NCBI GenBank assembly: GCA_964501115.1
Contig: CAZCRO010000002.1
Span: forward strand, 9,813-73,812
DNA length: 64,000 nt
Direction of reading: 5' to 3'
Source: an uncultured Oscillospiraceae bacterium
GTDB lineage: Bacteria; Bacillota; Clostridia; Oscillospirales; Oscillospiraceae
A program made the position numbers and the translations under genes. The notes under the pieces are model-generated. The model saw nothing but the letters and a program-made list of their open reading frames with translations, was not told where the DNA came from and searched no databases. Numbering within the stretch: position 1 is the first letter of the stretch; every line of letters starts with the position of its first letter. Below are positions 1-64,000 of this stretch, one piece after another.

Positions 1-761
1 TTCATCGGGGAGATGAAGCACTCCTCTGTGGGAATATTGGGGTTGAAGAAGGTACCCTGGATGATGGTCTCTCCACCACCGCAGAAGCGCCCTTCCGGAA
101 TCATGCCAACGGTCAGATCCGTGCCGTTATCCGCAGTGTAGTGCAAAGAGCGGATGTGCAGGCTGTTGAGGTAATCGCAGCGAGCTTGCAGATCGGCATT
201 GTGGGCTTCCCAGTTGGCAATGGCATCTCCATCCACCCGGGAGGTAAACAGGATGGCTTCCCACAGCTTTTCCACAGCGGTGCTGGTGCGCATACCGGGG
301 AAGACCTTCTTTGCCCAGGCTGCACCGGGCACAGCGGCAATGCACCACTGCTGGCGATTTTCCCGCCGGTCTGCATATCCCTTCAGGATGGGGTAGCTCA
401 TCTGGCGTGCTTTGGCCATTTTTTCCATATTCACGCCCTTCAGGCCGTCCGGATCCTCGGAAACCAGGTGAATACGGCAGGGCAGCTCTTCGCAGAAATA
501 TTCCTGGCGAGCCTTTACCCATTCCTTCACAGTGCCCAGGGTCTTGACGGATTCATAGCGGTATTTCAACTTTGTAAGGGGCTGGTAGTCCCACTGGACG
601 ATTACTTCCTTGGCCTTAGCCTTGTAGGCTTCTTCCACAACCAGCTGAACAAACTCCGGCTGGTCCAGTCCGGCAAAAATCAGCACCGTCTGGCCTTTCT
701 GGACATTCACGCCACAGCGGACGATCAGGCGGGCATACTCCCGCAAAACAGTCTTTTTCAT
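1..761 (-). CDS. Aminopeptidase, M29 (AmpS/AmpT-like) family; 3' end runs off the window
   Basis: Manual translation from ATG at 761: MKKTVLREYARLIVRCGVNVQKGQ...QWCIAAVPGAAWAKKVFP...FNPNIPTEECFISP. These are typical M29 motifs. GGAG RBS upstream. Confidence 0.85.
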   Translation of the reverse strand, partial: MKKTVLREYARLIVRCGVNVQKGQTVLIFAGLDQPEFVQLVVEEAYKAKAKEVIVQWDYQPLTKLKYRYESVKTLGTVKEWVKARQEYFCEELPCRIHLVSEDPDGLKGVNMEKMAKARQMSYPILKGYADRRENRQQWCIAAVPGAAWAKKVFPGMRTSTAVEKLWEAILFTSRVDGDAIANWEAHNADLQARCDYLNSLHIRSLHYTADNGTDLTVGMIPEGRFCGGGETIIQGTFFNPNIPTEECFISPM

Positions 762-806
762 AAAAACGACTCCTTTTTGTTTTCCCCTATAGTAGCAGAT
801 TTTTCA

Positions 807-3800
807 TCAAAGGTCAATGCCGTCCTTCTTGGCAACGGACAGCATCAGCTTGATCCGGTTCAACTGGTTTACTTCGCTGGCACCGGGGTCATAGTCCACA
901 GCAGCAATATTGGCCTGGGGATAAGCTTTTTTCAGCACCTTGATTACGCCTTTTCCCACCACATGGTTGGGCAGGCAGGCAAAGGGCTGGATGCAAATCA
1001 CATTGGGGGTGCCGGAAGTGATCAGTTCAATCATTTCACCGGCCAGGAACCAGCCTTCGCCATATTGGTTGCCCAGGGACAGGAAGGGCTTGGTATTCTC
1101 CGCAATTTCCTCAATAGGAACCGGAGGTGTAAAGCGCTTGCTCTTTTTCAGTGCCTGGATGGCCGGCTGGCGCACTGCCCACAGTGCCCGGATGCCCGCC
1201 TTTGCGGCAACCTCCGCACTCTTTCCGGCACCCAGGAATTCATGACGGTATTCACCACCCAGCAGGCAATAGTTGAAGAAATCCAGCATATCCGGCACAA
1301 CCGCTTCGGCGCCTTCGGCTTCCAGCACCTGCACCAGATGGTTGTTCGCCAGGGGCATATACTTCACCAAAATCTCTCCCACAATGCCCACCCGGGGCTT
1401 GCGCAAACTTTCGTCAATGGGGAAAGCATCAAAGTCCGCCACCAGATCCCGGCACACTTGGGGATAACTGCGGCTGCTCTTGGGAGATGTCAGCGCTTCG
1501 ATACAAATATCCCGCCACTTGTGATGCAGCGCATCGGCACTGCCCGGGGTCAGCTCATAGGGACGCACCCGATACAGGCAGCGCATCAGCAGATCTCCGT
1601 AAACCACCGCGTGAATTGCATCCAGTATCAGCCCCGGGGTGAAGTGGAAACCGCTGTTTTTCTCCATGCCGTTGGCATTGACGGAAATGACAGGAATGTG
1701 GCTATAGCCCGCCTTGGCCAGGGCCCGGCGAATAAAGGCCACATAGTTACTGGCACGGCAGCAGCCTCCGGTTTGAGTCATCATAATGGCCAGATGGTCC
1801 GTGTCGTATTTTCCGGAGAGCACCGCTTCCATCACCTGCCCCACCACGGTGATAGAGGGGAAACAGGCATCGTTATTCACATATTTCAGACCCACATCGA
1901 TCGCCGTCCGGTCGTCATTATCCAGAACCACCACGTTGTAGCCATGCTTGCGGAACACGGGCTGCAAAATATCAAAATGGATAGGACTCATCTGGGGTGC
2001 CAGCAGGGTGTAGCCCTCCAGCTGCATTTGCTGGGTGTATTCCTGCCTGAAGAAATCCACAGGTTTGGGCTGTGCCTGGATGCCCTCCTGCTTCCGCATT
2101 TTCATCGCCGCAATCAGGCTGCGGATCCGGATGCGAACCGCACCAAGGTTGTTTACCTCGTCGATTTTCAGCAGCGTATACAGCTTGTTGCTGCCCTCCA
2201 GAATTTCGCTCACCTGGTCGGTGGTTACCGCATCCAGACCGCAGCCGAAGGAATTCAGCTGCAGCAGCTCCAGGTCATCCCGGTTGCGAACAAAACGTGC
2301 AGCGGAATACAGCCGGGAATGGTACACCCACTGGTCTACAATCCGCAGATTCTGCTCCTCCTCCGGGTTCGGCAAGCTGTCTTCTGTAAGCACTGTCAGG
2401 CCATAGGAGGCAATCAGCTCCGGGATACCATGGTTGATTTCCGGATCGATGTGATAGGGGCGGCCAGCCAAAACGATGCCACTGCCTCCTCTTTCCTCCA
2501 TGGCACGGAGCACGCGCTCGCCCTCGCGCATAATATCCAGCTTGGCCTGGCGCTGCTCTGCCCAGGCCTGGGCTACCGCCCGGCGGGTCTGCTGGGCAGG
2601 AATATCCCAAACCTCCTTGCAAACCTTCACCAAACGATCTGCCGCGGTTTTTTCACTGGTAAAGGCAACGAAGGGACGGATGTAGCGAACGGCACCGGAG
2701 GTGACCGACTCCACATTGTTTTTCAGATTTTCAGGATAAGAAGCAACAATGGGGCAGCTGTAATGATTCTGAGCGTCTTCATGCTCCTGATACTCATAAA
2801 AGACGCAGGGATGGAAAATGGTGGTAATTCCCTGGTCAATCAGCCACTGCACATGCCCATGAGCCAGCTTGGCGGGATAGCATTCCGATTCAGAAGGGAT
2901 ACTGTCCATTCCCAGTTCATACAGTTTTCTGTCCGAGAAGGGAGACAGCACAGCACGAATACCCAAATTCCGGAAGAAGGTTGCCCAGAATGGGTAGTTT
3001 TCATACATATTCAGCACTCTGGGAAGTCCCACGGTACCCCTCGGAGCCTCTGAAGCAGGCAAAGGTTCGTAATCAAACATTCGCTTCTGCTTGTATGCCA
3101 CCATATTCTCCGCCCGCTGCGTTCCGGAATTCCCACCGGCACCCTTTTCGCAGCGGTTTCCGGTGATGTGCTTCCGCCCACCGGGGAACGTATTTACGGT
3201 AAGCATGCAATTGTTGCCGCAACCTCCGCAGCGCAGTGTCCTTGTGGTGTAGCTCAAATCGACAATCTGCTCCAAAGGCAGCATATCCGTCCCCCGGCCC
3301 TCATCATGGCTGCGGGCAATCAGTGCCGCGCCAAAGGCTCCCATCAGCCCTGCAATATCCGGGCAAACCGCCTGGCAATCCGCAATTTTTTCAAATGCCC
3401 GCAATACCGCCTGATTATGGAATGTGCCGCCCTGCACCACGATATGATTACCCAGCTCTTTGGCACTGCTCAGCTTGATCACTTTAAACAAAGCATTCTT
3501 GATTACGGAATAAGCAAGACCTGCGGAAATATCCGCCACCTTGGCGCCCTCTTTTTGCGCCTGCTTCACATTGGAATTCATAAACACCGTGCAACGGGTG
3601 CCCAAGTCCACAGGATTTTCGGCAAACAGCGCTTCCCGGGCAAAATCCTGCGCGGTATAGCCGAGGGAGTTGGCAAAATTCTCAATAAAAGAGCCACAGC
3701 CGGAGGAACATGCCTCGTTGAGCATAATCGTATCCACGGCTCCGTTTTTCAGCCGGATGCATTTCATGTCCTGCCCGCCAATATCCAGCACGCAGTCCAC

Positions 3801-5036
3801 ATCCGGGTCAAAAAAGGCTGCAGCGGTGCAGTGGGCAATGGTCTCCACCTCCCCTTCGTCCAGGTGGAAGGCCGCCTTCAGCAGCGCTTCTCCATAGCCG
3901 GTGGAGCAAGTGCGGGCAATCCGGGCAGATCCGGGCAGCCGGGTTTTCAAATCCCATATGGCCGTCTTGGCGGTTTCGATGGGATTGCCCTTATTGTTGG
4001 CATAGAAGGAATACAGCAGCTGCCCCTCCTGGCCAATCAGTGCGATTTTGGTTGTAGTGGAACCGGCATCGATTCCCAGGTAGCAGTCTCCGCAGTAGGT
4101 CTCCAAAGGCGCTTTGGCAACCACAGCCTGGCCGTGTCTCCGGTGAAACGCTTCGTACTCCTGAGAGGACGCAAACAGAGCCGGAAGACGGGGCATCTCA
4201 AAAGAAACCTGGATTCCCTGTTCCAGCCGGGCAATCATGGTACCCAGCGCAACGGGATTCTCCCCAACACTTTCCAATGCGGAACCCATCGCCGCAAAGA
4301 GATGGGAATTCTCCGGATCCACCGTTGTTTCCGGTGTCAGGTGCAGTGTACGGATAAATGCCTTCTTGAGTTCCGGAAGAAAATGCAGAGGGCCACCCAA
4401 AAATGCCACACAGCCACGAATCGGCTTTCCGCAAGCCAGGCCGGAAATGGTCTGGTTCACCACCGCCTGGAAAATGGACGCTGCCAGATCCGCCTTTGTC
4501 GCTCCTTCATTGATCAGAGGCTGGATGTCTGTTTTGGCAAATACGCCGCAGCGAGCCGCAATGGGATAAATCTGCTGATAGTTCTCCGCTTCTTTATTCA
4601 GCCCGGCTGCATCGGTTTGCAGCAAGGCAGCCATCTGGTCGATAAAGGAGCCGGTACCGCCGGCACAGACACCGTTCATCCGCTCATCCAGTCCCCCGGC
4701 AAAATAGATGATCTTGGCATCCTCGCCTCCCAGCTCTATGGCCACATCTGTCTGGGGATAGAATCGTTTCAGTGCGGCCGCTACCGCCACCACTTCCTGC
4801 TGGAAACCAATGTCCATTGCCTTCGCCAGGGTGATGGCACCGGAGCCGGTAATCTTTACCCGCAGAGCACACTCCCCCAACCGGTCTCTGGCATCCTTCA
4901 GAAGCTCTGCCAAAGCCCCCTGGGTATTGGCCTGGTGGCGGGTGTAGTTCCCATAGCAAAGATTGTCCTTTTCATCCAACACGGCCAGTTTCACGGTCGT
5001 GGAGCCAATATCAATTCCCGCACGATATGTCTTCAT
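807..5036 (-). CDS. Fused 2-hydroxyacyl-CoA dehydratase activator-type protein (two ASKHA ATPase domains plus C-terminal dehydratase-associated domains)
   Basis: GIDIGSTTVK, ELGGEDAK, CAGGTGSF, then second domain GIDAGSTTTK, DIGGQDMK, CSSGCGSF. Start reassigned to MKTYRAG at 5036 (GGAG upstream). Confidence 0.85.
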   Translation of the reverse strand: MKTYRAGIDIGSTTVKLAVLDEKDNLCYGNYTRHQANTQGALAELLKDARDRLGECALRVKITGSGAITLAKAMDIGFQQEVVAVAAALKRFYPQTDVAIELGGEDAKIIYFAGGLDERMNGVCAGGTGSFIDQMAALLQTDAAGLNKEAENYQQIYPIAARCGVFAKTDIQPLINEGATKADLAASIFQAVVNQTISGLACGKPIRGCVAFLGGPLHFLPELKKAFIRTLHLTPETTVDPENSHLFAAMGSALESVGENPVALGTMIARLEQGIQVSFEMPRLPALFASSQEYEAFHRRHGQAVVAKAPLETYCGDCYLGIDAGSTTTKIALIGQEGQLLYSFYANNKGNPIETAKTAIWDLKTRLPGSARIARTCSTGYGEALLKAAFHLDEGEVETIAHCTAAAFFDPDVDCVLDIGGQDMKCIRLKNGAVDTIMLNEACSSGCGSFIENFANSLGYTAQDFAREALFAENPVDLGTRCTVFMNSNVKQAQKEGAKVADISAGLAYSVIKNALFKVIKLSSAKELGNHIVVQGGTFHNQAVLRAFEKIADCQAVCPDIAGLMGAFGAALIARSHDEGRGTDMLPLEQIVDLSYTTRTLRCGGCGNNCMLTVNTFPGGRKHITGNRCEKGAGGNSGTQRAENMVAYKQKRMFDYEPLPASEAPRGTVGLPRVLNMYENYPFWATFFRNLGIRAVLSPFSDRKLYELGMDSIPSESECYPAKLAHGHVQWLIDQGITTIFHPCVFYEYQEHEDAQNHYSCPIVASYPENLKNNVESVTSGAVRYIRPFVAFTSEKTAADRLVKVCKEVWDIPAQQTRRAVAQAWAEQRQAKLDIMREGERVLRAMEERGGSGIVLAGRPYHIDPEINHGIPELIASYGLTVLTEDSLPNPEEEQNLRIVDQWVYHSRLYSAARFVRNRDDLELLQLNSFGCGLDAVTTDQVSEILEGSNKLYTLLKIDEVNNLGAVRIRIRSLIAAMKMRKQEGIQAQPKPVDFFRQEYTQQMQLEGYTLLAPQMSPIHFDILQPVFRKHGYNVVVLDNDDRTAIDVGLKYVNNDACFPSITVVGQVMEAVLSGKYDTDHLAIMMTQTGGCCRASNYVAFIRRALAKAGYSHIPVISVNANGMEKNSGFHFTPGLILDAIHAVVYGDLLMRCLYRVRPYELTPGSADALHHKWRDICIEALTSPKSSRSYPQVCRDLVADFDAFPIDESLRKPRVGIVGEILVKYMPLANNHLVQVLEAEGAEAVVPDMLDFFNYCLLGGEYRHEFLGAGKSAEVAAKAGIRALWAVRQPAIQALKKSKRFTPPVPIEEIAENTKPFLSLGNQYGEGWFLAGEMIELITSGTPNVICIQPFACLPNHVVGKGVIKVLKKAYPQANIAAVDYDPGASEVNQLNRIKLMLSVAKKDGIDL

Positions 5037-5173
5037 TTCTGTTGTCTCCGTATCTATAAAAATAAGTAAAGTTGCGTGTATTTTATTTTTATTTTGTGAA
5101 CCGAAAATAAACTGGAAGTATCCGGAATGTAAACTGTTCCCCGGATTGCGCCAGGCTTTTCCCTGGCTGACGG

Positions 5174-5207
5174 AAAAAAGAGGCCGCTCCCCGAGCAGCC
5201 TCTTTTT
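5174..5207 (-). terminator. Intrinsic terminator after dut
   Basis: AAAAAAGAGGCCGCTC-cc-GAGCAGCCTCTTTTT hairpin flanked by A/T runs. Confidence 0.7.
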
Positions 5208-5212
5208 CAATT

Positions 5213-5650
5213 TTACGCTCCTGTGGAGCCGAAGCCGCCTTCGCCCCGGGCGGTTTCCGGGAGGATGTCTGCCTCCTGATAGACCGGGCGAAGAACAGGC
5301 GTAACCACCAGCTGGGCGATTCTGTCGCCATTGTGGACTTGCCGGGGCTGATCGCCATGATTATGCAGGGCAATCATAAATTCCCCCCGGTAATCACTGT
5401 CAATGACCCCTACTTTATTCGCCGGTGCCAGATCCTGCTTGCAGGCCAGGCCACTGCGGGCATACACCAGCCCCGCATAGCCCACCGGCAACGCCATAGA
5501 AAGCCCCGTAGGCAGAAAAACCGTCTGCCCGGGCTGGATGGTCACGCTTTCTTCCAGGCAAGCATACAAATCCGCTCCCGCAGCCTCGGCAGAGCCGAAG
5601 GTGGGCAGTTTCGCCCCGGGGCGGAGCTTCTTTACCGCAATTTGTTCCAT
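5213..5650 (-). CDS. dut: dUTP diphosphatase
   Basis: AAGADL, ARSGLA, GVIDSDYRGE, GDRIAQL, RGEGGFGSTG motifs; start MEQIAVKK. Confidence 0.95.
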   Translation of the reverse strand: MEQIAVKKLRPGAKLPTFGSAEAAGADLYACLEESVTIQPGQTVFLPTGLSMALPVGYAGLVYARSGLACKQDLAPANKVGVIDSDYRGEFMIALHNHGDQPRQVHNGDRIAQLVVTPVLRPVYQEADILPETARGEGGFGSTGA

Positions 5651-6195
5651 GATTTCAATCCCTTTCCTTCTGCCTGCCAGTCCTGCCACAAAACAACTTC
5701 TCCCTGCCGCAAGGTAGCGGGCATATCGATCAATCTCTGATTTTCTGACCCACGGAATCGCAGGGACAGATTCTTCTTTGCCTCCACAAAGGGGCCGTCT
5801 ACCAAAACATCCAGATAGCTCAAATATTCCCGGGTAACCGGCCAATCCCCCAGGCTCCCGGAGGAAATCTTCTCATAGGTATACCCCGAAAACGCCCAGA
5901 CGCTCTTTTCCGGGTACTTTTCCCGAACCTGCCGCAGCAACTCCACAACAGGTAGCTGGTTCTGGGGTTCAAAGGGTTCCCCTCCCAGCAGAGTCAGTCC
6001 CTGGATATAGTCCGGCTCCAGCATATCCAGGAGCATAGCAATCGTTTCCTGGGTAAAGGGTGTGCCGTAGTGAAAATCCCAAGCCACCTCATTGAAGCAA
6101 CCGGGGCACCGGCGAGTACAGCCGGAAACAAACAGGCTGACCCGGACACCGGGGCCATTGGCTATGTCGCAATTTTTGATGATTGCGTAATTCAT
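5632..6195 (-). CDS. nrdG: Anaerobic ribonucleotide reductase activating protein (radical SAM)
   Basis: DIANGPGVRVSLFVSGCTRRCPGCFN (CxxxCxxC), LLGGEPF, DVLVDGPF, FRGSENQR. Confidence 0.93.
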   Translation of the reverse strand: MNYAIIKNCDIANGPGVRVSLFVSGCTRRCPGCFNEVAWDFHYGTPFTQETIAMLLDMLEPDYIQGLTLLGGEPFEPQNQLPVVELLRQVREKYPEKSVWAFSGYTYEKISSGSLGDWPVTREYLSYLDVLVDGPFVEAKKNLSLRFRGSENQRLIDMPATLRQGEVVLWQDWQAEGKGLKSWNKLR

Positions 6196-7430
6196 GCGTC
6201 CTCATCCTTTGTTTTCTCTTCTTCGCTGTTGGGGAAGGCGCTGCGGTATTGCTCCCACAGCTCCATATGGTTCTGCTTGCGCAGGCCACGCTTGACCAAA
6301 CGCTTCACCGCATCGTAGAACACGGCGATCAGCGGCACACCAACAATCATACCCACAATGCCCCAGATGCCGCCAAACAGAATGATGGCAAACATGACCC
6401 AGAAGCCGGAGATGCCCGTCCGGTTGCCCAGAATCTTGGGGCCGATCACATTACCGTCCAGCTGCTGCAGAATAATTACAAAAATCACAAACCACAGTGC
6501 CTTCATAGGGCTTTCGATCAAAATCAGCAAAGTAGCCGGCACCGCACCAATCACCGGGCCAAAGAAGGGAATGATATTGGTAATACCCACCAGCACCGAT
6601 ACCAGCAGCGCATTGGGAATGCACAGAATCAGGCAGCCGATATAGCACAGCACGCCAATGATGGAGGAGTCGATGATCTTGCCATCGATAAACCCGCCAA
6701 ACATCCGGTCGATAAACGCAACCTCTTCCAGCACCAGGTTCGCCCACTTATCCGGCAAAAGACTGCGCACAATCAGCACCGCCTGCCGGCCAAAGCGCTT
6801 GCGGCCATGCAGCACATAAATGGCAACAATCAGACCAATGAGGACATTATACAAAAACGTAAGTACACGCCATACGCTGGTACCCACACCGGAGAGAATA
6901 TTGGTAATCTGGGGCATGACATTTTCCTGGAACCACTTGGATACATCCGTAAAATAATCCATGTAATTCTGATCCAGAGAGGTCAGTACCTGCTGGATTG
7001 CCTCGTTATCCCCGAATGTTGCCATTGCCCAGGTCATCTGCTGCTCCACCTTCGGCGGCAGCTGATTCCACAATGTGGTAATGCTGCTGACCAGCTGAGG
7101 CAGAACCATTGTCAGCAAGGCGTACACAATCAAAATGCCAATAATCAGGCTGGAAATCACCGCCACAGGATTGGCGAAGCGCTTGATTTTCTTATGGAAG
7201 CGCAGCTGAAAAAAGGCTTCCAGAGAGTTGCACAGGGGGCGCAGGAGATAGGCAATGACACCACCGTAAATAAACGGTGCTAGGATGCTGCTGATGGTTC
7301 CCAACCAGCTGCCGATACCCTGGAGCCGGTACAGGAAGAAAAAGAACAGCACGCTCATACTGATTGCGCCAAAGCCTGCCAGCATGGCATACATATAGCG
7401 CTCTTTTCGTGGATCTCTCAATTGCATCAC
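6192..7430 (-). CDS. AI-2E family (PerM-like) membrane transporter
   Basis: Multiple TM segments; NIIPFFGPVIGAVP, LQQLDGNVIGPKILG, GIVGMIVGVP motifs. Confidence 0.88.
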   Translation of the reverse strand: MMQLRDPRKERYMYAMLAGFGAISMSVLFFFFLYRLQGIGSWLGTISSILAPFIYGGVIAYLLRPLCNSLEAFFQLRFHKKIKRFANPVAVISSLIIGILIVYALLTMVLPQLVSSITTLWNQLPPKVEQQMTWAMATFGDNEAIQQVLTSLDQNYMDYFTDVSKWFQENVMPQITNILSGVGTSVWRVLTFLYNVLIGLIVAIYVLHGRKRFGRQAVLIVRSLLPDKWANLVLEEVAFIDRMFGGFIDGKIIDSSIIGVLCYIGCLILCIPNALLVSVLVGITNIIPFFGPVIGAVPATLLILIESPMKALWFVIFVIILQQLDGNVIGPKILGNRTGISGFWVMFAIILFGGIWGIVGMIVGVPLIAVFYDAVKRLVKRGLRKQNHMELWEQYRSAFPNSEEEKTKDEDA

Positions 7431-7732
7431 TCATTTCTGTTATTCTTGTATTCAAGTATACCAGAGCTTGGAGGGCAATAAATGAACAAAATGTGAATAT
7501 GCCCGTTTCTGGTTTCATTGTTTACAAATTCTTTGCACCCTGCCCTCTTGCCTTGGCCGATTATTTGGAGTAAACTGTAGGTAGTGGAAACAAGAAGTAT
7601 TTCAGGTGGCAAATAAAATCAAAAATACTTCTCAGGCTGCGATTTTGGATTTTATCTGCCAAAATCGGACAATTTCTGCATGTAGCATCCTGCAAAAAGA
7701 ATTTTTTATATCAATCTCAAGGAGTGTTATCA

Positions 7733-8455
7733 ATGCCTTATTATTATGGATTCGACTGGACTTATGTGGTACTGGTTTTGCCCTGTGTACTGCTGTCCCT
7801 TTGGGCAAGCGGCAATGTAAACAGCACCTTCAAGCGCTATTCCCGGCAATATTCCTACCGGGGACTCACCGGTGCCCAGGCAGCGGAGCGGGTACTGCGG
7901 GCCAATGGTGTAAGCAACGTGCGCATTGAGCCTGTCCGTGGAAATCTGACCGACCACTATGACCCCAGAAGCAATGTCATCCGCCTGTCCGAGAATGTTT
8001 ACAGCAGCACCTCCACCGCCGCCATTGGTGTTGCCTGCCATGAAGCAGGACACGCTGTACAGTATGCCCAGAACTATGTGCCGGTGCGTGTACGCTCCGC
8101 GGTTATCCCCATCACCAACTTCGGCTCCAAGCTGGCCATGCCGCTGATTCTGCTGGGCATTATTCTGCCCGGCCTTGGCAACCTTTCCTACAGCCTGGTG
8201 TACCTGGGCATTGCCTGCTTCGGTCTCAGTCTGGTATTCCAGCTGGTCACCCTTCCCGTGGAATTCAACGCAAGCCACCGGGCTATGGAAGCCATAGAAG
8301 GTTGTGGGCTGCTGACCCAGGAAGAGCAGCGGGGTGCCAGAAAAACTCTGCAAGCCGCTGCCCTAACCTATGTAGCCGCCACGGCCACGGCTCTGGCGCA
8401 ACTGCTGCGGCTGATTCTCCTGTTCGGCAACCGGAATGACCGCCACAGAGAGTAA
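7733..8455 (+). CDS. Membrane-bound neutral zinc metallopeptidase (YugP-like)
   Basis: LTDHYDP, ACHEAGHAVQ (HExxH), TLPVEFNAS, AAALTYVA. Confidence 0.88.
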   Translation: MPYYYGFDWTYVVLVLPCVLLSLWASGNVNSTFKRYSRQYSYRGLTGAQAAERVLRANGVSNVRIEPVRGNLTDHYDPRSNVIRLSENVYSSTSTAAIGVACHEAGHAVQYAQNYVPVRVRSAVIPITNFGSKLAMPLILLGIILPGLGNLSYSLVYLGIACFGLSLVFQLVTLPVEFNASHRAMEAIEGCGLLTQEEQRGARKTLQAAALTYVAATATALAQLLRLILLFGNRNDRHRE

Positions 8456-8540
8456 TCTGTGCAACAGTTTTTATATATTGTCGCAATTCTATCATCTATC
8501 GGTTGTCAAATCTCTGGCTGTGGGGTAAACTGGCCTTGAG

Positions 8541-9281
8541 GTGATGAACATGTACAAACTGGACAAGCAGATTTTCGGATGCTTTGTAGCCGCTGTACGA
8601 AAGGAAAAAGGCTGGACACAAAAGGAGCTGGCGCAGCAGCTGTTTGTATCCGACAAGGCCGTAAGCAAATGGGAAACGGGCGTAAGCCTGCCGGACACAA
8701 CTTTGCTGCTGCCTCTTTCCCAGGCGCTGGATGTAACGGTAACGGAGCTGCTGCTGTGCCGCCGCATAGACGCCCCTCTGCCCCCGGAACAGGCCGAAGA
8801 AGCGGTACAGTCCGTGTTGCAATACAAGCAGGAATCCATTCCCCGCGCCTGGCAGGCAAAAAGCAAATGGATGTTTCTCTTCCCGGCAAGTGCAGCCCTG
8901 TGCATTGGAGAACTATTGCTGTTTCCGGATCTTCGAAGCAGTACTTTGCTCACTCTGCTGGGAATGGGTGGCGTGTTTGGTGCCTATTTTGTCTATCTGG
9001 CACCGGAAAAGCTGGACAAAATGTACGATGAAAACAATCTGCATTTTTTCCTGGACGGCCCTGTGCGCATGAATTTGCCCAGTGTGCGCTTCCATAACGG
9101 AACCTGGAAATCCATGCTGCGAGCCCTGCGGTGCTGGAGCTGCCTTATACCGGCAATTTTGCCGAATCTGGCTCTGCTGCTGAAAGGCTGGGCTTTTGCA
9201 GACTTTGTTCTTCTGTTTTTGTTTATGATCGGCCTGTTCCTGCCCATATACCTGACAGGGCGGGAGAAAACCTGTGGATAA
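8541..9281 (+). CDS. XRE-family HTH regulator with C-terminal membrane domain
   Basis: RKEKGWTQKELAQQLFVSDKAVSKWETG HTH followed by about 4 hydrophobic segments; start may be 8544 or 8550. Confidence 0.85.
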   Translation: MMNMYKLDKQIFGCFVAAVRKEKGWTQKELAQQLFVSDKAVSKWETGVSLPDTTLLLPLSQALDVTVTELLLCRRIDAPLPPEQAEEAVQSVLQYKQESIPRAWQAKSKWMFLFPASAALCIGELLLFPDLRSSTLLTLLGMGGVFGAYFVYLAPEKLDKMYDENNLHFFLDGPVRMNLPSVRFHNGTWKSMLRALRCWSCLIPAILPNLALLLKGWAFADFVLLFLFMIGLFLPIYLTGREKTCG

Positions 9282-9588
9282 CTTCAGGTACATAGGCTTC
9301 CCCCAATGCGGAAACCGGATGCAGGCATGCCAGATTGGCACGTTGCCCCAGTATGACGCAAACCGCCAAATGAACCACACCCCGACAGAAAATACTTTTG
9401 TTTTTGCCACCAGGAGCAGCAAACTCTGCGAAACTTTTGGGGCATATCGGAGAATCCGGCTCTCACGCAGAACCGGATTCTGTTCTTGTCTTTTGGGTAC
9501 CGCCTTTCTTACAAATCCGAAAGGCAAATTTCTTTTTTCTATGGTATACTATTGGTGGAAAACAACGCCACAGCGCAAGGAGGTCACC

Positions 9589-10242
9589 ATGCCGGAACAT
9601 ATTTTGATTGTGGAAGATGATGCTTATATTCTTCAGGGGCTTACGGAGCTTCTGGAAAAGAACGGTTATCTTCCCACAGGAGCGGACTGCATTGCCCAGG
9701 CAAACGCGCAGCTCCTGCAGGGACACTTTTCTCTTCTGATTCTGGATGTTACACTGCCGGACGGAGATGGTGTCTCCTTTTGTCACAGCCTGCGCTGCCA
9801 GGGAGATGCCACACCCATTCTTTTTCTCACTGCCCGGGACGAGGAATATGACATTGTACGGGGTTTGGATGCCGGCGGGAACGACTATGTAACCAAACCC
9901 TTCCGCATTCAGGAGTTGCTCAGCCGGATCCGGGTGCTGCTGCGTCAGCAGGTCAGCCAAACCTGGCATCTTGGGGAGCTGGAAATTGACCGGCAGAAAA
10001 TGCAGGTTTTCCGCAAGGGTATGCTCCTGTCCCTGACGCTTACAGAGTATCGCCTGCTGCTGGCCTTATTGGAGCGGCGGGGTGTTGCCACCCGAGAGGT
10101 TCTGCTTGCCACGCTTTGGGACTGCGACGGAAAATACATTGACGACAATACGCTCTCTGTTCACATGAGCCGCCTGCGGGAAAAAATCGGTGCTGGACAT
10201 ATCCGCACCATTCGGGGGGTGGGTTACCAATGGGTGGACTGA
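9589..10242 (+). CDS. OmpR-family response regulator
   Basis: ILIVEDD, LLILDVTLPDGDG, FLTA, DYVTKPF, IRTIRGVGY; AGGAGG RBS before ATG 9589. Confidence 0.92.
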   Translation: MPEHILIVEDDAYILQGLTELLEKNGYLPTGADCIAQANAQLLQGHFSLLILDVTLPDGDGVSFCHSLRCQGDATPILFLTARDEEYDIVRGLDAGGNDYVTKPFRIQELLSRIRVLLRQQVSQTWHLGELEIDRQKMQVFRKGMLLSLTLTEYRLLLALLERRGVATREVLLATLWDCDGKYIDDNTLSVHMSRLREKIGAGHIRTIRGVGYQWVD

Positions 10243-11108
10243 TTCTTTTTCTTCTTCTGGTGAACGGCATATTACTCTGGAATCTGTTCCGTCAGCGCCA
10301 CTCCCTGCGAAATCTGACCGCCCAGGCCGAACGCTTTCTGGATGGGCAAGAGCATTATTTACCGGTATCTCTGAAAGAAGGCGATACCGCCGCCTTGCAA
10401 AACGCACTCTCCCGGCTGGAAAATCAGCTGCTGCTCTCCCGGGAGCAGACCCGCCGGGAAGCCAAGCGCAGCACCGACCTGCTTACAGATATTTCCCACC
10501 AACTGAAAACGCCTCTGGCTTCCCTGCAGCTGTTCCTGGAACTGGACAATGGCGCACATTTGCCCCAGGAGACACAGCTACTGGAAAGGATGCAAACCCT
10601 CATCTCTTCCCTGCTCCGCCTGGAGCGTCTGTGCAATGACGGGTACCCTTTCCGTTTCTGCCCACAGAATTTGGAAGAGCTGATTCTTTCCTGCTGGCAG
10701 AACCTGCAGCCCCTGTATCCGGAAAAGCAGTTCACCCTGGAAGGCAGCGGCACACTGCACTGTGACGAAATATGGCTGGGCGAAGCCATATTAAATCTGC
10801 TGAAAAATGCCTGTGAACATACACCCCCGGATGGGCAGATTCTGGTGCTGCTGGAGCAGTATCCACAGGAATTGCACATTACCATACGGGACAACGGCGG
10901 CGGAGTGGACAGCCAGGAGCTTCCCAGACTGTTCGAGCGCTTTTACCAAGCCAAAGGCCAAAAGGGCAACGGGGTTGGCATTGGCCTGAGCATTGTGAAA
11001 GAAATTGTCCACCGGCACCATGGCAACATTTCTGCCGCCAATATTCCCGGCAGCCTGGAAATGAAGCTCTATTTTCCAAAGCTGGATGAGACCCTTTCAA
11101 AATCATAA
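10230..11108 (+). CDS. Sensor histidine kinase (short, intramembrane-sensing type)
   Basis: ISHQLKTPL H-box, NLLKNACEH, DNGGG, GVGIGLSI; one N-terminal TM. Confidence 0.9.
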   Translation: MGGLILFLLLVNGILLWNLFRQRHSLRNLTAQAERFLDGQEHYLPVSLKEGDTAALQNALSRLENQLLLSREQTRREAKRSTDLLTDISHQLKTPLASLQLFLELDNGAHLPQETQLLERMQTLISSLLRLERLCNDGYPFRFCPQNLEELILSCWQNLQPLYPEKQFTLEGSGTLHCDEIWLGEAILNLLKNACEHTPPDGQILVLLEQYPQELHITIRDNGGGVDSQELPRLFERFYQAKGQKGNGVGIGLSIVKEIVHRHHGNISAANIPGSLEMKLYFPKLDETLSKS

Positions 11109-11169
11109 GGCTGGCGACAGATGGACGTAAGTTTCGCTGTGTATACTGGCAGCAAAGGAGGGAAACACT

Positions 11170-11856
11170 ATGAATATACTGGAATGCACCCATCTTTCCC
11201 GGTACTACGGAAGTGCCGCAGAGCCCATGAAGGCGCTGGATGACATCTGTTTTGCCGTCCGGCAGGGCAGTTTCACCGCCATTACCGGCCCCAGCGGCTC
11301 CGGAAAGTCCACACTGCTCCACTGCCTGGCCGTTCTGGATCGCCCCACCCAGGGAGAAGTTCTGTATCAGGGAAACTCCATCTACACCTACCGGGATAAG
11401 GAGTTGGCTATTTTGCGGCGCAGGCAGTTCGGTTTTGTCTTTCAGAGCTACAACCTGGTAAAAGAGCTGACCGGCTATGAAAACATGCTGCTGCCACTGA
11501 TGCTGGACAAGCGCCCGCCGGACGAGGCATACCTGAACCGGCTGATCTCCATCCTGGGGATTAGCCAACGGCTGGACTATTTGCCCGGCGCCATGTCCGG
11601 CGGACAGCAACAGCGGTTTGCCATTGCCCGGGCGCTGGCAAACAAGCCCCAAATTCTCTTTGCCGACGAGCCCACCGGAAACCTGGATGGGCAAACCGGG
11701 CGAATGGTAATGGATTTGCTTCGTCAGCTGAACCAGGAGCTGGGGGTCACACTGATTTTGGTAACCCATGATCTGAACGTTGCCGAACAGGCAGAACGCA
11801 TTGTCCACCTGACCGACGGGCACATCGCCCGGGACAGTGGGGAGGCGGCGCTATGA
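11170..11856 (+). CDS. ABC transporter ATP-binding protein (LolD/MacB-type)
   Basis: GPSGSGKST, MSGGQQQR, ILFADEPTGNLD, LVTHD. Confidence 0.93.
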   Translation: MNILECTHLSRYYGSAAEPMKALDDICFAVRQGSFTAITGPSGSGKSTLLHCLAVLDRPTQGEVLYQGNSIYTYRDKELAILRRRQFGFVFQSYNLVKELTGYENMLLPLMLDKRPPDEAYLNRLISILGISQRLDYLPGAMSGGQQQRFAIARALANKPQILFADEPTGNLDGQTGRMVMDLLRQLNQELGVTLILVTHDLNVAEQAERIVHLTDGHIARDSGEAAL

Positions 11857-14306
11857 AAGCACTGAGCCAAGGCCGTCTGGCCGTTTCCGGAATCCGGAGC
11901 AACAAAAGATCCTATTTTTCCCTGGCCGGGAGCATCTTTCTGGCAATTTTCCTTGGAGTCAGCGTACTTCTTGGACTGGACTGCATTTATCAGTGGGGTG
12001 TTCTTTCCCGGAATCAAAAATACGGACAGGAGGATGGTTTCCTTCTGGAAGCGGCAGCGCAGGACAGCCAGGTTCTCACCGGGAATTCCCTTGTGGAGGA
12101 TCTCGGCACCGTTACACTCATGGGCAGCCTGGACGGCACTCCGGTGGGCTGCTATGACAAAACGGCTCAAATACTTCTGCAGCGCAGTCTGTTTTCCGGA
12201 CGTATGCCTCAGGCTGCCGGAGAGGTGGCACTGGATTTGGATATTCTGGAAACCATTCAGCCCAATGCACAGCTGGGAGACGAACTTTCCCTGGCCATTA
12301 CCGGCCTGAACGGAACTATGCACCATGTTGCATACCGGCTTGTGGGAATTCTGATGCCGGACAGCAAGCTTGACAGCAAAGAAATGGCTTCCTTTCTCCC
12401 GGAAAACTGCCTGGGCCTCCCCGGAGTTTACCTGTACCCGGGAGACAAGCTATTGGCGGATACCCCGGTGCAAAAGCATCTGGTTTTTACACTCCCACGG
12501 GAAACCGCGCTGACTGAACTGGAAAAAGCCTTGCCAAACGCCCGGATCATCGGCTCCAACTACTGGGGAGAGCTGCTTCTTCCGGTGTACTATCGCCGCT
12601 ATTCCGGTGCCCAGATACTGATGATGCAGGAATATACATTCCCCTTATTGAGCATTGGACTATGCCTGATGGCCTGCGCCATGATTGGCATCTGGAGCGC
12701 CACGAACAGCCAGCTTGTACGCAAGAGCCAGCAGTATCGGCTTCTGCGCAGTGTAGGTGCAACCCGTGGGCAAATTCTCACCATCAGTTGCCGGGAGTCT
12801 CTGCTTCTGAGTGTAGTCACCGCACCGGCTGCCACATTGGCATCTACCTTGTTTCTATGGACACTTAGCCGCCTCTTCTCCAGCGATATGCGCTTCACCT
12901 GGAACTGGTTGCTTACTTTGGCCGCACTGACCCTGTCCTTTCTTCTGGTACAACTGGCCACATTTTTACCTGCTCTGCTCTCCCTGGGGAAGCCCCTGCT
13001 GGATACGGACAGCCCCATTCCCGGGAAATACCTCCGCCCCATTCCTTCCCGGAAACACAGCAGCCTGGCTTCACTGATGAATCGGCGGAATCTGCGCTTT
13101 CATCCCCTTCGGCAGCTTTGCGCTGTGGCGCTGCTGGTGATTTTGAATCTGACTGTATTTTTCTCCACCGTTACCGCACAGAATTATTTTTCAGATCAGT
13201 ATGGCAAGCAGAACACTGCCTTCACCATCCACCGCACAGACTGGAGTCCTTCTATCCGCACCCTGTGTACTCTGCTTCCGGAAAAAACGCTTTCCTCCCA
13301 GGACACCACCGAACATACCTGGCTGGAAAATGCACTGGGAACCGACAAGACCTCCATCCAGCTGCAACTGATTGTCGAATCCGACCTGGATATGCTTGCT
13401 TCATACCTGAAAGACGGACAGATTCGGGAAGAGGAAATCAACGCCGGACAGGAAGTACTGGTGCAGGCACCGGACTGGTGGGCCTCCTTCTCCGAAAACG
13501 GCTATAAGCGCACAACTTCCAAAAATCCAGCCAACATCTTACAGTATGATACCTTCATTCAAAACGATCAGTTTGTTCCGGGGGATACCCTGGAACTGGT
13601 ACAGATGTGTCTGGATCCGCAGACACTTCCCCAGGGCGTTGTCGGAGGAAATCTATACAGCTATGCCCAAAGAAGGGATGCTTCCGTAAAAATCGGCGGT
13701 ATTCTGTCCTCTGATTATGCGTCAGATGTGTGTATCTTCACCACACCTCAGGGGTTGGAAAATATGGGTCTGGAATGCTCCCCAATTTTCAACATAGACA
13801 TCCGCCTTTCCGAAACACCGGATCTGCAGACAGAGCAGGTTCTGGCCGATCAGCTCCGGAGAATTGCCAGCCGGGGAGATTTGGAACTATATAACCGTCT
13901 GGAAAGCCGCCGCTCCACAGCATACCGGCGACTGCGCAATACCCTTACCCTCACCAGTGTGTGCATTGTCTTCCTGCTGCTTACCGTAAACCTGATCACC
14001 GGAAACCAACTGCATTATCTCCGGGCAGATAAAAAAGCCATCGCTACGCTGCGGGCTGTAGGCTGTGACGCTGCCGCGCTGCAATCCATCCATTCCCGCC
14101 AGATTTTCACCTCCATGCTTCTCGCAGGCGGAATTACCCTGGTCATAGCCGCCGCTATAGGAATACTGGAATACTATCCCTGGCATGCCCTGGTGTGCAG
14201 CCTGGCCTGCATGACCCTGGTTTGGCTGCTGTGCCACTGCCAAATTTCCCGCTTCCTCCGCAAGCAGACCCAACAACCCGTGATCGATCATATCCGTGAA
14301 TTGTAA
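11853..14306 (+). CDS. ABC transporter permease (FtsX/MacB-type)
   Basis: Two permease units with LLRSVGAT and TLRAVGC motifs and large extracytoplasmic loops; ATGA overlap with the ATPase. Confidence 0.82.
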   Translation: MKALSQGRLAVSGIRSNKRSYFSLAGSIFLAIFLGVSVLLGLDCIYQWGVLSRNQKYGQEDGFLLEAAAQDSQVLTGNSLVEDLGTVTLMGSLDGTPVGCYDKTAQILLQRSLFSGRMPQAAGEVALDLDILETIQPNAQLGDELSLAITGLNGTMHHVAYRLVGILMPDSKLDSKEMASFLPENCLGLPGVYLYPGDKLLADTPVQKHLVFTLPRETALTELEKALPNARIIGSNYWGELLLPVYYRRYSGAQILMMQEYTFPLLSIGLCLMACAMIGIWSATNSQLVRKSQQYRLLRSVGATRGQILTISCRESLLLSVVTAPAATLASTLFLWTLSRLFSSDMRFTWNWLLTLAALTLSFLLVQLATFLPALLSLGKPLLDTDSPIPGKYLRPIPSRKHSSLASLMNRRNLRFHPLRQLCAVALLVILNLTVFFSTVTAQNYFSDQYGKQNTAFTIHRTDWSPSIRTLCTLLPEKTLSSQDTTEHTWLENALGTDKTSIQLQLIVESDLDMLASYLKDGQIREEEINAGQEVLVQAPDWWASFSENGYKRTTSKNPANILQYDTFIQNDQFVPGDTLELVQMCLDPQTLPQGVVGGNLYSYAQRRDASVKIGGILSSDYASDVCIFTTPQGLENMGLECSPIFNIDIRLSETPDLQTEQVLADQLRRIASRGDLELYNRLESRRSTAYRRLRNTLTLTSVCIVFLLLTVNLITGNQLHYLRADKKAIATLRAVGCDAAALQSIHSRQIFTSMLLAGGITLVIAAAIGILEYYPWHALVCSLACMTLVWLLCHCQISRFLRKQTQQPVIDHIREL

Positions 14307-14416
14307 TATTGGGATAATACCGGGGGGACTTGGAATACAGCAAAAATGATTTCCATATGAAGCATTGAGAATGCTTTCCCCGCCGCCATTCATGCTTCTC
14401 GTTAAACACAAAAAAC

Positions 14417-14458
14417 ACTCCCCATAGCGCAGCCTCAAGGGTCTGCGCTATGGGGAGT
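14417..14458. terminator. Hairpin between convergent genes
   Basis: ACTCCCCATAGCGCAG...CTGCGCTATGGGGAGT 16-bp perfect inverted repeat. Confidence 0.7.
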
Positions 14459-14490
14459 ATATCATTTTGTAAGAAAGCCCGTCGTGTTAT

Positions 14491-15129
14491 TCAGCGCTTG
14501 CGCAATGCTTTCAATCCGGCTCTTACCTGCTTGAGAGAATCCTTAGCCAGGCTGCCCGCATAGCTCAGATGCTTTTGCAGCTCCCCGGTTTCTACAGGCG
14601 GCTGGGAGACTTTCCCCGCCGGTTCCCGGGATGTAGCCACAGCACGGACAGATTCTGTTTTCCGGCTGCTCCACTCCAGCTGACGCTGATCCATTTCAGC
14701 GCGCCGGGCTTCCAGCATGGTCTGCTGCTCCTCCAGCACGGTACTTCTGGCATCCAGAACAGCCTGAAGCTCTTCCAGATCTGCCTGCCTGGCTTCCAGC
14801 AGATCCTGCCGTGCCGCCAGCATCTGCCGACTTTCCTCCAGCTCCTGCTTCTGTTCATCCAAAGCCGTCTGCTTCTCTTCCAGTTGGACTTCCAGCTGCC
14901 GTTTTTCCTCCAGAGCTTGATCCAGCTGGGTGCGCAGTTTATTCAGCATTTCCATCTGAGCAGACTGCAGTCCTGTCAGCTCCGCCAGCTTGCCGTTCAG
15001 ATTTTCCAGTTCGGTATCCCGGTCACGGAAAGCCCCTTCCATTTCATCCAGGAAAGCATCCACTTCGTGCATATCGTATCCACGCAGTTTTCTGCCAAAT
15101 TCTATTTCCCGAACGGTCTCCGCATTCAT
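14491..15129 (-). CDS. DivIVA-domain coiled-coil protein
   Basis: VREIEFGRKLRGYDMHEVDAFLD DivIVA motif then heptad repeats (LEESRQM LAARQDL LEARQAD LEELQAV LDARSTV LEEQQTM). Confidence 0.8.
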   Translation of the reverse strand: MNAETVREIEFGRKLRGYDMHEVDAFLDEMEGAFRDRDTELENLNGKLAELTGLQSAQMEMLNKLRTQLDQALEEKRQLEVQLEEKQTALDEQKQELEESRQMLAARQDLLEARQADLEELQAVLDARSTVLEEQQTMLEARRAEMDQRQLEWSSRKTESVRAVATSREPAGKVSQPPVETGELQKHLSYAGSLAKDSLKQVRAGLKALRKR

Positions 15130-15159
15130 ATAGCGCTCCTCGTCTTTCTGTTTTTCTTT

Positions 15160-17190
15160 TTAGTTGGGGACAGACCCACGGTTCGCAATATCCAGCACCA
15201 CGTTGCAATCGAAGTAACTGTTAAAGTCGCTGGAATGCCATGCCATTGCGTTGCCCGTGACCATCAGGCGGGTCTGATGAACGTAAGAGATCTGAATGTC
15301 CGTCTTCATCTCATTGCCGTAGCCGACAAAGTAGCGGTATCCGGCATCATAGAGCACCTGGAACTTATTTCCGGAGTAGTCACCGGTATCCACAGCCCGG
15401 GCGTATACAATGGTATCCACATTCCCCAGAACAGGCACAGCCTGGGCAGTAAAGCTCTGAATATCGTTACGGATCTCATTGACGCTAATAGACTTATAAT
15501 CTTTGTTGGCATAGGTGAAGCAAGCAATGGTATATCCCTTGTCCCGCAGCGCCTGCACCAAAGCCTTCGCGTCAGCCACTTCCTTGTCGTAAGTCTCCTG
15601 ACCCAGAGTGGACACATAGGAGCTGTCCACCCGGTAGCCAAACACGCCCTCAGAGCCGGTGACGGCCAGGGTCGCTCTTGCGCCCTTGTAAGAGAAGTCC
15701 GGATGCTGGGCGATAAAGTCCTCCAAAATGGGAACCAGATCGTAGTTTCCAACGCTGGAAGCACCGGTTCCATCCACATAGCTGGCCTTAACATCACCGT
15801 TGCCATCGAGCACCAGCTTGTTTGCAAATCCGGCGCCCGCCGCATCGGCAATACCGTCGCTGTTTCCGTCTACCATATACGCAAAGTAGTTGACCATGGT
15901 TTCCGTGATCATTACCGGCTTCTTGCCTTCAGGCAGAAGCAGCGTATTGTAAGAGAAGTTCATGGTGCCGGTGAGGTCTTCGCTGCTGGCAACGAAGCTG
16001 TCAAAATCCACAAGAACATAATTGTTACTGTACAGCTGATTCAGGATCTTGGAAAATTCTTCGGTGGTAACAAAATTCCGGTTGTACATGCCACCGTACT
16101 CCTGATCGGCAAAAGCACGGATGGGATCCTGAATAAGCACATGGAAGGACAGGTTGGGAATGGTACTGTAATCCTTCCACTCCACCAACTGGGACTTGGC
16201 ATTCATATAAGCCGATTTTTTCGCGGTAAGCTCCTGCTGCACCTCTGTGGAATCCGTGGTGAAGCTATCCAGGACGGCAATTGCGCCATCATAATCGTAC
16301 TGTGTGGCAAGCTCGTCTGCCTGGGCCAGAAGCTGGCGGTAAACGGTAGCCAGCTGGTCTGCTTCCTCGCTGGCCGCAATGGAAGCCTGCAGTTCCTGCT
16401 CATCTTTGATTTTCTTCGCCTTGAACGCATTGGTAACCGCACCGGAAATGAAGGAAACAATCAGCAGCAGCGCAATACCGGCAAACAGAGGAGGCAGGTA
16501 GGCTTCCTTAATGATCTGCGCCTTAGTAGGACGCTTTCTTCTTCTGCGGTTGCCGTTTTCATCCACGGTTTCTGTTTCCGGATTGTTCCGACGGTGAATA
16601 GGCTCCATATACCAGTCCAGGAACTTGGAGAAAAACGTAGGCTTACGCTCCTCTTTTGGCTTGCGCTTCGGCAGCTTGGGCAGGGAGGGCAGCTTGGGCA
16701 GCGCCCGCTTCTTCGGCTGCTGATCGTAGTCCTCTTCCCCGGCGTAGTTCGGATCATAGTCCTCCGGGTAAGCTGCTTGCGGATCGTACTCTTCCTGGTA
16801 TGGCTCCTCCCCGGCATACTCCTGCTGGGGCACATAGTCATCGTAGGTGCCCTCTTCGGCATAATTTTCTTCATATTCCTGGGGGTAATCCTGATGCTCC
16901 TCCGGCTCCTCCCGGCGGTGTTTGGGGAAGATTATATCGTCGTCCAATTCAGACGCATCCACCCCGGCATCCTCCTGCAAGAACTGGGAGAAATCGTCAT
17001 CTTCTTCCAGGTCAAAATCCTGAAAATCTTCCTGGGAAAAGTCCTCCTGAACCTCTTCTCCGGGAAGCGGCTCATCATCAAACTGGCTCAGGTCGAAGTC
17101 ATCGTCCATCCCGTCGTCCGCAAACACGGTGGGATCCTCTTCAAACTCCTGGTCAAAATCAAAATCGATGTCAAAATCGTTTTTATCCAT
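15160..17190 (-). CDS. Membrane-anchored polysaccharide-deacetylase-like protein with long acidic N-terminus
   Basis: NLSFHVLI, LYSNNYVLVDF, LPEGKKP, FIAQHPDFSYKGARATLAVTGSEGVFGYR resemble a clostridial CE4-like family; one TM near aa 235-255. Confidence 0.7.
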   Translation of the reverse strand: MDKNDFDIDFDFDQEFEEDPTVFADDGMDDDFDLSQFDDEPLPGEEVQEDFSQEDFQDFDLEEDDDFSQFLQEDAGVDASELDDDIIFPKHRREEPEEHQDYPQEYEENYAEEGTYDDYVPQQEYAGEEPYQEEYDPQAAYPEDYDPNYAGEEDYDQQPKKRALPKLPSLPKLPKRKPKEERKPTFFSKFLDWYMEPIHRRNNPETETVDENGNRRRRKRPTKAQIIKEAYLPPLFAGIALLLIVSFISGAVTNAFKAKKIKDEQELQASIAASEEADQLATVYRQLLAQADELATQYDYDGAIAVLDSFTTDSTEVQQELTAKKSAYMNAKSQLVEWKDYSTIPNLSFHVLIQDPIRAFADQEYGGMYNRNFVTTEEFSKILNQLYSNNYVLVDFDSFVASSEDLTGTMNFSYNTLLLPEGKKPVMITETMVNYFAYMVDGNSDGIADAAGAGFANKLVLDGNGDVKASYVDGTGASSVGNYDLVPILEDFIAQHPDFSYKGARATLAVTGSEGVFGYRVDSSYVSTLGQETYDKEVADAKALVQALRDKGYTIACFTYANKDYKSISVNEIRNDIQSFTAQAVPVLGNVDTIVYARAVDTGDYSGNKFQVLYDAGYRYFVGYGNEMKTDIQISYVHQTRLMVTGNAMAWHSSDFNSYFDCNVVLDIANRGSVPN

Positions 17191-17355
17191 GGCATATCCC
17201 TACCTTATGGTATAGTCGTAATTATTCTACCATCCCCGGATTAAAAAAGCAAGTCAAATTGACATAAAACAGGGTTAAGATTATATGAATCTTTTGTCGG
17301 CTTGCATTTCCTACATGTGTGTGCTATGATGAAAAGAAAACACAGGGAGCGAAAT

Positions 17356-17832
17356 ATGGAAAAAATCACCAGTTTTACCATTGACCATATCCGGCTGCAG
17401 CCGGGACTGTATGTTTCCCGGAAGGATCCGGTTGGCGAAGACACCGTCACCACCTTTGATCTGCGGCTGACCAGTCCCAATGAAGAGCCGGTTCTGAACA
17501 CCGCCGAAGTTCACACCATTGAGCATCTGGCTGCCACTTACCTGCGCAACGACCCCACCTGGAAAGACCGGGTTCTCTACTTTGGCCCCATGGGCTGCCG
17601 CACCGGATTCTACCTCCTGCTCAAAGGAGACCTGACTTCCCGGCAGGCGCTGCCCCTGGTTCTGGAATGCTTCCGGTTCATTGCCGGTTTCCAGGGCGAA
17701 GTACCCGGTGCCAGCGCCAAAGACTGCGGCAATTACCTGGACATGAACCTGCCTATGGCCAATTACTGGGGACGGCGCTACGCCGCCCTGCTGGAAAATA
17801 TCACACCGGATCGGCTGATTTATCCGGAATAA
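17356..17832 (+). CDS. luxS: S-ribosylhomocysteine lyase
   Basis: SFTIDH, HTIEHL, GPMGCRTGFYL, CGNY; upstream TTGCAT-17-TATGAT. Confidence 0.95.
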   Translation: MEKITSFTIDHIRLQPGLYVSRKDPVGEDTVTTFDLRLTSPNEEPVLNTAEVHTIEHLAATYLRNDPTWKDRVLYFGPMGCRTGFYLLLKGDLTSRQALPLVLECFRFIAGFQGEVPGASAKDCGNYLDMNLPMANYWGRRYAALLENITPDRLIYPE

Positions 17833-17843
17833 GGAGAAAAGAT

Positions 17844-18554
17844 ATGAAAAAACTTGGAATTATTGGCGCTATGCAGGAAGAAGTGGAAACCCTGGTTGCC
17901 TCCCTGGAAAATGCCAGCCGCAGAGAAATTGCCGGCAGCACCTTTTATGAAGGACAGCTGGAAGGGCTGGATGTGGCCATCGTTCAGTGTGGTGTAGGCA
18001 AGGTAAATGCCGCACTGTGCGCCCAGATCCTGATCACCGCCTGCGGCATTACACACCTGGTAAATACCGGCATTGCCGGTTCGTTGCACAATGAATTGGA
18101 CATTGCAGATCTTGTGGTAAGCCAGGATGCCATGTATCACGACCTGGATGTAACCCACTTTGGTTACAATATGGGGCAGGTACCCGGCCTGAAGGTCACC
18201 GCCATTCCCGCCGACGAAACCATGATTGCCTATGCTTTCGCCGCCGCGGAAACCGTCAATTCCGGCCACACCAGAATCGGCCGCATCGCCACCGGCGATC
18301 AGTTCGTCTGCACCCAGGAAATGAAGGATCGCATTATTTCCATCACCCACGGGCTGTGTACGGAAATGGAAGGTGCCGCCATCGCCCACACCGCTTACCG
18401 CAATGGTATCCCCTATGTGATTTTGCGGGCAATTTCCGACAAGGCGGATAACTCTGCCCAGATGGACTACCCCACTTTCGAAACCCTCTCCGCCCACCGC
18501 TGTGCCCAGGTCACCAAGACTCTGGCCAAGCGTCTGGCAGAAGAAGAGGAATAA
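17844..18554 (+). CDS. mtnN: MTA/SAH nucleosidase
   Basis: GIIGAMQEE, GVGKVNAA, NTGIAG, TGDQF, EMEGAAIA, RAISDKAD. Confidence 0.94.
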   Translation: MKKLGIIGAMQEEVETLVASLENASRREIAGSTFYEGQLEGLDVAIVQCGVGKVNAALCAQILITACGITHLVNTGIAGSLHNELDIADLVVSQDAMYHDLDVTHFGYNMGQVPGLKVTAIPADETMIAYAFAAAETVNSGHTRIGRIATGDQFVCTQEMKDRIISITHGLCTEMEGAAIAHTAYRNGIPYVILRAISDKADNSAQMDYPTFETLSAHRCAQVTKTLAKRLAEEEE

Positions 18555-18580
18555 CGCCGTTTCTCATACCCTATGTTATA

Positions 18581-18630
18581 AAGAGGGCTGTCTCCAAATG
18601 GTTGAAAACCGTAGGAGGCAGCCCCTTTTT
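18581..18630. terminator. Bidirectional terminator
   Basis: AAGAGGGCTGTCTCC...GGAGGCAGCCCCTTTTT. Confidence 0.6.
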
Positions 18631-19262
18631 TATTTTTTTCGAATAGGGTGACGGATCACCGTTTTTCTTTTTTCCGGAGCAACTTTCCGGGCATCAGAAA
18701 GATAGATTTCGTGGTGGAAACGGGTATCGGTTATATCCGTCTCATAGCCGTTTTCCCGAAGGAACGCATCCATTCTGGCAACTGTGGCCGGCTCTTCATC
18801 ATAGGGGCCGACATGCATACACTGGACGCAAAGTCCCTCCTGATAGGTAAGGAATTCCACTTTGGAAAAATCCACCTGTTTCTTCCCGGTAGCTTCGGCA
18901 ACTGCCCAGTCAAAATCGGCTTTGGTTACAAAATCCGGCAGGCGAATCAAGGAGATCCAGCGGTAGTTTTCCTTATGGGCATAGTCCACACCCTCTACAC
19001 CCTCCTGCCACCAAAAGCCTTCCAGGGGTGGCACCACATAATCAAAGTATCCCTCTATCCGGTGGTCGCCCTTCTTGCTCATCTTGATCGTGAATGCGAT
19101 TCCATAGAGCAGGCTCATAGCTGCCTTGTATTCTCCATCCTCCGCATTGGGATCCCCCTGCCCACGAACCGCCAGAAAGTTCATGGAGGGAACATCCACG
19201 ATACAGGGTTTGTTTTTCGGCATGTAAAATTCCTTGTATTCCTTCTTATAGTCAAAGGCCAT
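18630..19262 (-). CDS. GyrI-like small-molecule-binding protein
   Basis: DYVVPPLEGFWW, WISLIRLPDFV, CVQCMHVGPYDEE, HHEIYLSDARK. Confidence 0.85.
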   Translation of the reverse strand: MAFDYKKEYKEFYMPKNKPCIVDVPSMNFLAVRGQGDPNAEDGEYKAAMSLLYGIAFTIKMSKKGDHRIEGYFDYVVPPLEGFWWQEGVEGVDYAHKENYRWISLIRLPDFVTKADFDWAVAEATGKKQVDFSKVEFLTYQEGLCVQCMHVGPYDEEPATVARMDAFLRENGYETDITDTRFHHEIYLSDARKVAPEKRKTVIRHPIRKK

Positions 19263-19527
19263 GGCACATTTCTCCCTTTACAAATTCATCTGTACATTTG
19301 GGTTTTGGTGGCATAGTATCCTCCTTGTTTCTGACAGGAAATATATTCTGTAACACACGTTCTATAATAATGATTCCATTGTAATTCTTTTTCCCGCTTT
19401 ATCAATGCATTTAACACGTTTTTTTCATTTTTCAAAGAAATATAGATTGTTCACAGGGCTTTTCTTGCATTTTTCATTCCCATATGATATAGTATGGACG
19501 ATTCTGTTTTTTGGAGGCTACTCCTGT

Positions 19528-21009
19528 ATGATTCTGCGCAAAATGATATTTCCCCTGCTGCTTCTGGCATTGCTTACCGGCTGCGGCAAAACGGATACAC
19601 CCCTTTCCACCCGGGCTACAGTTGCCACACAGGCCGCCACGGAGGATGCCCTTTCTGTTAGCCAACTGACCCAGGTGATCACCTACGAAACCGTTGGACA
19701 GCTGGAAAAATATCCCAACCTCACCTATCTGGATGCCACCGGCAGCACCTGCTACTCTGCCCTGGAAGTATATGCCCGGAACCATCCGGATGTCACCGTG
19801 GTTTACACCGTAGACCTTGGAGGGAGCCAGGTTCCTCACGGCCAGGAAGAAATTGTCCTGACCCCGGAACAGACGGATTACGATGCCCTGCTGACAAACC
19901 TGCAATATCTGAAACCCACCAAAAAGTTGACGCTGCCCAAAACTATCCTTTCCGCCCAGCAGCTGGAAACTTTGGAAAGCAAGTATCCGGATCTGCAAAT
20001 CGACTACACCCTGGCTCTGGCAGGAAATGAATATGCTGGGGATACAGCCGCAGTAGACCTTTCCTCCCTAAGACCGGAAGAAATTGCGGAAGCGGCAGAC
20101 ACCCTGGGCAGACTCCCTATGCTGGAAAGCGTAGAGTTAATGTCCCGGGATGAAAGTCTGCTTTCCATGGACAATGTGAAAACACTGATCGATGCCGCTC
20201 CACAGGCCAAATTTCACTATGGCTTCACCCTGTTTGGCAAAACCATCTACACCGATGACGAGACAGTGGAATTCTCCGGACTGAAACTGACGGAGGAAGA
20301 CGAGCCTGCCCTGCGCCAGGCACTGTCCATTATGACCGGGTGCCAAGCCTTCATCGTGGGGGACTGCGGCCTGGACAATGAACTGCTCTCGGCCATCCGG
20401 GCGGATTACCCCAATACGGAATTGGTATGGAAAATCCGCTTTGGCAAGTACAGCGCCATGACCAATGCCACCACCATCCGTGCCGTCTACAATGTATTTG
20501 ACGACACCTGCGAAAACCTGAAATACTGCTGGCGGGTAAAATATATGGACATTGGCCACAACGATACGCTGACCGACCTGAGCTTCGTAGCCTACATGCC
20601 GGATCTGGAAATTCTGGTTGCCTCCGGATGCGCAGTGAAGGAACTGGTCGGCTTTGAAAACTGCAAAAAGCTGGAATTTCTGGAACTGGCCAATTGTTAC
20701 AAGCTGGAAAATATCGACTGCCTGGCAGGTTGCGAAAATTTGAAGCACCTGAACATCTGCTATTCCAAGGTATCCAGCCTCAAGGCTCTGGATGGATTGC
20801 AGCTGGAACAGTTCATGTGCAAGCAGACCCGGGTAGGTGCCAGTGAGCAGAAGGTGTTTAACGAAATTCACCCCGACTGCATCACCAATTTCTATGGCAA
20901 AGAACCCTATGCCGGTGCGGGCTGGCGTTATGTGGACAACGGAAAAACCTATACAGAAATTTATAAGAAAGTACGGGAAGTCTTCGGTCTGGATGATCTT
21001 CCCTCCTAA
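19528..21009 (+). CDS. Leucine-rich-repeat lipoprotein
   Basis: Lipobox LLTGC; LRRs (LEFLELANCYKLENIDCLAGCENLKHLNIC); GGAGG RBS before ATG 19528. Confidence 0.8.
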   Translation: MILRKMIFPLLLLALLTGCGKTDTPLSTRATVATQAATEDALSVSQLTQVITYETVGQLEKYPNLTYLDATGSTCYSALEVYARNHPDVTVVYTVDLGGSQVPHGQEEIVLTPEQTDYDALLTNLQYLKPTKKLTLPKTILSAQQLETLESKYPDLQIDYTLALAGNEYAGDTAAVDLSSLRPEEIAEAADTLGRLPMLESVELMSRDESLLSMDNVKTLIDAAPQAKFHYGFTLFGKTIYTDDETVEFSGLKLTEEDEPALRQALSIMTGCQAFIVGDCGLDNELLSAIRADYPNTELVWKIRFGKYSAMTNATTIRAVYNVFDDTCENLKYCWRVKYMDIGHNDTLTDLSFVAYMPDLEILVASGCAVKELVGFENCKKLEFLELANCYKLENIDCLAGCENLKHLNICYSKVSSLKALDGLQLEQFMCKQTRVGASEQKVFNEIHPDCITNFYGKEPYAGAGWRYVDNGKTYTEIYKKVREVFGLDDLPS

Positions 21010-21010
21010 T

Positions 21011-21058
21011 AAAAGCATCCCAAGGCAGGGCAATCCGCCCCACCTTGGGATGCTTTTT
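21011..21058. terminator. Bidirectional terminator
   Basis: AAAAGCATCCCAAGG...CCTTGGGATGCTTTT. Confidence 0.8.
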
Positions 21059-21061
21059 GTA

Positions 21062-21655
21062 TTACAAGGGCATCTGCAGAATATCCGCATGAAAATCCAC
21101 AATCCCCAGCAGTCCTGTAGCCGCCATGCTGCGGGAGACCATAATCAGGGTTTCCAGAGGAATCTTTCTCCCCGTATCGTGCCAATAGGTCAGCAGCCCG
21201 GTCAATCCGGAAATCAGGTAGGCTATCACGTACTCCGGATTGCTGCAGATTCCCACTTTTGAGAGAATCTGCCTGTAAACCTTCGCCGCCTCTGCCTGCA
21301 CCAGAGACAAAAAGTTCGGGTCACCATTTTTCCCCAGCAACAGAAATACCTTTTCATCATACTGCGCAAAAAAAGCCAGCACCTCCACAGAAACACTGTG
21401 AATCTCCGGAAGACCGTTCCTGGCCAGCGCTGCTGCCATCTGGGTCTGAAAATCCCGGATGATATCCGCTTCCGCCTGATGCAGCAAATCCTATACGTCC
21501 GAAAAATACACATAGAAGGTGCCGCGATTCACTCCCGCCCTTTTGGCAATGGCGCTGACGGTCACCTTGTCCAGCGACTGCTCCGCAGCCAGGTTCCAAA
21601 ACGCATCAATCATGCCCTGCCTGGTACGGGCAGTCTGTTCCGGCTGCTTGTTCAT
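21062..21655 (-). pseudogene. TetR/AcrR regulator with in-frame TAG at codon 55
   Basis: MNKQPEQTARTRQGMIDAFW...VTVSAIAKRAGVNRGTFYVYFSDV*DLLHQ. TAG is at 21491-21493 and the same frame continues to 21062. Confidence 0.85.
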
Positions 21656-21703
21656 CCCCGTGCTTCCTCCTCAATTGCCCAACAAAGGGAATACTTTTGA
21701 TGG

Positions 21704-21760
21704 TTGATAGATTATTTTAGACTGACTATAATTATACAACACGTTGTTGGACGATGTCAA
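21704..21760. promoter_or_regulatory. Overlapping opposed sigma70 promoters with candidate TetR operator
   Basis: Plus: TTGATA(21704)-17-TATAAT(21727). Minus: TTGACA(21760)-18-TATAAT(21736). Palindrome CAACA-cgt-TGTTG at 21737-21749. Confidence 0.65.
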
Positions 21761-21793
21761 GCATAAGCAGTAGCAGCAATTGGGAGTGATAAA

Positions 21794-22731
21794 ATGTCTG
21801 TTATTGAAGTAAACCATTTGACAAAAGATTATGGCTTTGGCCGTGGTGTATTCGATGTTTCCTTTTCTCTGGAACAAGGAGAGGTATTCGGTTTTCTTGG
21901 CCCTAACGGTGCCGGAAAAACAACCACCATCCGGCATATTATGGGTTTTTCCCGTCCCCAGCAAGGCTCCATCACTGTTCTGGGAGTAGACAGCTGGCTC
22001 CATGCCGCCCAGATCAAACGTACCCTTGGTTATCTGCCGGGGGAACTGGCCTTCCCTGCCAATATGACCGGAACAGAATTCATCCGCTATATGGCGCAGC
22101 TGCGGGGAATTTCCAATCCAAGGCGCACACAAGAGCTGCTGGAAATGTTCGAGCTGGATCCCACGGGAGACCTGAAACGGATGAGCCTGGGTATGAAGAG
22201 AAAGCTGGCCGTTGTCACCGCCTTTATGCATGACCCGGATGTTCTTGTACTGGACGAACCCACCAGCGGCCTGGATCCGCTGATGCAGGAACGCTTTATC
22301 GGCTTCATTCTGGAAGAGAAAAAAAGGGCAAAAGCATCCTGCTTTCCAGTCACATTTTCAGTGAGGTAGATGCCACCTGCGACCGGATTGCCATCATCAA
22401 AGACGGGCATCTGGTCTCCACCATTCAGGCCGATCTTCTGCGGCACAATGAAGAAAAGGTTTTTAAAGTGGAATTTGCAGACAAAGATGCCTATCAGCGC
22501 TTTGTATCTTCCACCAAGCTGACCATAGACACCCTGCGTCCGGAACAGAATCAGGTAAAAATCCGCATTATGGACGCAGATATTCAGTGTTTTTTCCAGG
22601 AATTGCGGCAGTATCCCCTGAATTTTCTGTCCGAGATCAAGTTCACTCTGGAGGACTATTTTATGGATTTTTACGACCGGAAGAAATCCGTGGCGGAAGG
22701 AAAGGCGGGTATGACCTATGGCATACATTGA
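21794..22731 (+). pseudogene. ABC-2-type ATP-binding protein, frameshifted at an A7 run
   Basis: GPNGAGKTT, MSLGMKRK, LDEPTSGLDP. The conserved GKSILLSSHIFSEVDATCDR continues in the -1 frame after GAG-A7-GGGC (A7 at 22319-22325). Confidence 0.85.
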
Positions 22732-23635
22732 AACCCACAGCCTGACCAAGGACTACGGCCACGGCCGGGGCATATTTGACGTGAATCTAAGTGTGGAACG
22801 GGGAGAGGTATTTGGCTTTGCCGGTATAAACGGCGCTGGAAAAACCACAACCATCCGGCATCTGATGGGCTTTTTGAAGCCACAGGCAGGTTCCGCCTCC
22901 ATTGCCGGGCTGGACTGCTGGAAGGATTCCGCCCGGATCAAGCACCTGGTTGGCTATGTCCCCGGTGAAATTGCTTTCCCAAATGACGGCACAGGCAGCC
23001 AATTTTTACAGCGGCAAATGGCTTTGCAAGGCAAAGTGGATATGTCATATTGCCAGGACCTGTGCGAACGCTTTCAGCTGGACAGTACAGCGCCCCTGAA
23101 AAGCATGAGCAAGGGCATGAAGCAAAAGACTGCTATCATCGCCGCCTTTGTCTGCCGTCCGGATATTCTAATTCTGGATGAGCCCGCCACAGGACTGGAT
23201 CCACTGATGCGGGATACTTTCCTGGCGCTTGTGCAGGAACAGCAGGCACGGGGATGCACCATATTCATGTCCAGCCACACCTTTGAAGAAATGGAGCGCA
23301 CCTGCGACCATGTCGCGCTGATCCGTGAGGGGCGCATTGCCACCATTGCCAATGTGGAAAGCATCCGCCACAGCAAAGAAAAGACCTTCAAGGTAGAATG
23401 CAGAGATAATTCCAGCTTTGACAAGTTGCTCAGCCGCCCATACAACTTTATCCATGTACAGCCGGAAGATCTGCAACTGACCATTTGCCTGCCGGACAGC
23501 CAGATTGGTACACTTATGGAAGATTTGTCCCAGTGCAGCATTCTGTTCTTTAAGGAAATCAAACACAGTTTGGAAGAATATTTTCACAGCATCTTCAAGG
23601 AGGTAGCCAAGCATGTTTCACAAGTCCGTTTTTAA
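22718..23635 (+). CDS. ABC-2-type ATP-binding protein (paralog of the preceding gene)
   Basis: GINGAGKTTTIRH, MSKGMKQK, LDEPATGLDP, SSHTFEE. Confidence 0.92.
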   Translation: MAYIETHSLTKDYGHGRGIFDVNLSVERGEVFGFAGINGAGKTTTIRHLMGFLKPQAGSASIAGLDCWKDSARIKHLVGYVPGEIAFPNDGTGSQFLQRQMALQGKVDMSYCQDLCERFQLDSTAPLKSMSKGMKQKTAIIAAFVCRPDILILDEPATGLDPLMRDTFLALVQEQQARGCTIFMSSHTFEEMERTCDHVALIREGRIATIANVESIRHSKEKTFKVECRDNSSFDKLLSRPYNFIHVQPEDLQLTICLPDSQIGTLMEDLSQCSILFFKEIKHSLEEYFHSIFKEVAKHVSQVRF

Positions 23636-25034
23636 ACAATGCGTCCGCAGCAACGGTATGCTGTGGATCGTATTCACCCTCATCGCCTGTCTGATGCAGT
23701 TCTTCATCATGGCCAGCTACGACGCTGCAGCTTTCAGCAGCATTTCCAGCGCTGCCTCCGGCACGATTCTGGAAAGCTTCACATCCAATCTCAACAGTTT
23801 TCTGGGTACCCTGGAATACTTTTATACCATGGTTGCCATTCTGCTACCTATGGTCTATACCATTCTCTCTTCCACCAACCTGATTGTCGGAGAGGTAGAC
23901 AGCGGCTCCGTGGCGCTGATGTTTGTGATTATTGCGCTTTCCGGTCTGGGCAGTGCAGAGCTTACGCAGCACTGCGTAACCGACTCCCATATTTCAGATG
24001 ACGTACAGGCCGCCGCAGAGGCAATGGATCGCACTGCCCGCTATGTAAAAGAGCATCTGTACATCATCGAAGAGGATCCCTATGCCAAAAAAAGCGGCGC
24101 ACAGACCCGGAACATGGATGAAGAAGCCTATGGCATGTATCTGGAACAGGCCATGCTCCGGGACAGCTACAAAGCAGCCGCAAAACAGCTGACTAAGGAC
24201 CGGAAAGAATTCTACAAGGACTACGACGGGGACGACAAAGACGAAATTGACAAAGACTTCATTGAAATCACCCAGCAGGAACTGGCTAACGATCCGTCTC
24301 TGATGCTCTCCAACCGGGAAGCGCTGGCCGCAGGCGCAGAAAAAATGGGCTTGACTGTTCCTGCCTATAAGGACTATATTCTGGAACTTTTGGACACACC
24401 GGAAGACGCGGAAAAAGCGGAAAATACGGAAAAACAAACCGGAGATGAGGAAGTACCGGAAGAAGCCGCCGCCGTGACAGACGAAGGCGAATTGTTCCAG
24501 CTGGCACTGAGTGCGGCGGCCACGGAGCTGGATATGGAAGCCAGTGAACTGGCGGACAACCTGATTTGGATGAAGGAGGATGCCGCCATGACCGCCCAGA
24601 TGGCTGCCACCGGTGCCAGCCGGGCGGTGATCAACCAGATGATCAACGAAGCCATGGTCTCTCAGGCACTGAGCAGCGACGAAAGCATCGATTTTGATAT
24701 GGAAGTATATCTGTGGCTGAATTTTGGATGCTTTCTGCTGATTTTGGCTTTCTCTGCCATTGGTTTCTTTGCCAGCTGCACTTTCAACCGCACCGGCAAA
24801 GCGATGGTTCTGGGCGGTGGCCTGCCGTTTTTGTTCTTCCTGTTTAACCTTATGCAGAAAATGGGAGACAATCTGGAAAATTTCAAGTATTTCACCATCA
24901 CCACTTTTTACGATACCGGTGCCATTCTGGCACTGGAAGACTTTGCCCCGGGTCTGCTGATCCTGACCGGCATCAGCATTGTGCTCTACAGCGCCGGATG
25001 CATAATCTTCTGCAAAAAGGATCTCCCCCTGTAA
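23613..25034 (+). CDS. ABC-2-type permease with large acidic soluble insert
   Basis: N- and C-terminal TM blocks (GEVDSGS; FFASCTFN; KYFTITTFYD; FCKKDLPL). Confidence 0.75.
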   Translation: MFHKSVFKQCVRSNGMLWIVFTLIACLMQFFIMASYDAAAFSSISSAASGTILESFTSNLNSFLGTLEYFYTMVAILLPMVYTILSSTNLIVGEVDSGSVALMFVIIALSGLGSAELTQHCVTDSHISDDVQAAAEAMDRTARYVKEHLYIIEEDPYAKKSGAQTRNMDEEAYGMYLEQAMLRDSYKAAAKQLTKDRKEFYKDYDGDDKDEIDKDFIEITQQELANDPSLMLSNREALAAGAEKMGLTVPAYKDYILELLDTPEDAEKAENTEKQTGDEEVPEEAAAVTDEGELFQLALSAAATELDMEASELADNLIWMKEDAAMTAQMAATGASRAVINQMINEAMVSQALSSDESIDFDMEVYLWLNFGCFLLILAFSAIGFFASCTFNRTGKAMVLGGGLPFLFFLFNLMQKMGDNLENFKYFTITTFYDTGAILALEDFAPGLLILTGISIVLYSAGCIIFCKKDLPL

Positions 25035-25040
25035 AAGCGA

Positions 25041-25080
25041 AAAATCAGGCGTCTTTCGTAAACAGAAGACGCCTGATTTT
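25041..25080 (+). terminator. Intrinsic terminator
   Basis: AAAATCAGGCGTCTT...AAGACGCCTGATTTT. Confidence 0.8.
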
Positions 25081-25294
25081 TGCAAGCAATGCCGTATTAT
25101 ATTCGGTTCAGGTAATTTTTCATTCAAGCCAATGCCTTCCCGTATGGATTTCATCTGAAAGCTTCTATCGGCTTTTGCTGTTCTGATTGCACACTCTATC
25201 CCGCAGGCTGCGCCCATAATGTCTGATTTCTCTTCTGAAAAAGCAAAATAAAAACGCTGCCGGTTTACGGCAGCGTAATTATATGCCAAGGGAA

Positions 25295-25483
25295 TCAGAT
25301 GGCCCGTTCAACCTTATTGGAACGGAGGCATCTGGTACAAGCGTACACATGGCAGGGAGTTCCATTGACAACGGCCTTGACCCGCTTCACATTGGGCTTC
25401 CAGGCACGGTTGGAACGTCTGTGGGAATGGGAAACCTTAATACCAAAGGTTACGCCCTTGCCACAATAATCACACTTCGCCAT
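25295..25483 (-). CDS. rpmB: 50S ribosomal protein L28 (Cys-containing form)
   Basis: MAKCDYCGKGVTFGIKVSHSHRRSNRAWKPNVKRV...CTRCLRS; terminator hairpin at 25251-25276. Confidence 0.96.
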   Translation of the reverse strand: MAKCDYCGKGVTFGIKVSHSHRRSNRAWKPNVKRVKAVVNGTPCHVYACTRCLRSNKVERAI

Positions 25484-25701
25484 TCATTGCACCTCCCATC
25501 CGGATACTTACTTTACATTCTGCGCTAATCCAAGCGCCTAGATATAATACCAGATAATCACAAAAAATGCAAGCACTTTTTTTATTATTTTTCAGTTTTT
25601 TTCTTATTCATTTCCTTGTTGATATTCTGCCTCTTTCTGCTATAATAGAGGTGTATCTTGCGATTATTTTTTCCATTTACAGGAAAGGAGTGGGGCTGGC
25701 T

Positions 25702-26646
25702 ATGGGCGAATATACCGTTACCCTACCCGCAATTGAAAAAGAATTCCACATGGAGGTTGTGTACGCCTCCACAGATTATAGATCCATCCGCATAACCGTA
25801 GAGGATGTAGCCCGTCCCGGTCTGAGCCTGGCCGGATACTTTGATCACTTCGAGCCAAGGCGGCTCCAAATCCTGGGCAACATGGAGTGTAGCTATCTGA
25901 ACCGGAAGCCTCCCCAGGAGCGGCGGGTCATCTTCGACCGGCTTTTTGATTATAAGATCCCCGCCCTGCTGATTTGCCGGAATCTTCCCGTAGAAGCCGA
26001 ATGCCTGGAAATGGCCAAAAAGCACAACATCTCCATTCTGCGCACAGAAGAGGCCACCAGTATTTTCTGCTCCAACCTGATTTCCTATCTGCGGGCAGAA
26101 TTGGCTCCTGTCATCACCCGCCACGGCGTTCTGATGGAGGTATACGGTGAAGGTCTGCTGCTCACCGGCGAAAGCGGCATCGGCAAAAGCGAAGCTGCAC
26201 TGGAGCTGCTGAAGCGTGGCCACCGGCTGATTGCGGATGACGCTGTGGAAATCCGCAAAGTAACCAACAACTCTCTGGTTGGCTCCTCCCCGGAGCTTAT
26301 CCGCAACTATATTGAGCTGCGGGGCATCGGTATTGTGAATGTAGCAAAACTGTTTGGTATGGGTGCCGTTCGCTCCCGGAAAACCATCGACCTGGTGGTA
26401 AACATCGTTCCCTGGAACAATCAGGATGCCTACGACCGACTGGGACTGGAGGAAAAGTACATGGAGATCCTGGGGGTTAAGGTGCCCATGAACACCATTC
26501 CCATCACTCCCGGACGGAACCTGGCCGTTATTCTGGAAGTGGCCGCAATCAACGTACGCCAGCGGAAGCTGGGATACAATGCCGCCCAGGAATTCACAGA
26601 CCAAATTAACCGGCACTTTGCGGATCTGGAAGGAAACAACGGATGA
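25702..26646 (+). CDS. hprK: HPr kinase/phosphorylase
   Basis: RPGLSLAGYF, HGVLMEVYGEGLLLTGESGIGKSE, LIADD, ELRGIGI, PGRNLA. Confidence 0.95.
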   Translation: MGEYTVTLPAIEKEFHMEVVYASTDYRSIRITVEDVARPGLSLAGYFDHFEPRRLQILGNMECSYLNRKPPQERRVIFDRLFDYKIPALLICRNLPVEAECLEMAKKHNISILRTEEATSIFCSNLISYLRAELAPVITRHGVLMEVYGEGLLLTGESGIGKSEAALELLKRGHRLIADDAVEIRKVTNNSLVGSSPELIRNYIELRGIGIVNVAKLFGMGAVRSRKTIDLVVNIVPWNNQDAYDRLGLEEKYMEILGVKVPMNTIPITPGRNLAVILEVAAINVRQRKLGYNAAQEFTDQINRHFADLEGNNG

Positions 26647-27608
26647 AAGAATTGACCATCGGCGCCAACGACGCCGGCCAGCGGCTGGATCGGTTTCTGG
26701 CCAAGGCAGTACCCCTGATGCCTGCCTCCCTGGCGCAAAAATACATTCGCCTGAAACGCATCAAGCGCAACGGCGGCCGTGCCCAGCGGGATACCCGTCT
26801 GGAGCAAGGAGACGTACTGCAACTATACATCAACGACGAATTTTTCGATACCCCTCGGGAAGACAACGCATACCTGACCGTCTCCACCCCGGCTCTGAAC
26901 ATCGTCTACGAAGATGCTCATATTCTTCTGGTGGACAAGCAGCCGGGTATGGCCGTCCACCCCCACGACGGGGCAGAATACGGCCGGACTCTGATCGACC
27001 AGATTCAGGCCTATCTCTACCAGAAGCGGGAGTGGCGTCCCCGGGAAGAGCACTCCTTTACCCCTGCCCTGTGCAACCGCATCGACCGGAATACCGGTGG
27101 AATCGTCATTGCCGCCAAAACCGCCGAGGCACTTCGGGTTATGAATCAGAAAATCAAGGATCGGGAGATGGACAAGCGCTATCTTGCCATTGTAGAGGGC
27201 AGCCCAAAGCCCCGGCAGGGGCAGCTGAAGGGGTATCTATTCAAAGACTCGGTAAAAAACCGGGTTTTCGTCTCCGATACGCCCCAGCCCGGTGCCAAAA
27301 CCTGCCAAACCAACTACCGGACTCTTGCCAGCCGGGATGGCCTTTCTCTGGTGGAATGCCAGCTGATCACCGGCCGTACCCATCAAATCCGCGCCCAGTT
27401 CGCCCACGCCGGGCATCCCCTGCTGGGAGACGGAAAATACGGCAAGCTGGACAAGCGCTGTAACCGTAGCTACCAGGCACTGTATTCCTACAAACTGTGC
27501 TTCCAGTTTACCACAGACGCAGGAGAACTTGCCTATCTGAACGGGAAAAGCTTTCAGGTAGAACGGGTGGACTTTGCTGAGGAATACTTTCCCGGTACTC
27601 AAATTTAA
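26643..27608 (+). CDS. RluA-family pseudouridine synthase with S4 domain
   Basis: QRLDRFL, DKQPGM, NRIDRNTGG, TGRTHQIR, GHPLLGDGKY. Confidence 0.92.
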   Translation: MKELTIGANDAGQRLDRFLAKAVPLMPASLAQKYIRLKRIKRNGGRAQRDTRLEQGDVLQLYINDEFFDTPREDNAYLTVSTPALNIVYEDAHILLVDKQPGMAVHPHDGAEYGRTLIDQIQAYLYQKREWRPREEHSFTPALCNRIDRNTGGIVIAAKTAEALRVMNQKIKDREMDKRYLAIVEGSPKPRQGQLKGYLFKDSVKNRVFVSDTPQPGAKTCQTNYRTLASRDGLSLVECQLITGRTHQIRAQFAHAGHPLLGDGKYGKLDKRCNRSYQALYSYKLCFQFTTDAGELAYLNGKSFQVERVDFAEEYFPGTQI

Positions 27609-27617
27609 CTTCATGTC

Positions 27618-27666
27618 AAAACGTCGCACACCCTCCGGAATTCCGGACAGGATGTGCGACGTTTTT
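27618..27666. terminator. Bidirectional terminator
   Basis: AAAACGTCGCACA...TGTGCGACGTTTT. Confidence 0.75.
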
Positions 27667-27677
27667 CTGTTTTCTTG

Positions 27678-30179
27678 TTACTCTATGGAAACAACCGTAT
27701 AATCTTCGTCTTCCACAGCCTTTTTCAGCACATTGTCACCAATGTCCCCTTCCAGGTAGACGATTGCCGTACCCTGCTGGTGGCTCACTTCCGCACTGCC
27801 GACCTCATTGAGCTTTTCCAGGGCTTTTTTCACCGCTGCCTCACAGTGATGGCACATCATGCCTTCGATGTGCATGGTGCGCACCTTCGGTACAGGCACC
27901 TGGGTGGTTTTGCCACGGCGCTTGTGGTCATGGCTGTCATCATGGAGCTTGCACAGATTCAGCCTAAGGGCATTGGATACCACGCAGAAGCTGGAAAGAC
28001 TCATTGCGGCAGCACCGAACATCGGATTCAATGTCAAGCCAAAGCCCACAAAGCAACCAGCGGCCAGGGGAATACCCACGGAATTATAGAAGAATGCCCA
28101 GAAGAGATTTTCATGGATGTTCTTCAGCGTAGCCCGGCTCAGCCGGATCGCCGCCGGCACATCCAGAAGGCTGCTCTTCATCAGCACCACATCCGCGGCA
28201 TCAATGGCCACATCCGCACCGGCACCAATGGCAATGCCCGTATCCGCCCGGGTAAGGGCCGGGGCATCGTTGATACCATCACCCACCATTGCCACGCTGC
28301 CTTGACGCTTGAGGCGACGGATCTCCGCCTCCTTCCCATCCGGGAGCACACCGGCAATCACCTCATCCACACCGGCCTGCTTACCAATGGCATTGGCCGT
28401 ACGGGGGTTGTCTCCCGTAAGCATGACCACACGGATTCCCATATTTTGCAGCTGGGCAATGGCCTGGGGGCTGTCGGGCTTTATGGTGTCCGCCACGGCA
28501 ATCATGCCCAGGAACTGCCCATCCAGCGCAAACAGCAGAGGTGTTTTTCCCTGCTCTGCCAAAGCATCCGCCTGGCTCTCATAGGCCTGGCCAAGCTGTA
28601 CATGTTCAGAAATAAACCGCAGGCTGCCGCCAAGCAGCTGCCGCCCCCTCCACAGCGCCTGCAGACCATTTCCAGGCAGAGCGGAAAAATTTTCCACAGG
28701 CTCTGGGGATACCGTTCTCTCCTCTGCCAGGTGCAGCACCGCTCTGGCCAGGGGATGCTCACTTTTGGCTTCCAAAGACACGGCAAGAGACAGGAGCGTT
28801 TCCTCCTCCACATTGGCAGCAGGCAGTATATCCGTCACCTGAGGCTGCCCCTGGGTAATGGTTCCGGTTTTGTCCAGCACCACGATCTGGGTTTTTCCCG
28901 TCTGCTCCAGGCTGGCTGCCGTCTTAAAGAGGATGCCGTTTCTGGCACCTACACCATTGCCTACCATAATGGCCACAGGAGTTGCCAACCCCAGCGCGCA
29001 GGGGCAGCTGATGACCAGCACAGAGATTCCCCGTGCCAGAGCGTAGCCCACATCTTTCCCCAAAAGCAGCCACACAACAAAGGTGAGCGCCGCCAGAGAA
29101 ATTACCGCAGGCACAAACACGCCGGATACTTTATCCGCAATTTTTGCAATAGGGGCTTTTGTTGCCGCTGCGTCAGAAACCATTTTGATGATTTGAGACA
29201 GCGTCGTATCCTCTCCTACCCGGGTGGCCCGACAGCGCAGGAAGCCCGCCTGGTTCACCGTAGCCGCAGAGACCCCATCCCCCGGTGCTTTGTCCACAGG
29301 AATACTCTCACCAGTCAACGCGGATTCATTCACCGCACCACTGCCCTCCAGCACAATGCCATCCACAGGGATATTCTCTCCGGGACGCACAACAAATTCA
29401 TCCCCCTGATTTACCTGCTCAACAGGTACCGTCACCTCCCGGCCATCTTTTACCAGGGTCGCCGTTTTGGGAGAAAGCTTCATCAGAGATTTCAGCGCAT
29501 CCGTCGTTTTTCCCTTGGAGCGTGCCTCCAGCATTTTTCCTACCGTGATCAGCGTAAGGATCATGGCTGCGGATTCAAAATAGAATTCGTGAAGATAGGT
29601 ATGCACTCCGGCAAAATCTCCCCGCAGCTGTGCGCCGGTCATAGCAAGCAGCGCATATACGCTCCACACAAAGGAAGCCATAGACCCCAATGCCACCAGG
29701 CTGTCCATATTGGGATAACGCTTCCACAACGCACCAAATCCCTGGATGAAGAACTTCTGGTTGATAACCATGACAATTCCGGCCAGCAGCATTTCCACAA
29801 TGCCCAGCGCCACATAATTCCCATCGAAAAACCCGGGCAAGGGCCAGCCCCACATGGTATGCCCCATAGAGACATACATCAGAACAAGCAAAAAAACAAG
29901 GGAGGCGATCAGCCTGCGTTTCAGCTTGGGGGTCTGCCGGTCTGTCAAGGCATCCTCCTGCGCCTCCCGGGGAAGCTTTTCTCCCTTCACGCTGGCACCA
30001 TAGCCAGCCTGTTCCACAGCGCGTACAATCTCTGCAGCCTGGGCGCTTCCCTCCACGCCCATGGAATTGGTAAGCAAGCTGACCGAGCAGCTTGTAACTC
30101 CCGGCACGGCATTCACAGCCTTCTCCACCCGGGCAGAGCAGGCTGCACAGCTCATACCCGTCACATTAAACTGTTGCAT
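27678..30179 (-). CDS. copA: Copper-exporting P1B-type ATPase
   Basis: [40 protein letters not shown]...MSLSS; C-terminal GMMCHHC metal-binding domain. Confidence 0.92.
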
Positions 30180-30190
30180 ATTTTTTCTCC

Positions 30191-30499
30191 TTATTTCATC
30201 AGCTTTTGCAATATTGTTACCAGCTCTTCTATCACTTCATCGTTGCCCTGACGAATATCCCGGGCAACGCAACTCTCTATATGGTGCGCCAGTATTTCCT
30301 TATTAAACGCATTCATGGCAGCATTCACCGCCGCGGACTGGGTAAGAATATCGTAACAATAGGCATCCTTTTCCAGCATGGCCTGCAAACCACGTACCTG
30401 TCCCTCGATCCGTTTCAGACGGTTCAGCAGTTTTTTCTTATCCTCCGGTGTGCGCAGCGTGGTTTTCTCCCCGGCGCAGCAGCAGCTTTTGGGCTCCAT
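30191..30499 (-). CDS. csoR: CsoR-family metal-sensing repressor
   Basis: [28 protein letters not shown]; GGAGG RBS before MEPKSCCC. Confidence 0.9.
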
Positions 30500-30514
30500 A
30501 CCATCCCTCCTTTT

Positions 30515-30564
30515 ATACCCCCATGGGGTATTTTTATTATATACCCCCATGGGGTATTTGTCAA
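30515..30564 (-). promoter_or_regulatory. csoR-copA promoter with two identical CsoR operators
   Basis: ATACCCCCATGGGGTAT at 30515-30531 and 30541-30557 (C-tract/G-tract pseudo-palindrome); minus-strand TTGACA(30564)-17-TATAAT(30541). Confidence 0.88.
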
Positions 30565-30648
30565 GTGACACACAGACAGGACGCTTCTTTCCGGCTGAAA
30601 ATGCAGCTCCCGGCTCCCCCCCGCAGTCCAAACCGGGCGTGCCTCCTG

Positions 30649-31443
30649 TCATGGCACGCCCGGTTTTTTGGGAATGGTGATTGTCAATACGATTTGGCTT
30701 TCCGTCTCTCTTCTTTCCGATACTGCCGGGATGCCGGAGCGCTGAATTTTTGCCAGAGACTCTGTCAGGCTGTTCAGAAAATTTCCCACGTTGGTCTGGC
30801 GTGGTCTGGGCTGGGCGCTGTGGAGGGACTGGACGTACTTTTCCGTTGCCGCCACACTCATACCCTGGCGCTGAATCTGGCGAATCGCCTCCAGCTTCTC
30901 CTCCTCACCGGACAACGGCAGCAGTGCCCGGGCGTGGCGCTCCGTCAGCCCCGCCTCCCGAAGCGCCTGCAAAACTTTTTCTCCATGGCGCAGCAGTCGC
31001 AGCTTGTTGGCAATCGCAGACTGGCTCTTCCCCAGAACTTTTGCTGCCTGTTCCTGATTCAGCCCCTGCAAACGCATAAGCGCAGCAATCCCCGTCGCCT
31101 CCTCCACAAAATCCAGATCCTGCCGCTGTAAATTCTCCACCATAGCCGCAATACCGGATTCCCGGTCATCCATTTGCAGGATGATGCAGGGAACCTCTGT
31201 GAGTCCGGCCTGGATTGCCGCCCGCAGTCGCCGCTCCCCGGCAATCAGCTCATAGCCCAGGCCGACCCGCCGGACAGAAAGGGGCTGCAGCACCCCATGG
31301 TGCCGGATGGACTGGGTTAGCTCATCCAGCGCCTCCGGCCGAAACACCCTCCTGGGCTGCATAGGATTGGGTTTGATACTGCGAACAGGCAAAAAAATCA
31401 CCCGTCCGGTTTCCATATAGGTTTTAATCTTCTGGCACTGCAT
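30649..31443 (-). CDS. ParB/Noc-family DNA-binding protein
   Basis: NPMQPRRVF, GVLQPLSVR, YELIAGERRLRAA, VENLQRQDL, SQSAIANKLRLL, LTERHARALL. Confidence 0.88.
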   Translation of the reverse strand: MQCQKIKTYMETGRVIFLPVRSIKPNPMQPRRVFRPEALDELTQSIRHHGVLQPLSVRRVGLGYELIAGERRLRAAIQAGLTEVPCIILQMDDRESGIAAMVENLQRQDLDFVEEATGIAALMRLQGLNQEQAAKVLGKSQSAIANKLRLLRHGEKVLQALREAGLTERHARALLPLSGEEEKLEAIRQIQRQGMSVAATEKYVQSLHSAQPRPRQTNVGNFLNSLTESLAKIQRSGIPAVSERRETESQIVLTITIPKKPGVP

Positions 31444-31649
31444 GGCCCGTCCTCCCCCTGTTTCAGATGCCTCTATTCTATCCCCCCGGCCGGTGGAAAA
31501 CCCACGAAACCGCCCCGGTCATTTTGGAAAAGCCAAAGCTTTTTCCCGGTGCCGCCCCCGGCTCCCACACTTGAAAAAAGCATAGAAAAACGCCTGCATC
31601 CATGCTATAATGGGTTTGTTTGAATCTATTGGAAGCCGGAGGCATCTAT

Positions 31650-32324
31650 ATGTACCGATTGTTGATTATTGAAGATGACCAGGGGATTGCGCAGGCCATC
31701 CGGGAACAGGCAGAAATGTGGGACCTGCAGGTTCATTGCGTTCAGAATTTCCGCAATATAATGCCGGAATTTGCCACCTTTGATGCCCACATCGTTCTGC
31801 TGGACATTGGTCTGCCCTTTTTTAACGGGTATCACTGGTGCAGCGAAATCCGGAAAGTATCCAATGTGCCCATCATTTTCATTTCCTCTGCATCTGACAA
31901 TATGAATATGGTCATGGCTATGAACATGGGCGCCGATGATTTCATTGCCAAGCCCTTCGATCAAAGCGTGCTGATGGCAAAACTCCAGGCCATGCTCCGA
32001 AGAACCTATGACTTCGCACCCTCCGTTCCGGTTCTGGAGCACCGTGGAGCGATCCTGCACACCGGCGACAACACACTGCGCTATCAGGACAGCAAAATCT
32101 CCCTCTCCAAAAATGAGTTTCGCATTTTGCGCATTCTCCTGGAGAACAAAGGCAAGGTCGTCAGCCGGGAAAAGCTGATGGAGGCGCTGTGGGAGACGGA
32201 CAGCTTTGTAGATGAGAATACGTTGACGGTCAATGTAGGCCGGCTGCGCAAACGGCTGGAAAATGCGGGGCTGACAGGCTTCATCTCCACCAAGTTCGGC
32301 GTGGGCTACATAATAGAAGGTTGA
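31650..32324 (+). CDS. BceR/GraR-like response regulator
   Basis: LLDIGLPFFNGYHWCSEIRKVSNVPIIFISS, GADDFIAKPF, DENTLTVNVGRLRK. Confidence 0.92.
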   Translation: MYRLLIIEDDQGIAQAIREQAEMWDLQVHCVQNFRNIMPEFATFDAHIVLLDIGLPFFNGYHWCSEIRKVSNVPIIFISSASDNMNMVMAMNMGADDFIAKPFDQSVLMAKLQAMLRRTYDFAPSVPVLEHRGAILHTGDNTLRYQDSKISLSKNEFRILRILLENKGKVVSREKLMEALWETDSFVDENTLTVNVGRLRKRLENAGLTGFISTKFGVGYIIEG

Positions 32325-32333
32325 GGCAGCGTT

Positions 32334-33323
32334 ATGGCATTGTTTTTCCAATATCTGAAAGGTCTCCGGCGGACAAGTGCGGCGTGGGCTGTCTTATGCG
32401 TGGTTTTCGCCGGAAGCTTTTTATTGTATCATTTGCCTTTGGGTGCTTTGGTTTATCCGATTCTTCTGTGTACGGGGCTTGGCCTTGTGGGGATAATCCT
32501 GGATTTCGCCAGGGTAAAGCAAGCGCACGAAACCTTGCAGAGAATCCAAACTCTCACCGATGCCATGACCGAGCACCTCCCGGAAGCGGACACGATCCAA
32601 AGCCGGGATTATCAGGAAATTATGCATCTTCTGTGCCAGGAACACATTGCCTGCCGCCAGGAAACAGACCGCAAATATGCAGATATGATAGAGTACTATA
32701 CCGTATGGGCGCACCAGATCAAAACACCCATTGCCTCTATGCGTCTGCAACTGCAAAACGAAGACTCTGCCCTCTGCCGCAAACTAAGCGGAGATTTACA
32801 CCGGATTGAACAATATGTGGAAATGGTGCTGACCTTTTTGCGGCTGGATTCGGACAGTACGGATTATGTATTCAAAGAACACGATCTGGATACGATCGTC
32901 AAAACCGCCGTAAAAAAATTCTCCTCTGAGTTTATCGGGAGGAAACTGCGCCTTGTGTATGAACCACTGAACACCACCGTAATCACTGACGAAAAATGGC
33001 TGGGCTTTGTCATTGAACAGGTACTGTCCAACGCACTGAAATACACCCCCTCCGGCAGCATCACCATCTCCCTTGCGGATAAAAAAACTCTTCGTATTCA
33101 GGATACCGGCATCGGCATTGCCCCGGAGGATCTGCCCCGTATTTTTGAAAATGGCTACACCGGCTATAACGGTCGGCTGAATCGGAAGGCCAGCGGCATC
33201 GGCCTGTATTTGTGCAGACGTATCTGCCGGAATTTGGGACATACCATTACCGCAAACTCTACGGTAGATGTGGGAACGGAGATTTCCATTGACCTGGCGC
33301 AGACACCGCTGGGCATAGAATAA
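32334..33323 (+). CDS. BceS/GraS-like histidine kinase
   Basis: Two close TMs, WAHQIKTP, SNALKYT, DTGIGI, ASGIGLYL. Confidence 0.92.
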   Translation: MALFFQYLKGLRRTSAAWAVLCVVFAGSFLLYHLPLGALVYPILLCTGLGLVGIILDFARVKQAHETLQRIQTLTDAMTEHLPEADTIQSRDYQEIMHLLCQEHIACRQETDRKYADMIEYYTVWAHQIKTPIASMRLQLQNEDSALCRKLSGDLHRIEQYVEMVLTFLRLDSDSTDYVFKEHDLDTIVKTAVKKFSSEFIGRKLRLVYEPLNTTVITDEKWLGFVIEQVLSNALKYTPSGSITISLADKKTLRIQDTGIGIAPEDLPRIFENGYTGYNGRLNRKASGIGLYLCRRICRNLGHTITANSTVDVGTEISIDLAQTPLGIE

Positions 33324-33330
33324 CATCACT

Positions 33331-33407
33331 TCTAACAAAACCGTTAGATTTCCCCCTGATTTTGTAAGCCGAAGCACAGGCGAGGCCGACGTATTCTTTG
33401 GTATACT
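33331..33407 (+). promoter_or_regulatory. Candidate BceR-type boxes upstream of the ABC transporter
   Basis: TCTAAC-N6-GTTAGA palindrome (33331-33348), CCTGATTTTGTAAG (33355-33368), extended -10 TGGTATACT and no clear -35. Confidence 0.55.
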
Positions 33408-33441
33408 ATGGGCAGAAATCAATAAGGAGGATTTTTGCTGT

Positions 33442-34206
33442 ATGAGCATTCTAAAAGTCAGCGGTGTGCAGAAAATCTATACCACCCGCTTTGGCGGCAA
33501 CAAGGTGGAGGCGCTGAAAAGCGTATCCTTCGATGTATCGCAGGGCGAGTACGTGGCGATCATGGGGGAATCCGGGTCCGGAAAAACGACACTCTTAAAT
33601 ATCCTGGCCTCTCTGGACAGACCCACATCCGGTAGCGTAATTCTAGACGGAATGGAGCTTTCCGGAGTCAGGGAATCCCAGGCTGCGGCGTTCCGCCGGG
33701 ATAATCTGGGCTTTGTCTTCCAGGAATTTAACCTGCTGGATACATTCACCCTGGAGGATAATATCTATCTTCCCCTTGTCCTTGCAGGAAAAACCTATAA
33801 AGAAATGCACGAACGCCTGATGCCGATTGCGACCCGGCTTGGCATTGAGTCGCTTTTGAAAAAATACCCCTATGAAGTATCCGGCGGGCAGAAGCAGCGG
33901 GCGGCGGTGGCAAGAGCCTTGATCACCAACCCCAAGCTGATTCTTGCCGACGAGCCAACCGGTGCCCTGGATTCCAGAGCTACCGATGAGTTGCTCCGCC
34001 TCTTCTCCCAGATCAATCAAGGCGGCCAGACCATCCTGATGGTGACCCACTCCGTCAAGGCGGCAAGCCATGCAAACCGGGTACTGTTTATTAAGGATGG
34101 AGAGGTCTTCCACCAGATCTACCGGGGTGACCACACCAACGAACAACTCTACCAGCTCGTTTCCGATACCCTCACAATGCTGCAGGCAGGAGGCGCAAGG
34201 AAATGA
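33442..34206 (+). CDS. BceA-like ABC ATP-binding protein
   Basis: GESGSGKTT, VSGGQKQR, ADEPTGALDS, MVTHS. Confidence 0.93.
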   Translation: MSILKVSGVQKIYTTRFGGNKVEALKSVSFDVSQGEYVAIMGESGSGKTTLLNILASLDRPTSGSVILDGMELSGVRESQAAAFRRDNLGFVFQEFNLLDTFTLEDNIYLPLVLAGKTYKEMHERLMPIATRLGIESLLKKYPYEVSGGQKQRAAVARALITNPKLILADEPTGALDSRATDELLRLFSQINQGGQTILMVTHSVKAASHANRVLFIKDGEVFHQIYRGDHTNEQLYQLVSDTLTMLQAGGARK

Positions 34207-36227
34207 AAACAGGCTTCTATCCCAAACTCGCCTGGGATGCCATCCGCAAGAACAAACGGATGTATTTCCCCTACATGCTCACCGGCTCTGTCATGGTGAT
34301 GATGTTTTACATTCTGACCTCCATGCTGGACTCGCCGGACTTGCAGGACATTCACGGAGGCTCCTTCTTAATGGATGTACTTCCCTTTGGCTGTGCCGTC
34401 ATTGCCATTTTTTCCCTTATTTTTCTGTTTTACACCAATTCCTTTCTGCTGAAACAGAGATACCGGGAATTCGGTCTGTACAGCGTACTCGGTATGGATA
34501 AAGGCAATCTCAGCAGACTGATGCTCTGGGAAGGCATCTATACCGCCGGCATCGCCATTGTGGCAGGACTTCTGTGCGGGATTGCGTTTTCCAAGGCGGC
34601 TGAGCTGATTCTGCTGAATATACTCTGCGCGGAAATTTCCTTCACCCTTCGCATTGGTGGAAACGCGATACTCCTTACTGTCTTCATTTACGCCGGTATT
34701 TATATACTGCTGCTGTTCACTGCCATCATAAAAGTTTGGCGTTCCCAGCCTTTGGCGCTGATGCAAAAGAGCAAATCCGGAGAGAAAAAGCTCAGGTGCA
34801 ACTACCTGCTTGCTTTTGCCGGTGTGGGTATTCTCGGCTACGCATACTATATGGCCGTCAGCATCGAAGAACCGGCAACGGCAATGCTGCTGTTCTTCGT
34901 AGCGGTGATTCTGGTGATTCTCAGCACATATCTTTTGTTTATCTCCGGGTCTGTAGCGCTGTGCCGACTGCTGCAAAAGAACAAAAAATATTATTACAGG
35001 CCAAATCATTTTGTTTCCGTGTCCTCCATGGCATACCGGATGAAGCGGAACGGAGCCGGTCTGGCCTCTATTTGCATTCTGCTGACCATGGTGCTGGTAA
35101 TGCTCTCCTCCACCGCAAGTCTCTACTTTAGCCAGGAGGATTCCATCAACCGGCGCTATCCCAATGGCATCAATATCACCTGTTGGTTTGAAACCCTTGA
35201 CGGCATTGGGGATGACAGTCTGGATATGCAGAAAAACATCATCGCCCGGTACGCACCGGCAGGTACGGAACTGTCCGAAACACGATATGCCATTGCCTCC
35301 GGCCAGTTCACGGAGGATGGCATCACCCTGGATGCTTCCCATGTTGAGCGCATCGACTACGATCGGGTTGGCTATCTCTATATTCTTTCTCTTGCGGATT
35401 ACAACCACAGAATGGGCACCAACCGGGATCTGGCAGAGGGGGAATGTCTGCTCTACAGCAACCGGCTGGAAACCCAATGGAATACCTTTACCATGGAGTA
35501 TGGGGAAACCTACCTTGTAAAGGAGCGGCTGGCAGAATACCGGGAAGACGGCTCCACCATTGCCACAATCAATCCCAATGTCTACATTGTCGTGAAGGAT
35601 GTCGCTGCTTTTGTATCTCCCATAAAAAACAGGGTGAACAGCTACGGCTACTCCATGGTGAATTACCAATGGCTCTGCGGTTTTGACTGCGCCACTGCCG
35701 AAGAGGAAATAGCCACAAAAAACGCACTGCAGGAAGCCATTGTAGAGAATGCGGATGACAACCACCCCTGGAATACCCTGTATCTGGAGAGCCGGGAGGA
35801 AGAGCGCTTCGCCTTCTACGAGATGTACGGCAGCTTCTTTTTCCTGGGCATTATGCTCAGCGTGGTATTCCTGATGGCCGCCGTGCTGATCATCTATTAC
35901 AAGCAGGTTTCCGAGGGGTACGAGGATCAGAGCCGATTTGCCATCATGCAGAAGGTCGGCATGACCAGACAGGATATTCGCCGGAGCGTCAATTCCCAGA
36001 TGCTGACGGTATTCTTTCTGCCTCTGGTCATGGCCGGGCTGCACCTTGGCTTTGCGTTTCCGTGTATTTCCAAAATATTAAAGCTCTTCGCCTTTGACAA
36101 TCTGCGGCTCAATATCACCGTAAACATTGCGTGTTTTTCTTTGTTTGGTCTTCTTTATGCAGTTGTATACAAAATCACCTCCGGCAGCTACTATACCATC
36201 GTCAGCGGTGGAAAAGAGCGGCTTTGA
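34203..36227 (+). CDS. BceB-like permease
   Basis: YTNSFLLKQRYREFGLYSVLGM, YYKQVSEGYEDQSRFAIMQKVGM; about 10 TMs with one large loop. Confidence 0.9.
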   Translation: MKTGFYPKLAWDAIRKNKRMYFPYMLTGSVMVMMFYILTSMLDSPDLQDIHGGSFLMDVLPFGCAVIAIFSLIFLFYTNSFLLKQRYREFGLYSVLGMDKGNLSRLMLWEGIYTAGIAIVAGLLCGIAFSKAAELILLNILCAEISFTLRIGGNAILLTVFIYAGIYILLLFTAIIKVWRSQPLALMQKSKSGEKKLRCNYLLAFAGVGILGYAYYMAVSIEEPATAMLLFFVAVILVILSTYLLFISGSVALCRLLQKNKKYYYRPNHFVSVSSMAYRMKRNGAGLASICILLTMVLVMLSSTASLYFSQEDSINRRYPNGINITCWFETLDGIGDDSLDMQKNIIARYAPAGTELSETRYAIASGQFTEDGITLDASHVERIDYDRVGYLYILSLADYNHRMGTNRDLAEGECLLYSNRLETQWNTFTMEYGETYLVKERLAEYREDGSTIATINPNVYIVVKDVAAFVSPIKNRVNSYGYSMVNYQWLCGFDCATAEEEIATKNALQEAIVENADDNHPWNTLYLESREEERFAFYEMYGSFFFLGIMLSVVFLMAAVLIIYYKQVSEGYEDQSRFAIMQKVGMTRQDIRRSVNSQMLTVFFLPLVMAGLHLGFAFPCISKILKLFAFDNLRLNITVNIACFSLFGLLYAVVYKITSGSYYTIVSGGKERL

Positions 36228-36239
36228 CTGTCCCTCACT

Positions 36240-36431
36240 ATGAATGGAAAACGATCACTTTTCAGCACCTGCAAAAAGCGGCTTGCCGGAATTTTGAGCA
36301 AAGGCATTCTTGCCGTGGCCGTGTGCATCATTGGCATTCTCGCCATTCCCGTGTGCATCCTTCTGCTGCCCATTATACTGGTATGGAGCGTAGCGGACCG
36401 GCTGCTGGGAGCGCTGGAAGAATTTTGCTGA
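36240..36431 (+). CDS. Small hydrophobic protein
   Basis: 63 aa with a long TM; lies between the permease stop and the terminator; RBS weak. Confidence 0.5.
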   Translation: MNGKRSLFSTCKKRLAGILSKGILAVAVCIIGILAIPVCILLLPIILVWSVADRLLGALEEFC

Positions 36432-36440
36432 ATAACCTCC

Positions 36441-36477
36441 ACAGGGGGGCGGAAAATTGAGGATTTTCCGCCCCCTG
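36441..36477 (+). terminator. Terminator hairpin
   Basis: CAGGGGGGCGGAAAAT...ATTTTCCGCCCCCTG. Confidence 0.7.
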
Positions 36478-36560
36478 CGTTCTACGTTTTGGGGAGAGTT
36501 CTTGCATTTCCGCAAGAAAGATGGTATGATACCCGGTAGAATATATAAGGAGGCAACAAT

Positions 36561-37157
36561 ATGTCCGGTATTGGTTCTATCCGCAAATTGGCGGGAAGTA
36601 AATATTTGTCTTTGTACGAACTGGATGCCATTGCCCGGGACGGCAGCCATTTCCCTTACTATATGGCTTCCCGCACCGGGAACACCCAGGAGCTGAAGGC
36701 CACTACCGGAAGCATCCGGGCCGACGGTGTGGCTGTCTATGCTGTGTATCAGGGCGAATATCTTGTGATGCTGCGGCAATACCGCTACCCGGTAGGCGGA
36801 TATGTCTACGAATTTCCCGCCGGATTGGTGGAACCGGGAGAGGATGTAACCCAGGCCGCCATCCGGGAGCTGTACGAGGAAACCGGCCTGACGCTGACTC
36901 CCGTACATACCGCCCGCCCCTACTACACCACTGTGGGCATGACGGACGAAGCCTGCGCCACAGTATTCGGCACCTGCCAGGGCACCCCAAATATCTCTCA
37001 CCAGGAGGACACCGAGGATATTCAGGTGCTGCTGGTGGACCGGAAGGAAGCTGCCCGTATTTTAAAAGAGGAACAGGTTGCCATCATGTGCGCCTATCAC
37101 CTGATGCACTTCCTCTCTGACACCGAAAATCCCCTGTCCTTTGTGGATAAGCTGTAA
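36561..37157 (+). CDS. NUDIX hydrolase (ADP-ribose pyrophosphatase-like)
   Basis: RQYRYP, EFPAGLVEPGEDVTQAAIRELYEETG Nudix box. Confidence 0.9.
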   Translation: MSGIGSIRKLAGSKYLSLYELDAIARDGSHFPYYMASRTGNTQELKATTGSIRADGVAVYAVYQGEYLVMLRQYRYPVGGYVYEFPAGLVEPGEDVTQAAIRELYEETGLTLTPVHTARPYYTTVGMTDEACATVFGTCQGTPNISHQEDTEDIQVLLVDRKEAARILKEEQVAIMCAYHLMHFLSDTENPLSFVDKL

Positions 37158-37172
37158 ATAAAGGAGAAGACC

Positions 37173-38522
37173 ATGTCCCATACCATTGCTGCTGTCTCCA
37201 CCGGAAACCAGGTTTCTGCCATTGGCATCATCCGCCTGTCCGGTGAGGGATGCATTTCCATTGCCTCTTCCGTTTTTTCCGCAGATCTCTCCGCGGCACC
37301 AAACCGCAAGCTGATTCTCGGTCAGCTGAAAGATTCCACCGGCCGCACCATTGACCAGTGTATGGCCGTCTGCTCCCGTGCGCCCCACAGCTATACCGGA
37401 GAAGACACAGTGGAATTCCACTGCCATGGCTCCCCCGCCGTGCTGGCAGCGGGGTTGGACGCCCTGTATGCTGCCGGAGCACGCCCTGCCAAACGGGGAG
37501 AATTCACCAAGCGGGCTTTTCTCAACGGCAAGCTGGATCTGACCCAGGCAGAAGCTGTGATTGATCTGATTGAAGCAGAAACCGCCGATGCCGCAGCCAA
37601 CGCCGCCGGACAGGTAGAGGGTGTGCTGCAAAGAAAACTGAATCCCGTATACAATTCCCTCACAGACCTGTGCAGCCACTTTCACGCTGTACTGGATTAT
37701 CCGGATGAGGACATTGAGGACTTTGGCCTTCGCAATTACGCCGCCACGTTGACCGGCGCAGCCAAAACACTGGAAGCGCTTCTGTCTACTTATCAGCAGG
37801 GGCGGATTCTTCGTCAGGGTGTTGCTGCCGCCATTGTCGGCCGCCCCAATGTTGGAAAATCCAGCCTGCTCAATGCTCTGGCCGGATACGACCGTGTCAT
37901 TGTTACCGATATTCCCGGCACCACCCGGGATACCGTAGAGGAGGCCGTGCTTGTTGGCAATACCCGCCTGCGGCTGATCGATACAGCAGGCATCCGCCAG
38001 ACGGAGGACACAGTGGAAGCCATCGGTGTAGAACGCTCCAAGCAGGCCATTGAGCAGGCCGACCTGGTCATTTTCCTGTGCGATGGCTCCCAGCCCCTTA
38101 CCCAGGAAGATAAGCAGATTATGGAGCTGTGCGCCGATGTCCCCCATGCCATTGCGCTGATTAACAAGACAGACCTCGGGCAGAAGGTACTGCCCAGCGA
38201 CCTTCCCTTTATGAACATTCTGTGCACCAGCATCCGGGAAAACCAGGGGCTGGAACAACTGGCCGATGTGATTGATATGGAGTTTGCCGGACAGGCTCCC
38301 TGCGATGGCTCTATTCTGACCAACACACGGCAGTTTGACGCCTGCCGCCGGGCATACGATGCCATTCAGCGCAGCCGCCAGGGATTGTCCCTGGGCCTGA
38401 CCCCGGACGCGGTTCTGACCGATGTGGAAGAAGCCATGGAGGCTATGGGAGAGGTGACCGGTGCCACCGTAAGAGAAGACATCACCGCCCGGATTTTTGA
38501 ACGCTTCTGCGTAGGAAAGTAA
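37173..38522 (+). CDS. mnmE: tRNA modification GTPase
   Basis: SYTGED, GEFTKRAFLNGKLDLTQAEA, GRPNVGKSS, PGTTRD, DTAG, C-terminal FCVGK. Confidence 0.96.
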   Translation: MSHTIAAVSTGNQVSAIGIIRLSGEGCISIASSVFSADLSAAPNRKLILGQLKDSTGRTIDQCMAVCSRAPHSYTGEDTVEFHCHGSPAVLAAGLDALYAAGARPAKRGEFTKRAFLNGKLDLTQAEAVIDLIEAETADAAANAAGQVEGVLQRKLNPVYNSLTDLCSHFHAVLDYPDEDIEDFGLRNYAATLTGAAKTLEALLSTYQQGRILRQGVAAAIVGRPNVGKSSLLNALAGYDRVIVTDIPGTTRDTVEEAVLVGNTRLRLIDTAGIRQTEDTVEAIGVERSKQAIEQADLVIFLCDGSQPLTQEDKQIMELCADVPHAIALINKTDLGQKVLPSDLPFMNILCTSIRENQGLEQLADVIDMEFAGQAPCDGSILTNTRQFDACRRAYDAIQRSRQGLSLGLTPDAVLTDVEEAMEAMGEVTGATVREDITARIFERFCVGK

Positions 38523-38535
38523 AGAGGTTCCCGCT

Positions 38536-41165
<2,630 letters not shown>

Positions 41166-41194
41166 ACAAGCCCCATCTGTTCCCCAAAAATACG

Positions 41195-41243
41195 CTCCCT
41201 GCGGAGCAGATACTTGAAACAAAGGTATCTGCTCCGCAGGGAG
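41195..41243 (+). terminator. Terminator after gdhA
   Basis: 19-bp perfect inverted repeat CTCCCTGCGGAGCAGATAC/GTATCTGCTCCGCAGGGAG plus T-rich tail. Confidence 0.8.
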
Positions 41244-41451
41244 TTCTTTCTTTATCACAGGGTTGCGGTTATGAAGGATACGCACCTCCCGCGGCTGCGT
41301 ATCCAACACCGGCTTGTCCCTTTGTCCGCCTGGAGATCCATTTTGGATTGGCTTTCTTTTTCCTTTTTGGAAAGAAAAATTATTTACAAAAAAGACTGCC
41401 GTTTTTTGTAAAAAAGGTAGAAAATCCAAAAAATGCAAAAAAGCACTTGCT

Positions 41452-41467
41452 TATATATATATATATA
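41452..41467. repeat. (TA)8 dinucleotide tract
   Basis: TATATATATATATATA in the AT-rich promoter region of the 41534 gene. Confidence 0.9.
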
Positions 41468-41533
41468 ATTATTGCAGAGTTTCGTATTTTTCCGCAAAAC
41501 TCTGCAACAAACAAAGAGAGAAGGTCTTAAATA

Positions 41534-43153
41534 ATGAAAAGAGAATTGGCCGGACTGCTGGCGGGTGTGAGTCTGCTGCTGTGCGCCTGTACCCCCACCG
41601 GGGAAAACACCTCTTTGGCGAAGGAGCAATCGACACGCTACGGCCAAATCAACACCGACGGTAGTGCGGTCGTGATTTCCAGCGACAACACGGTACGCAC
41701 CATTTCCGCAGACGCGCAAACGGTGCTCCACACCCAGGATGGCAAGTATGTAAGCGTTCTTGAAAAAGACGGTGTATTGACCGTGTACGAAGGCGAGGAG
41801 AAGAAATACGAGGACATCTCCGTGGACAGCATCAGGAGCATGACAGAGGATGCGCTGCTGTTTTCAAAAGGAGATTCCTTCAGACCCTCTTCGGTGGCTT
41901 CTGCAACAGAAGCACCAGCACCTGCTGAAAAAGAAAACGAAGAAACGAAGCAGGACTATATGGTTTATCGCTACACCTTTTCCGATGGACAGGTGTTCTC
42001 TGTCAAGAATCCAAATGGTATTCGTTCTTCAGATAAAGGCAGCGCACTGCTGTACTACCGGGTATCCGATGCGGAAAAAAGCTCTTTGTACCTGGTGAAA
42101 CCTAATTCCAGTGAATCCGAGCCTCTTACCTCCACCCCCAAGAACATCTCTCTGGTAGGTATCAATTCCAGCGGCACGGTCTGCTCCTGGCTGGAATCAT
42201 ATGGGAATGAATACACCCTTTACCTTTATTCCAACGGAGAAAAAGAAAAAATTCTGACCTGCGACAGCAGTTACCTGAGCTACAACATGTACTTCAACGA
42301 AGCTGAGACTCTGGCTGTACTGCGCTCCTCCAACAACAACGAAATCGCAATTTGGACCCAGGCTGATGGTATTCAGAAGGTAAAGCTCCCGGACATTACC
42401 AACTACATGCTCCTTACCGACCAGGGCGGCTTCTATGGTTCCCCCAACGTAACACCGGAAATCTTCTATGTCGGAACCACGGTAGAACCCAACCTGTATA
42501 ACCTCTACGCCGTGGGCACAGACGGAAGCCGGGAGAAGCTGGTAAGCAATATTACAGATGCCGATATCCGCCAGGGGCAGCTCTATTATATCAAAGAGGA
42601 TGGTACCCTGTATACAGGAAAACTCGCCTCCGGTAAGCTCAGCGAAGAGACCCGCATTGCCGACAGCGTTTGCGACCTGGTGGTATCCCCCAACGGCAAG
42701 ACAGTGGTGTACGCAAGAGACGGCGGCAACGACCAGCTGGCAGCCATTTACTACTATACAGTAGGCCAGGATAAGCCCGTGCGTATCACACCGGAAGGTT
42801 ATTGCAGATCTACCTATTATTCTTACAGCGGCTACGGCACCTACACCATGCCCGCCTATTTCTCCGCCGATGGAAAGAGCATTTTCTATTTCAGCGACCC
42901 CTATCAGGTAGACAACTCCAGCACCTACACCACTACACTGATGCAGTATACAATTTCCAAGGATGAAAGCACCCGCATCGTTTCCGATATACTCCCCCAG
43001 CTGGATTCCACATACACCGGCTACGTTGTGGACGAAAATGCCCTCCGGTACTATCGCTTCATCGAAAGTACCGATGATTATGGAAATATTTTTGATTTAA
43101 TGCTCTGGAACGGCACAGAAAGCACCGTTTTGGCAAGAGATTTGAAAAAATAA
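41534..43153 (+). CDS. Hypothetical lipoprotein, probable beta-propeller
   Basis: Lipobox LCAC; S/T/Y-rich with propeller-like turns (VVSPNGKTVVYAR, FSADGKSIFYF). Confidence 0.72.
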   Translation: MKRELAGLLAGVSLLLCACTPTGENTSLAKEQSTRYGQINTDGSAVVISSDNTVRTISADAQTVLHTQDGKYVSVLEKDGVLTVYEGEEKKYEDISVDSIRSMTEDALLFSKGDSFRPSSVASATEAPAPAEKENEETKQDYMVYRYTFSDGQVFSVKNPNGIRSSDKGSALLYYRVSDAEKSSLYLVKPNSSESEPLTSTPKNISLVGINSSGTVCSWLESYGNEYTLYLYSNGEKEKILTCDSSYLSYNMYFNEAETLAVLRSSNNNEIAIWTQADGIQKVKLPDITNYMLLTDQGGFYGSPNVTPEIFYVGTTVEPNLYNLYAVGTDGSREKLVSNITDADIRQGQLYYIKEDGTLYTGKLASGKLSEETRIADSVCDLVVSPNGKTVVYARDGGNDQLAAIYYYTVGQDKPVRITPEGYCRSTYYSYSGYGTYTMPAYFSADGKSIFYFSDPYQVDNSSTYTTTLMQYTISKDESTRIVSDILPQLDSTYTGYVVDENALRYYRFIESTDDYGNIFDLMLWNGTESTVLARDLKK

Positions 43154-43166
43154 AGGAGAGAAAAAT

Positions 43167-43664
43167 ATGAAAAAGATTATTGCGATTCTCACTGTACTCA
43201 TTGGCCTGGCAGTTATCATTCTGGGCGTTAACCTGACTGGCAAAGGAACCTCCCACACGGTATACGGAGACTCGCTGCGCTACTCCGCAGAAAACTACAG
43301 CGTAGACAGCGCCTCCTTCGGCGCCGACTACTATACCTACAGCTACAAGGCAAACCGGGTCATGGTTCAGGAGCTGAATGACCTGAACAAGGCTATGGAA
43401 TCCGTAGTCAAGGCCGGCAACAATGTGCAGAACGCGGTCTCTGCCAATGTGGATGCAACTGACGATCTGATCGAAGCCGTCTATGAGGTCGGCGGCATGG
43501 TCGTCATCGCCATCGGCCTGGGCATTCTGGCTTACGGCGGCCAGGGTATCGTCGCAGCATTCCCCGCAAAGCAGAAGGAACTTGCTGAAACCGCAGAAGC
43601 AGAGCCCGAAGCCTGCTCCCAGGAGCCCCAGAGCGAGGAAGCTGCTCAGGCAGAAGAAGTATAA
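43167..43664 (+). CDS. Hypothetical two-TM protein
   Basis: AAGGAG RBS; N-terminal TM, helical region, second TM, acidic tail. Confidence 0.75.
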   Translation: MKKIIAILTVLIGLAVIILGVNLTGKGTSHTVYGDSLRYSAENYSVDSASFGADYYTYSYKANRVMVQELNDLNKAMESVVKAGNNVQNAVSANVDATDDLIEAVYEVGGMVVIAIGLGILAYGGQGIVAAFPAKQKELAETAEAEPEACSQEPQSEEAAQAEEV

Positions 43665-43695
43665 AAACAAATAATCAACCACTATTGACCCCAAA

Positions 43696-43733
43696 AAGCC
43701 CCTGTCTCGCTTGATAACGCACGACAGGGGCTT
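43696..43733. terminator. Hairpin between convergent genes
   Basis: AAGCCCCTGTC...GACAGGGGCTT. Confidence 0.7.
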
Positions 43734-43760
43734 CATTTTGTCGAAAAAAGCTTTTGATTT

Positions 43761-45473
43761 TTAGTTCTGGGTGTAAGGAAGAACTCCGTCAGAGATTTCC
43801 TTGCCATCCCAGAGGATTCCTTCGCAATTACTCAGGCTGTAGATGTAGCCGTAATAGAAGTCCAGTTCCTTGTCCCCCAGATCCCGGAAGCTGTTGTTTT
43901 CGATGTTTGCGGCGCTGACACGCTCCATCAAAATGCCACCCTGGGAGCATTCGTAAATATCGTTGGCCGCAATTTCCATATTTTGGCAATTATAAGCCGT
44001 CACGCCAACAGTTCCGCAGCCGTACAGACCGGTTTCAGCTATCCGGACACGGATACAGCGCTCAAAGCGCAGTACTCCGCCCATGCAATAGCCTGGCTCT
44101 ACTGTATGCCCTGCCGTCAGCTTTTCCACTGCTATGTCCGTACAATCCCGGAAGGTAAATACATGGGCATATCTGGGCACCGCAGAGATCACATTGGTCT
44201 GCTTTCCGTCCTTCCCGCAGACGGTCAGGTTGCTCACGCCGGAAATCACCAGATCCGGGCCGTCAAAGGACTGTTCCCAGGCATAGTAATCGCTGCCCAG
44301 ACCGCCATAGTCCCGGGCCGTGGACAAATCCAGAAGCGGCGTATCCACCAGGATTTTGGTATCCGGGGCAATGGCGTCCAGAAACTGGTCAGCAGTGGTT
44401 ACCGTAACCTCCTTTTGAGGCTGTGTTGTCTCGGTACTCTGCGGCCGCAGGCTGCCCAGCAGCTGCACCAGATTTTCCTCTGTCAGAGGCTCCCCCTGGA
44501 TGTCCCGGACGGTGCTGCCCGGCCGCACCTGAACCCAAGTCCAGCCTGTGTTCTCCCCGCCGGAGCATTCCTCCAGGGTAAGCCTGGAATTAAGGGCATT
44601 CCCTTCCAAACCATATTGCCCTTCCAGAGTGAAGGCCGCACCTTCCATGGTATTTCCTGTGAATACGCAATTTTTCAGGTACACATCAGAGCTGTATGCC
44701 GCAAGAATCTGGCTGTTGTTATCCAGAAATTCACAGTTTTTCGCCACCAGATTCTCCACATTCCATGCCTCAATGGCGGCAAAGCCGCCGATGTCTTTCC
44801 CGATTCCGTAGATCCGGCAATTATCCATCTGCACTGTATCCACGTTATCCAGATTCATGCCGCTTCCGGAGCATTCATAAATATCTGTATCCTCCAGGCG
44901 CAGATTTTCACAGTTCACCGCATTCACGCCCCGGAACCCACAGCCGTACAGTCCCAGATCTTTCAGGGTGATGTCCGTGCAGTTCTCAAACCGGAGTACG
45001 TCCCCCTGGCAGGCCTCAGCCTGGCGCACATGCCCCGCCAGGAAGCCCTGCAGGGTTATATTGCTGCAATTCTCAAACACCAGCACATTGGCACTTCTGG
45101 GAACCGTTTCCAGGCTGGTCACATACTTTCCCGCACCCCGGATGGTCAAATCCTCCACGCCGAAAATTACCAGCTGATAGCCATCCTCCACCATATCCCA
45201 GCGGCAATAAGGAGAAAGCAAATTCAAATCCTGGCCAATATCCAGGCTGACCGTCAATGCTTCCAGTTCCACTACAGCGCCGGGGGCAATGGCCGCTGCC
45301 AAATCCCCGCCGGTAGAAATCACCGTCTCACTGGTCACCACCGGTGCCTCCGGTTCTACCATCGTCTCCACGGTGGGTGCGGTTGTAAAGGTTGGCATCG
45401 TGTTATTCTGACTGCATCCGGCAAGCAGGAGACCTGCGAGCAAAAGGGCAGCCAGTTTTTTGATCGTTCTCAT
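43761..45473 (-). CDS. Lipoprotein with two right-handed beta-helix modules
   Basis: Lipobox LLAGC; two copies of W..DG..LVI...PR.A.V..F..C..I...AGH...C.G.VLRFE.C...GLYGCG...DIYECS. Confidence 0.8.
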   Translation of the reverse strand: MRTIKKLAALLLAGLLLAGCSQNNTMPTFTTAPTVETMVEPEAPVVTSETVISTGGDLAAAIAPGAVVELEALTVSLDIGQDLNLLSPYCRWDMVEDGYQLVIFGVEDLTIRGAGKYVTSLETVPRSANVLVFENCSNITLQGFLAGHVRQAEACQGDVLRFENCTDITLKDLGLYGCGFRGVNAVNCENLRLEDTDIYECSGSGMNLDNVDTVQMDNCRIYGIGKDIGGFAAIEAWNVENLVAKNCEFLDNNSQILAAYSSDVYLKNCVFTGNTMEGAAFTLEGQYGLEGNALNSRLTLEECSGGENTGWTWVQVRPGSTVRDIQGEPLTEENLVQLLGSLRPQSTETTQPQKEVTVTTADQFLDAIAPDTKILVDTPLLDLSTARDYGGLGSDYYAWEQSFDGPDLVISGVSNLTVCGKDGKQTNVISAVPRYAHVFTFRDCTDIAVEKLTAGHTVEPGYCMGGVLRFERCIRVRIAETGLYGCGTVGVTAYNCQNMEIAANDIYECSQGGILMERVSAANIENNSFRDLGDKELDFYYGYIYSLSNCEGILWDGKEISDGVLPYTQN

Positions 45474-45610
45474 GGAATCATCCTTTCCCAATCGTATTCC
45501 GACCCTCGCCGGGGTTTCTGAAACATCTGATTTTATTCTAGCATAATGTTACCGTTTTGTCAGTTCTCTTAACCGTTTTTTAAGTTTTTCCAGCAATTCT
45601 TAGGGTTTTC

Positions 45611-48600
45611 TTAAAAATCCTGAGTCCACTCTCCATCCAGGTACCGATATGTGCCATCTGAAAATTCCTCTTTTTCCACATATATCTCATAGCAGACAGA
45701 CAGGCACATATCCATTTCTTCATTCTCTTCAAAGAGATTCTCCTCGGCAAATACGCCCCGGCAGTGTTCCAGTACCAGGCCAAATCCACCGTTTTGCGTA
45801 AAGCCGCATTGCCGGAAGGTAAGGTTCTGGGAATATTCCAGCTCCGCCCCCTTTGCGCTGCAGGAAAAGAAGCGGGTATTCTCCGCATACAACCCTGTCG
45901 AACGCCAGGCATACAGGCCTGTCATACCGCAGCCATAAAGGTGGCAGCCGGTCAATGTCAGATTTTCAGACTCCTCCCAGTTGAGCACATTGCCGCTGCA
46001 TTTCCCCTTCTCCGGGCTGTGTCCCAGCCAGAGGTTTTCCAAAGATATATCCGTACAGCCACGCAGCACCAGCACTGTTGCATACCGGGCAGAGGCCTCT
46101 ATGCAGCAGGATTGCTGCTCTGCCCGGATCGTCAGGTTATTCAGTTCCTGCAAAACCAGCTGCGAACCATCCCAGGTGGTCTCCCAGGTATATGCGCCAC
46201 CGGCGTGATGTCGGCCATAATCAGAGGCATCCTTCAAAGCATAACTCTGCCGGGTCAGCACAATGGTACGGTTTGACCCCAGCGCAGCCAGGAATTCATC
46301 CACCGTGTCCACCCGATACACCCCATCTTCATCCGGTAGCGGCACAGAAGGCTCTGTCTGCGCAACGGAGTTCCGGATTTCCGTTTCCGGCTCCAGTCCC
46401 ATCTGCTCCAGCATTTCTTCCGTCAGGGGTTCTCTCTGGGCATCCACCGGCAGGGACAAATTCTCTTCAAACCAGCCCTGCACCGTATTTCCGGAAAAAA
46501 CGCACCCATCCACTACAATTCCTCCGGTATCCACCCGGAAGCCCCGGCGGAAGGTATTACGCTTCACATAATTTGCGGAAAATTCCGATTCATACACACT
46601 GGATGCATAGAAAAGATACTCTGTTCTGCAGTTATTTATCACATTTTTGCGGATTTTCAACCCATCACAGCTGGTTGCGCGGAAGACATAGCCTGCATTT
46701 TCGCTGTCCTCCGCAATGCGCAGGAAGTTGCAGCCCTCCACCTGACAGCTGGCACTCTCCCGGAAATCCACACCGCCTGTGGAGGAATCGGTAATGGCGC
46801 AGTTGGTCAGTTCCAGCTCTTCACTGCCCTGACCTACAAATCCTACCGCACCGCAGCCATAAAGCTGACAATTGAGCAGCTGCAAACGGCTACAGTCCAG
46901 AGCCTGTACCACATTGCCTGTACAGACTCCTTTCTCCGGCGTATGCCCAAGAATCACATTTTCCAGACGTATATCCCGGCAGCCGGAGAAAACAAGTACA
47001 TTGGCATAGCGTGGCTTTGTGACCAGCTCTACCCCCTCGCCCCCAAGCAAAACCAGGTCTTCCGCTGTGATCACCAGCTGGTAGCCATCGAAAACCGGCT
47101 CCCAGCGGTAATAAAGGGACGCGCCTGTTCCATAGTGCGTAGCCGCAGACAAATCATAGTATCCCGGTTGCAGGACAATTACGGTATCGGTATGGATCTG
47201 CGACAGCAGCTCATCCACTGTGGATACCGTTACACGCCGCTGGGAAAGTCCCGGCATCCAATACGCCCCCTGATCATCCACCGCCTTAACGCTGTCCGGA
47301 TAGTTGCACTGGGGAGCAGTATTGTTTTCAAAGCTGCCTCCTTTGACGGTCACTTTCTCATCCAGCAGAAATACCGCCTGGTTAAAAACATTGTTTTTCA
47401 CCGTATTTTCCTCCAGAGTCACCTCCCATGTTCCGGATGCCTGCAGGAAAAAGGCAGCGGTATTGTTCTCTATCAGGCAGTTCCGGATCAACACTGCTTG
47501 ATTATATCCCAGAGAAAACAGGGCATCCAGGCAGTCCATATTGTAGATCCGGCAATCCGCCACAGTCAGCTCTTCACACTGCCAGGCAACCACAGCATTG
47601 TAACTGCATTCATACAGGCTGCTTTGCGCCACTTTCAAATCTTTGCATTGCTCCGCCCGGATGGCCACCGCACCACAGCCGAAGAGAGCACTCTCTTCCA
47701 CCTGTACCCCGCTGCATTCACGAAATGCCAGCACATCTCCTGTACAGGTTCCCTGCTCCACTGCATGCCCGGCAGTCAATCCCTGGATGTATATATTTTC
47801 CGATCCGGTGAAATTCAGCACTCCGGCATAGCGTGGTCTGGCCAAAAGCTCGGTTTTCTCCCCATCCTGGCCACGAATTACCAGGTTTTCCACATTTTCA
47901 ATCACCAGCTGGTAGCCATCGTATACTTCCTCCCAGCGGTAGCCGGGGTTACTGCTTTCCTTACCATAGTCCGCCGCACGATCCAGACGATATTCTCCCT
48001 TTTTCATGCGGATTTCCCGGTCGGAGCCAATGGCATCCAAAAATTCATCCACATTGGAAACGGTAACGATTTTCCGCTGTCCCCAGCCTTCCCCCAAATC
48101 CAGAGGCGGAAATATACGTCTCTTCGGCCCCAGGAGCAGGGCGCAGGCCACCACCGTCAGGAGCACTGCCACACCGGCCAGCATTCCCTTCCTGTCCAGG
48201 CAAAAGTGCATAATTCCCAGCAGCCGCTCTTTCAGCTCCTGCTTCTGGGTAGAAAACGTGGTTGCCAGTACCGCGGAGGAAAGCTTCCCCTGAGCCGCCA
48301 TATACAACAAACTTTCCCCATAGGCCTGCTTTTGGCTGGCTGTCATATGGCGGATCACCTGTTCGTCACAGCTGCGCTCACAGGCCAGATCAATCTCCCG
48401 GCGCATCAGTATCACCAGAGGATTGAACCACTGGACAGAAAACACCAGGACGGAAAACCACTTATAAAGGATGTCCCTGCGCCGGTAATGCACAAGCTCA
48501 TGGCGCAGAATATTTTCCAGCATCGGAGCATCGTATTTTCCATAGGGCAGAACAATATCCGGCCGGATCAGCCCCAAAAGCATAGGGGACTCGATGCCAT

Positions 48601-49105
48601 CCACCAATAGAATCCGGGGCTTTTTCCCCTCCCCGGCAAAGCCCTGCCCCTGCCAGCTCATTTCTCCGCGTATATTGGCCTGGAAGCTTTCCGCAAAGCG
48701 CCGGTAGCTGAGCCCATACCAGCAGATACTTGCGGCAAACCCCACCGCCCATGCTGCTCCCAGGAGCAGCTTCCAGGGGATCTCCCGCCGGACAGGAGAG
48801 ACATCAGGCAAGTTTTCATCTGTTTCCTGTTGGGTATCCACCTGGAGTGGAAGCACCGGATATGTGTTGACCGTGCTGTTCTGGCATGTACTCACCTCTT
48901 CCACCGGGCGGGCAGCATCCGGCTGCACCTGCTCCCGGCTGGTGTCTACCAATCCCGGCAGCGGCAGCAAAAAACGCAGCAGTACCACCAGCCAGGCATA
49001 GTAATATACCGCACTGGGCAAACGGCGAAACAGCCCTTTCCCGGCAAGCAGCACCAGCGCCAGTACGCTGCCCCCCAGAGTCATTGTGAGAAACGCTGCA
49101 CTCAT
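45611..49105 (-). CDS. BlaR1-like M56 metallopeptidase fused to three beta-helix modules
   Basis: YYAWLVVLLRFLLP, SPMLLGLIRP, LRHELVHYRRRD (HExxH), WFNPL, DLACERSCDE, LKERL; then three tandem modules. Confidence 0.87.
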   Translation of the reverse strand: MSAAFLTMTLGGSVLALVLLAGKGLFRRLPSAVYYYAWLVVLLRFLLPLPGLVDTSREQVQPDAARPVEEVSTCQNSTVNTYPVLPLQVDTQQETDENLPDVSPVRREIPWKLLLGAAWAVGFAASICWYGLSYRRFAESFQANIRGEMSWQGQGFAGEGKKPRILLVDGIESPMLLGLIRPDIVLPYGKYDAPMLENILRHELVHYRRRDILYKWFSVLVFSVQWFNPLVILMRREIDLACERSCDEQVIRHMTASQKQAYGESLLYMAAQGKLSSAVLATTFSTQKQELKERLLGIMHFCLDRKGMLAGVAVLLTVVACALLLGPKRRIFPPLDLGEGWGQRKIVTVSNVDEFLDAIGSDREIRMKKGEYRLDRAADYGKESSNPGYRWEEVYDGYQLVIENVENLVIRGQDGEKTELLARPRYAGVLNFTGSENIYIQGLTAGHAVEQGTCTGDVLAFRECSGVQVEESALFGCGAVAIRAEQCKDLKVAQSSLYECSYNAVVAWQCEELTVADCRIYNMDCLDALFSLGYNQAVLIRNCLIENNTAAFFLQASGTWEVTLEENTVKNNVFNQAVFLLDEKVTVKGGSFENNTAPQCNYPDSVKAVDDQGAYWMPGLSQRRVTVSTVDELLSQIHTDTVIVLQPGYYDLSAATHYGTGASLYYRWEPVFDGYQLVITAEDLVLLGGEGVELVTKPRYANVLVFSGCRDIRLENVILGHTPEKGVCTGNVVQALDCSRLQLLNCQLYGCGAVGFVGQGSEELELTNCAITDSSTGGVDFRESASCQVEGCNFLRIAEDSENAGYVFRATSCDGLKIRKNVINNCRTEYLFYASSVYESEFSANYVKRNTFRRGFRVDTGGIVVDGCVFSGNTVQGWFEENLSLPVDAQREPLTEEMLEQMGLEPETEIRNSVAQTEPSVPLPDEDGVYRVDTVDEFLAALGSNRTIVLTRQSYALKDASDYGRHHAGGAYTWETTWDGSQLVLQELNNLTIRAEQQSCCIEASARYATVLVLRGCTDISLENLWLGHSPEKGKCSGNVLNWEESENLTLTGCHLYGCGMTGLYAWRSTGLYAENTRFFSCSAKGAELEYSQNLTFRQCGFTQNGGFGLVLEHCRGVFAEENLFEENEEMDMCLSVCYEIYVEKEEFSDGTYRYLDGEWTQDF

Positions 49106-49479
49106 TTCTGATCCTCCGGCACATGGAACATCTCCTGCAGCTGGGCAATATCCTGCAGCGTCAGCCCCTGGGAATCAATCAAACTGGCAACCAAAGCCTT
49201 TGCGCTGCCACGGAAAAGGCGCTGCACCACATTGCCCGTTACCTGATTGGTGTATTCCCTCTCCGTAATGGCGGGAGCATAGGAATATACCCCATTTTTT
49301 GTGCGCACCAGCGCCCCCTTTTCCGTCAGTCGGCCAATCAGGGTTTTGATCGTAGTCGGCTCCCAATGGGTACTTTCCTGCAAGGCCAGACGGATCTCCG
49401 TCACCGTCATCGGCCGGCCTGTATCCCACAACAGGCGCATAATTTCATATTCCGATTCTGTAATTTTCTTATCCGGCAT
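49102..49479 (-). CDS. BlaI/MecI/CopY-family repressor
   Basis: ITESEYEIMRLLW, WEPTTIKTLIGRLTEKGAL, YSYAPAI, LFRGSAKALVASL; ATGA overlap with the M56 gene. Confidence 0.92.
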   Translation of the reverse strand: MPDKKITESEYEIMRLLWDTGRPMTVTEIRLALQESTHWEPTTIKTLIGRLTEKGALVRTKNGVYSYAPAITEREYTNQVTGNVVQRLFRGSAKALVASLIDSQGLTLQDIAQLQEMFHVPEDQK

Positions 49480-49500
49480 ATGCTTTCCTCCTTTTTCTTC

Positions 49501-49555
49501 TTTATAGCACAGGAGACTACAATTGTCAACCATAAAAGTTACATTTGTAGTCTCC
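49501..49555 (-). promoter_or_regulatory. blaI-like promoter with two TACAnnTGTA-type operators
   Basis: GTTACATTTGTAGT (49538-49551) and ACTACAATTGTCAA (49516-49529, overlapping the -35); minus-strand TTGACA-17-TATAAA with TG extension. Confidence 0.82.
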
Positions 49556-49571
49556 ATGTTCCCATCAAAGC

Positions 49572-50009
49572 CTACAGAAAGATTCCCGCCAATGCCTGAC
49601 TGGCAAGGTAGATTCCCAATGCCCCGGCCGGTACTGCCAGCGGCGACTTTCCCCAGGACGCGGCATAATCCACGGCAGAATCAAACAACCAGCTCACACC
49701 GGTGAACACCAGACAGCCCACCAGGGCAATATCCGCAATTTCACCGCCGGATACCAAACCAGATGCCGGCGGCAGCAGCAAAAAGGTGGCCAGTGCCAAC
49801 AGACATACCCGGGGATAATCCCGCCGGATACAGGGAGATAATTTCCACTCCACCAGCAATACAATCAGAGACAGCCCCACAAGATTGGGGATATTCCAAG
49901 GTGGAAGGATGCACCCGGGGCACCATACAGACAAAAGCAACGCCCCCAGCAGATACAGCCCCAGAAAAGCCGCCAGGAGCAGATTCAGCAGATTCTCCTT
50001 CTCTTTCAT
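49572..50009 (-). CDS. Hypothetical polytopic membrane protein (145 aa)
   Basis: GGAGG RBS; about 5 hydrophobic segments; abuts the rnfG-like stop. Confidence 0.75.
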   Translation of the reverse strand: MKEKENLLNLLLAAFLGLYLLGALLLSVWCPGCILPPWNIPNLVGLSLIVLLVEWKLSPCIRRDYPRVCLLALATFLLLPPASGLVSGGEIADIALVGCLVFTGVSWLFDSAVDYAASWGKSPLAVPAGALGIYLASQALAGIFL

Positions 50010-50011
50010 CG

Positions 50012-50548
50012 TCATCCTCCCCAGAGTGTTGCACCGGAAGAAGCATCCGCACCGGTCACATAGGCAACCGCCTCCCGAATGCCACGAGCTACGGCACGGG
50101 AACTGACTGTGGCTCCGGACAGGGCATCTGCATCCACTCCGATCACCGCCTGACCAGAGGTATTCAAAAACTGCGCCAAAAAGGTGCTGTCTGTAAGGAT
50201 TCGGCTGCCCAGTCCCCAGGTTTCTGCCATATTGCATACCTGCAACCCGGTGACACGCCCCGAATTGCCTACTCCCACCAGCATGGTAATGTCCCCGGCA
50301 TAGCCTCCCGTTACAGTCCGCACTACAACTCCTGTCTCCCCTTCCCATGCAGCGATAACACTGCCACCCAGATTTTCATCTGTTCTGGAAGTAAAATGGG
50401 TGCTGCCCGGGAGCAGTATCTGCATTTTTTCAAGAAGCGCTTCCTGCAATCTTGTCTGTCTTACCCCCTCCAGGGAGCGGGACAGACAAAACAACACTCC
50501 GGCGCACAAAAGAATCCAAAAAAAGGCAGGAAATATTGTTTTTTTCAT
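50012..50548 (-). CDS. RnfG-like FMN-binding protein
   Basis: N-terminal TM, GYAGDITMLVGV, ETWGLG, DALSGATVSS and C-terminal DASSGAT. Confidence 0.85.
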   Translation of the reverse strand: MKKTIFPAFFWILLCAGVLFCLSRSLEGVRQTRLQEALLEKMQILLPGSTHFTSRTDENLGGSVIAAWEGETGVVVRTVTGGYAGDITMLVGVGNSGRVTGLQVCNMAETWGLGSRILTDSTFLAQFLNTSGQAVIGVDADALSGATVSSRAVARGIREAVAYVTGADASSGATLWGG

Positions 50549-51474
50549 TCCTTTTCTCCTCTCTTCACACCGAAGCGGCGGGGCAACATCCAGCGATCCA
50601 GTTCCCAGCTCAGGCAATTCATAGTCAAAATAGCATAGCTGACTCCCTCGGGGAAAAGTCCGAAGTAACGGTAAAGCACCGTAAGGCAGCCGCAGCCGAT
50701 ACCGTAGACTACCTGCGCTTTGGGCACCACCGGAGACGTGGCATAATCCGTAGCCATAAACACTGCCCCCAGCATCAATGCGCCGGAGCACAGACTGTAC
50801 GCCATCCAGAGCGGCCCATTTCCCGTTTTGGGCAGCACCAGCGTCAGCACCGCCACACTTCCCAAATAAGCCAGGGGGATGTGCAGAGAAATCACCCGGC
50901 GTACCACCAGATACACCCCGCCCAGCAGCAGCGCCAGAGTAGACAGCTCTCCAATGGAACCTGGGCAGTTTCCCAAAAACAGCGCCCACAGTCCCTCCCC
51001 GGGCAAGGCCGGTCTGACCATATGATGCAGCGGTGTGGCAGAAGAAAAACCGTCCAGCCGGTAATCCGTCATGGCAGCAGGAAACAGCAACAGCATGGCC
51101 GCTCTGGCTCCCAGAGCGGGATTCCACAGGTTCTGCCCAAGACCGCCCCACAGGAGCTTCCCCACCACAATGGCAAAAGCACTCCCTCCCACCACCAGCC
51201 ACATAGGCACAGACACCGGCAGCGTCATCGCCAGCAGCAACCCCGTAACCAGAGCAGAGCCATCCCGAACACTCTGTTTTCCGGACAGCAGGCCATACAG
51301 ACCTTCACTGCCAAGCGCCGCAAGCATCGCCACCGCTGCCACCGCCAAAGCCCGGATCCCCAGCCGCCACACCCCTACCAGCAAAGACGGCACCAGCGCC
51401 AGCACCACATCCAGCATCAGGCGGCTGGTTTTTATATTTTCCCGCATATGGGGGCAATCTGATTTATTTCCCAT
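50545..51474 (-). CDS. rnfD: RnfD-like electron transport membrane subunit
   Basis: DGSALVTGLLLA, GGLGQNLWNPA, SSATPL flavinylation site, GSIGELS, FMATDYATSP, EGVSYAIL. Confidence 0.9.
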   Translation of the reverse strand: MGNKSDCPHMRENIKTSRLMLDVVLALVPSLLVGVWRLGIRALAVAAVAMLAALGSEGLYGLLSGKQSVRDGSALVTGLLLAMTLPVSVPMWLVVGGSAFAIVVGKLLWGGLGQNLWNPALGARAAMLLLFPAAMTDYRLDGFSSATPLHHMVRPALPGEGLWALFLGNCPGSIGELSTLALLLGGVYLVVRRVISLHIPLAYLGSVAVLTLVLPKTGNGPLWMAYSLCSGALMLGAVFMATDYATSPVVPKAQVVYGIGCGCLTVLYRYFGLFPEGVSYAILTMNCLSWELDRWMLPRRFGVKRGEKE

Positions 51475-52765
51475 CACTGCCACGCTCCTCCCGCAGTTTC
51501 TGCTTGCCCCGGCGAAAGTGCTCCACCAGCGGCAACTTTCCGGGGCAGCCAAAGGAGCAGCATCCGCACTCCAGACAATCCTGCAAATGAAGTTCCTCCA
51601 TCCGCTGCACATCCCCTGTCTGCACATAGCGGTACAGATACAGTGGTTGCAGCCGCATAGGACAAACAACTACGCATCTGCCACAGCGCAGACACGCTTG
51701 GTTTGTCTCCGTTTTCTCCTCCGGAAGGCACAGCACGCAGTTGGTAGCCTTCACCACCGGAACCGAAAGATCTTCCTGTGCCCTTCCCATCATAGGGCCA
51801 CCGGAGATGACCCGGTGCTGGCTGCCTTCCTGCCACTGTGCTGCCTCCAATAGCTGCCGGAAAGGCGTTCCAATGCGCACAACAAAATTCCCCGGGCTGG
51901 CAACCGCCTCCCCGGATACAGTAACAATCCGCTCCGTCAGCGGGATGCCTTCGTGTACCGCCCGGGCAATGGCCGCGCAGGTAGATACATTGAATACCCC
52001 ACAACCTACCGCCACCGGCAGTTTACCCGGCGGTACTTCCCGGCCGGTCAGAGCATAGATCAGCTGCTTTTCCGCCCCCTGGGGATAGCGTGTGGGCAGC
52101 ACCTGAAGCCGGATGCCGGGAAACTCCACCAGAACAGCCTCCACCTGCCGGATTGCCTCCGGCTTATTGTCCTCCACTGCCAATATCACCTTCTCCGGCC
52201 GCAGCAGTTTCGCCAAAATCCCCAGCCCCTCCAAGACCCGGCGGGCATCCATGCGCAACAGGGCATCGTCCGCAGTGATATACGGCTCACACTCACAGGC
52301 ATTGCCAATCAGCGTATCTACCTGCCCCAGTGCCGACAGCGCCTTCACATTTCCCGGAAAGGCCGCACCACCCATCCCCACAATGCCCGCCTCCCGGATA
52401 GCCCGGAGCACCTGCTCCGGCTCCTCCTCGGCAACAGGATGCAAAGGTGCCGGGGTATCCAGGAAGTCATTTTCAATGACGATTGCCTCAACCATTCGGC
52501 CGGAAACATGGGCACTTGGCTGAATGGCCACTACCCGGCCGGAGACACTGGCATGAACCGGGACGCACAGACCATCCCCATCCCCAATCTTCTGATAGCG
52601 CAGCACCTGTTCCCCCACCGCCACCAGCGCCCGGCATGGCACACCGATGTGCTGCTGCAAGGGAATCTTCACCTGCGCAGGTGGTTCTGCCGGGATGGGC
52701 ACCACACCCGCCGACAACGCCTTGCGATCTGGGGGATGAACACCCCCAAAAAATCTTCCTTTCAT
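51464..52765 (-). CDS. rnfC: RnfC-like NADH-binding FMN/Fe-S subunit
   Basis: FFGGVHP, GIVGMGGAAFP, ECEPYITAD, YPQGAEK, GGPMMG, CLRCGRCVVVCP, CLECGCCSFGCP. Confidence 0.92.
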   Translation of the reverse strand: MKGRFFGGVHPPDRKALSAGVVPIPAEPPAQVKIPLQQHIGVPCRALVAVGEQVLRYQKIGDGDGLCVPVHASVSGRVVAIQPSAHVSGRMVEAIVIENDFLDTPAPLHPVAEEEPEQVLRAIREAGIVGMGGAAFPGNVKALSALGQVDTLIGNACECEPYITADDALLRMDARRVLEGLGILAKLLRPEKVILAVEDNKPEAIRQVEAVLVEFPGIRLQVLPTRYPQGAEKQLIYALTGREVPPGKLPVAVGCGVFNVSTCAAIARAVHEGIPLTERIVTVSGEAVASPGNFVVRIGTPFRQLLEAAQWQEGSQHRVISGGPMMGRAQEDLSVPVVKATNCVLCLPEEKTETNQACLRCGRCVVVCPMRLQPLYLYRYVQTGDVQRMEELHLQDCLECGCCSFGCPGKLPLVEHFRRGKQKLREERGSDGK

Positions 52766-52805
52766 ATTCCGCCTCTCATTCAGACACTGTTCTTTTCCCT
52801 CTGCT

Positions 52806-53756
52806 TCATTCCTGCATAGCCTTGCATACCAGCTCCCGGAAACCGGTGATGGCAATGGTTACCTGGGAGGCAAGATCCACCTCCTGCGCCTTTCCCTCCG
52901 GCGTGACGGCAATGCCCTGAATCTGGGGCAGGGTCTTTCCCGTTACATAGGTGGCAAAATTGGCCGCCTGCTGGTACCACTCATACCTGGCTCCGCCATA
53001 GGCTTTCATTCCATAGCGCTCTTTCAGCTGGTTTTTGGTCTCCACAGGGGCAGACAAATCGGTTGTAATATGCCCCGCTTCATCCAGGAGCACCGTCACC
53101 TGCAGAGCATCCAGGTAACAGGAACATACCGTATCTTCCCTAACCGTCACTGCGGCAGCATCCCAATCCAGCGAGATACTCCCCCGGGCAGCAGTTTCCA
53201 GACTATACATTCCTGCCAACTTCAATACATCTTCTGCCCCGGCACCCAGATACTGAGCATTTTCGCACGCTTTTTCCAGCGCAACCACCCAGACTTCCGG
53301 AAACTCCCTTTCCAGACTACGCAGCTCCTCCGCCGTTTTGCCGATAGCATATTCTTCCAGCCGGATTGCCTGGTGGCTCCATGCGTCAGTACCGCCGTCC
53401 ACCGTCTTTGCGGTGCTGACCGGCTGGACGGCATCCCGGGTGCACGTTCCGGTATCATCGAAGAAAACCCGGGTCATCAGGCCATCGAGCTTGCAGGCGG
53501 TAATCACGCCGGAGGCATCTGTGTGCACAGCTGCCGCGCCAACCTCCAGAACTACATACCCTTCCTCCGCCGGGGCGGCATTCTCCCCGGAAATGGTTGT
53601 GTGCAGCCCCAGTCCGGTCTTCACAGCTCCTTTTTCTGGGAGCACTGCCTCCTGACTTTCTTCACAGGTACAGTTGTACACAACCGTAGTGCCGGTGCAT
53701 CCCAAAAGCACTGCCAGAATAATCAGCAATAGCAGCCCCGCAAGCACTCTTTTCAT
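52806..53756 (-). CDS. Lipoprotein with two FMN-binding-like repeats
   Basis: Lipobox LLGC; duplicated AAAV...D.L...W..QA...Y..GKT..E/Q unit; C-terminal DLASQVTI. Confidence 0.65.
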   Translation of the reverse strand: MKRVLAGLLLLIILAVLLGCTGTTVVYNCTCEESQEAVLPEKGAVKTGLGLHTTISGENAAPAEEGYVVLEVGAAAVHTDASGVITACKLDGLMTRVFFDDTGTCTRDAVQPVSTAKTVDGGTDAWSHQAIRLEEYAIGKTAEELRSLEREFPEVWVVALEKACENAQYLGAGAEDVLKLAGMYSLETAARGSISLDWDAAAVTVREDTVCSCYLDALQVTVLLDEAGHITTDLSAPVETKNQLKERYGMKAYGGARYEWYQQAANFATYVTGKTLPQIQGIAVTPEGKAQEVDLASQVTIAITGFRELVCKAMQE

Positions 53757-53848
53757 AAAATCCCTCCAAAAATCATGTCATTTCAAACCTTTCCCCTAGT
53801 ATTCCACAGGCATAGTTAAGATATTTCCCGGAAAATACCGGAAAAAGA

Positions 53849-53895
53849 AAAATCCCGCAGAGCTGTCCTTGATAGAACAAACCTTGCGGGATTTT
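53849..53895 (-). terminator. Terminator after the large surface protein gene
   Basis: AAAATCCCGCA...TGCGGGATTTT. Confidence 0.65.
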
Positions 53896-53911
53896 CCTTT
53901 TACAGAAACTT

Positions 53912-56900
53912 TTATTTTTTCTTTTTCAACTTGGGAATCACCAAAACCACAGCCAGGGTGCCTCCCATGCCAAGGCCGATGCCGAATAGCAACACAAGTA
54001 CTGCCTCCCCCAGGGAAATAGTATCCTTCCGGGACTCTTCCTGCACGGCAGGCGCAGACAGCACAGGTATTTGCACAGAAGGCAGTGCATCTCCCCCTCT
54101 GTCCAGTACATCGGTCATATCGTACAATCCTGTCTTGCCTTCCAGAAAGCGGTTGTAGGCCGTCAGCGCATAGTAGGCCTGTTCCGTTGCCATACCGTCC
54201 AGATCTCCATCCGCAATATGTCGGAAGCCGCCCTCCGGAATATAGTAACGCAGCAGGGCATCCAGAGCAGAGCTGCCGTTTTTCACAAAGCGGGAATCCG
54301 TATTCGGGTCAATGCCCAGCGCCGTCAATGCGACCACCACCTGGGAAATGGACTCGCTGGTAGCTACCTTGCCGCCGTTTCCGAAAGTGCTGTAGCCGCC
54401 ATCTGCATCCTGCATCCGGCTCAGACGCTCTACTGCCTTCTCCACAGCGGCTGCCACCTCCGGAACTTCCCGGCAGTAGGGAGCCAGCGCCTGAAGCGCC
54501 ATGCCGGTCATATCCGAATCCGCTTCCGTCCCGGAAATTGCCCAGCCTCCGTCCGGGGTCTGCACTGCCAGGATCTCCTGCAGCAGCCCCTGCCGGGTCA
54601 CATTGCCCTCCGGCACCGGGTAATTGCCACAGTCCAATGCCAACAGCGCCCAAATGGGGCCATTGTTTCCCTGCTTTTTCACGAAATCCATATCGTTCAG
54701 ACCCAGCAGCAGGTTGTGGCCACCAACATTGGTGACATCCTTGCCCATAGCGGTAAGGGCCAAAATCAGCCGGGAATTGTCCGTAGACTTCGCCTTGTGC
54801 AGCCGCTGGTTTTCATCGATATGCTCACGGACATAGGCCACTACCCCTTCATAATACCGGTCTGCATCCGGTATTTCCAGACCGGATCGTGCCAGACCAA
54901 TCACCATCCACTCTCCGCCGACGCTGCCCACACTGGGGGTACCCAGCGCCTGGATATAGCTTCCGGTGGTTTGGAAAGCCTGGGCGAACTTTTCTCCGGA
55001 AATCCCCTGCTCCAGGACCTTCTCTTCCGCTTCCAGCAGCTCCAGGTTCTCCACCAGTTGCTTTTGCAGCTGCGTCAGCGCCTCGTAGCCGGCCCGGGCA
55101 GCCTCCACCGCGGCACGCTTGTCTCCTGTGATGCCTGCCAAAGCCTGGATTTGATCTATCACAGCCTGGGCTTTTTTCTTGTCCTCCTGGGTGGCATTCA
55201 ACTTTGCCAATGCGGTTTCCGCCTGGGTCAGAGTCTTATAATTGGTCACCAGCGCCTTCTGATCCTCCGTCAGGCTGTCATAGCCCCGGCGGGCGGTCTG
55301 GATGGCCATGCTACCGTCCTTGGTAACGGGAGAGGGGATTTTTTCTATCAAGTCCATCACCTGCTGGGCAAGCAGGGCATTCCACTTCTTTGTAGCGGTC
55401 TGCAATGCTTCCAGCTTGGTTACCAGTTTCTTCTGCTGATCCGTCAGCGCATTGTAGGCTTCCCAGGCTGCGGTGATGGCCGAACCACTGTCTGCCGTGG
55501 GGGTGCCAATCTTATCAATCAGTGCGTCCACCTTCTTGGCGGCTGTCTGGTTTGCCTGGACTTGCTCGCTGTCCGTAGGCTTGCCGTAGGCGTTGCCCCC
55601 CTCTTCGTAGCTATAGTCATCGGCATAGTGCAGAACGATTTTGTCACCATTGCGGATATACTTGGCAGATACGCCCACCTCCGGGTGGACACCGTTTACC
55701 GTATACATCCAGCCGGAATTGGCTCCATTGTCGAATTCTGCCAGGCCGTTGATCCCTTCGATATAATAGCTGTTGTACTTTTCCGAATACTTTGCCTGGA
55801 TGGACAGGCCGTGCTTCTGGCATACCCTCTGAATCACATCCCACACCGTTTCCTTGGCATCCGCTTCCACTTTGCTTTCCGTTGCCCAGGGGGTCAGACC
55901 GCCTCTGGCCAAACCGTGGGGGCCACCGTTGGCACTGGGGGATTCATGATGACTGTCCCCCAGGATGGAGACAGCCACATAGATTTTTGTGGATTTGGGG
56001 CTGATCTGAATGGTGATGTCCGCCTTCGCCCCTTGATAACTCAGAGTAATGGTTTGGGCACCGGTCTTTTCCATGCTGTAGCTTCCGATGGTTACATCGG
56101 ACAGCTTCAGCACTTTTTTCTCACCGTCGCTCCACACGGCTGTCAGGGTGATGCCTGTCAAATCCAGCTTATCCCCAACGGTATACTGCGTTTTATAGCT
56201 GCCTCCTGCCACCAACTCTGTCACATAGGCTTCTATCTGAGCATCGGTATAGCAGAGCTTCTCCATATCGGCACCCAGAGGGTCATCCTCCCGGTTGCAA
56301 TCCGTCTTTGTCACTGCCCGGTTATTTCCTGTGGCTACTTTGCCGATGGTAGCCAGCTCCACATAGGTTTGCAACGCCACACAGTTAATATTTTCCAGGG
56401 AATCAGAAGATGTATCGTAATAGAATACCCCATCATGGAAGCCGCCGGTAACGGCGCTGGTGTCCACATGGGCTACACCGCCAATACCCTTGGCCGCATT
56501 TTGATAATAGTTGCCACTGATATGATTATACCGGTTCAGAGACTGCATAAAACCGATGATACCGCCGACAAAGCTGCCGGAGGTAGCGCTTACCGTGCCT
56601 GTGGAGCGATTGTTGAGAATATATCCCGCGCCATTGGGCCAGCACTGCTGAACACAGGCCTCCGCTCCGTAGATGCCGCCCACCGCATTTCCGCCGGTGA
56701 CGCTACCGGTATTGGTACAGCTCTTAATGGTGACCATCTTGGCATTGGGGGCAGTTTCCATACCCCAGTTGGTACCAGCATAGCCGCCGCCGACAATGCC
56801 GCCAACATAGTTTCCTGTAGCCACTACGCTACCGCCAAAAGTACAGTCCTGCACTTCCAGATCTGCCATAGATTGTCCCTGGTTGGCGACAATGCCGCCA

Positions 56901-58735
56901 ACCCAACTCACACCGTACACACTTGCGTAGCTGGTGCATCCATGGATGCTGCCATTAAACTCTCCACCGAAGGAACCAATATGACTCTGGCTCTTGTCAT
57001 AGCCAATGACCACGCCCGCCTCTACATGGCAGTCCTCTATCCAAACCTGATCCTGGCCGGAGGCATAGCCGCCGATAAAGCCGGATTTCAGAGTCTTGGT
57101 ACCCGCTACCAGGGTGACCCGGTAAAATTTAGCATAATAGCTTGCCTTTTTGTCCACTGCATAGGTACTGACCAGTCCATAGTCTTCTATCTGTTCGCCA
57201 TACAGCAACAGATCATGAATCACCGCACCCCGGGTTTTTGCGAACAGTGCTTTTCCCCCTGCCGGAATGGAAATTTTATGGCCGCCGCCGTCAAAATCTC
57301 CCATAAAGGGGGTTGCCGTACTTCCGATACCCTCCCACTGGCCGGTGATGACAATATCCTCCATCACCCGGACATAGGTATCGGCCGTCGTTTTCCCCTG
57401 CTCTACCCAAAGATCCAGCAGATACAGATCCTCCTGGCTGTACAGCGCGTAGGGCTGTTCCTGGGTGCCCTCCCCTTCCAGCCGGGCTTCCATGGTGATG
57501 GGATATTCCACTGTTTTTCCCAGATAGGAAATGGTCACGGCGGTATCCAGCGCTGTCAGCGCCCCGCCGGGTGCATAGGTAAACTGACCCGGGGCTATGG
57601 TGAAGTCCTCTTCTCCATCGCAGTGTACCGTAACCTCCATACCCGTCGGATCAAAACTTTCTCCCGGGACATAGGTGGTTTTATCCGGGGCTTTGGTCAC
57701 CTCCAAAGAAGTAATTTCCAGATTCTGTCGGGTAAATTGCAGCGTGTACTCACTTTTTCCCTGGCCTTCCCCCACTGTAATGGGCAGCGAATAGCTTCCA
57801 TCCTCGCTCCAGGCGGGAACAATCTCCGCTTCCTCACCGATTGTCCCTGCAACTGCGGCAATGGTCAGCGTTGCCGCAGTTCCGGCGGTTGCTGTAGCAG
57901 TCAGCTTCAAAACCGTTGTGGGAAACAAAGGCACTGCTCCCTGATAAGTATAGGTCTCCCTGTGGAACGGAAGGTTCAGCGCAATGTCGTTCCCATCCTG
58001 ATCCGCCACCGTCAGGCCGCTTAAAGTTGCCCTGCGGCCAATATGTATCCGGTAGGTTTTTTCCGTCTGTTCGGGGATACCTGCGTGTATAGACAATGTA
58101 TTTCCCGCCAGATCATTTTCCTTTATGATGCCGGGAAGTCCACAACCTGTACTGTCACCGGAGGTCACCGGATAGGATGCTACCGCTTCCTGCCCTGCCG
58201 GGATATATTCCGCCCGAAGCTGCACCCCGTCCCCGGCAGTTTCATCCAGGGCAGCATAGAGATACATTCCAGCATCAGACCCATAATCCGAAAGCATCAG
58301 GGTATACTCCGTCACCTCCGGAGAAAAGGCAGGCACCAGTACCAGAGCATCCGCCTGAGTAGCACCGGAGGGAAGGGCACTGAAATACAGGCTTGAAAGA
58401 AAAACCTCCTGCTCCACACTCTGCTGCACCGGCAGAGCATCCGTCTCGCAGGCGGTACTCTGCACATCGGCAGCGACAGTCTCTTCCTGCGTTTCTCCCC
58501 GCGTTTCTTCCTGGGGTTCTCCCGTTGTCTCTTCCGGCTGTGGCATCGTTGCCTCATTCCCGGCAGTCACTTCTTCCGGTTGTTGTTCTTCCGGCTGCTC
58601 TTGCATAGTATCCGGTTGCAACTGATCCGCCAGAGTTTCCTGAGGCACAGTTTCCTCCGAAGCCATTGCCGGGGCGGGAAGCATCCCCACCAGCAAAATC
58701 AGCGCCATAAGGCTCGCCAGCATGCGTCTGTACAT
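53912..58735 (-). CDS. Large membrane-anchored surface protein (cadherin/Ig-like, GLUG-like, DUF4430-like, helical repeats, prenyltransferase-like alpha-barrel)
   Basis: Signal peptide; PDKTTYVPGESFDPTGM Ig repeats; VGGIVG repeats; YIEGINGLAEFDNGANSGWMYTVNG; QTPDGGW/QDADGGY repeats; C-terminal TM plus KKKK. Confidence 0.82.
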   Translation of the reverse strand: MYRRMLASLMALILLVGMLPAPAMASEETVPQETLADQLQPDTMQEQPEEQQPEEVTAGNEATMPQPEETTGEPQEETRGETQEETVAADVQSTACETDALPVQQSVEQEVFLSSLYFSALPSGATQADALVLVPAFSPEVTEYTLMLSDYGSDAGMYLYAALDETAGDGVQLRAEYIPAGQEAVASYPVTSGDSTGCGLPGIIKENDLAGNTLSIHAGIPEQTEKTYRIHIGRRATLSGLTVADQDGNDIALNLPFHRETYTYQGAVPLFPTTVLKLTATATAGTAATLTIAAVAGTIGEEAEIVPAWSEDGSYSLPITVGEGQGKSEYTLQFTRQNLEITSLEVTKAPDKTTYVPGESFDPTGMEVTVHCDGEEDFTIAPGQFTYAPGGALTALDTAVTISYLGKTVEYPITMEARLEGEGTQEQPYALYSQEDLYLLDLWVEQGKTTADTYVRVMEDIVITGQWEGIGSTATPFMGDFDGGGHKISIPAGGKALFAKTRGAVIHDLLLYGEQIEDYGLVSTYAVDKKASYYAKFYRVTLVAGTKTLKSGFIGGYASGQDQVWIEDCHVEAGVVIGYDKSQSHIGSFGGEFNGSIHGCTSYASVYGVSWVGGIVANQGQSMADLEVQDCTFGGSVVATGNYVGGIVGGGYAGTNWGMETAPNAKMVTIKSCTNTGSVTGGNAVGGIYGAEACVQQCWPNGAGYILNNRSTGTVSATSGSFVGGIIGFMQSLNRYNHISGNYYQNAAKGIGGVAHVDTSAVTGGFHDGVFYYDTSSDSLENINCVALQTYVELATIGKVATGNNRAVTKTDCNREDDPLGADMEKLCYTDAQIEAYVTELVAGGSYKTQYTVGDKLDLTGITLTAVWSDGEKKVLKLSDVTIGSYSMEKTGAQTITLSYQGAKADITIQISPKSTKIYVAVSILGDSHHESPSANGGPHGLARGGLTPWATESKVEADAKETVWDVIQRVCQKHGLSIQAKYSEKYNSYYIEGINGLAEFDNGANSGWMYTVNGVHPEVGVSAKYIRNGDKIVLHYADDYSYEEGGNAYGKPTDSEQVQANQTAAKKVDALIDKIGTPTADSGSAITAAWEAYNALTDQQKKLVTKLEALQTATKKWNALLAQQVMDLIEKIPSPVTKDGSMAIQTARRGYDSLTEDQKALVTNYKTLTQAETALAKLNATQEDKKKAQAVIDQIQALAGITGDKRAAVEAARAGYEALTQLQKQLVENLELLEAEEKVLEQGISGEKFAQAFQTTGSYIQALGTPSVGSVGGEWMVIGLARSGLEIPDADRYYEGVVAYVREHIDENQRLHKAKSTDNSRLILALTAMGKDVTNVGGHNLLLGLNDMDFVKKQGNNGPIWALLALDCGNYPVPEGNVTRQGLLQEILAVQTPDGGWAISGTEADSDMTGMALQALAPYCREVPEVAAAVEKAVERLSRMQDADGGYSTFGNGGKVATSESISQVVVALTALGIDPNTDSRFVKNGSSALDALLRYYIPEGGFRHIADGDLDGMATEQAYYALTAYNRFLEGKTGLYDMTDVLDRGGDALPSVQIPVLSAPAVQEESRKDTISLGEAVLVLLFGIGLGMGGTLAVVLVIPKLKKKK

Positions 58736-58765
58736 TTGCACAACTCCTTTTCTATCCATTCCATA

Positions 58766-58800
58766 AAAAACGCACAGGCACCTGAACGGTGTCTGTGCGA
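58766..58800 (-). terminator. Leader terminator of the cobalamin riboswitch
   Basis: Minus strand: CGCACAGACACC-gttca-GGTGCCTGTGCG-TTTTTT just before the start codon. Confidence 0.8.
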
Positions 58801-58862
58801 CCGATTTTCTCGCTTACCCCATACTCTCCCTCACCCTATTGCAGAGGTGCCCTAGAGTCTCG

Positions 58863-59065
58863 AGCATGGCTGGTCTTCTGGCTTGTGCATTAGGGAAAAC
58901 TCCTGCGCCTGTATTCCGCCTTCCCAGGTTTCCCAAGTGACCGGCTCACGCCATGAATACAGGCTCCTGCACTTACAGCAACGGGTATATGCCCCGGACT
59001 TTCACCGGGTTTCCTGATCTCTCGCACCTGCCCGGAGGCAGAACTTGTGGAGGACGCCATGCAGC
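58863..59065 (-). ncRNA. Cobalamin (B12) riboswitch
   Basis: Minus strand: AGGAAACCCGGTGAAAGTCCGGGGC...CCCGTTGCTGTAA...CACTTGGGAAACCTGGGAAGG...AAGCCAGAAGACCAGCC (B12 box); closing GCATGGC/GCCATGC stem. Confidence 0.9.
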
Positions 59066-59164
59066 TTATTCTTTTGTGAAACCCAAAGATTTCCATCTGT
59101 ATTATAAGAGCAAGCCGGGTTCTTGTCAACTTGAAATCGATATTTTCCCACGGAATTCTATGCA

Positions 59165-59847
59165 TTATGCCCCCTGCTCCCGTGCCATCCGCTGCCAGCT
59201 GAAAAAGCCGTACAGGTCATTCACAAGAAACATGGCAAAGCACACCACAACGGAATAATAAGACGGATTCTCCCTGGCGGCCAGCATCCACAAAAGGATC
59301 AGAACCAGATCATTGGCGCTGTACGCCAAAGCATAGTAAGGACTCCGGCGGAAAGTCGATACACCGCCAGGAAGCTGGTGGCTACCGATACCGTACTGGG
59401 CAGCATATTGGCCGTACCAAAGAAATCCAAAACAAAGTAAAATCCCAGGGTCACCACTGTGGTAAGCAGCACCAGCAGTCCCGGTTCAAATACCTTCAGC
59501 CGGTTTACCGCAACCCGGGAACGATTTCCTTTAAAGGGATTGCGCAGCCAGCTCATCAGTGCTACCAGTGCCATCGGAGCCGTCATACCCAGATAGGTGA
59601 TCATCTCCCCGAAGTAAGAAAAGCCATAGGAAATACCCCCGTAGAGCAGGCTGAACAGAATCATCAGCCCCTGCCCCACAGGATTGCCCTTCGCATTGAA
59701 AATCAGCGATGTGGCACCAATCAGAGATGCCGCCAGTATAAGATAGTTGCTCCTGTCAAAGACAACAAAGGAGGCCAGGATCCCGACCGTTGAGCTTCCC
59801 CACAAGGTCAGCTCCCATTTTGTGAAATAAGAAATGTTGAAATGCAT
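59165..59847 (-). pseudogene. PnuC-like transporter with a 1-nt frameshift
   Basis: LIFNAKGNPVGQ, YFGEMITYLGMT. After FLAVY the frame shifts near 59357 and resumes TFRRSPYYALAYSANDLVLILLW...NDLYGFFSW to TAA at 59165. Confidence 0.82.
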
Positions 59848-59855
59848 ATACCCTC

Positions 59856-59950
59856 CAAAAAGCAAAAACAGGCACCCGTGTACACATCTTCTACGACCTA
59901 ACGATGTGTATACGGGTGCCCTCGCACCGCTGCCCGGTGGCAGCACATAT
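59856..59950 (-). ncRNA. Guanidine-IV riboswitch (GGAM-1/mepA motif)
   Basis: Minus strand: P1 GCTGCC-ACCG-GGCAGC; terminator stem GGCACCCGTATACACATC-GTTAGGTCGTAGAA-GATGTGTACACGGGTGCC-TGTTTTT; loop ACC/GGT complementarity; lies upstream of a pnuC-like gene. Confidence 0.82.
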
Positions 59951-59957
59951 TGCAGGA

Positions 59958-59986
59958 ATTATATAAACAATTTGCGGAAATGTCAA
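59958..59986 (-). promoter_or_regulatory. Consensus sigma70 promoter for the riboswitch-pnuC transcript
   Basis: TTGACA-17-TATAAT. Confidence 0.85.
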
Positions 59987-60039
59987 GCACTTTTCTCCGT
60001 GGAGCTGCTTGCCGTGCCCCACGGAGAAACTGCCGAAGC

Positions 60040-63000
60040 TTACTTAAAGTATTTTGCAGCCGCCCGGAACATCTGAATGTCATATTCCCCGGGAACGTTG
60101 CGGTACAGTCCGGCACCGATACGCTCGCTATGACCCATCTTACCGAATACACGGCCATCCGGAGAGGTGATGCCTTCGATGGCATACATGGAGCCATTGG
60201 GGTTGAAGTGGACATCCGCCGTAGCGTTGCCCTGCAAATCTACATACTGGGTGGCAATCTGGCCATTTGCAGCCAGGCGGCGAATCATTTCTTCACTGGC
60301 CAGGAAGCGGCCTTCGCCGTGGGAAATGGGCACACTGTAAGTTTCCCCAACCTGAGTCAGCGCCAGCCAGGGCGACTTATTGGAAGCAATGCGGGTACGC
60401 ACAATGCGGCTCTGGTGCCGGGCAATGGTATTGAACGTCAGGGTTGCGTCGTCCTCATCCGTATCCCGGATCTCTCCATAGGGTACCAGCCCCAGCTTGA
60501 TCAGCGCCTGGAAGCCATTGCAAATACCGCACATCAGGCCATCCCGCCGATTCAGCAGATCCATAACCCCTTCCTTTACCGCGGCATTGCGGAAGAAGGC
60601 AGTGATGAACTTGGCAGAGCCATCCGGCTCATCGCCGCCAGAGAAGCCGCCGGGGATAAAGACCATCTGCGCCTGCTTCAGCTTTCCGGCAAAAGCATCC
60701 ACGCTGGCAGAGATTGCATCGGAGGTCAGGTTGCGTACCACCACAATTTCCGGCTCCAGGCCGGCATCCGCCACAGCTTTGGCAGAATCATATTCGCAGT
60801 TGGTACCGGGGAACGCGGGAATCAGCACCTTCGGCTTAGCCACAGCCACAGCCGGTGCTACCCGGGCAGTGGCCTGGTAAGAGAAATTCTCCATAGGCAC
60901 CTGCTGGGTGGGGATATTACAGCTGTAGACGCTTTCCAGCTTGTTTTCGTAAGCGGAAAGCACCTCCTGCTGCGTCAGCTCTTCGCCGCCATAGCAGAAG
61001 CATCCACCGGTGGTGCGGCCAAGCAGCGTTCCAACCGTCTCTTCTCCGGCAAATTCCAGCAGGAAAGAGCCATACCGGTAGCCAAACAATGTTTCCAGAG
61101 GAAGCCCCTCTTCAAAAGCAAAGCCCAAGCCGTTGCCGAAGCCCATCTTCATTACGGCCTCTGCTACGCCACCCATTCCGGGGGTATAGGCTGCCACAAC
61201 TCTGCCACTGCGCATCAAATCTGTGACCGTATGGAACACAGACACCAGAGAGTCGGTCCTGGGCAAGCCATTTTCGTCAAATTTCGGACAAAGGAGGGTT
61301 ACCTTATGATTTTCCGCCTTGAATTCCGGAGAAATCACCTGCTCGACCTTTCCTGTGGTCACTGCGAAGGAAACCAGCGTGGGAGGAACATCCAGATTTT
61401 CAAACGTGCCGGACATGGAATCCTTGCCGCCGATGGCGCCAATTTCCAGATCCATCTGCGCCTGGAAAGCACCCAGCAGAGCGGCCAGAGGCTTGCCCCA
61501 ACGCTTGGGATCCTTGCCCAGTCGCTCAAAGTACTCCTGGAAGGTCAGATATACATCTTCAAACGCCGCACCACTGGCCACCAGCTTGGCCACAGATTCC
61601 ACCACTGCCAGATACGCGCCATGGTAGGGGGAGGCGGAGGTGATAAAAGGATTGTAGCCAAAGGACATGAAAGAGCAGTCGTTGGTGTGCTTTTTCTCCA
61701 CGGAGATCTTCTGCACCATAGCCTGGATAGGGGTGAGCTGGTGCTTGCCGCCGAAGGGCATCAGCACAGTTCCGGCACCAATGGTGGAGTCAAACCGTTC
61801 AGACAGCCCCCGCTTGGAGCAGGTATTCAGATCCGAAGCCACCTCCAGGAAGCCCTGGCGGAAGGAGGCGGGAATTGCCTTATCGTAAGCCTGCGCAGGC
61901 TGTGCCTCAGCAGTGATGTGCTTATCAGCACCATTGGAATTCAGGAATTCACGGCTGATGTCGCAGATGGTCTCCCCATTCCAGTGCATCACCAGGCGTG
62001 CTTCCTCTGTTACATCAGCAACCTTGGTGGCATTCAGGTTTTCCTCCGCTGCCAGCTCCAGGAAACGGGGCATATCCTTCCGCTCCACCACAACCGCCAT
62101 ACGCTCCTGGGATTCGGATATGGCCAGCTCCGTACCATCCAGACCTTCGTACTTTTTGGGCACGGCATTCAGATCGATGGTCAGTCCATCGGCCAGCTCA
62201 CCAATGGCTACGGAAACGCCACCGGCGCCGAAGTCATTGCAGCGCTTGATCAGCTTGCTTGCCTCAGGGTTGCGGAACAACCTCTGGAGCTTCCGCTCCT
62301 CCGGAGCATTGCCCTTCTGAACCTCTGCGCCACAGGTTTCCAGTGAATTGACGGTATGGCTCTTAGAAGAACCAGTGGCACCACCACAGCCGTCACGGCC
62401 GGTGTTGCCACCCAGCAGGATGACCACATCTCCGGGTTCCGGGCGCTCCCGGCGCACATTCTGTGCAGGGGTAGCTGCAATCACGGCACCGATTTCCATG
62501 CGCTTGGCCGCATAGCCGGGATGATAAATTTCATCCACAATACCGGTGGCCAGGCCAATCTGGTTACCATAGGAGGAGTAACCTGCCGCTGCGGTGGTGA
62601 CCAGCTTCCGCTGGGGCAGCTTACCGGGAATGGTTTCCGCCACACTCTTCAGAGGGTCTGCCGCACCGGTGACACGCATGGCACCATACACATAGGAACG
62701 GCCGGACAGCGGATCCCGGATAGCACCGCCGATGCAGGTGGCAGCGCCGCCAAAGGGTTCAATCTCCGTGGGATGGTTGTGGGTCTCATTCTTGAACAGC
62801 AGCAGCCAGGGCTCCTTCACCCCGTCTACCTCCACGTCCATTTTCACGGTACAGGCATTGATTTCCTCCGACTCGTCCAACTTTTCCAGCTTTCCGGTAG
62901 CTTTCAGGTGCTTGACTGCAATGGTAGCCAAATCCATCAGGCAGATGGGCTTATGCTCTCTTCCAAGGCGCTTGCGGGTATCCAGATAGGTCTGATAGGT

Positions 63001-63729
63001 CTTTTGCAGCTGTGCGTCCTGGAAACTCACTCCGTCAATCACCGTACCGAAAGTGGTATGGCGGCAGTGATCAGACCAGTAAGTATCGATCATGCGGATT
63101 TCCGTAATGGTAGGCTGGCGACCCTCCTTGCGGAAATATGCCTGGCAGAAGAGAATATCATCCAAATCCATTGCCAGACCGTAGCTGCGGATAAATTCTT
63201 CCAGCGCCTCCCGGGAAAGCTCCGTGAAACCCTCCATGGTGGCCACATGCTCCGGCAGGGCATAGTCCACTTTCAGTGTTTCGGGCATATCCATGGAAGC
63301 CTCTCTGGCTTCCACAGGGTTAATGACATATTTCTTGATGGCAGCCAGCTCCTGCTCCGTCAGCGTGCCATACAGAGCGTACACCTTGGCTGTGCGCACC
63401 GTGGGGCGCTCTCCCTGGGAGATGATCTGGATACACTGAGCAGCGGAGTCCGCCCGCTGGTCAAACTGGCCGGGCAGGAATTCCGTGGCAAACACCGTGG
63501 CGCCGGACAAATCCACCTCCGGGCAGGCAATGTCCAGCTGGGGTTCCGAGAAGACGGTCTTTACCGCATAGTCAAACAGCTCTTTGGTAATATTCTCCGC
63601 ATCGTAGCGGTTTAGGATCCGCACCTGGGTCAGACCTTCAATGCCCAGCAGATGCCTGGCATCCGCCAGAAGACTATTGGCCTCAGCGGCCAATGCCTGC
63701 TTTTTCTCTACAAAAATACGATAAACCAT
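60040..63729 (-). CDS. purL: Phosphoribosylformylglycinamidine synthase (large fused form)
   Basis: DTYWSDHCRHTTF, KNETHNHPTEIEPFGGAATC, GGKDSMSG, PGTNCE, GICNGFQ, MGHSER. Confidence 0.95.
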   Translation of the reverse strand: MVYRIFVEKKQALAAEANSLLADARHLLGIEGLTQVRILNRYDAENITKELFDYAVKTVFSEPQLDIACPEVDLSGATVFATEFLPGQFDQRADSAAQCIQIISQGERPTVRTAKVYALYGTLTEQELAAIKKYVINPVEAREASMDMPETLKVDYALPEHVATMEGFTELSREALEEFIRSYGLAMDLDDILFCQAYFRKEGRQPTITEIRMIDTYWSDHCRHTTFGTVIDGVSFQDAQLQKTYQTYLDTRKRLGREHKPICLMDLATIAVKHLKATGKLEKLDESEEINACTVKMDVEVDGVKEPWLLLFKNETHNHPTEIEPFGGAATCIGGAIRDPLSGRSYVYGAMRVTGAADPLKSVAETIPGKLPQRKLVTTAAAGYSSYGNQIGLATGIVDEIYHPGYAAKRMEIGAVIAATPAQNVRRERPEPGDVVILLGGNTGRDGCGGATGSSKSHTVNSLETCGAEVQKGNAPEERKLQRLFRNPEASKLIKRCNDFGAGGVSVAIGELADGLTIDLNAVPKKYEGLDGTELAISESQERMAVVVERKDMPRFLELAAEENLNATKVADVTEEARLVMHWNGETICDISREFLNSNGADKHITAEAQPAQAYDKAIPASFRQGFLEVASDLNTCSKRGLSERFDSTIGAGTVLMPFGGKHQLTPIQAMVQKISVEKKHTNDCSFMSFGYNPFITSASPYHGAYLAVVESVAKLVASGAAFEDVYLTFQEYFERLGKDPKRWGKPLAALLGAFQAQMDLEIGAIGGKDSMSGTFENLDVPPTLVSFAVTTGKVEQVISPEFKAENHKVTLLCPKFDENGLPRTDSLVSVFHTVTDLMRSGRVVAAYTPGMGGVAEAVMKMGFGNGLGFAFEEGLPLETLFGYRYGSFLLEFAGEETVGTLLGRTTGGCFCYGGEELTQQEVLSAYENKLESVYSCNIPTQQVPMENFSYQATARVAPAVAVAKPKVLIPAFPGTNCEYDSAKAVADAGLEPEIVVVRNLTSDAISASVDAFAGKLKQAQMVFIPGGFSGGDEPDGSAKFITAFFRNAAVKEGVMDLLNRRDGLMCGICNGFQALIKLGLVPYGEIRDTDEDDATLTFNTIARHQSRIVRTRIASNKSPWLALTQVGETYSVPISHGEGRFLASEEMIRRLAANGQIATQYVDLQGNATADVHFNPNGSMYAIEGITSPDGRVFGKMGHSERIGAGLYRNVPGEYDIQMFRAAAKYFK

Positions 63730-63746
63730 AGTGTTCCTCCCGGCGT

Positions 63747-64000
63747 TTATTCTTTATAGGCGGCCAATGCTTTTTGGCCAATGTCGCTGCGGCGGTAGGC
63801 GTTGGCAAACCGCACACCGTCGGACAGGCGGTAAGCCTCCCGGACAGCCTGTTCCAGGGTATCTCCCAGAGCAGTGGTGCCGGTTACACGGCCGCCTGAA
63901 GTAACCAGATTTCCCTGTGCATCCAGCTTGGCACCCGCCACATAAGTGCAATCAGCAGCCTCGGGGGTCATTGTAATGGGAAATCCCTTTTCATAAGCTG
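63747..64000 (-). CDS. purD: Phosphoribosylamine-glycine ligase, C-terminal end (partial)
   Basis: GFPI...AGAK...LVTSGGRV...YRRSDIG; lies upstream of purL. Confidence 0.85.
   Translation of the reverse strand, partial: AYEKGFPITMTPEAADCTYVAGAKLDAQGNLVTSGGRVTGTTALGDTLEQAVREAYRLSDGVRFANAYRRSDIGQKALAAYKE

What the first reader, a model, noticed from the sequence alone, without database searches (positions are those of the whole stretch)
43761..49555. BlaI/BlaR1-like circuit built on a shared beta-helix module in both sensor and adjacent lipoprotein
Seen: a BlaI repressor with two TACAnnTGTA-type operators and a coupled M56 protease with intact HExxH. Its extracellular part has three copies (starting near 48070, 47235, 46320) of a module V.TVDE.L...DYG...Y.WE...DG.QLV...PRYA.VL.F..C...GH...G.C.G.V...LYGCG. 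The next gene is a lipoprotein with two copies of the same module (near 45325 and 44410). No penicillin-binding domain or beta-lactamase is visible. Known: in BlaR1/BlaZ the sensor and effector share a ligand-binding fold. Inference: an analogous system in which a beta-helix (pectin-lyase-like fold) senses a non-beta-lactam ligand, perhaps a glycan or wall fragment, and the lipoprotein binds or degrades it. The W, DG, R, GH and GCG residues conserved in all five copies may form the site. I do not know of a description of this architecture, but could not search.
Basis: partly seen in the sequence, partly recalled or inferred. Interest (0 to 1): 0.8.

Follow-up and report, generated by a model that had tools for sequence, protein, structure and literature searches.

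The report
BlaI/M56 switch with shared beta-helix module
This bacterium carries a relative of the staphylococcal penicillin-alarm switch (a repressor plus a membrane protease) whose outer part is three copies of an unstudied module, predicted to fold as a beta-helix, that also makes up the surface lipoprotein encoded next door; the two likely recognise the same still-unknown cell-surface signal, with the lipoprotein likely acting as a binding partner rather than as a degrading enzyme.

Summary
In detail: blaI, an intact M56 protease with three modules, and a lipoprotein with two (28-37% identical). One operator is perfect; the second has one mismatch and overlaps the -35. The module is predicted to be a generic pectin-lyase-type beta-helix with no family match. 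Its tie to BlaI/M56 is real: 119 of the 120 closest protease relatives carry it, and 47 of 102 genus loci are blaI/M56-linked. Three wirings occur: fused sensor plus lipoprotein (as here, 5), fused only (10), and lipoprotein heading an operator-gated operon with an Ig-like sensor (32). That last pair got weak complex support (0.58, control 0.01). The BlaZ analogy needs correction. Here the lipoprotein has its own promoter with TTAAG repeats and no operator, so BlaI could reach it only by read-through. It stands alone at 55 loci, it is not a local copy of the sensor, and no catalytic set is evident. D, R and three Cys form one in-register stack, so the Cys are probably structural. The ligand is unknown; a cell-wall or glycan signal is likeliest. 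BlaR proteins without a penicillin-binding domain are the published majority, and this scan noted this family twice on other DNA. New variant; interest 0.5.

The parts
49540..49549 (.). BlaI operator 1, perfect TACAnnTGTA palindrome
   Evidence: a site at the same place in 5 of 5 other loci of this layout, perfect in 4
49518..49527 (.). BlaI operator 2 (one mismatch), overlapping the -35
   Evidence: top genome-wide hit of a matrix trained without the window
49501..49529 (-). predicted blaI promoter: TTGACA (49524-49529), 17 bp, TATAAA (49501-49506)
   Evidence: read from sequence; TTGACA+operator pattern sits before blaI in relatives; not listed by the promoter scan, which needs T at position 6
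49102..49479 (-). blaI-family repressor, 125 aa; S99/L100 align with the BlaI scissile N101/F102
   Evidence: cleavage site from PMC9834060 passages
45611..49105 (-). M56 sensor-protease, 1164 aa, coupled to blaI by ATGA overlap
48488..48502 (-). HELVH zinc motif (aa 202-206); E243 and D247 follow; T283/F284 align with the BlaR1 autocleavage site
47450..48073 (-). sensor beta-helix module 1 (aa 345-552)
46616..47239 (-). sensor beta-helix module 2 (aa 623-830)
45737..46318 (-). sensor beta-helix module 3 (aa 930-1123)
45568..45614 (-). TTAAG-type direct repeats with 11-bp period (two pairs: 45599-45614 and 45568-45583), resembling OmpR-family activator boxes
   Evidence: top hit in the genome of a matrix trained without the window (15.4, next 11.5)
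45535..45563 (-). lipoprotein's own predicted promoter CTGACA-17-(TG)TAGAAT, no BlaI operator
   Evidence: homologous promoter before stand-alone lipoproteins
43761..45473 (-). lipoprotein, 570 aa, lipobox Cys20
44712..45329 (-). lipoprotein beta-helix module 1 (aa 49-254)
43794..44414 (-). lipoprotein beta-helix module 2 (aa 354-560); predicted structure pLDDT 93.6
43693..43733 (-). G+C-rich hairpin with T run after the lipoprotein (likely terminator); none of this kind between sensor and lipoprotein
   Evidence: fold of both intergenic stretches; one search listed no terminator in 45474-45610 and did not list this one either

Best explanation
This is a BlaI repressor plus an M56 membrane protease whose outer part, three copies of a module predicted to be a beta-helix, likely binds a repeating cell-envelope ligand (likely a wall or glycan polymer); binding would switch on the protease, which would cut BlaI and raise transcription of blaI, the sensor and, by read-through, the lipoprotein, which likely binds the same ligand without degrading it. 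The lipoprotein has its own predicted promoter with activator-type repeats, so it would be present before induction and would act as co-receptor and buffer. The module is the recognition unit of a family of such switches. It works in cis when fused to the protease (as here) or in trans as a lipoprotein predicted, with weak support, to dock on an Ig-like sensor. Shown: gene layout, motifs, conservation, three wirings, operator positions. Predicted: fold, clustering of conserved loops, docking in the trans form. Inferred: proteolysis of BlaI (about 0.85), read-through (0.7), shared ligand (0.6), glycan or wall nature (0.4), non-catalytic lipoprotein (0.6).
For: The protease and repressor align with BlaR1, BlaI and MecI, and the catalytic and autocleavage residues are kept. 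Operators cover the promoter. 119 of 120 closest protease relatives, found with the protease part alone, carry the module; Y389, W399, R434, H456, C463 and C486 are kept in about 100% of their modules. 47 of 102 genus loci are blaI/M56-linked; in the own genome only 1 of 56 lipoprotein-like genes lies within 500 bp of such a gene, and it is this one. In the trans form an operator of a different sequence covers the lipoprotein promoter in 31 of 31 loci with enough upstream DNA (shuffles 0.14). Module-bearing proteases fall in two deep clades (AU p 0.041). Complex prediction for the trans pair scored 0.58 against a best control of 0.01: weak support; 116 of 157 solved complexes and 2 of 215 mismatches reach the mark, but at 0.60 or under only 18 solved ones and both mismatches; runs agree in at least 95% of contacts, partner pLDDT at least 86. 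The nearest folds are nearly all glycan-acting or glycan-binding beta-helices. Conserved aromatic, Arg and His residues lie in the loops that wall the groove in such folds (PMC9410043 passages). Two close relatives add a DD-carboxypeptidase-fold domain lacking the SxxK motif, and two others a phosphodiester-glycosidase domain. Distant homologues are fused to choline-binding repeats, a solute-binding protein or a copper-amine-oxidase N-terminal domain.
Against: No ligand, cleavage or transcript was shown; RNA contigs cannot show an operon. The docking test was on a relative's trans pair, not the window's proteins, and is weak. The fold match is flat (Z 17.9 down to 13.4 over 50 rows), so it gives no substrate. 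The window's sensor modules are no closer to its own lipoprotein than to others (ranks 157-485 of about 491). Four of the five loci with this layout are near-copies (89-98% module identity) and share the flanking kinase gene with 11 stand-alone loci, so the adjacency may partly reflect one cassette gain or loss. blaI-M56 cassettes of the trans clade often have no module at all (15 of 16 other M56 loci fetched). A shared fold may bind protein rather than sugar.
Confidence: 0.45

Rival explanations
1. One reading: the lipoprotein is an enzyme that destroys the ligand, and the sensor carries copies of the same fold as a detector.
For: The structural neighbours are mostly lyases and hydrolases. 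In 31 of 31 trans-form loci the lipoprotein is the first operator-gated gene. R434, H456, Y435 and N/D437 are conserved and could be catalytic. FdlA shows that beta-helix enzymes can use non-standard residues (PMC9410043 abstract and passages). No other operator-gated gene was found in this genome.
Against: The same residues are equally conserved in sensor and lipoprotein modules, unlike a tuned-down sensor. The outward groove-floor positions 440, 469, 492 and 515 are variable. NCBIfam glycosidase models score 11-28 bits against cut-offs of 500-600. There is no operator at this lipoprotein's promoter.
Confidence: 0.2
2. The conserved patch binds protein, not sugar: the module docks on sensor ectodomains (or on other copies of itself), and the switch reads the presence, shedding or occupancy of the lipoprotein, much as SaeP modulates SaeS.
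For: Weak complex support for the trans pair (0.58 against 0.01). The full two-unit Ig-like ectodomain is found at 26 of 32 trans-form loci (5 cut by contig ends, 1 partial) and at none of 15 module-less M56 loci of that clade. SaeP is an induced lipoprotein that feeds back on its sensor (PMC5083920 passages).
Against: 55 of 102 loci are stand-alone lipoproteins, and 23 of 69 genomes had only such loci among those fetched. 9 genomes had only the fused form. The ectodomain profile was built from 6 trans-form sequences and these loci are kin, so the co-occurrence is confounded. The window's own pair was not tested.
Confidence: 0.17
3. The module is a thiol or metal sensor: the invariant His and three Cys bind a metal or become oxidised, so the switch reports oxygen or metal stress at the surface of an anaerobe.
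For: H456, C463, C486 and C509 are 99-100% conserved in 309 modules; each module has 8-10 Cys; weak NosD and CopY profile hits.
Against: The three Cys are in register on successive coils, the position of a ladder; a structural cysteine ladder is known from FdlA. NosD (18 against 300) and CopY (90 against 122) models fall short of their cut-offs. A distant homologue lacks the GCG cysteine.
Confidence: 0.1
4. The modules are passive stalks picked up by ectodomain shuffling, and the lipoprotein sits next door because the cassette landed at its locus; the two share no function.
For: M56 ectodomains are very diverse (254 architectures, PMC13492132 section 12); same locus with and without the cassette; separate promoter; no local duplication.
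Against: Surface-type residues (W, Y, R, H) are kept in about 100% of sensor modules across a clade at about 40% protease identity. The link recurs in two protease clades with two different operators. The window lies among other neighbours than the kinase locus yet keeps the same order.
Confidence: 0.08

Closest known systems
BlaR1/BlaI and MecR1/MecI of Staphylococcus aureus (PDB 8EXP, 1SD4, 1OKR; PMC9834060)
   Same: M56 zinc protease with HExxH, E, D and an aligned autocleavage site; winged-helix repressor; TACA/TGTA operators over the promoter (that this is the staphylococcal consensus is recalled, not from a call).
   Different: No penicillin-binding domain; three beta-helix modules instead. 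blaI lies upstream of the sensor; no divergent blaZ or mecA. The repressor's scissile position is S-L, not N-F. The neighbour is a lipoprotein with its own promoter.
CenIR of Clostridioides difficile and other non-canonical BlaIR systems (PMC13492132)
   Same: [quoted passage not shown]
   Different: CenR has a short, largely disordered ectodomain; here the ectodomain is about 830 aa and folded, and it is shared with the neighbouring lipoprotein. Beta-helix is not among the domains named in the paper's Fig 7 legend and was not found in its two supplements.
Pectin-lyase-like beta-helix proteins (8JA4 alginate epimerase/lyase, 4MXN, 6KFN alginate lyase, phage tailspikes, FdlA)
   Same: Right-handed parallel beta-helix with N-terminal capping helix; Z up to 17.9, rmsd 2.5-2.7 A over 173-187 residues; long loops beside the groove; Cys ladder as in FdlA.
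   Different: 7-19% identity, no stand-out match; short module repeated 1-4 times; variable groove floor; no family model reaches its cut-off.
SaeP/SaeRS and CiaR-type boxes (PMC5083920, PMC4938410)
   Same: The lipoprotein promoter carries TTAA(G) direct repeats with 11-bp period upstream of the -35, like GTTAAN6GTTAA (SaeR) and NTTAAGN5TTTAAG (CiaR); a lipoprotein modulating a membrane sensor has a precedent in SaeP.
   Different: The cognate regulator is not identified, and no wider regulon rose above controls; the sensor is a protease, not a kinase.

Membership tests
Canonical BlaR1/MecR1 beta-lactam sensor | M56 protease with HExxH and downstream zinc-site residues | tested here: met
   Pfam PF05569 E 7e-42; HELVH, E243, D247 align with 8EXP
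Canonical BlaR1/MecR1 beta-lactam sensor | Autocleavage site at S283/F284 | tested here: met
   T283/F284 align; site from PMC9834060 passages; cleavage itself not shown
Canonical BlaR1/MecR1 beta-lactam sensor | Extracellular penicillin-binding (transpeptidase) domain | tested here: not met
   No such Pfam hit; three Beta_helix stretches instead; blaR1_generic 83 bits against cut-off 400
Canonical BlaR1/MecR1 beta-lactam sensor | Linked beta-lactamase or PBP2a under the operator | tested here: not met
   None among 8 neighbouring proteins scanned; no second clear operator in the genome, which is 89% complete
BlaI/MecI repressor | Penicillinase_R fold and palindromic operator over its promoter | tested here: met
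BlaI/MecI repressor | Cleavage by the cognate protease on induction | not testable with these tools
   S99/L100 align with N101/F102; needs an experiment
Non-canonical BlaIR systems (CenIR type) | M56 sensor without transpeptidase domain, with closely linked upstream blaI | tested here: met
   definition from PMC13492132 section 12
Beta-helix polysaccharide lyases and hydrolases (PL1/3/6/9/31, GH28) | [quoted passage not shown] | tested here: met
   AlphaFold2 pLDDT 93.6; VIA Z 17.9; covariation at i+23, i+29, i+31
Beta-helix polysaccharide lyases and hydrolases (PL1/3/6/9/31, GH28) | Family-level sequence match | tested here: not met
   NCBIfam glycosidase models 11-28 bits against 500-600; Pfam PF12708 below cut-off; PDB profile search best E 6e-4 on short generic coils
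Beta-helix polysaccharide lyases and hydrolases (PL1/3/6/9/31, GH28) | Conserved catalytic acid/base set in the groove | tested here: inconclusive
   Groove-floor positions vary, but R434, H456 and N/D437 are conserved; geometry inferred from register, no coordinates available
NosD copper chaperone | NosD family model and nos gene context | tested here: not met
   TIGR04247 18 bits against 300; Pfam NosD passes on generic coils; no nos genes recognised in the ORF list
CopY/TcrY copper repressor | CopY model and C-terminal Cys motif (motif recalled) | tested here: not met
   TIGR02698 90 against 122; the protein has no Cys

The most novel reading that the evidence does not exclude
A family of BlaI/M56 switches in gut Oscillospiraceae uses one detachable beta-helix receptor that works either as a lipoprotein co-receptor docked on an Ig-like protease ectodomain or fused to the protease in 2-4 copies, and reads a cell-wall or glycan signal. 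It would be a BlaR-type system activated through an accessory lipoprotein, which I found no description of, and it offers a defined, foldable ligand-binding domain for finding what non-beta-lactam BlaR sensors detect.
Probability: 0.3. Interest if true: 0.75.

Novelty: new variant of a known kind. Interest (0 to 1): 0.5.

Why it matters
Only about 6% of BlaR-like proteins have a penicillin-binding domain, and the inducer of the studied envelope example, CenIR, was not found (PMC13492132). This family gives a tractable handle: a soluble 210-residue module with an invariant patch that exists as a free lipoprotein, so ligand screens and structures are easy, and a small operator-defined circuit for a reporter. 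It also shows one module moving between trans and cis wiring in two protease clades. The signalling principle is known and the ligand is not, which limits the surprise.

Tried and rejected
The search for related loci gave nothing, so organism names come only from NCBI labels of relatives. The single-sequence model of the whole lipoprotein was poor (pLDDT 56) and its fold search had no match at E 0.001 or below; both were replaced by the alignment-based module model. RNA contigs from two animal gut runs of one study cover parts of both genes but cannot show strand, level or read-through. Local duplication of the sensor modules from the adjacent lipoprotein: rejected. A cationic-peptide sponge: module charge (-8.5 per 100 aa) equals that of 56 lipoprotein-like proteins of this genome (-8.4), so no support. 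A genome-wide regulon for the TTAAG repeats: 4 hits against 5-8 in shuffles; 12 hits against 17 in reversed-pattern controls in five genomes; only the lipoprotein promoters stand out. A wider BlaI regulon: no clear second site in this genome, and of 7 matches in five relatives 5 were at the blaI promoter. My argument that the module must be the effector because it is the only output was weakened by module-less blaI-M56 cassettes and by operator pairs before unrelated genes. The careful tree did not finish; the quick trees cannot tell fusion from fission. No family in the fold search stood out, which excludes none. Literature searches: searches listed no paper on an M56 plus beta-helix system (listings only); one search found nothing usable on the repeat motif. 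Subscription papers were not searched.


Full report
Observation. On the minus strand lie blaI (49102-49479), an M56 gene coupled to it by an ATGA overlap (45611-49105, 1164 aa) and, after a short gap, a lipoprotein gene (43761-45473, 570 aa, lipobox Cys20). Pfam gives Penicillinase_R, Peptidase_M56 and Beta_helix. The protease aligns with S. aureus BlaR1 (8EXP): HELVH 202-206, E243, D247 and T283/F284 at the autocleavage site (site from PMC9834060, passages seen). The repressor aligns with MecI and BlaI, with S99/L100 at the scissile N101/F102. Hydropathy shows N-terminal membrane segments and a last one at aa 305-329 before the modules.

Promoters and operators. One operator is perfect (49540-49549). 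The second has one mismatch (49518-49527) and overlaps a TTGACA -35 with TATAAA 17 bp on. A site with at most one mismatch lies before blaI in all five other loci of this layout, the pair in four of them, and a matrix trained without the window ranks the window's site first in the genome. No clear second target was found here, and in five relatives 5 of 7 matches were at the blaI promoter. The lipoprotein has its own predicted promoter (45535-45563) with no operator (0 of 6 loci). It is preceded by TTAAG direct repeats of 11-bp period. Such repeats precede 5 of 6 lipoproteins of this layout (the window's was missed by the test's -35 rule), 37 of 52 stand-alone ones and 14 of 31 in the trans layout, against under 1 in shuffles. 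They resemble SaeR and CiaR boxes (PMC5083920 and PMC4938410, passages seen). A matrix trained without the window ranks this promoter first in the genome, but no wider regulon rose above controls. A strong hairpin with a T run follows the lipoprotein and none lies between the two genes, so read-through from the blaI promoter is likely but not shown; RNA contigs were uninformative.

The module. A profile of the five copies found 1166 cluster representatives at E 1e-30 or below. Of the best 150, 49 are M56 fusions with 2-4 modules, and the other 101 lack a detected M56 domain and are mostly lipoproteins or secreted proteins. The alignment-based model of lipoprotein module 2 has pLDDT 93.6. It is a right-handed beta-helix with a capping helix. 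The nearest solved folds are lyases, tailspikes and an uncharacterised protein, with Z 17.9 falling smoothly to 13.4 and 7-19% identity, so no family is indicated. In 309 modules W399, G455, C463, G485, C486 and G487 are 100% conserved, H456 and C509 99%, R434 97% and D404 93% (lipoprotein numbering). Covariation in 845 modules gives the coil register (i+23, +29, +31) and places D404, R434, C463, C486 and C509 at one position of five successive coils (inferred; signals among invariant columns themselves are unreliable). The cysteines are therefore probably a ladder, as in FdlA (PMC9410043, passages seen). W399, Y389, Y435, R434, H456 and N/D437 lie in the loops that wall the groove in such folds, while the outward groove-floor positions vary. 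That suits a binding patch better than a standard lyase site. I had no coordinates, so this geometry is inferred.

Linkage in other genomes. The module occurs in 74 of 300 genomes of the genus, in 0 of 24 genomes of other families of the order and in 4 of 400 across the phylum. There it is single and fused to a solute-binding protein, choline-binding repeats or a TPR-bearing part, with no other Pfam family in the fourth; Atlas clusters add copper-amine-oxidase N-terminal fusions. I fetched 102 loci from 69 genomes; the match list showed 150 of 199 matches, so some loci were missed. They fall into four types: fused sensor plus lipoprotein as here (5), lipoprotein-blaI-M56 with an Ig-like Big_14 ectodomain where the gene is complete (32), fused sensor only (10) and stand-alone lipoprotein (55). 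In the 32 trans loci a different palindrome, GGTTTAAnnnnTTAAAC, covers the lipoprotein's promoter in 31 of 31 with enough DNA, twice in 29. The same palindrome precedes blaI in 6 of 9 fused-only loci. Searching with the protease part alone, 119 of the 120 closest relatives of 640-2037 aa carry the module; several are labelled Oscillospiraceae or Clostridiales by NCBI. Module-bearing proteases fall in two deep clades (quick trees; one-clade test p 0.041, group named after seeing the first tree; gain and loss cannot be told apart).

Evidence against a simple reading. The window's sensor modules are not closer to its own lipoprotein than to hundreds of others. Four of the five like loci are near-copies and share a flanking kinase gene with 11 stand-alone loci, so the layout has about three independent examples including the window. 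Of 20 further loci headed by the second operator, 16 had an M56 gene and only one of these had a module lipoprotein; three headed unrelated genes. These cassettes shuffle ectodomains freely.

Docking test. For one trans pair (L033), the lipoprotein module and the sensor's Ig-like ectodomain scored 0.58 against a best control of 0.01, with runs agreeing in at least 95% of contacts and partner pLDDT at least 86. The tool calls this weak: 116 of 157 solved complexes and 2 of 215 mismatches reach the mark, but at 0.60 or under only 18 solved ones and both mismatches. The full ectodomain occurs at 26 of 32 trans loci and at none of 15 module-less ones, though the profile was built from six trans loci and kinship confounds this. 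The window's own pair was not tested.

Mechanism. Most likely a ligand, probably a repeating wall or glycan structure, binds the tandem modules, activates the protease and removes BlaI from the operators, raising blaI, sensor and lipoprotein expression. The lipoprotein, supplied also from its own promoter, likely binds the same ligand as co-receptor and buffer. Hints for the wall are indirect: the fold class, two close relatives with a DD-carboxypeptidase-fold domain lacking SxxK, two with a phosphodiester-glycosidase domain, and a choline-binding fusion in one distant homologue. The rivals are an enzymatic lipoprotein (0.2), protein-only docking (0.17), thiol or metal sensing (0.1) and passive stalks (0.08).

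Comparison and verdict. It works like BlaR1/BlaI but fails membership on the penicillin-binding domain and the resistance gene. It fits the non-canonical BlaIR class, in which only about 6% of some 15,000 M56 proteins have a transpeptidase domain and 254 architectures exist (PMC13492132: abstract, passages, section 12 and a term search of two supplements). Five searches listed no paper on this architecture. This scan has noted the same family on two other genomes, and the sensor-plus-free-paralogue design with other folds. New variant of a known kind; interest 0.5.

Noticed in passing
L040, L042, L045, L046, L048, L022, L024, L039, L080, between promoter and lipoprotein gene: A short ORF of about 45-55 codons with a hydrophobic, signal-like start sits in front of the lipoprotein at these loci; the window lacks it.
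   Followed up: no
L075, L088, L095, L096, L102, upstream of the lipoprotein: A different hydrophobic ORF of about 20-25 codons lies between the operator-covered promoter and the lipoprotein.
   Followed up: no
proteins P0043 and P0286, aa about 386-541: A Peptidase_S11 (DD-carboxypeptidase) domain without the SxxK motif lies between the protease and the beta-helix modules in two close relatives of the sensor.
   Followed up: partly
P0027 and L068:4911-8924: M56 plus two modules plus a C-terminal NAGPA phosphodiester-glycosidase domain.
   Followed up: no
83 of the 120 sensors: 83 have a C-terminal tail over 150 aa after the last module; 82 of them cluster together, and the few such sensors scanned had no further Pfam family there.
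   Followed up: no
L135:64-118 and L186: The trans-clade promoter with its operator stands before genes that look like acetyltransferases (GNAT- and CatA-like by my recall, not scanned) with no blaI nearby: remote targets or cassette remnants.
   Followed up: partly
G000:C41 near 14767 and L195: The same TTAAG-type repeat precedes a related lipoprotein gene in two genomes; it looks like an efflux adaptor by my recall and may be a second target of the unknown activator.
   Followed up: no
window 50012-58759: Upstream on the same strand: rnfC/D/G-like genes (recognised from sequence, not scanned), a lipoprotein, and a 1615-aa surface protein with DUF4430, Big_3 and prenyltransferase-like domains.
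   Followed up: no
window 41534-43664 (+): A 539-aa lipoprotein-like protein with a weak propeller hit and a 165-aa membrane protein converge on the beta-helix lipoprotein and may share its terminator.
   Followed up: no
G000:C1:45807-48283 and G000:C59:6809-9480: Two more blaI-M56 pairs with other ectodomains in the same genome.
   Followed up: partly
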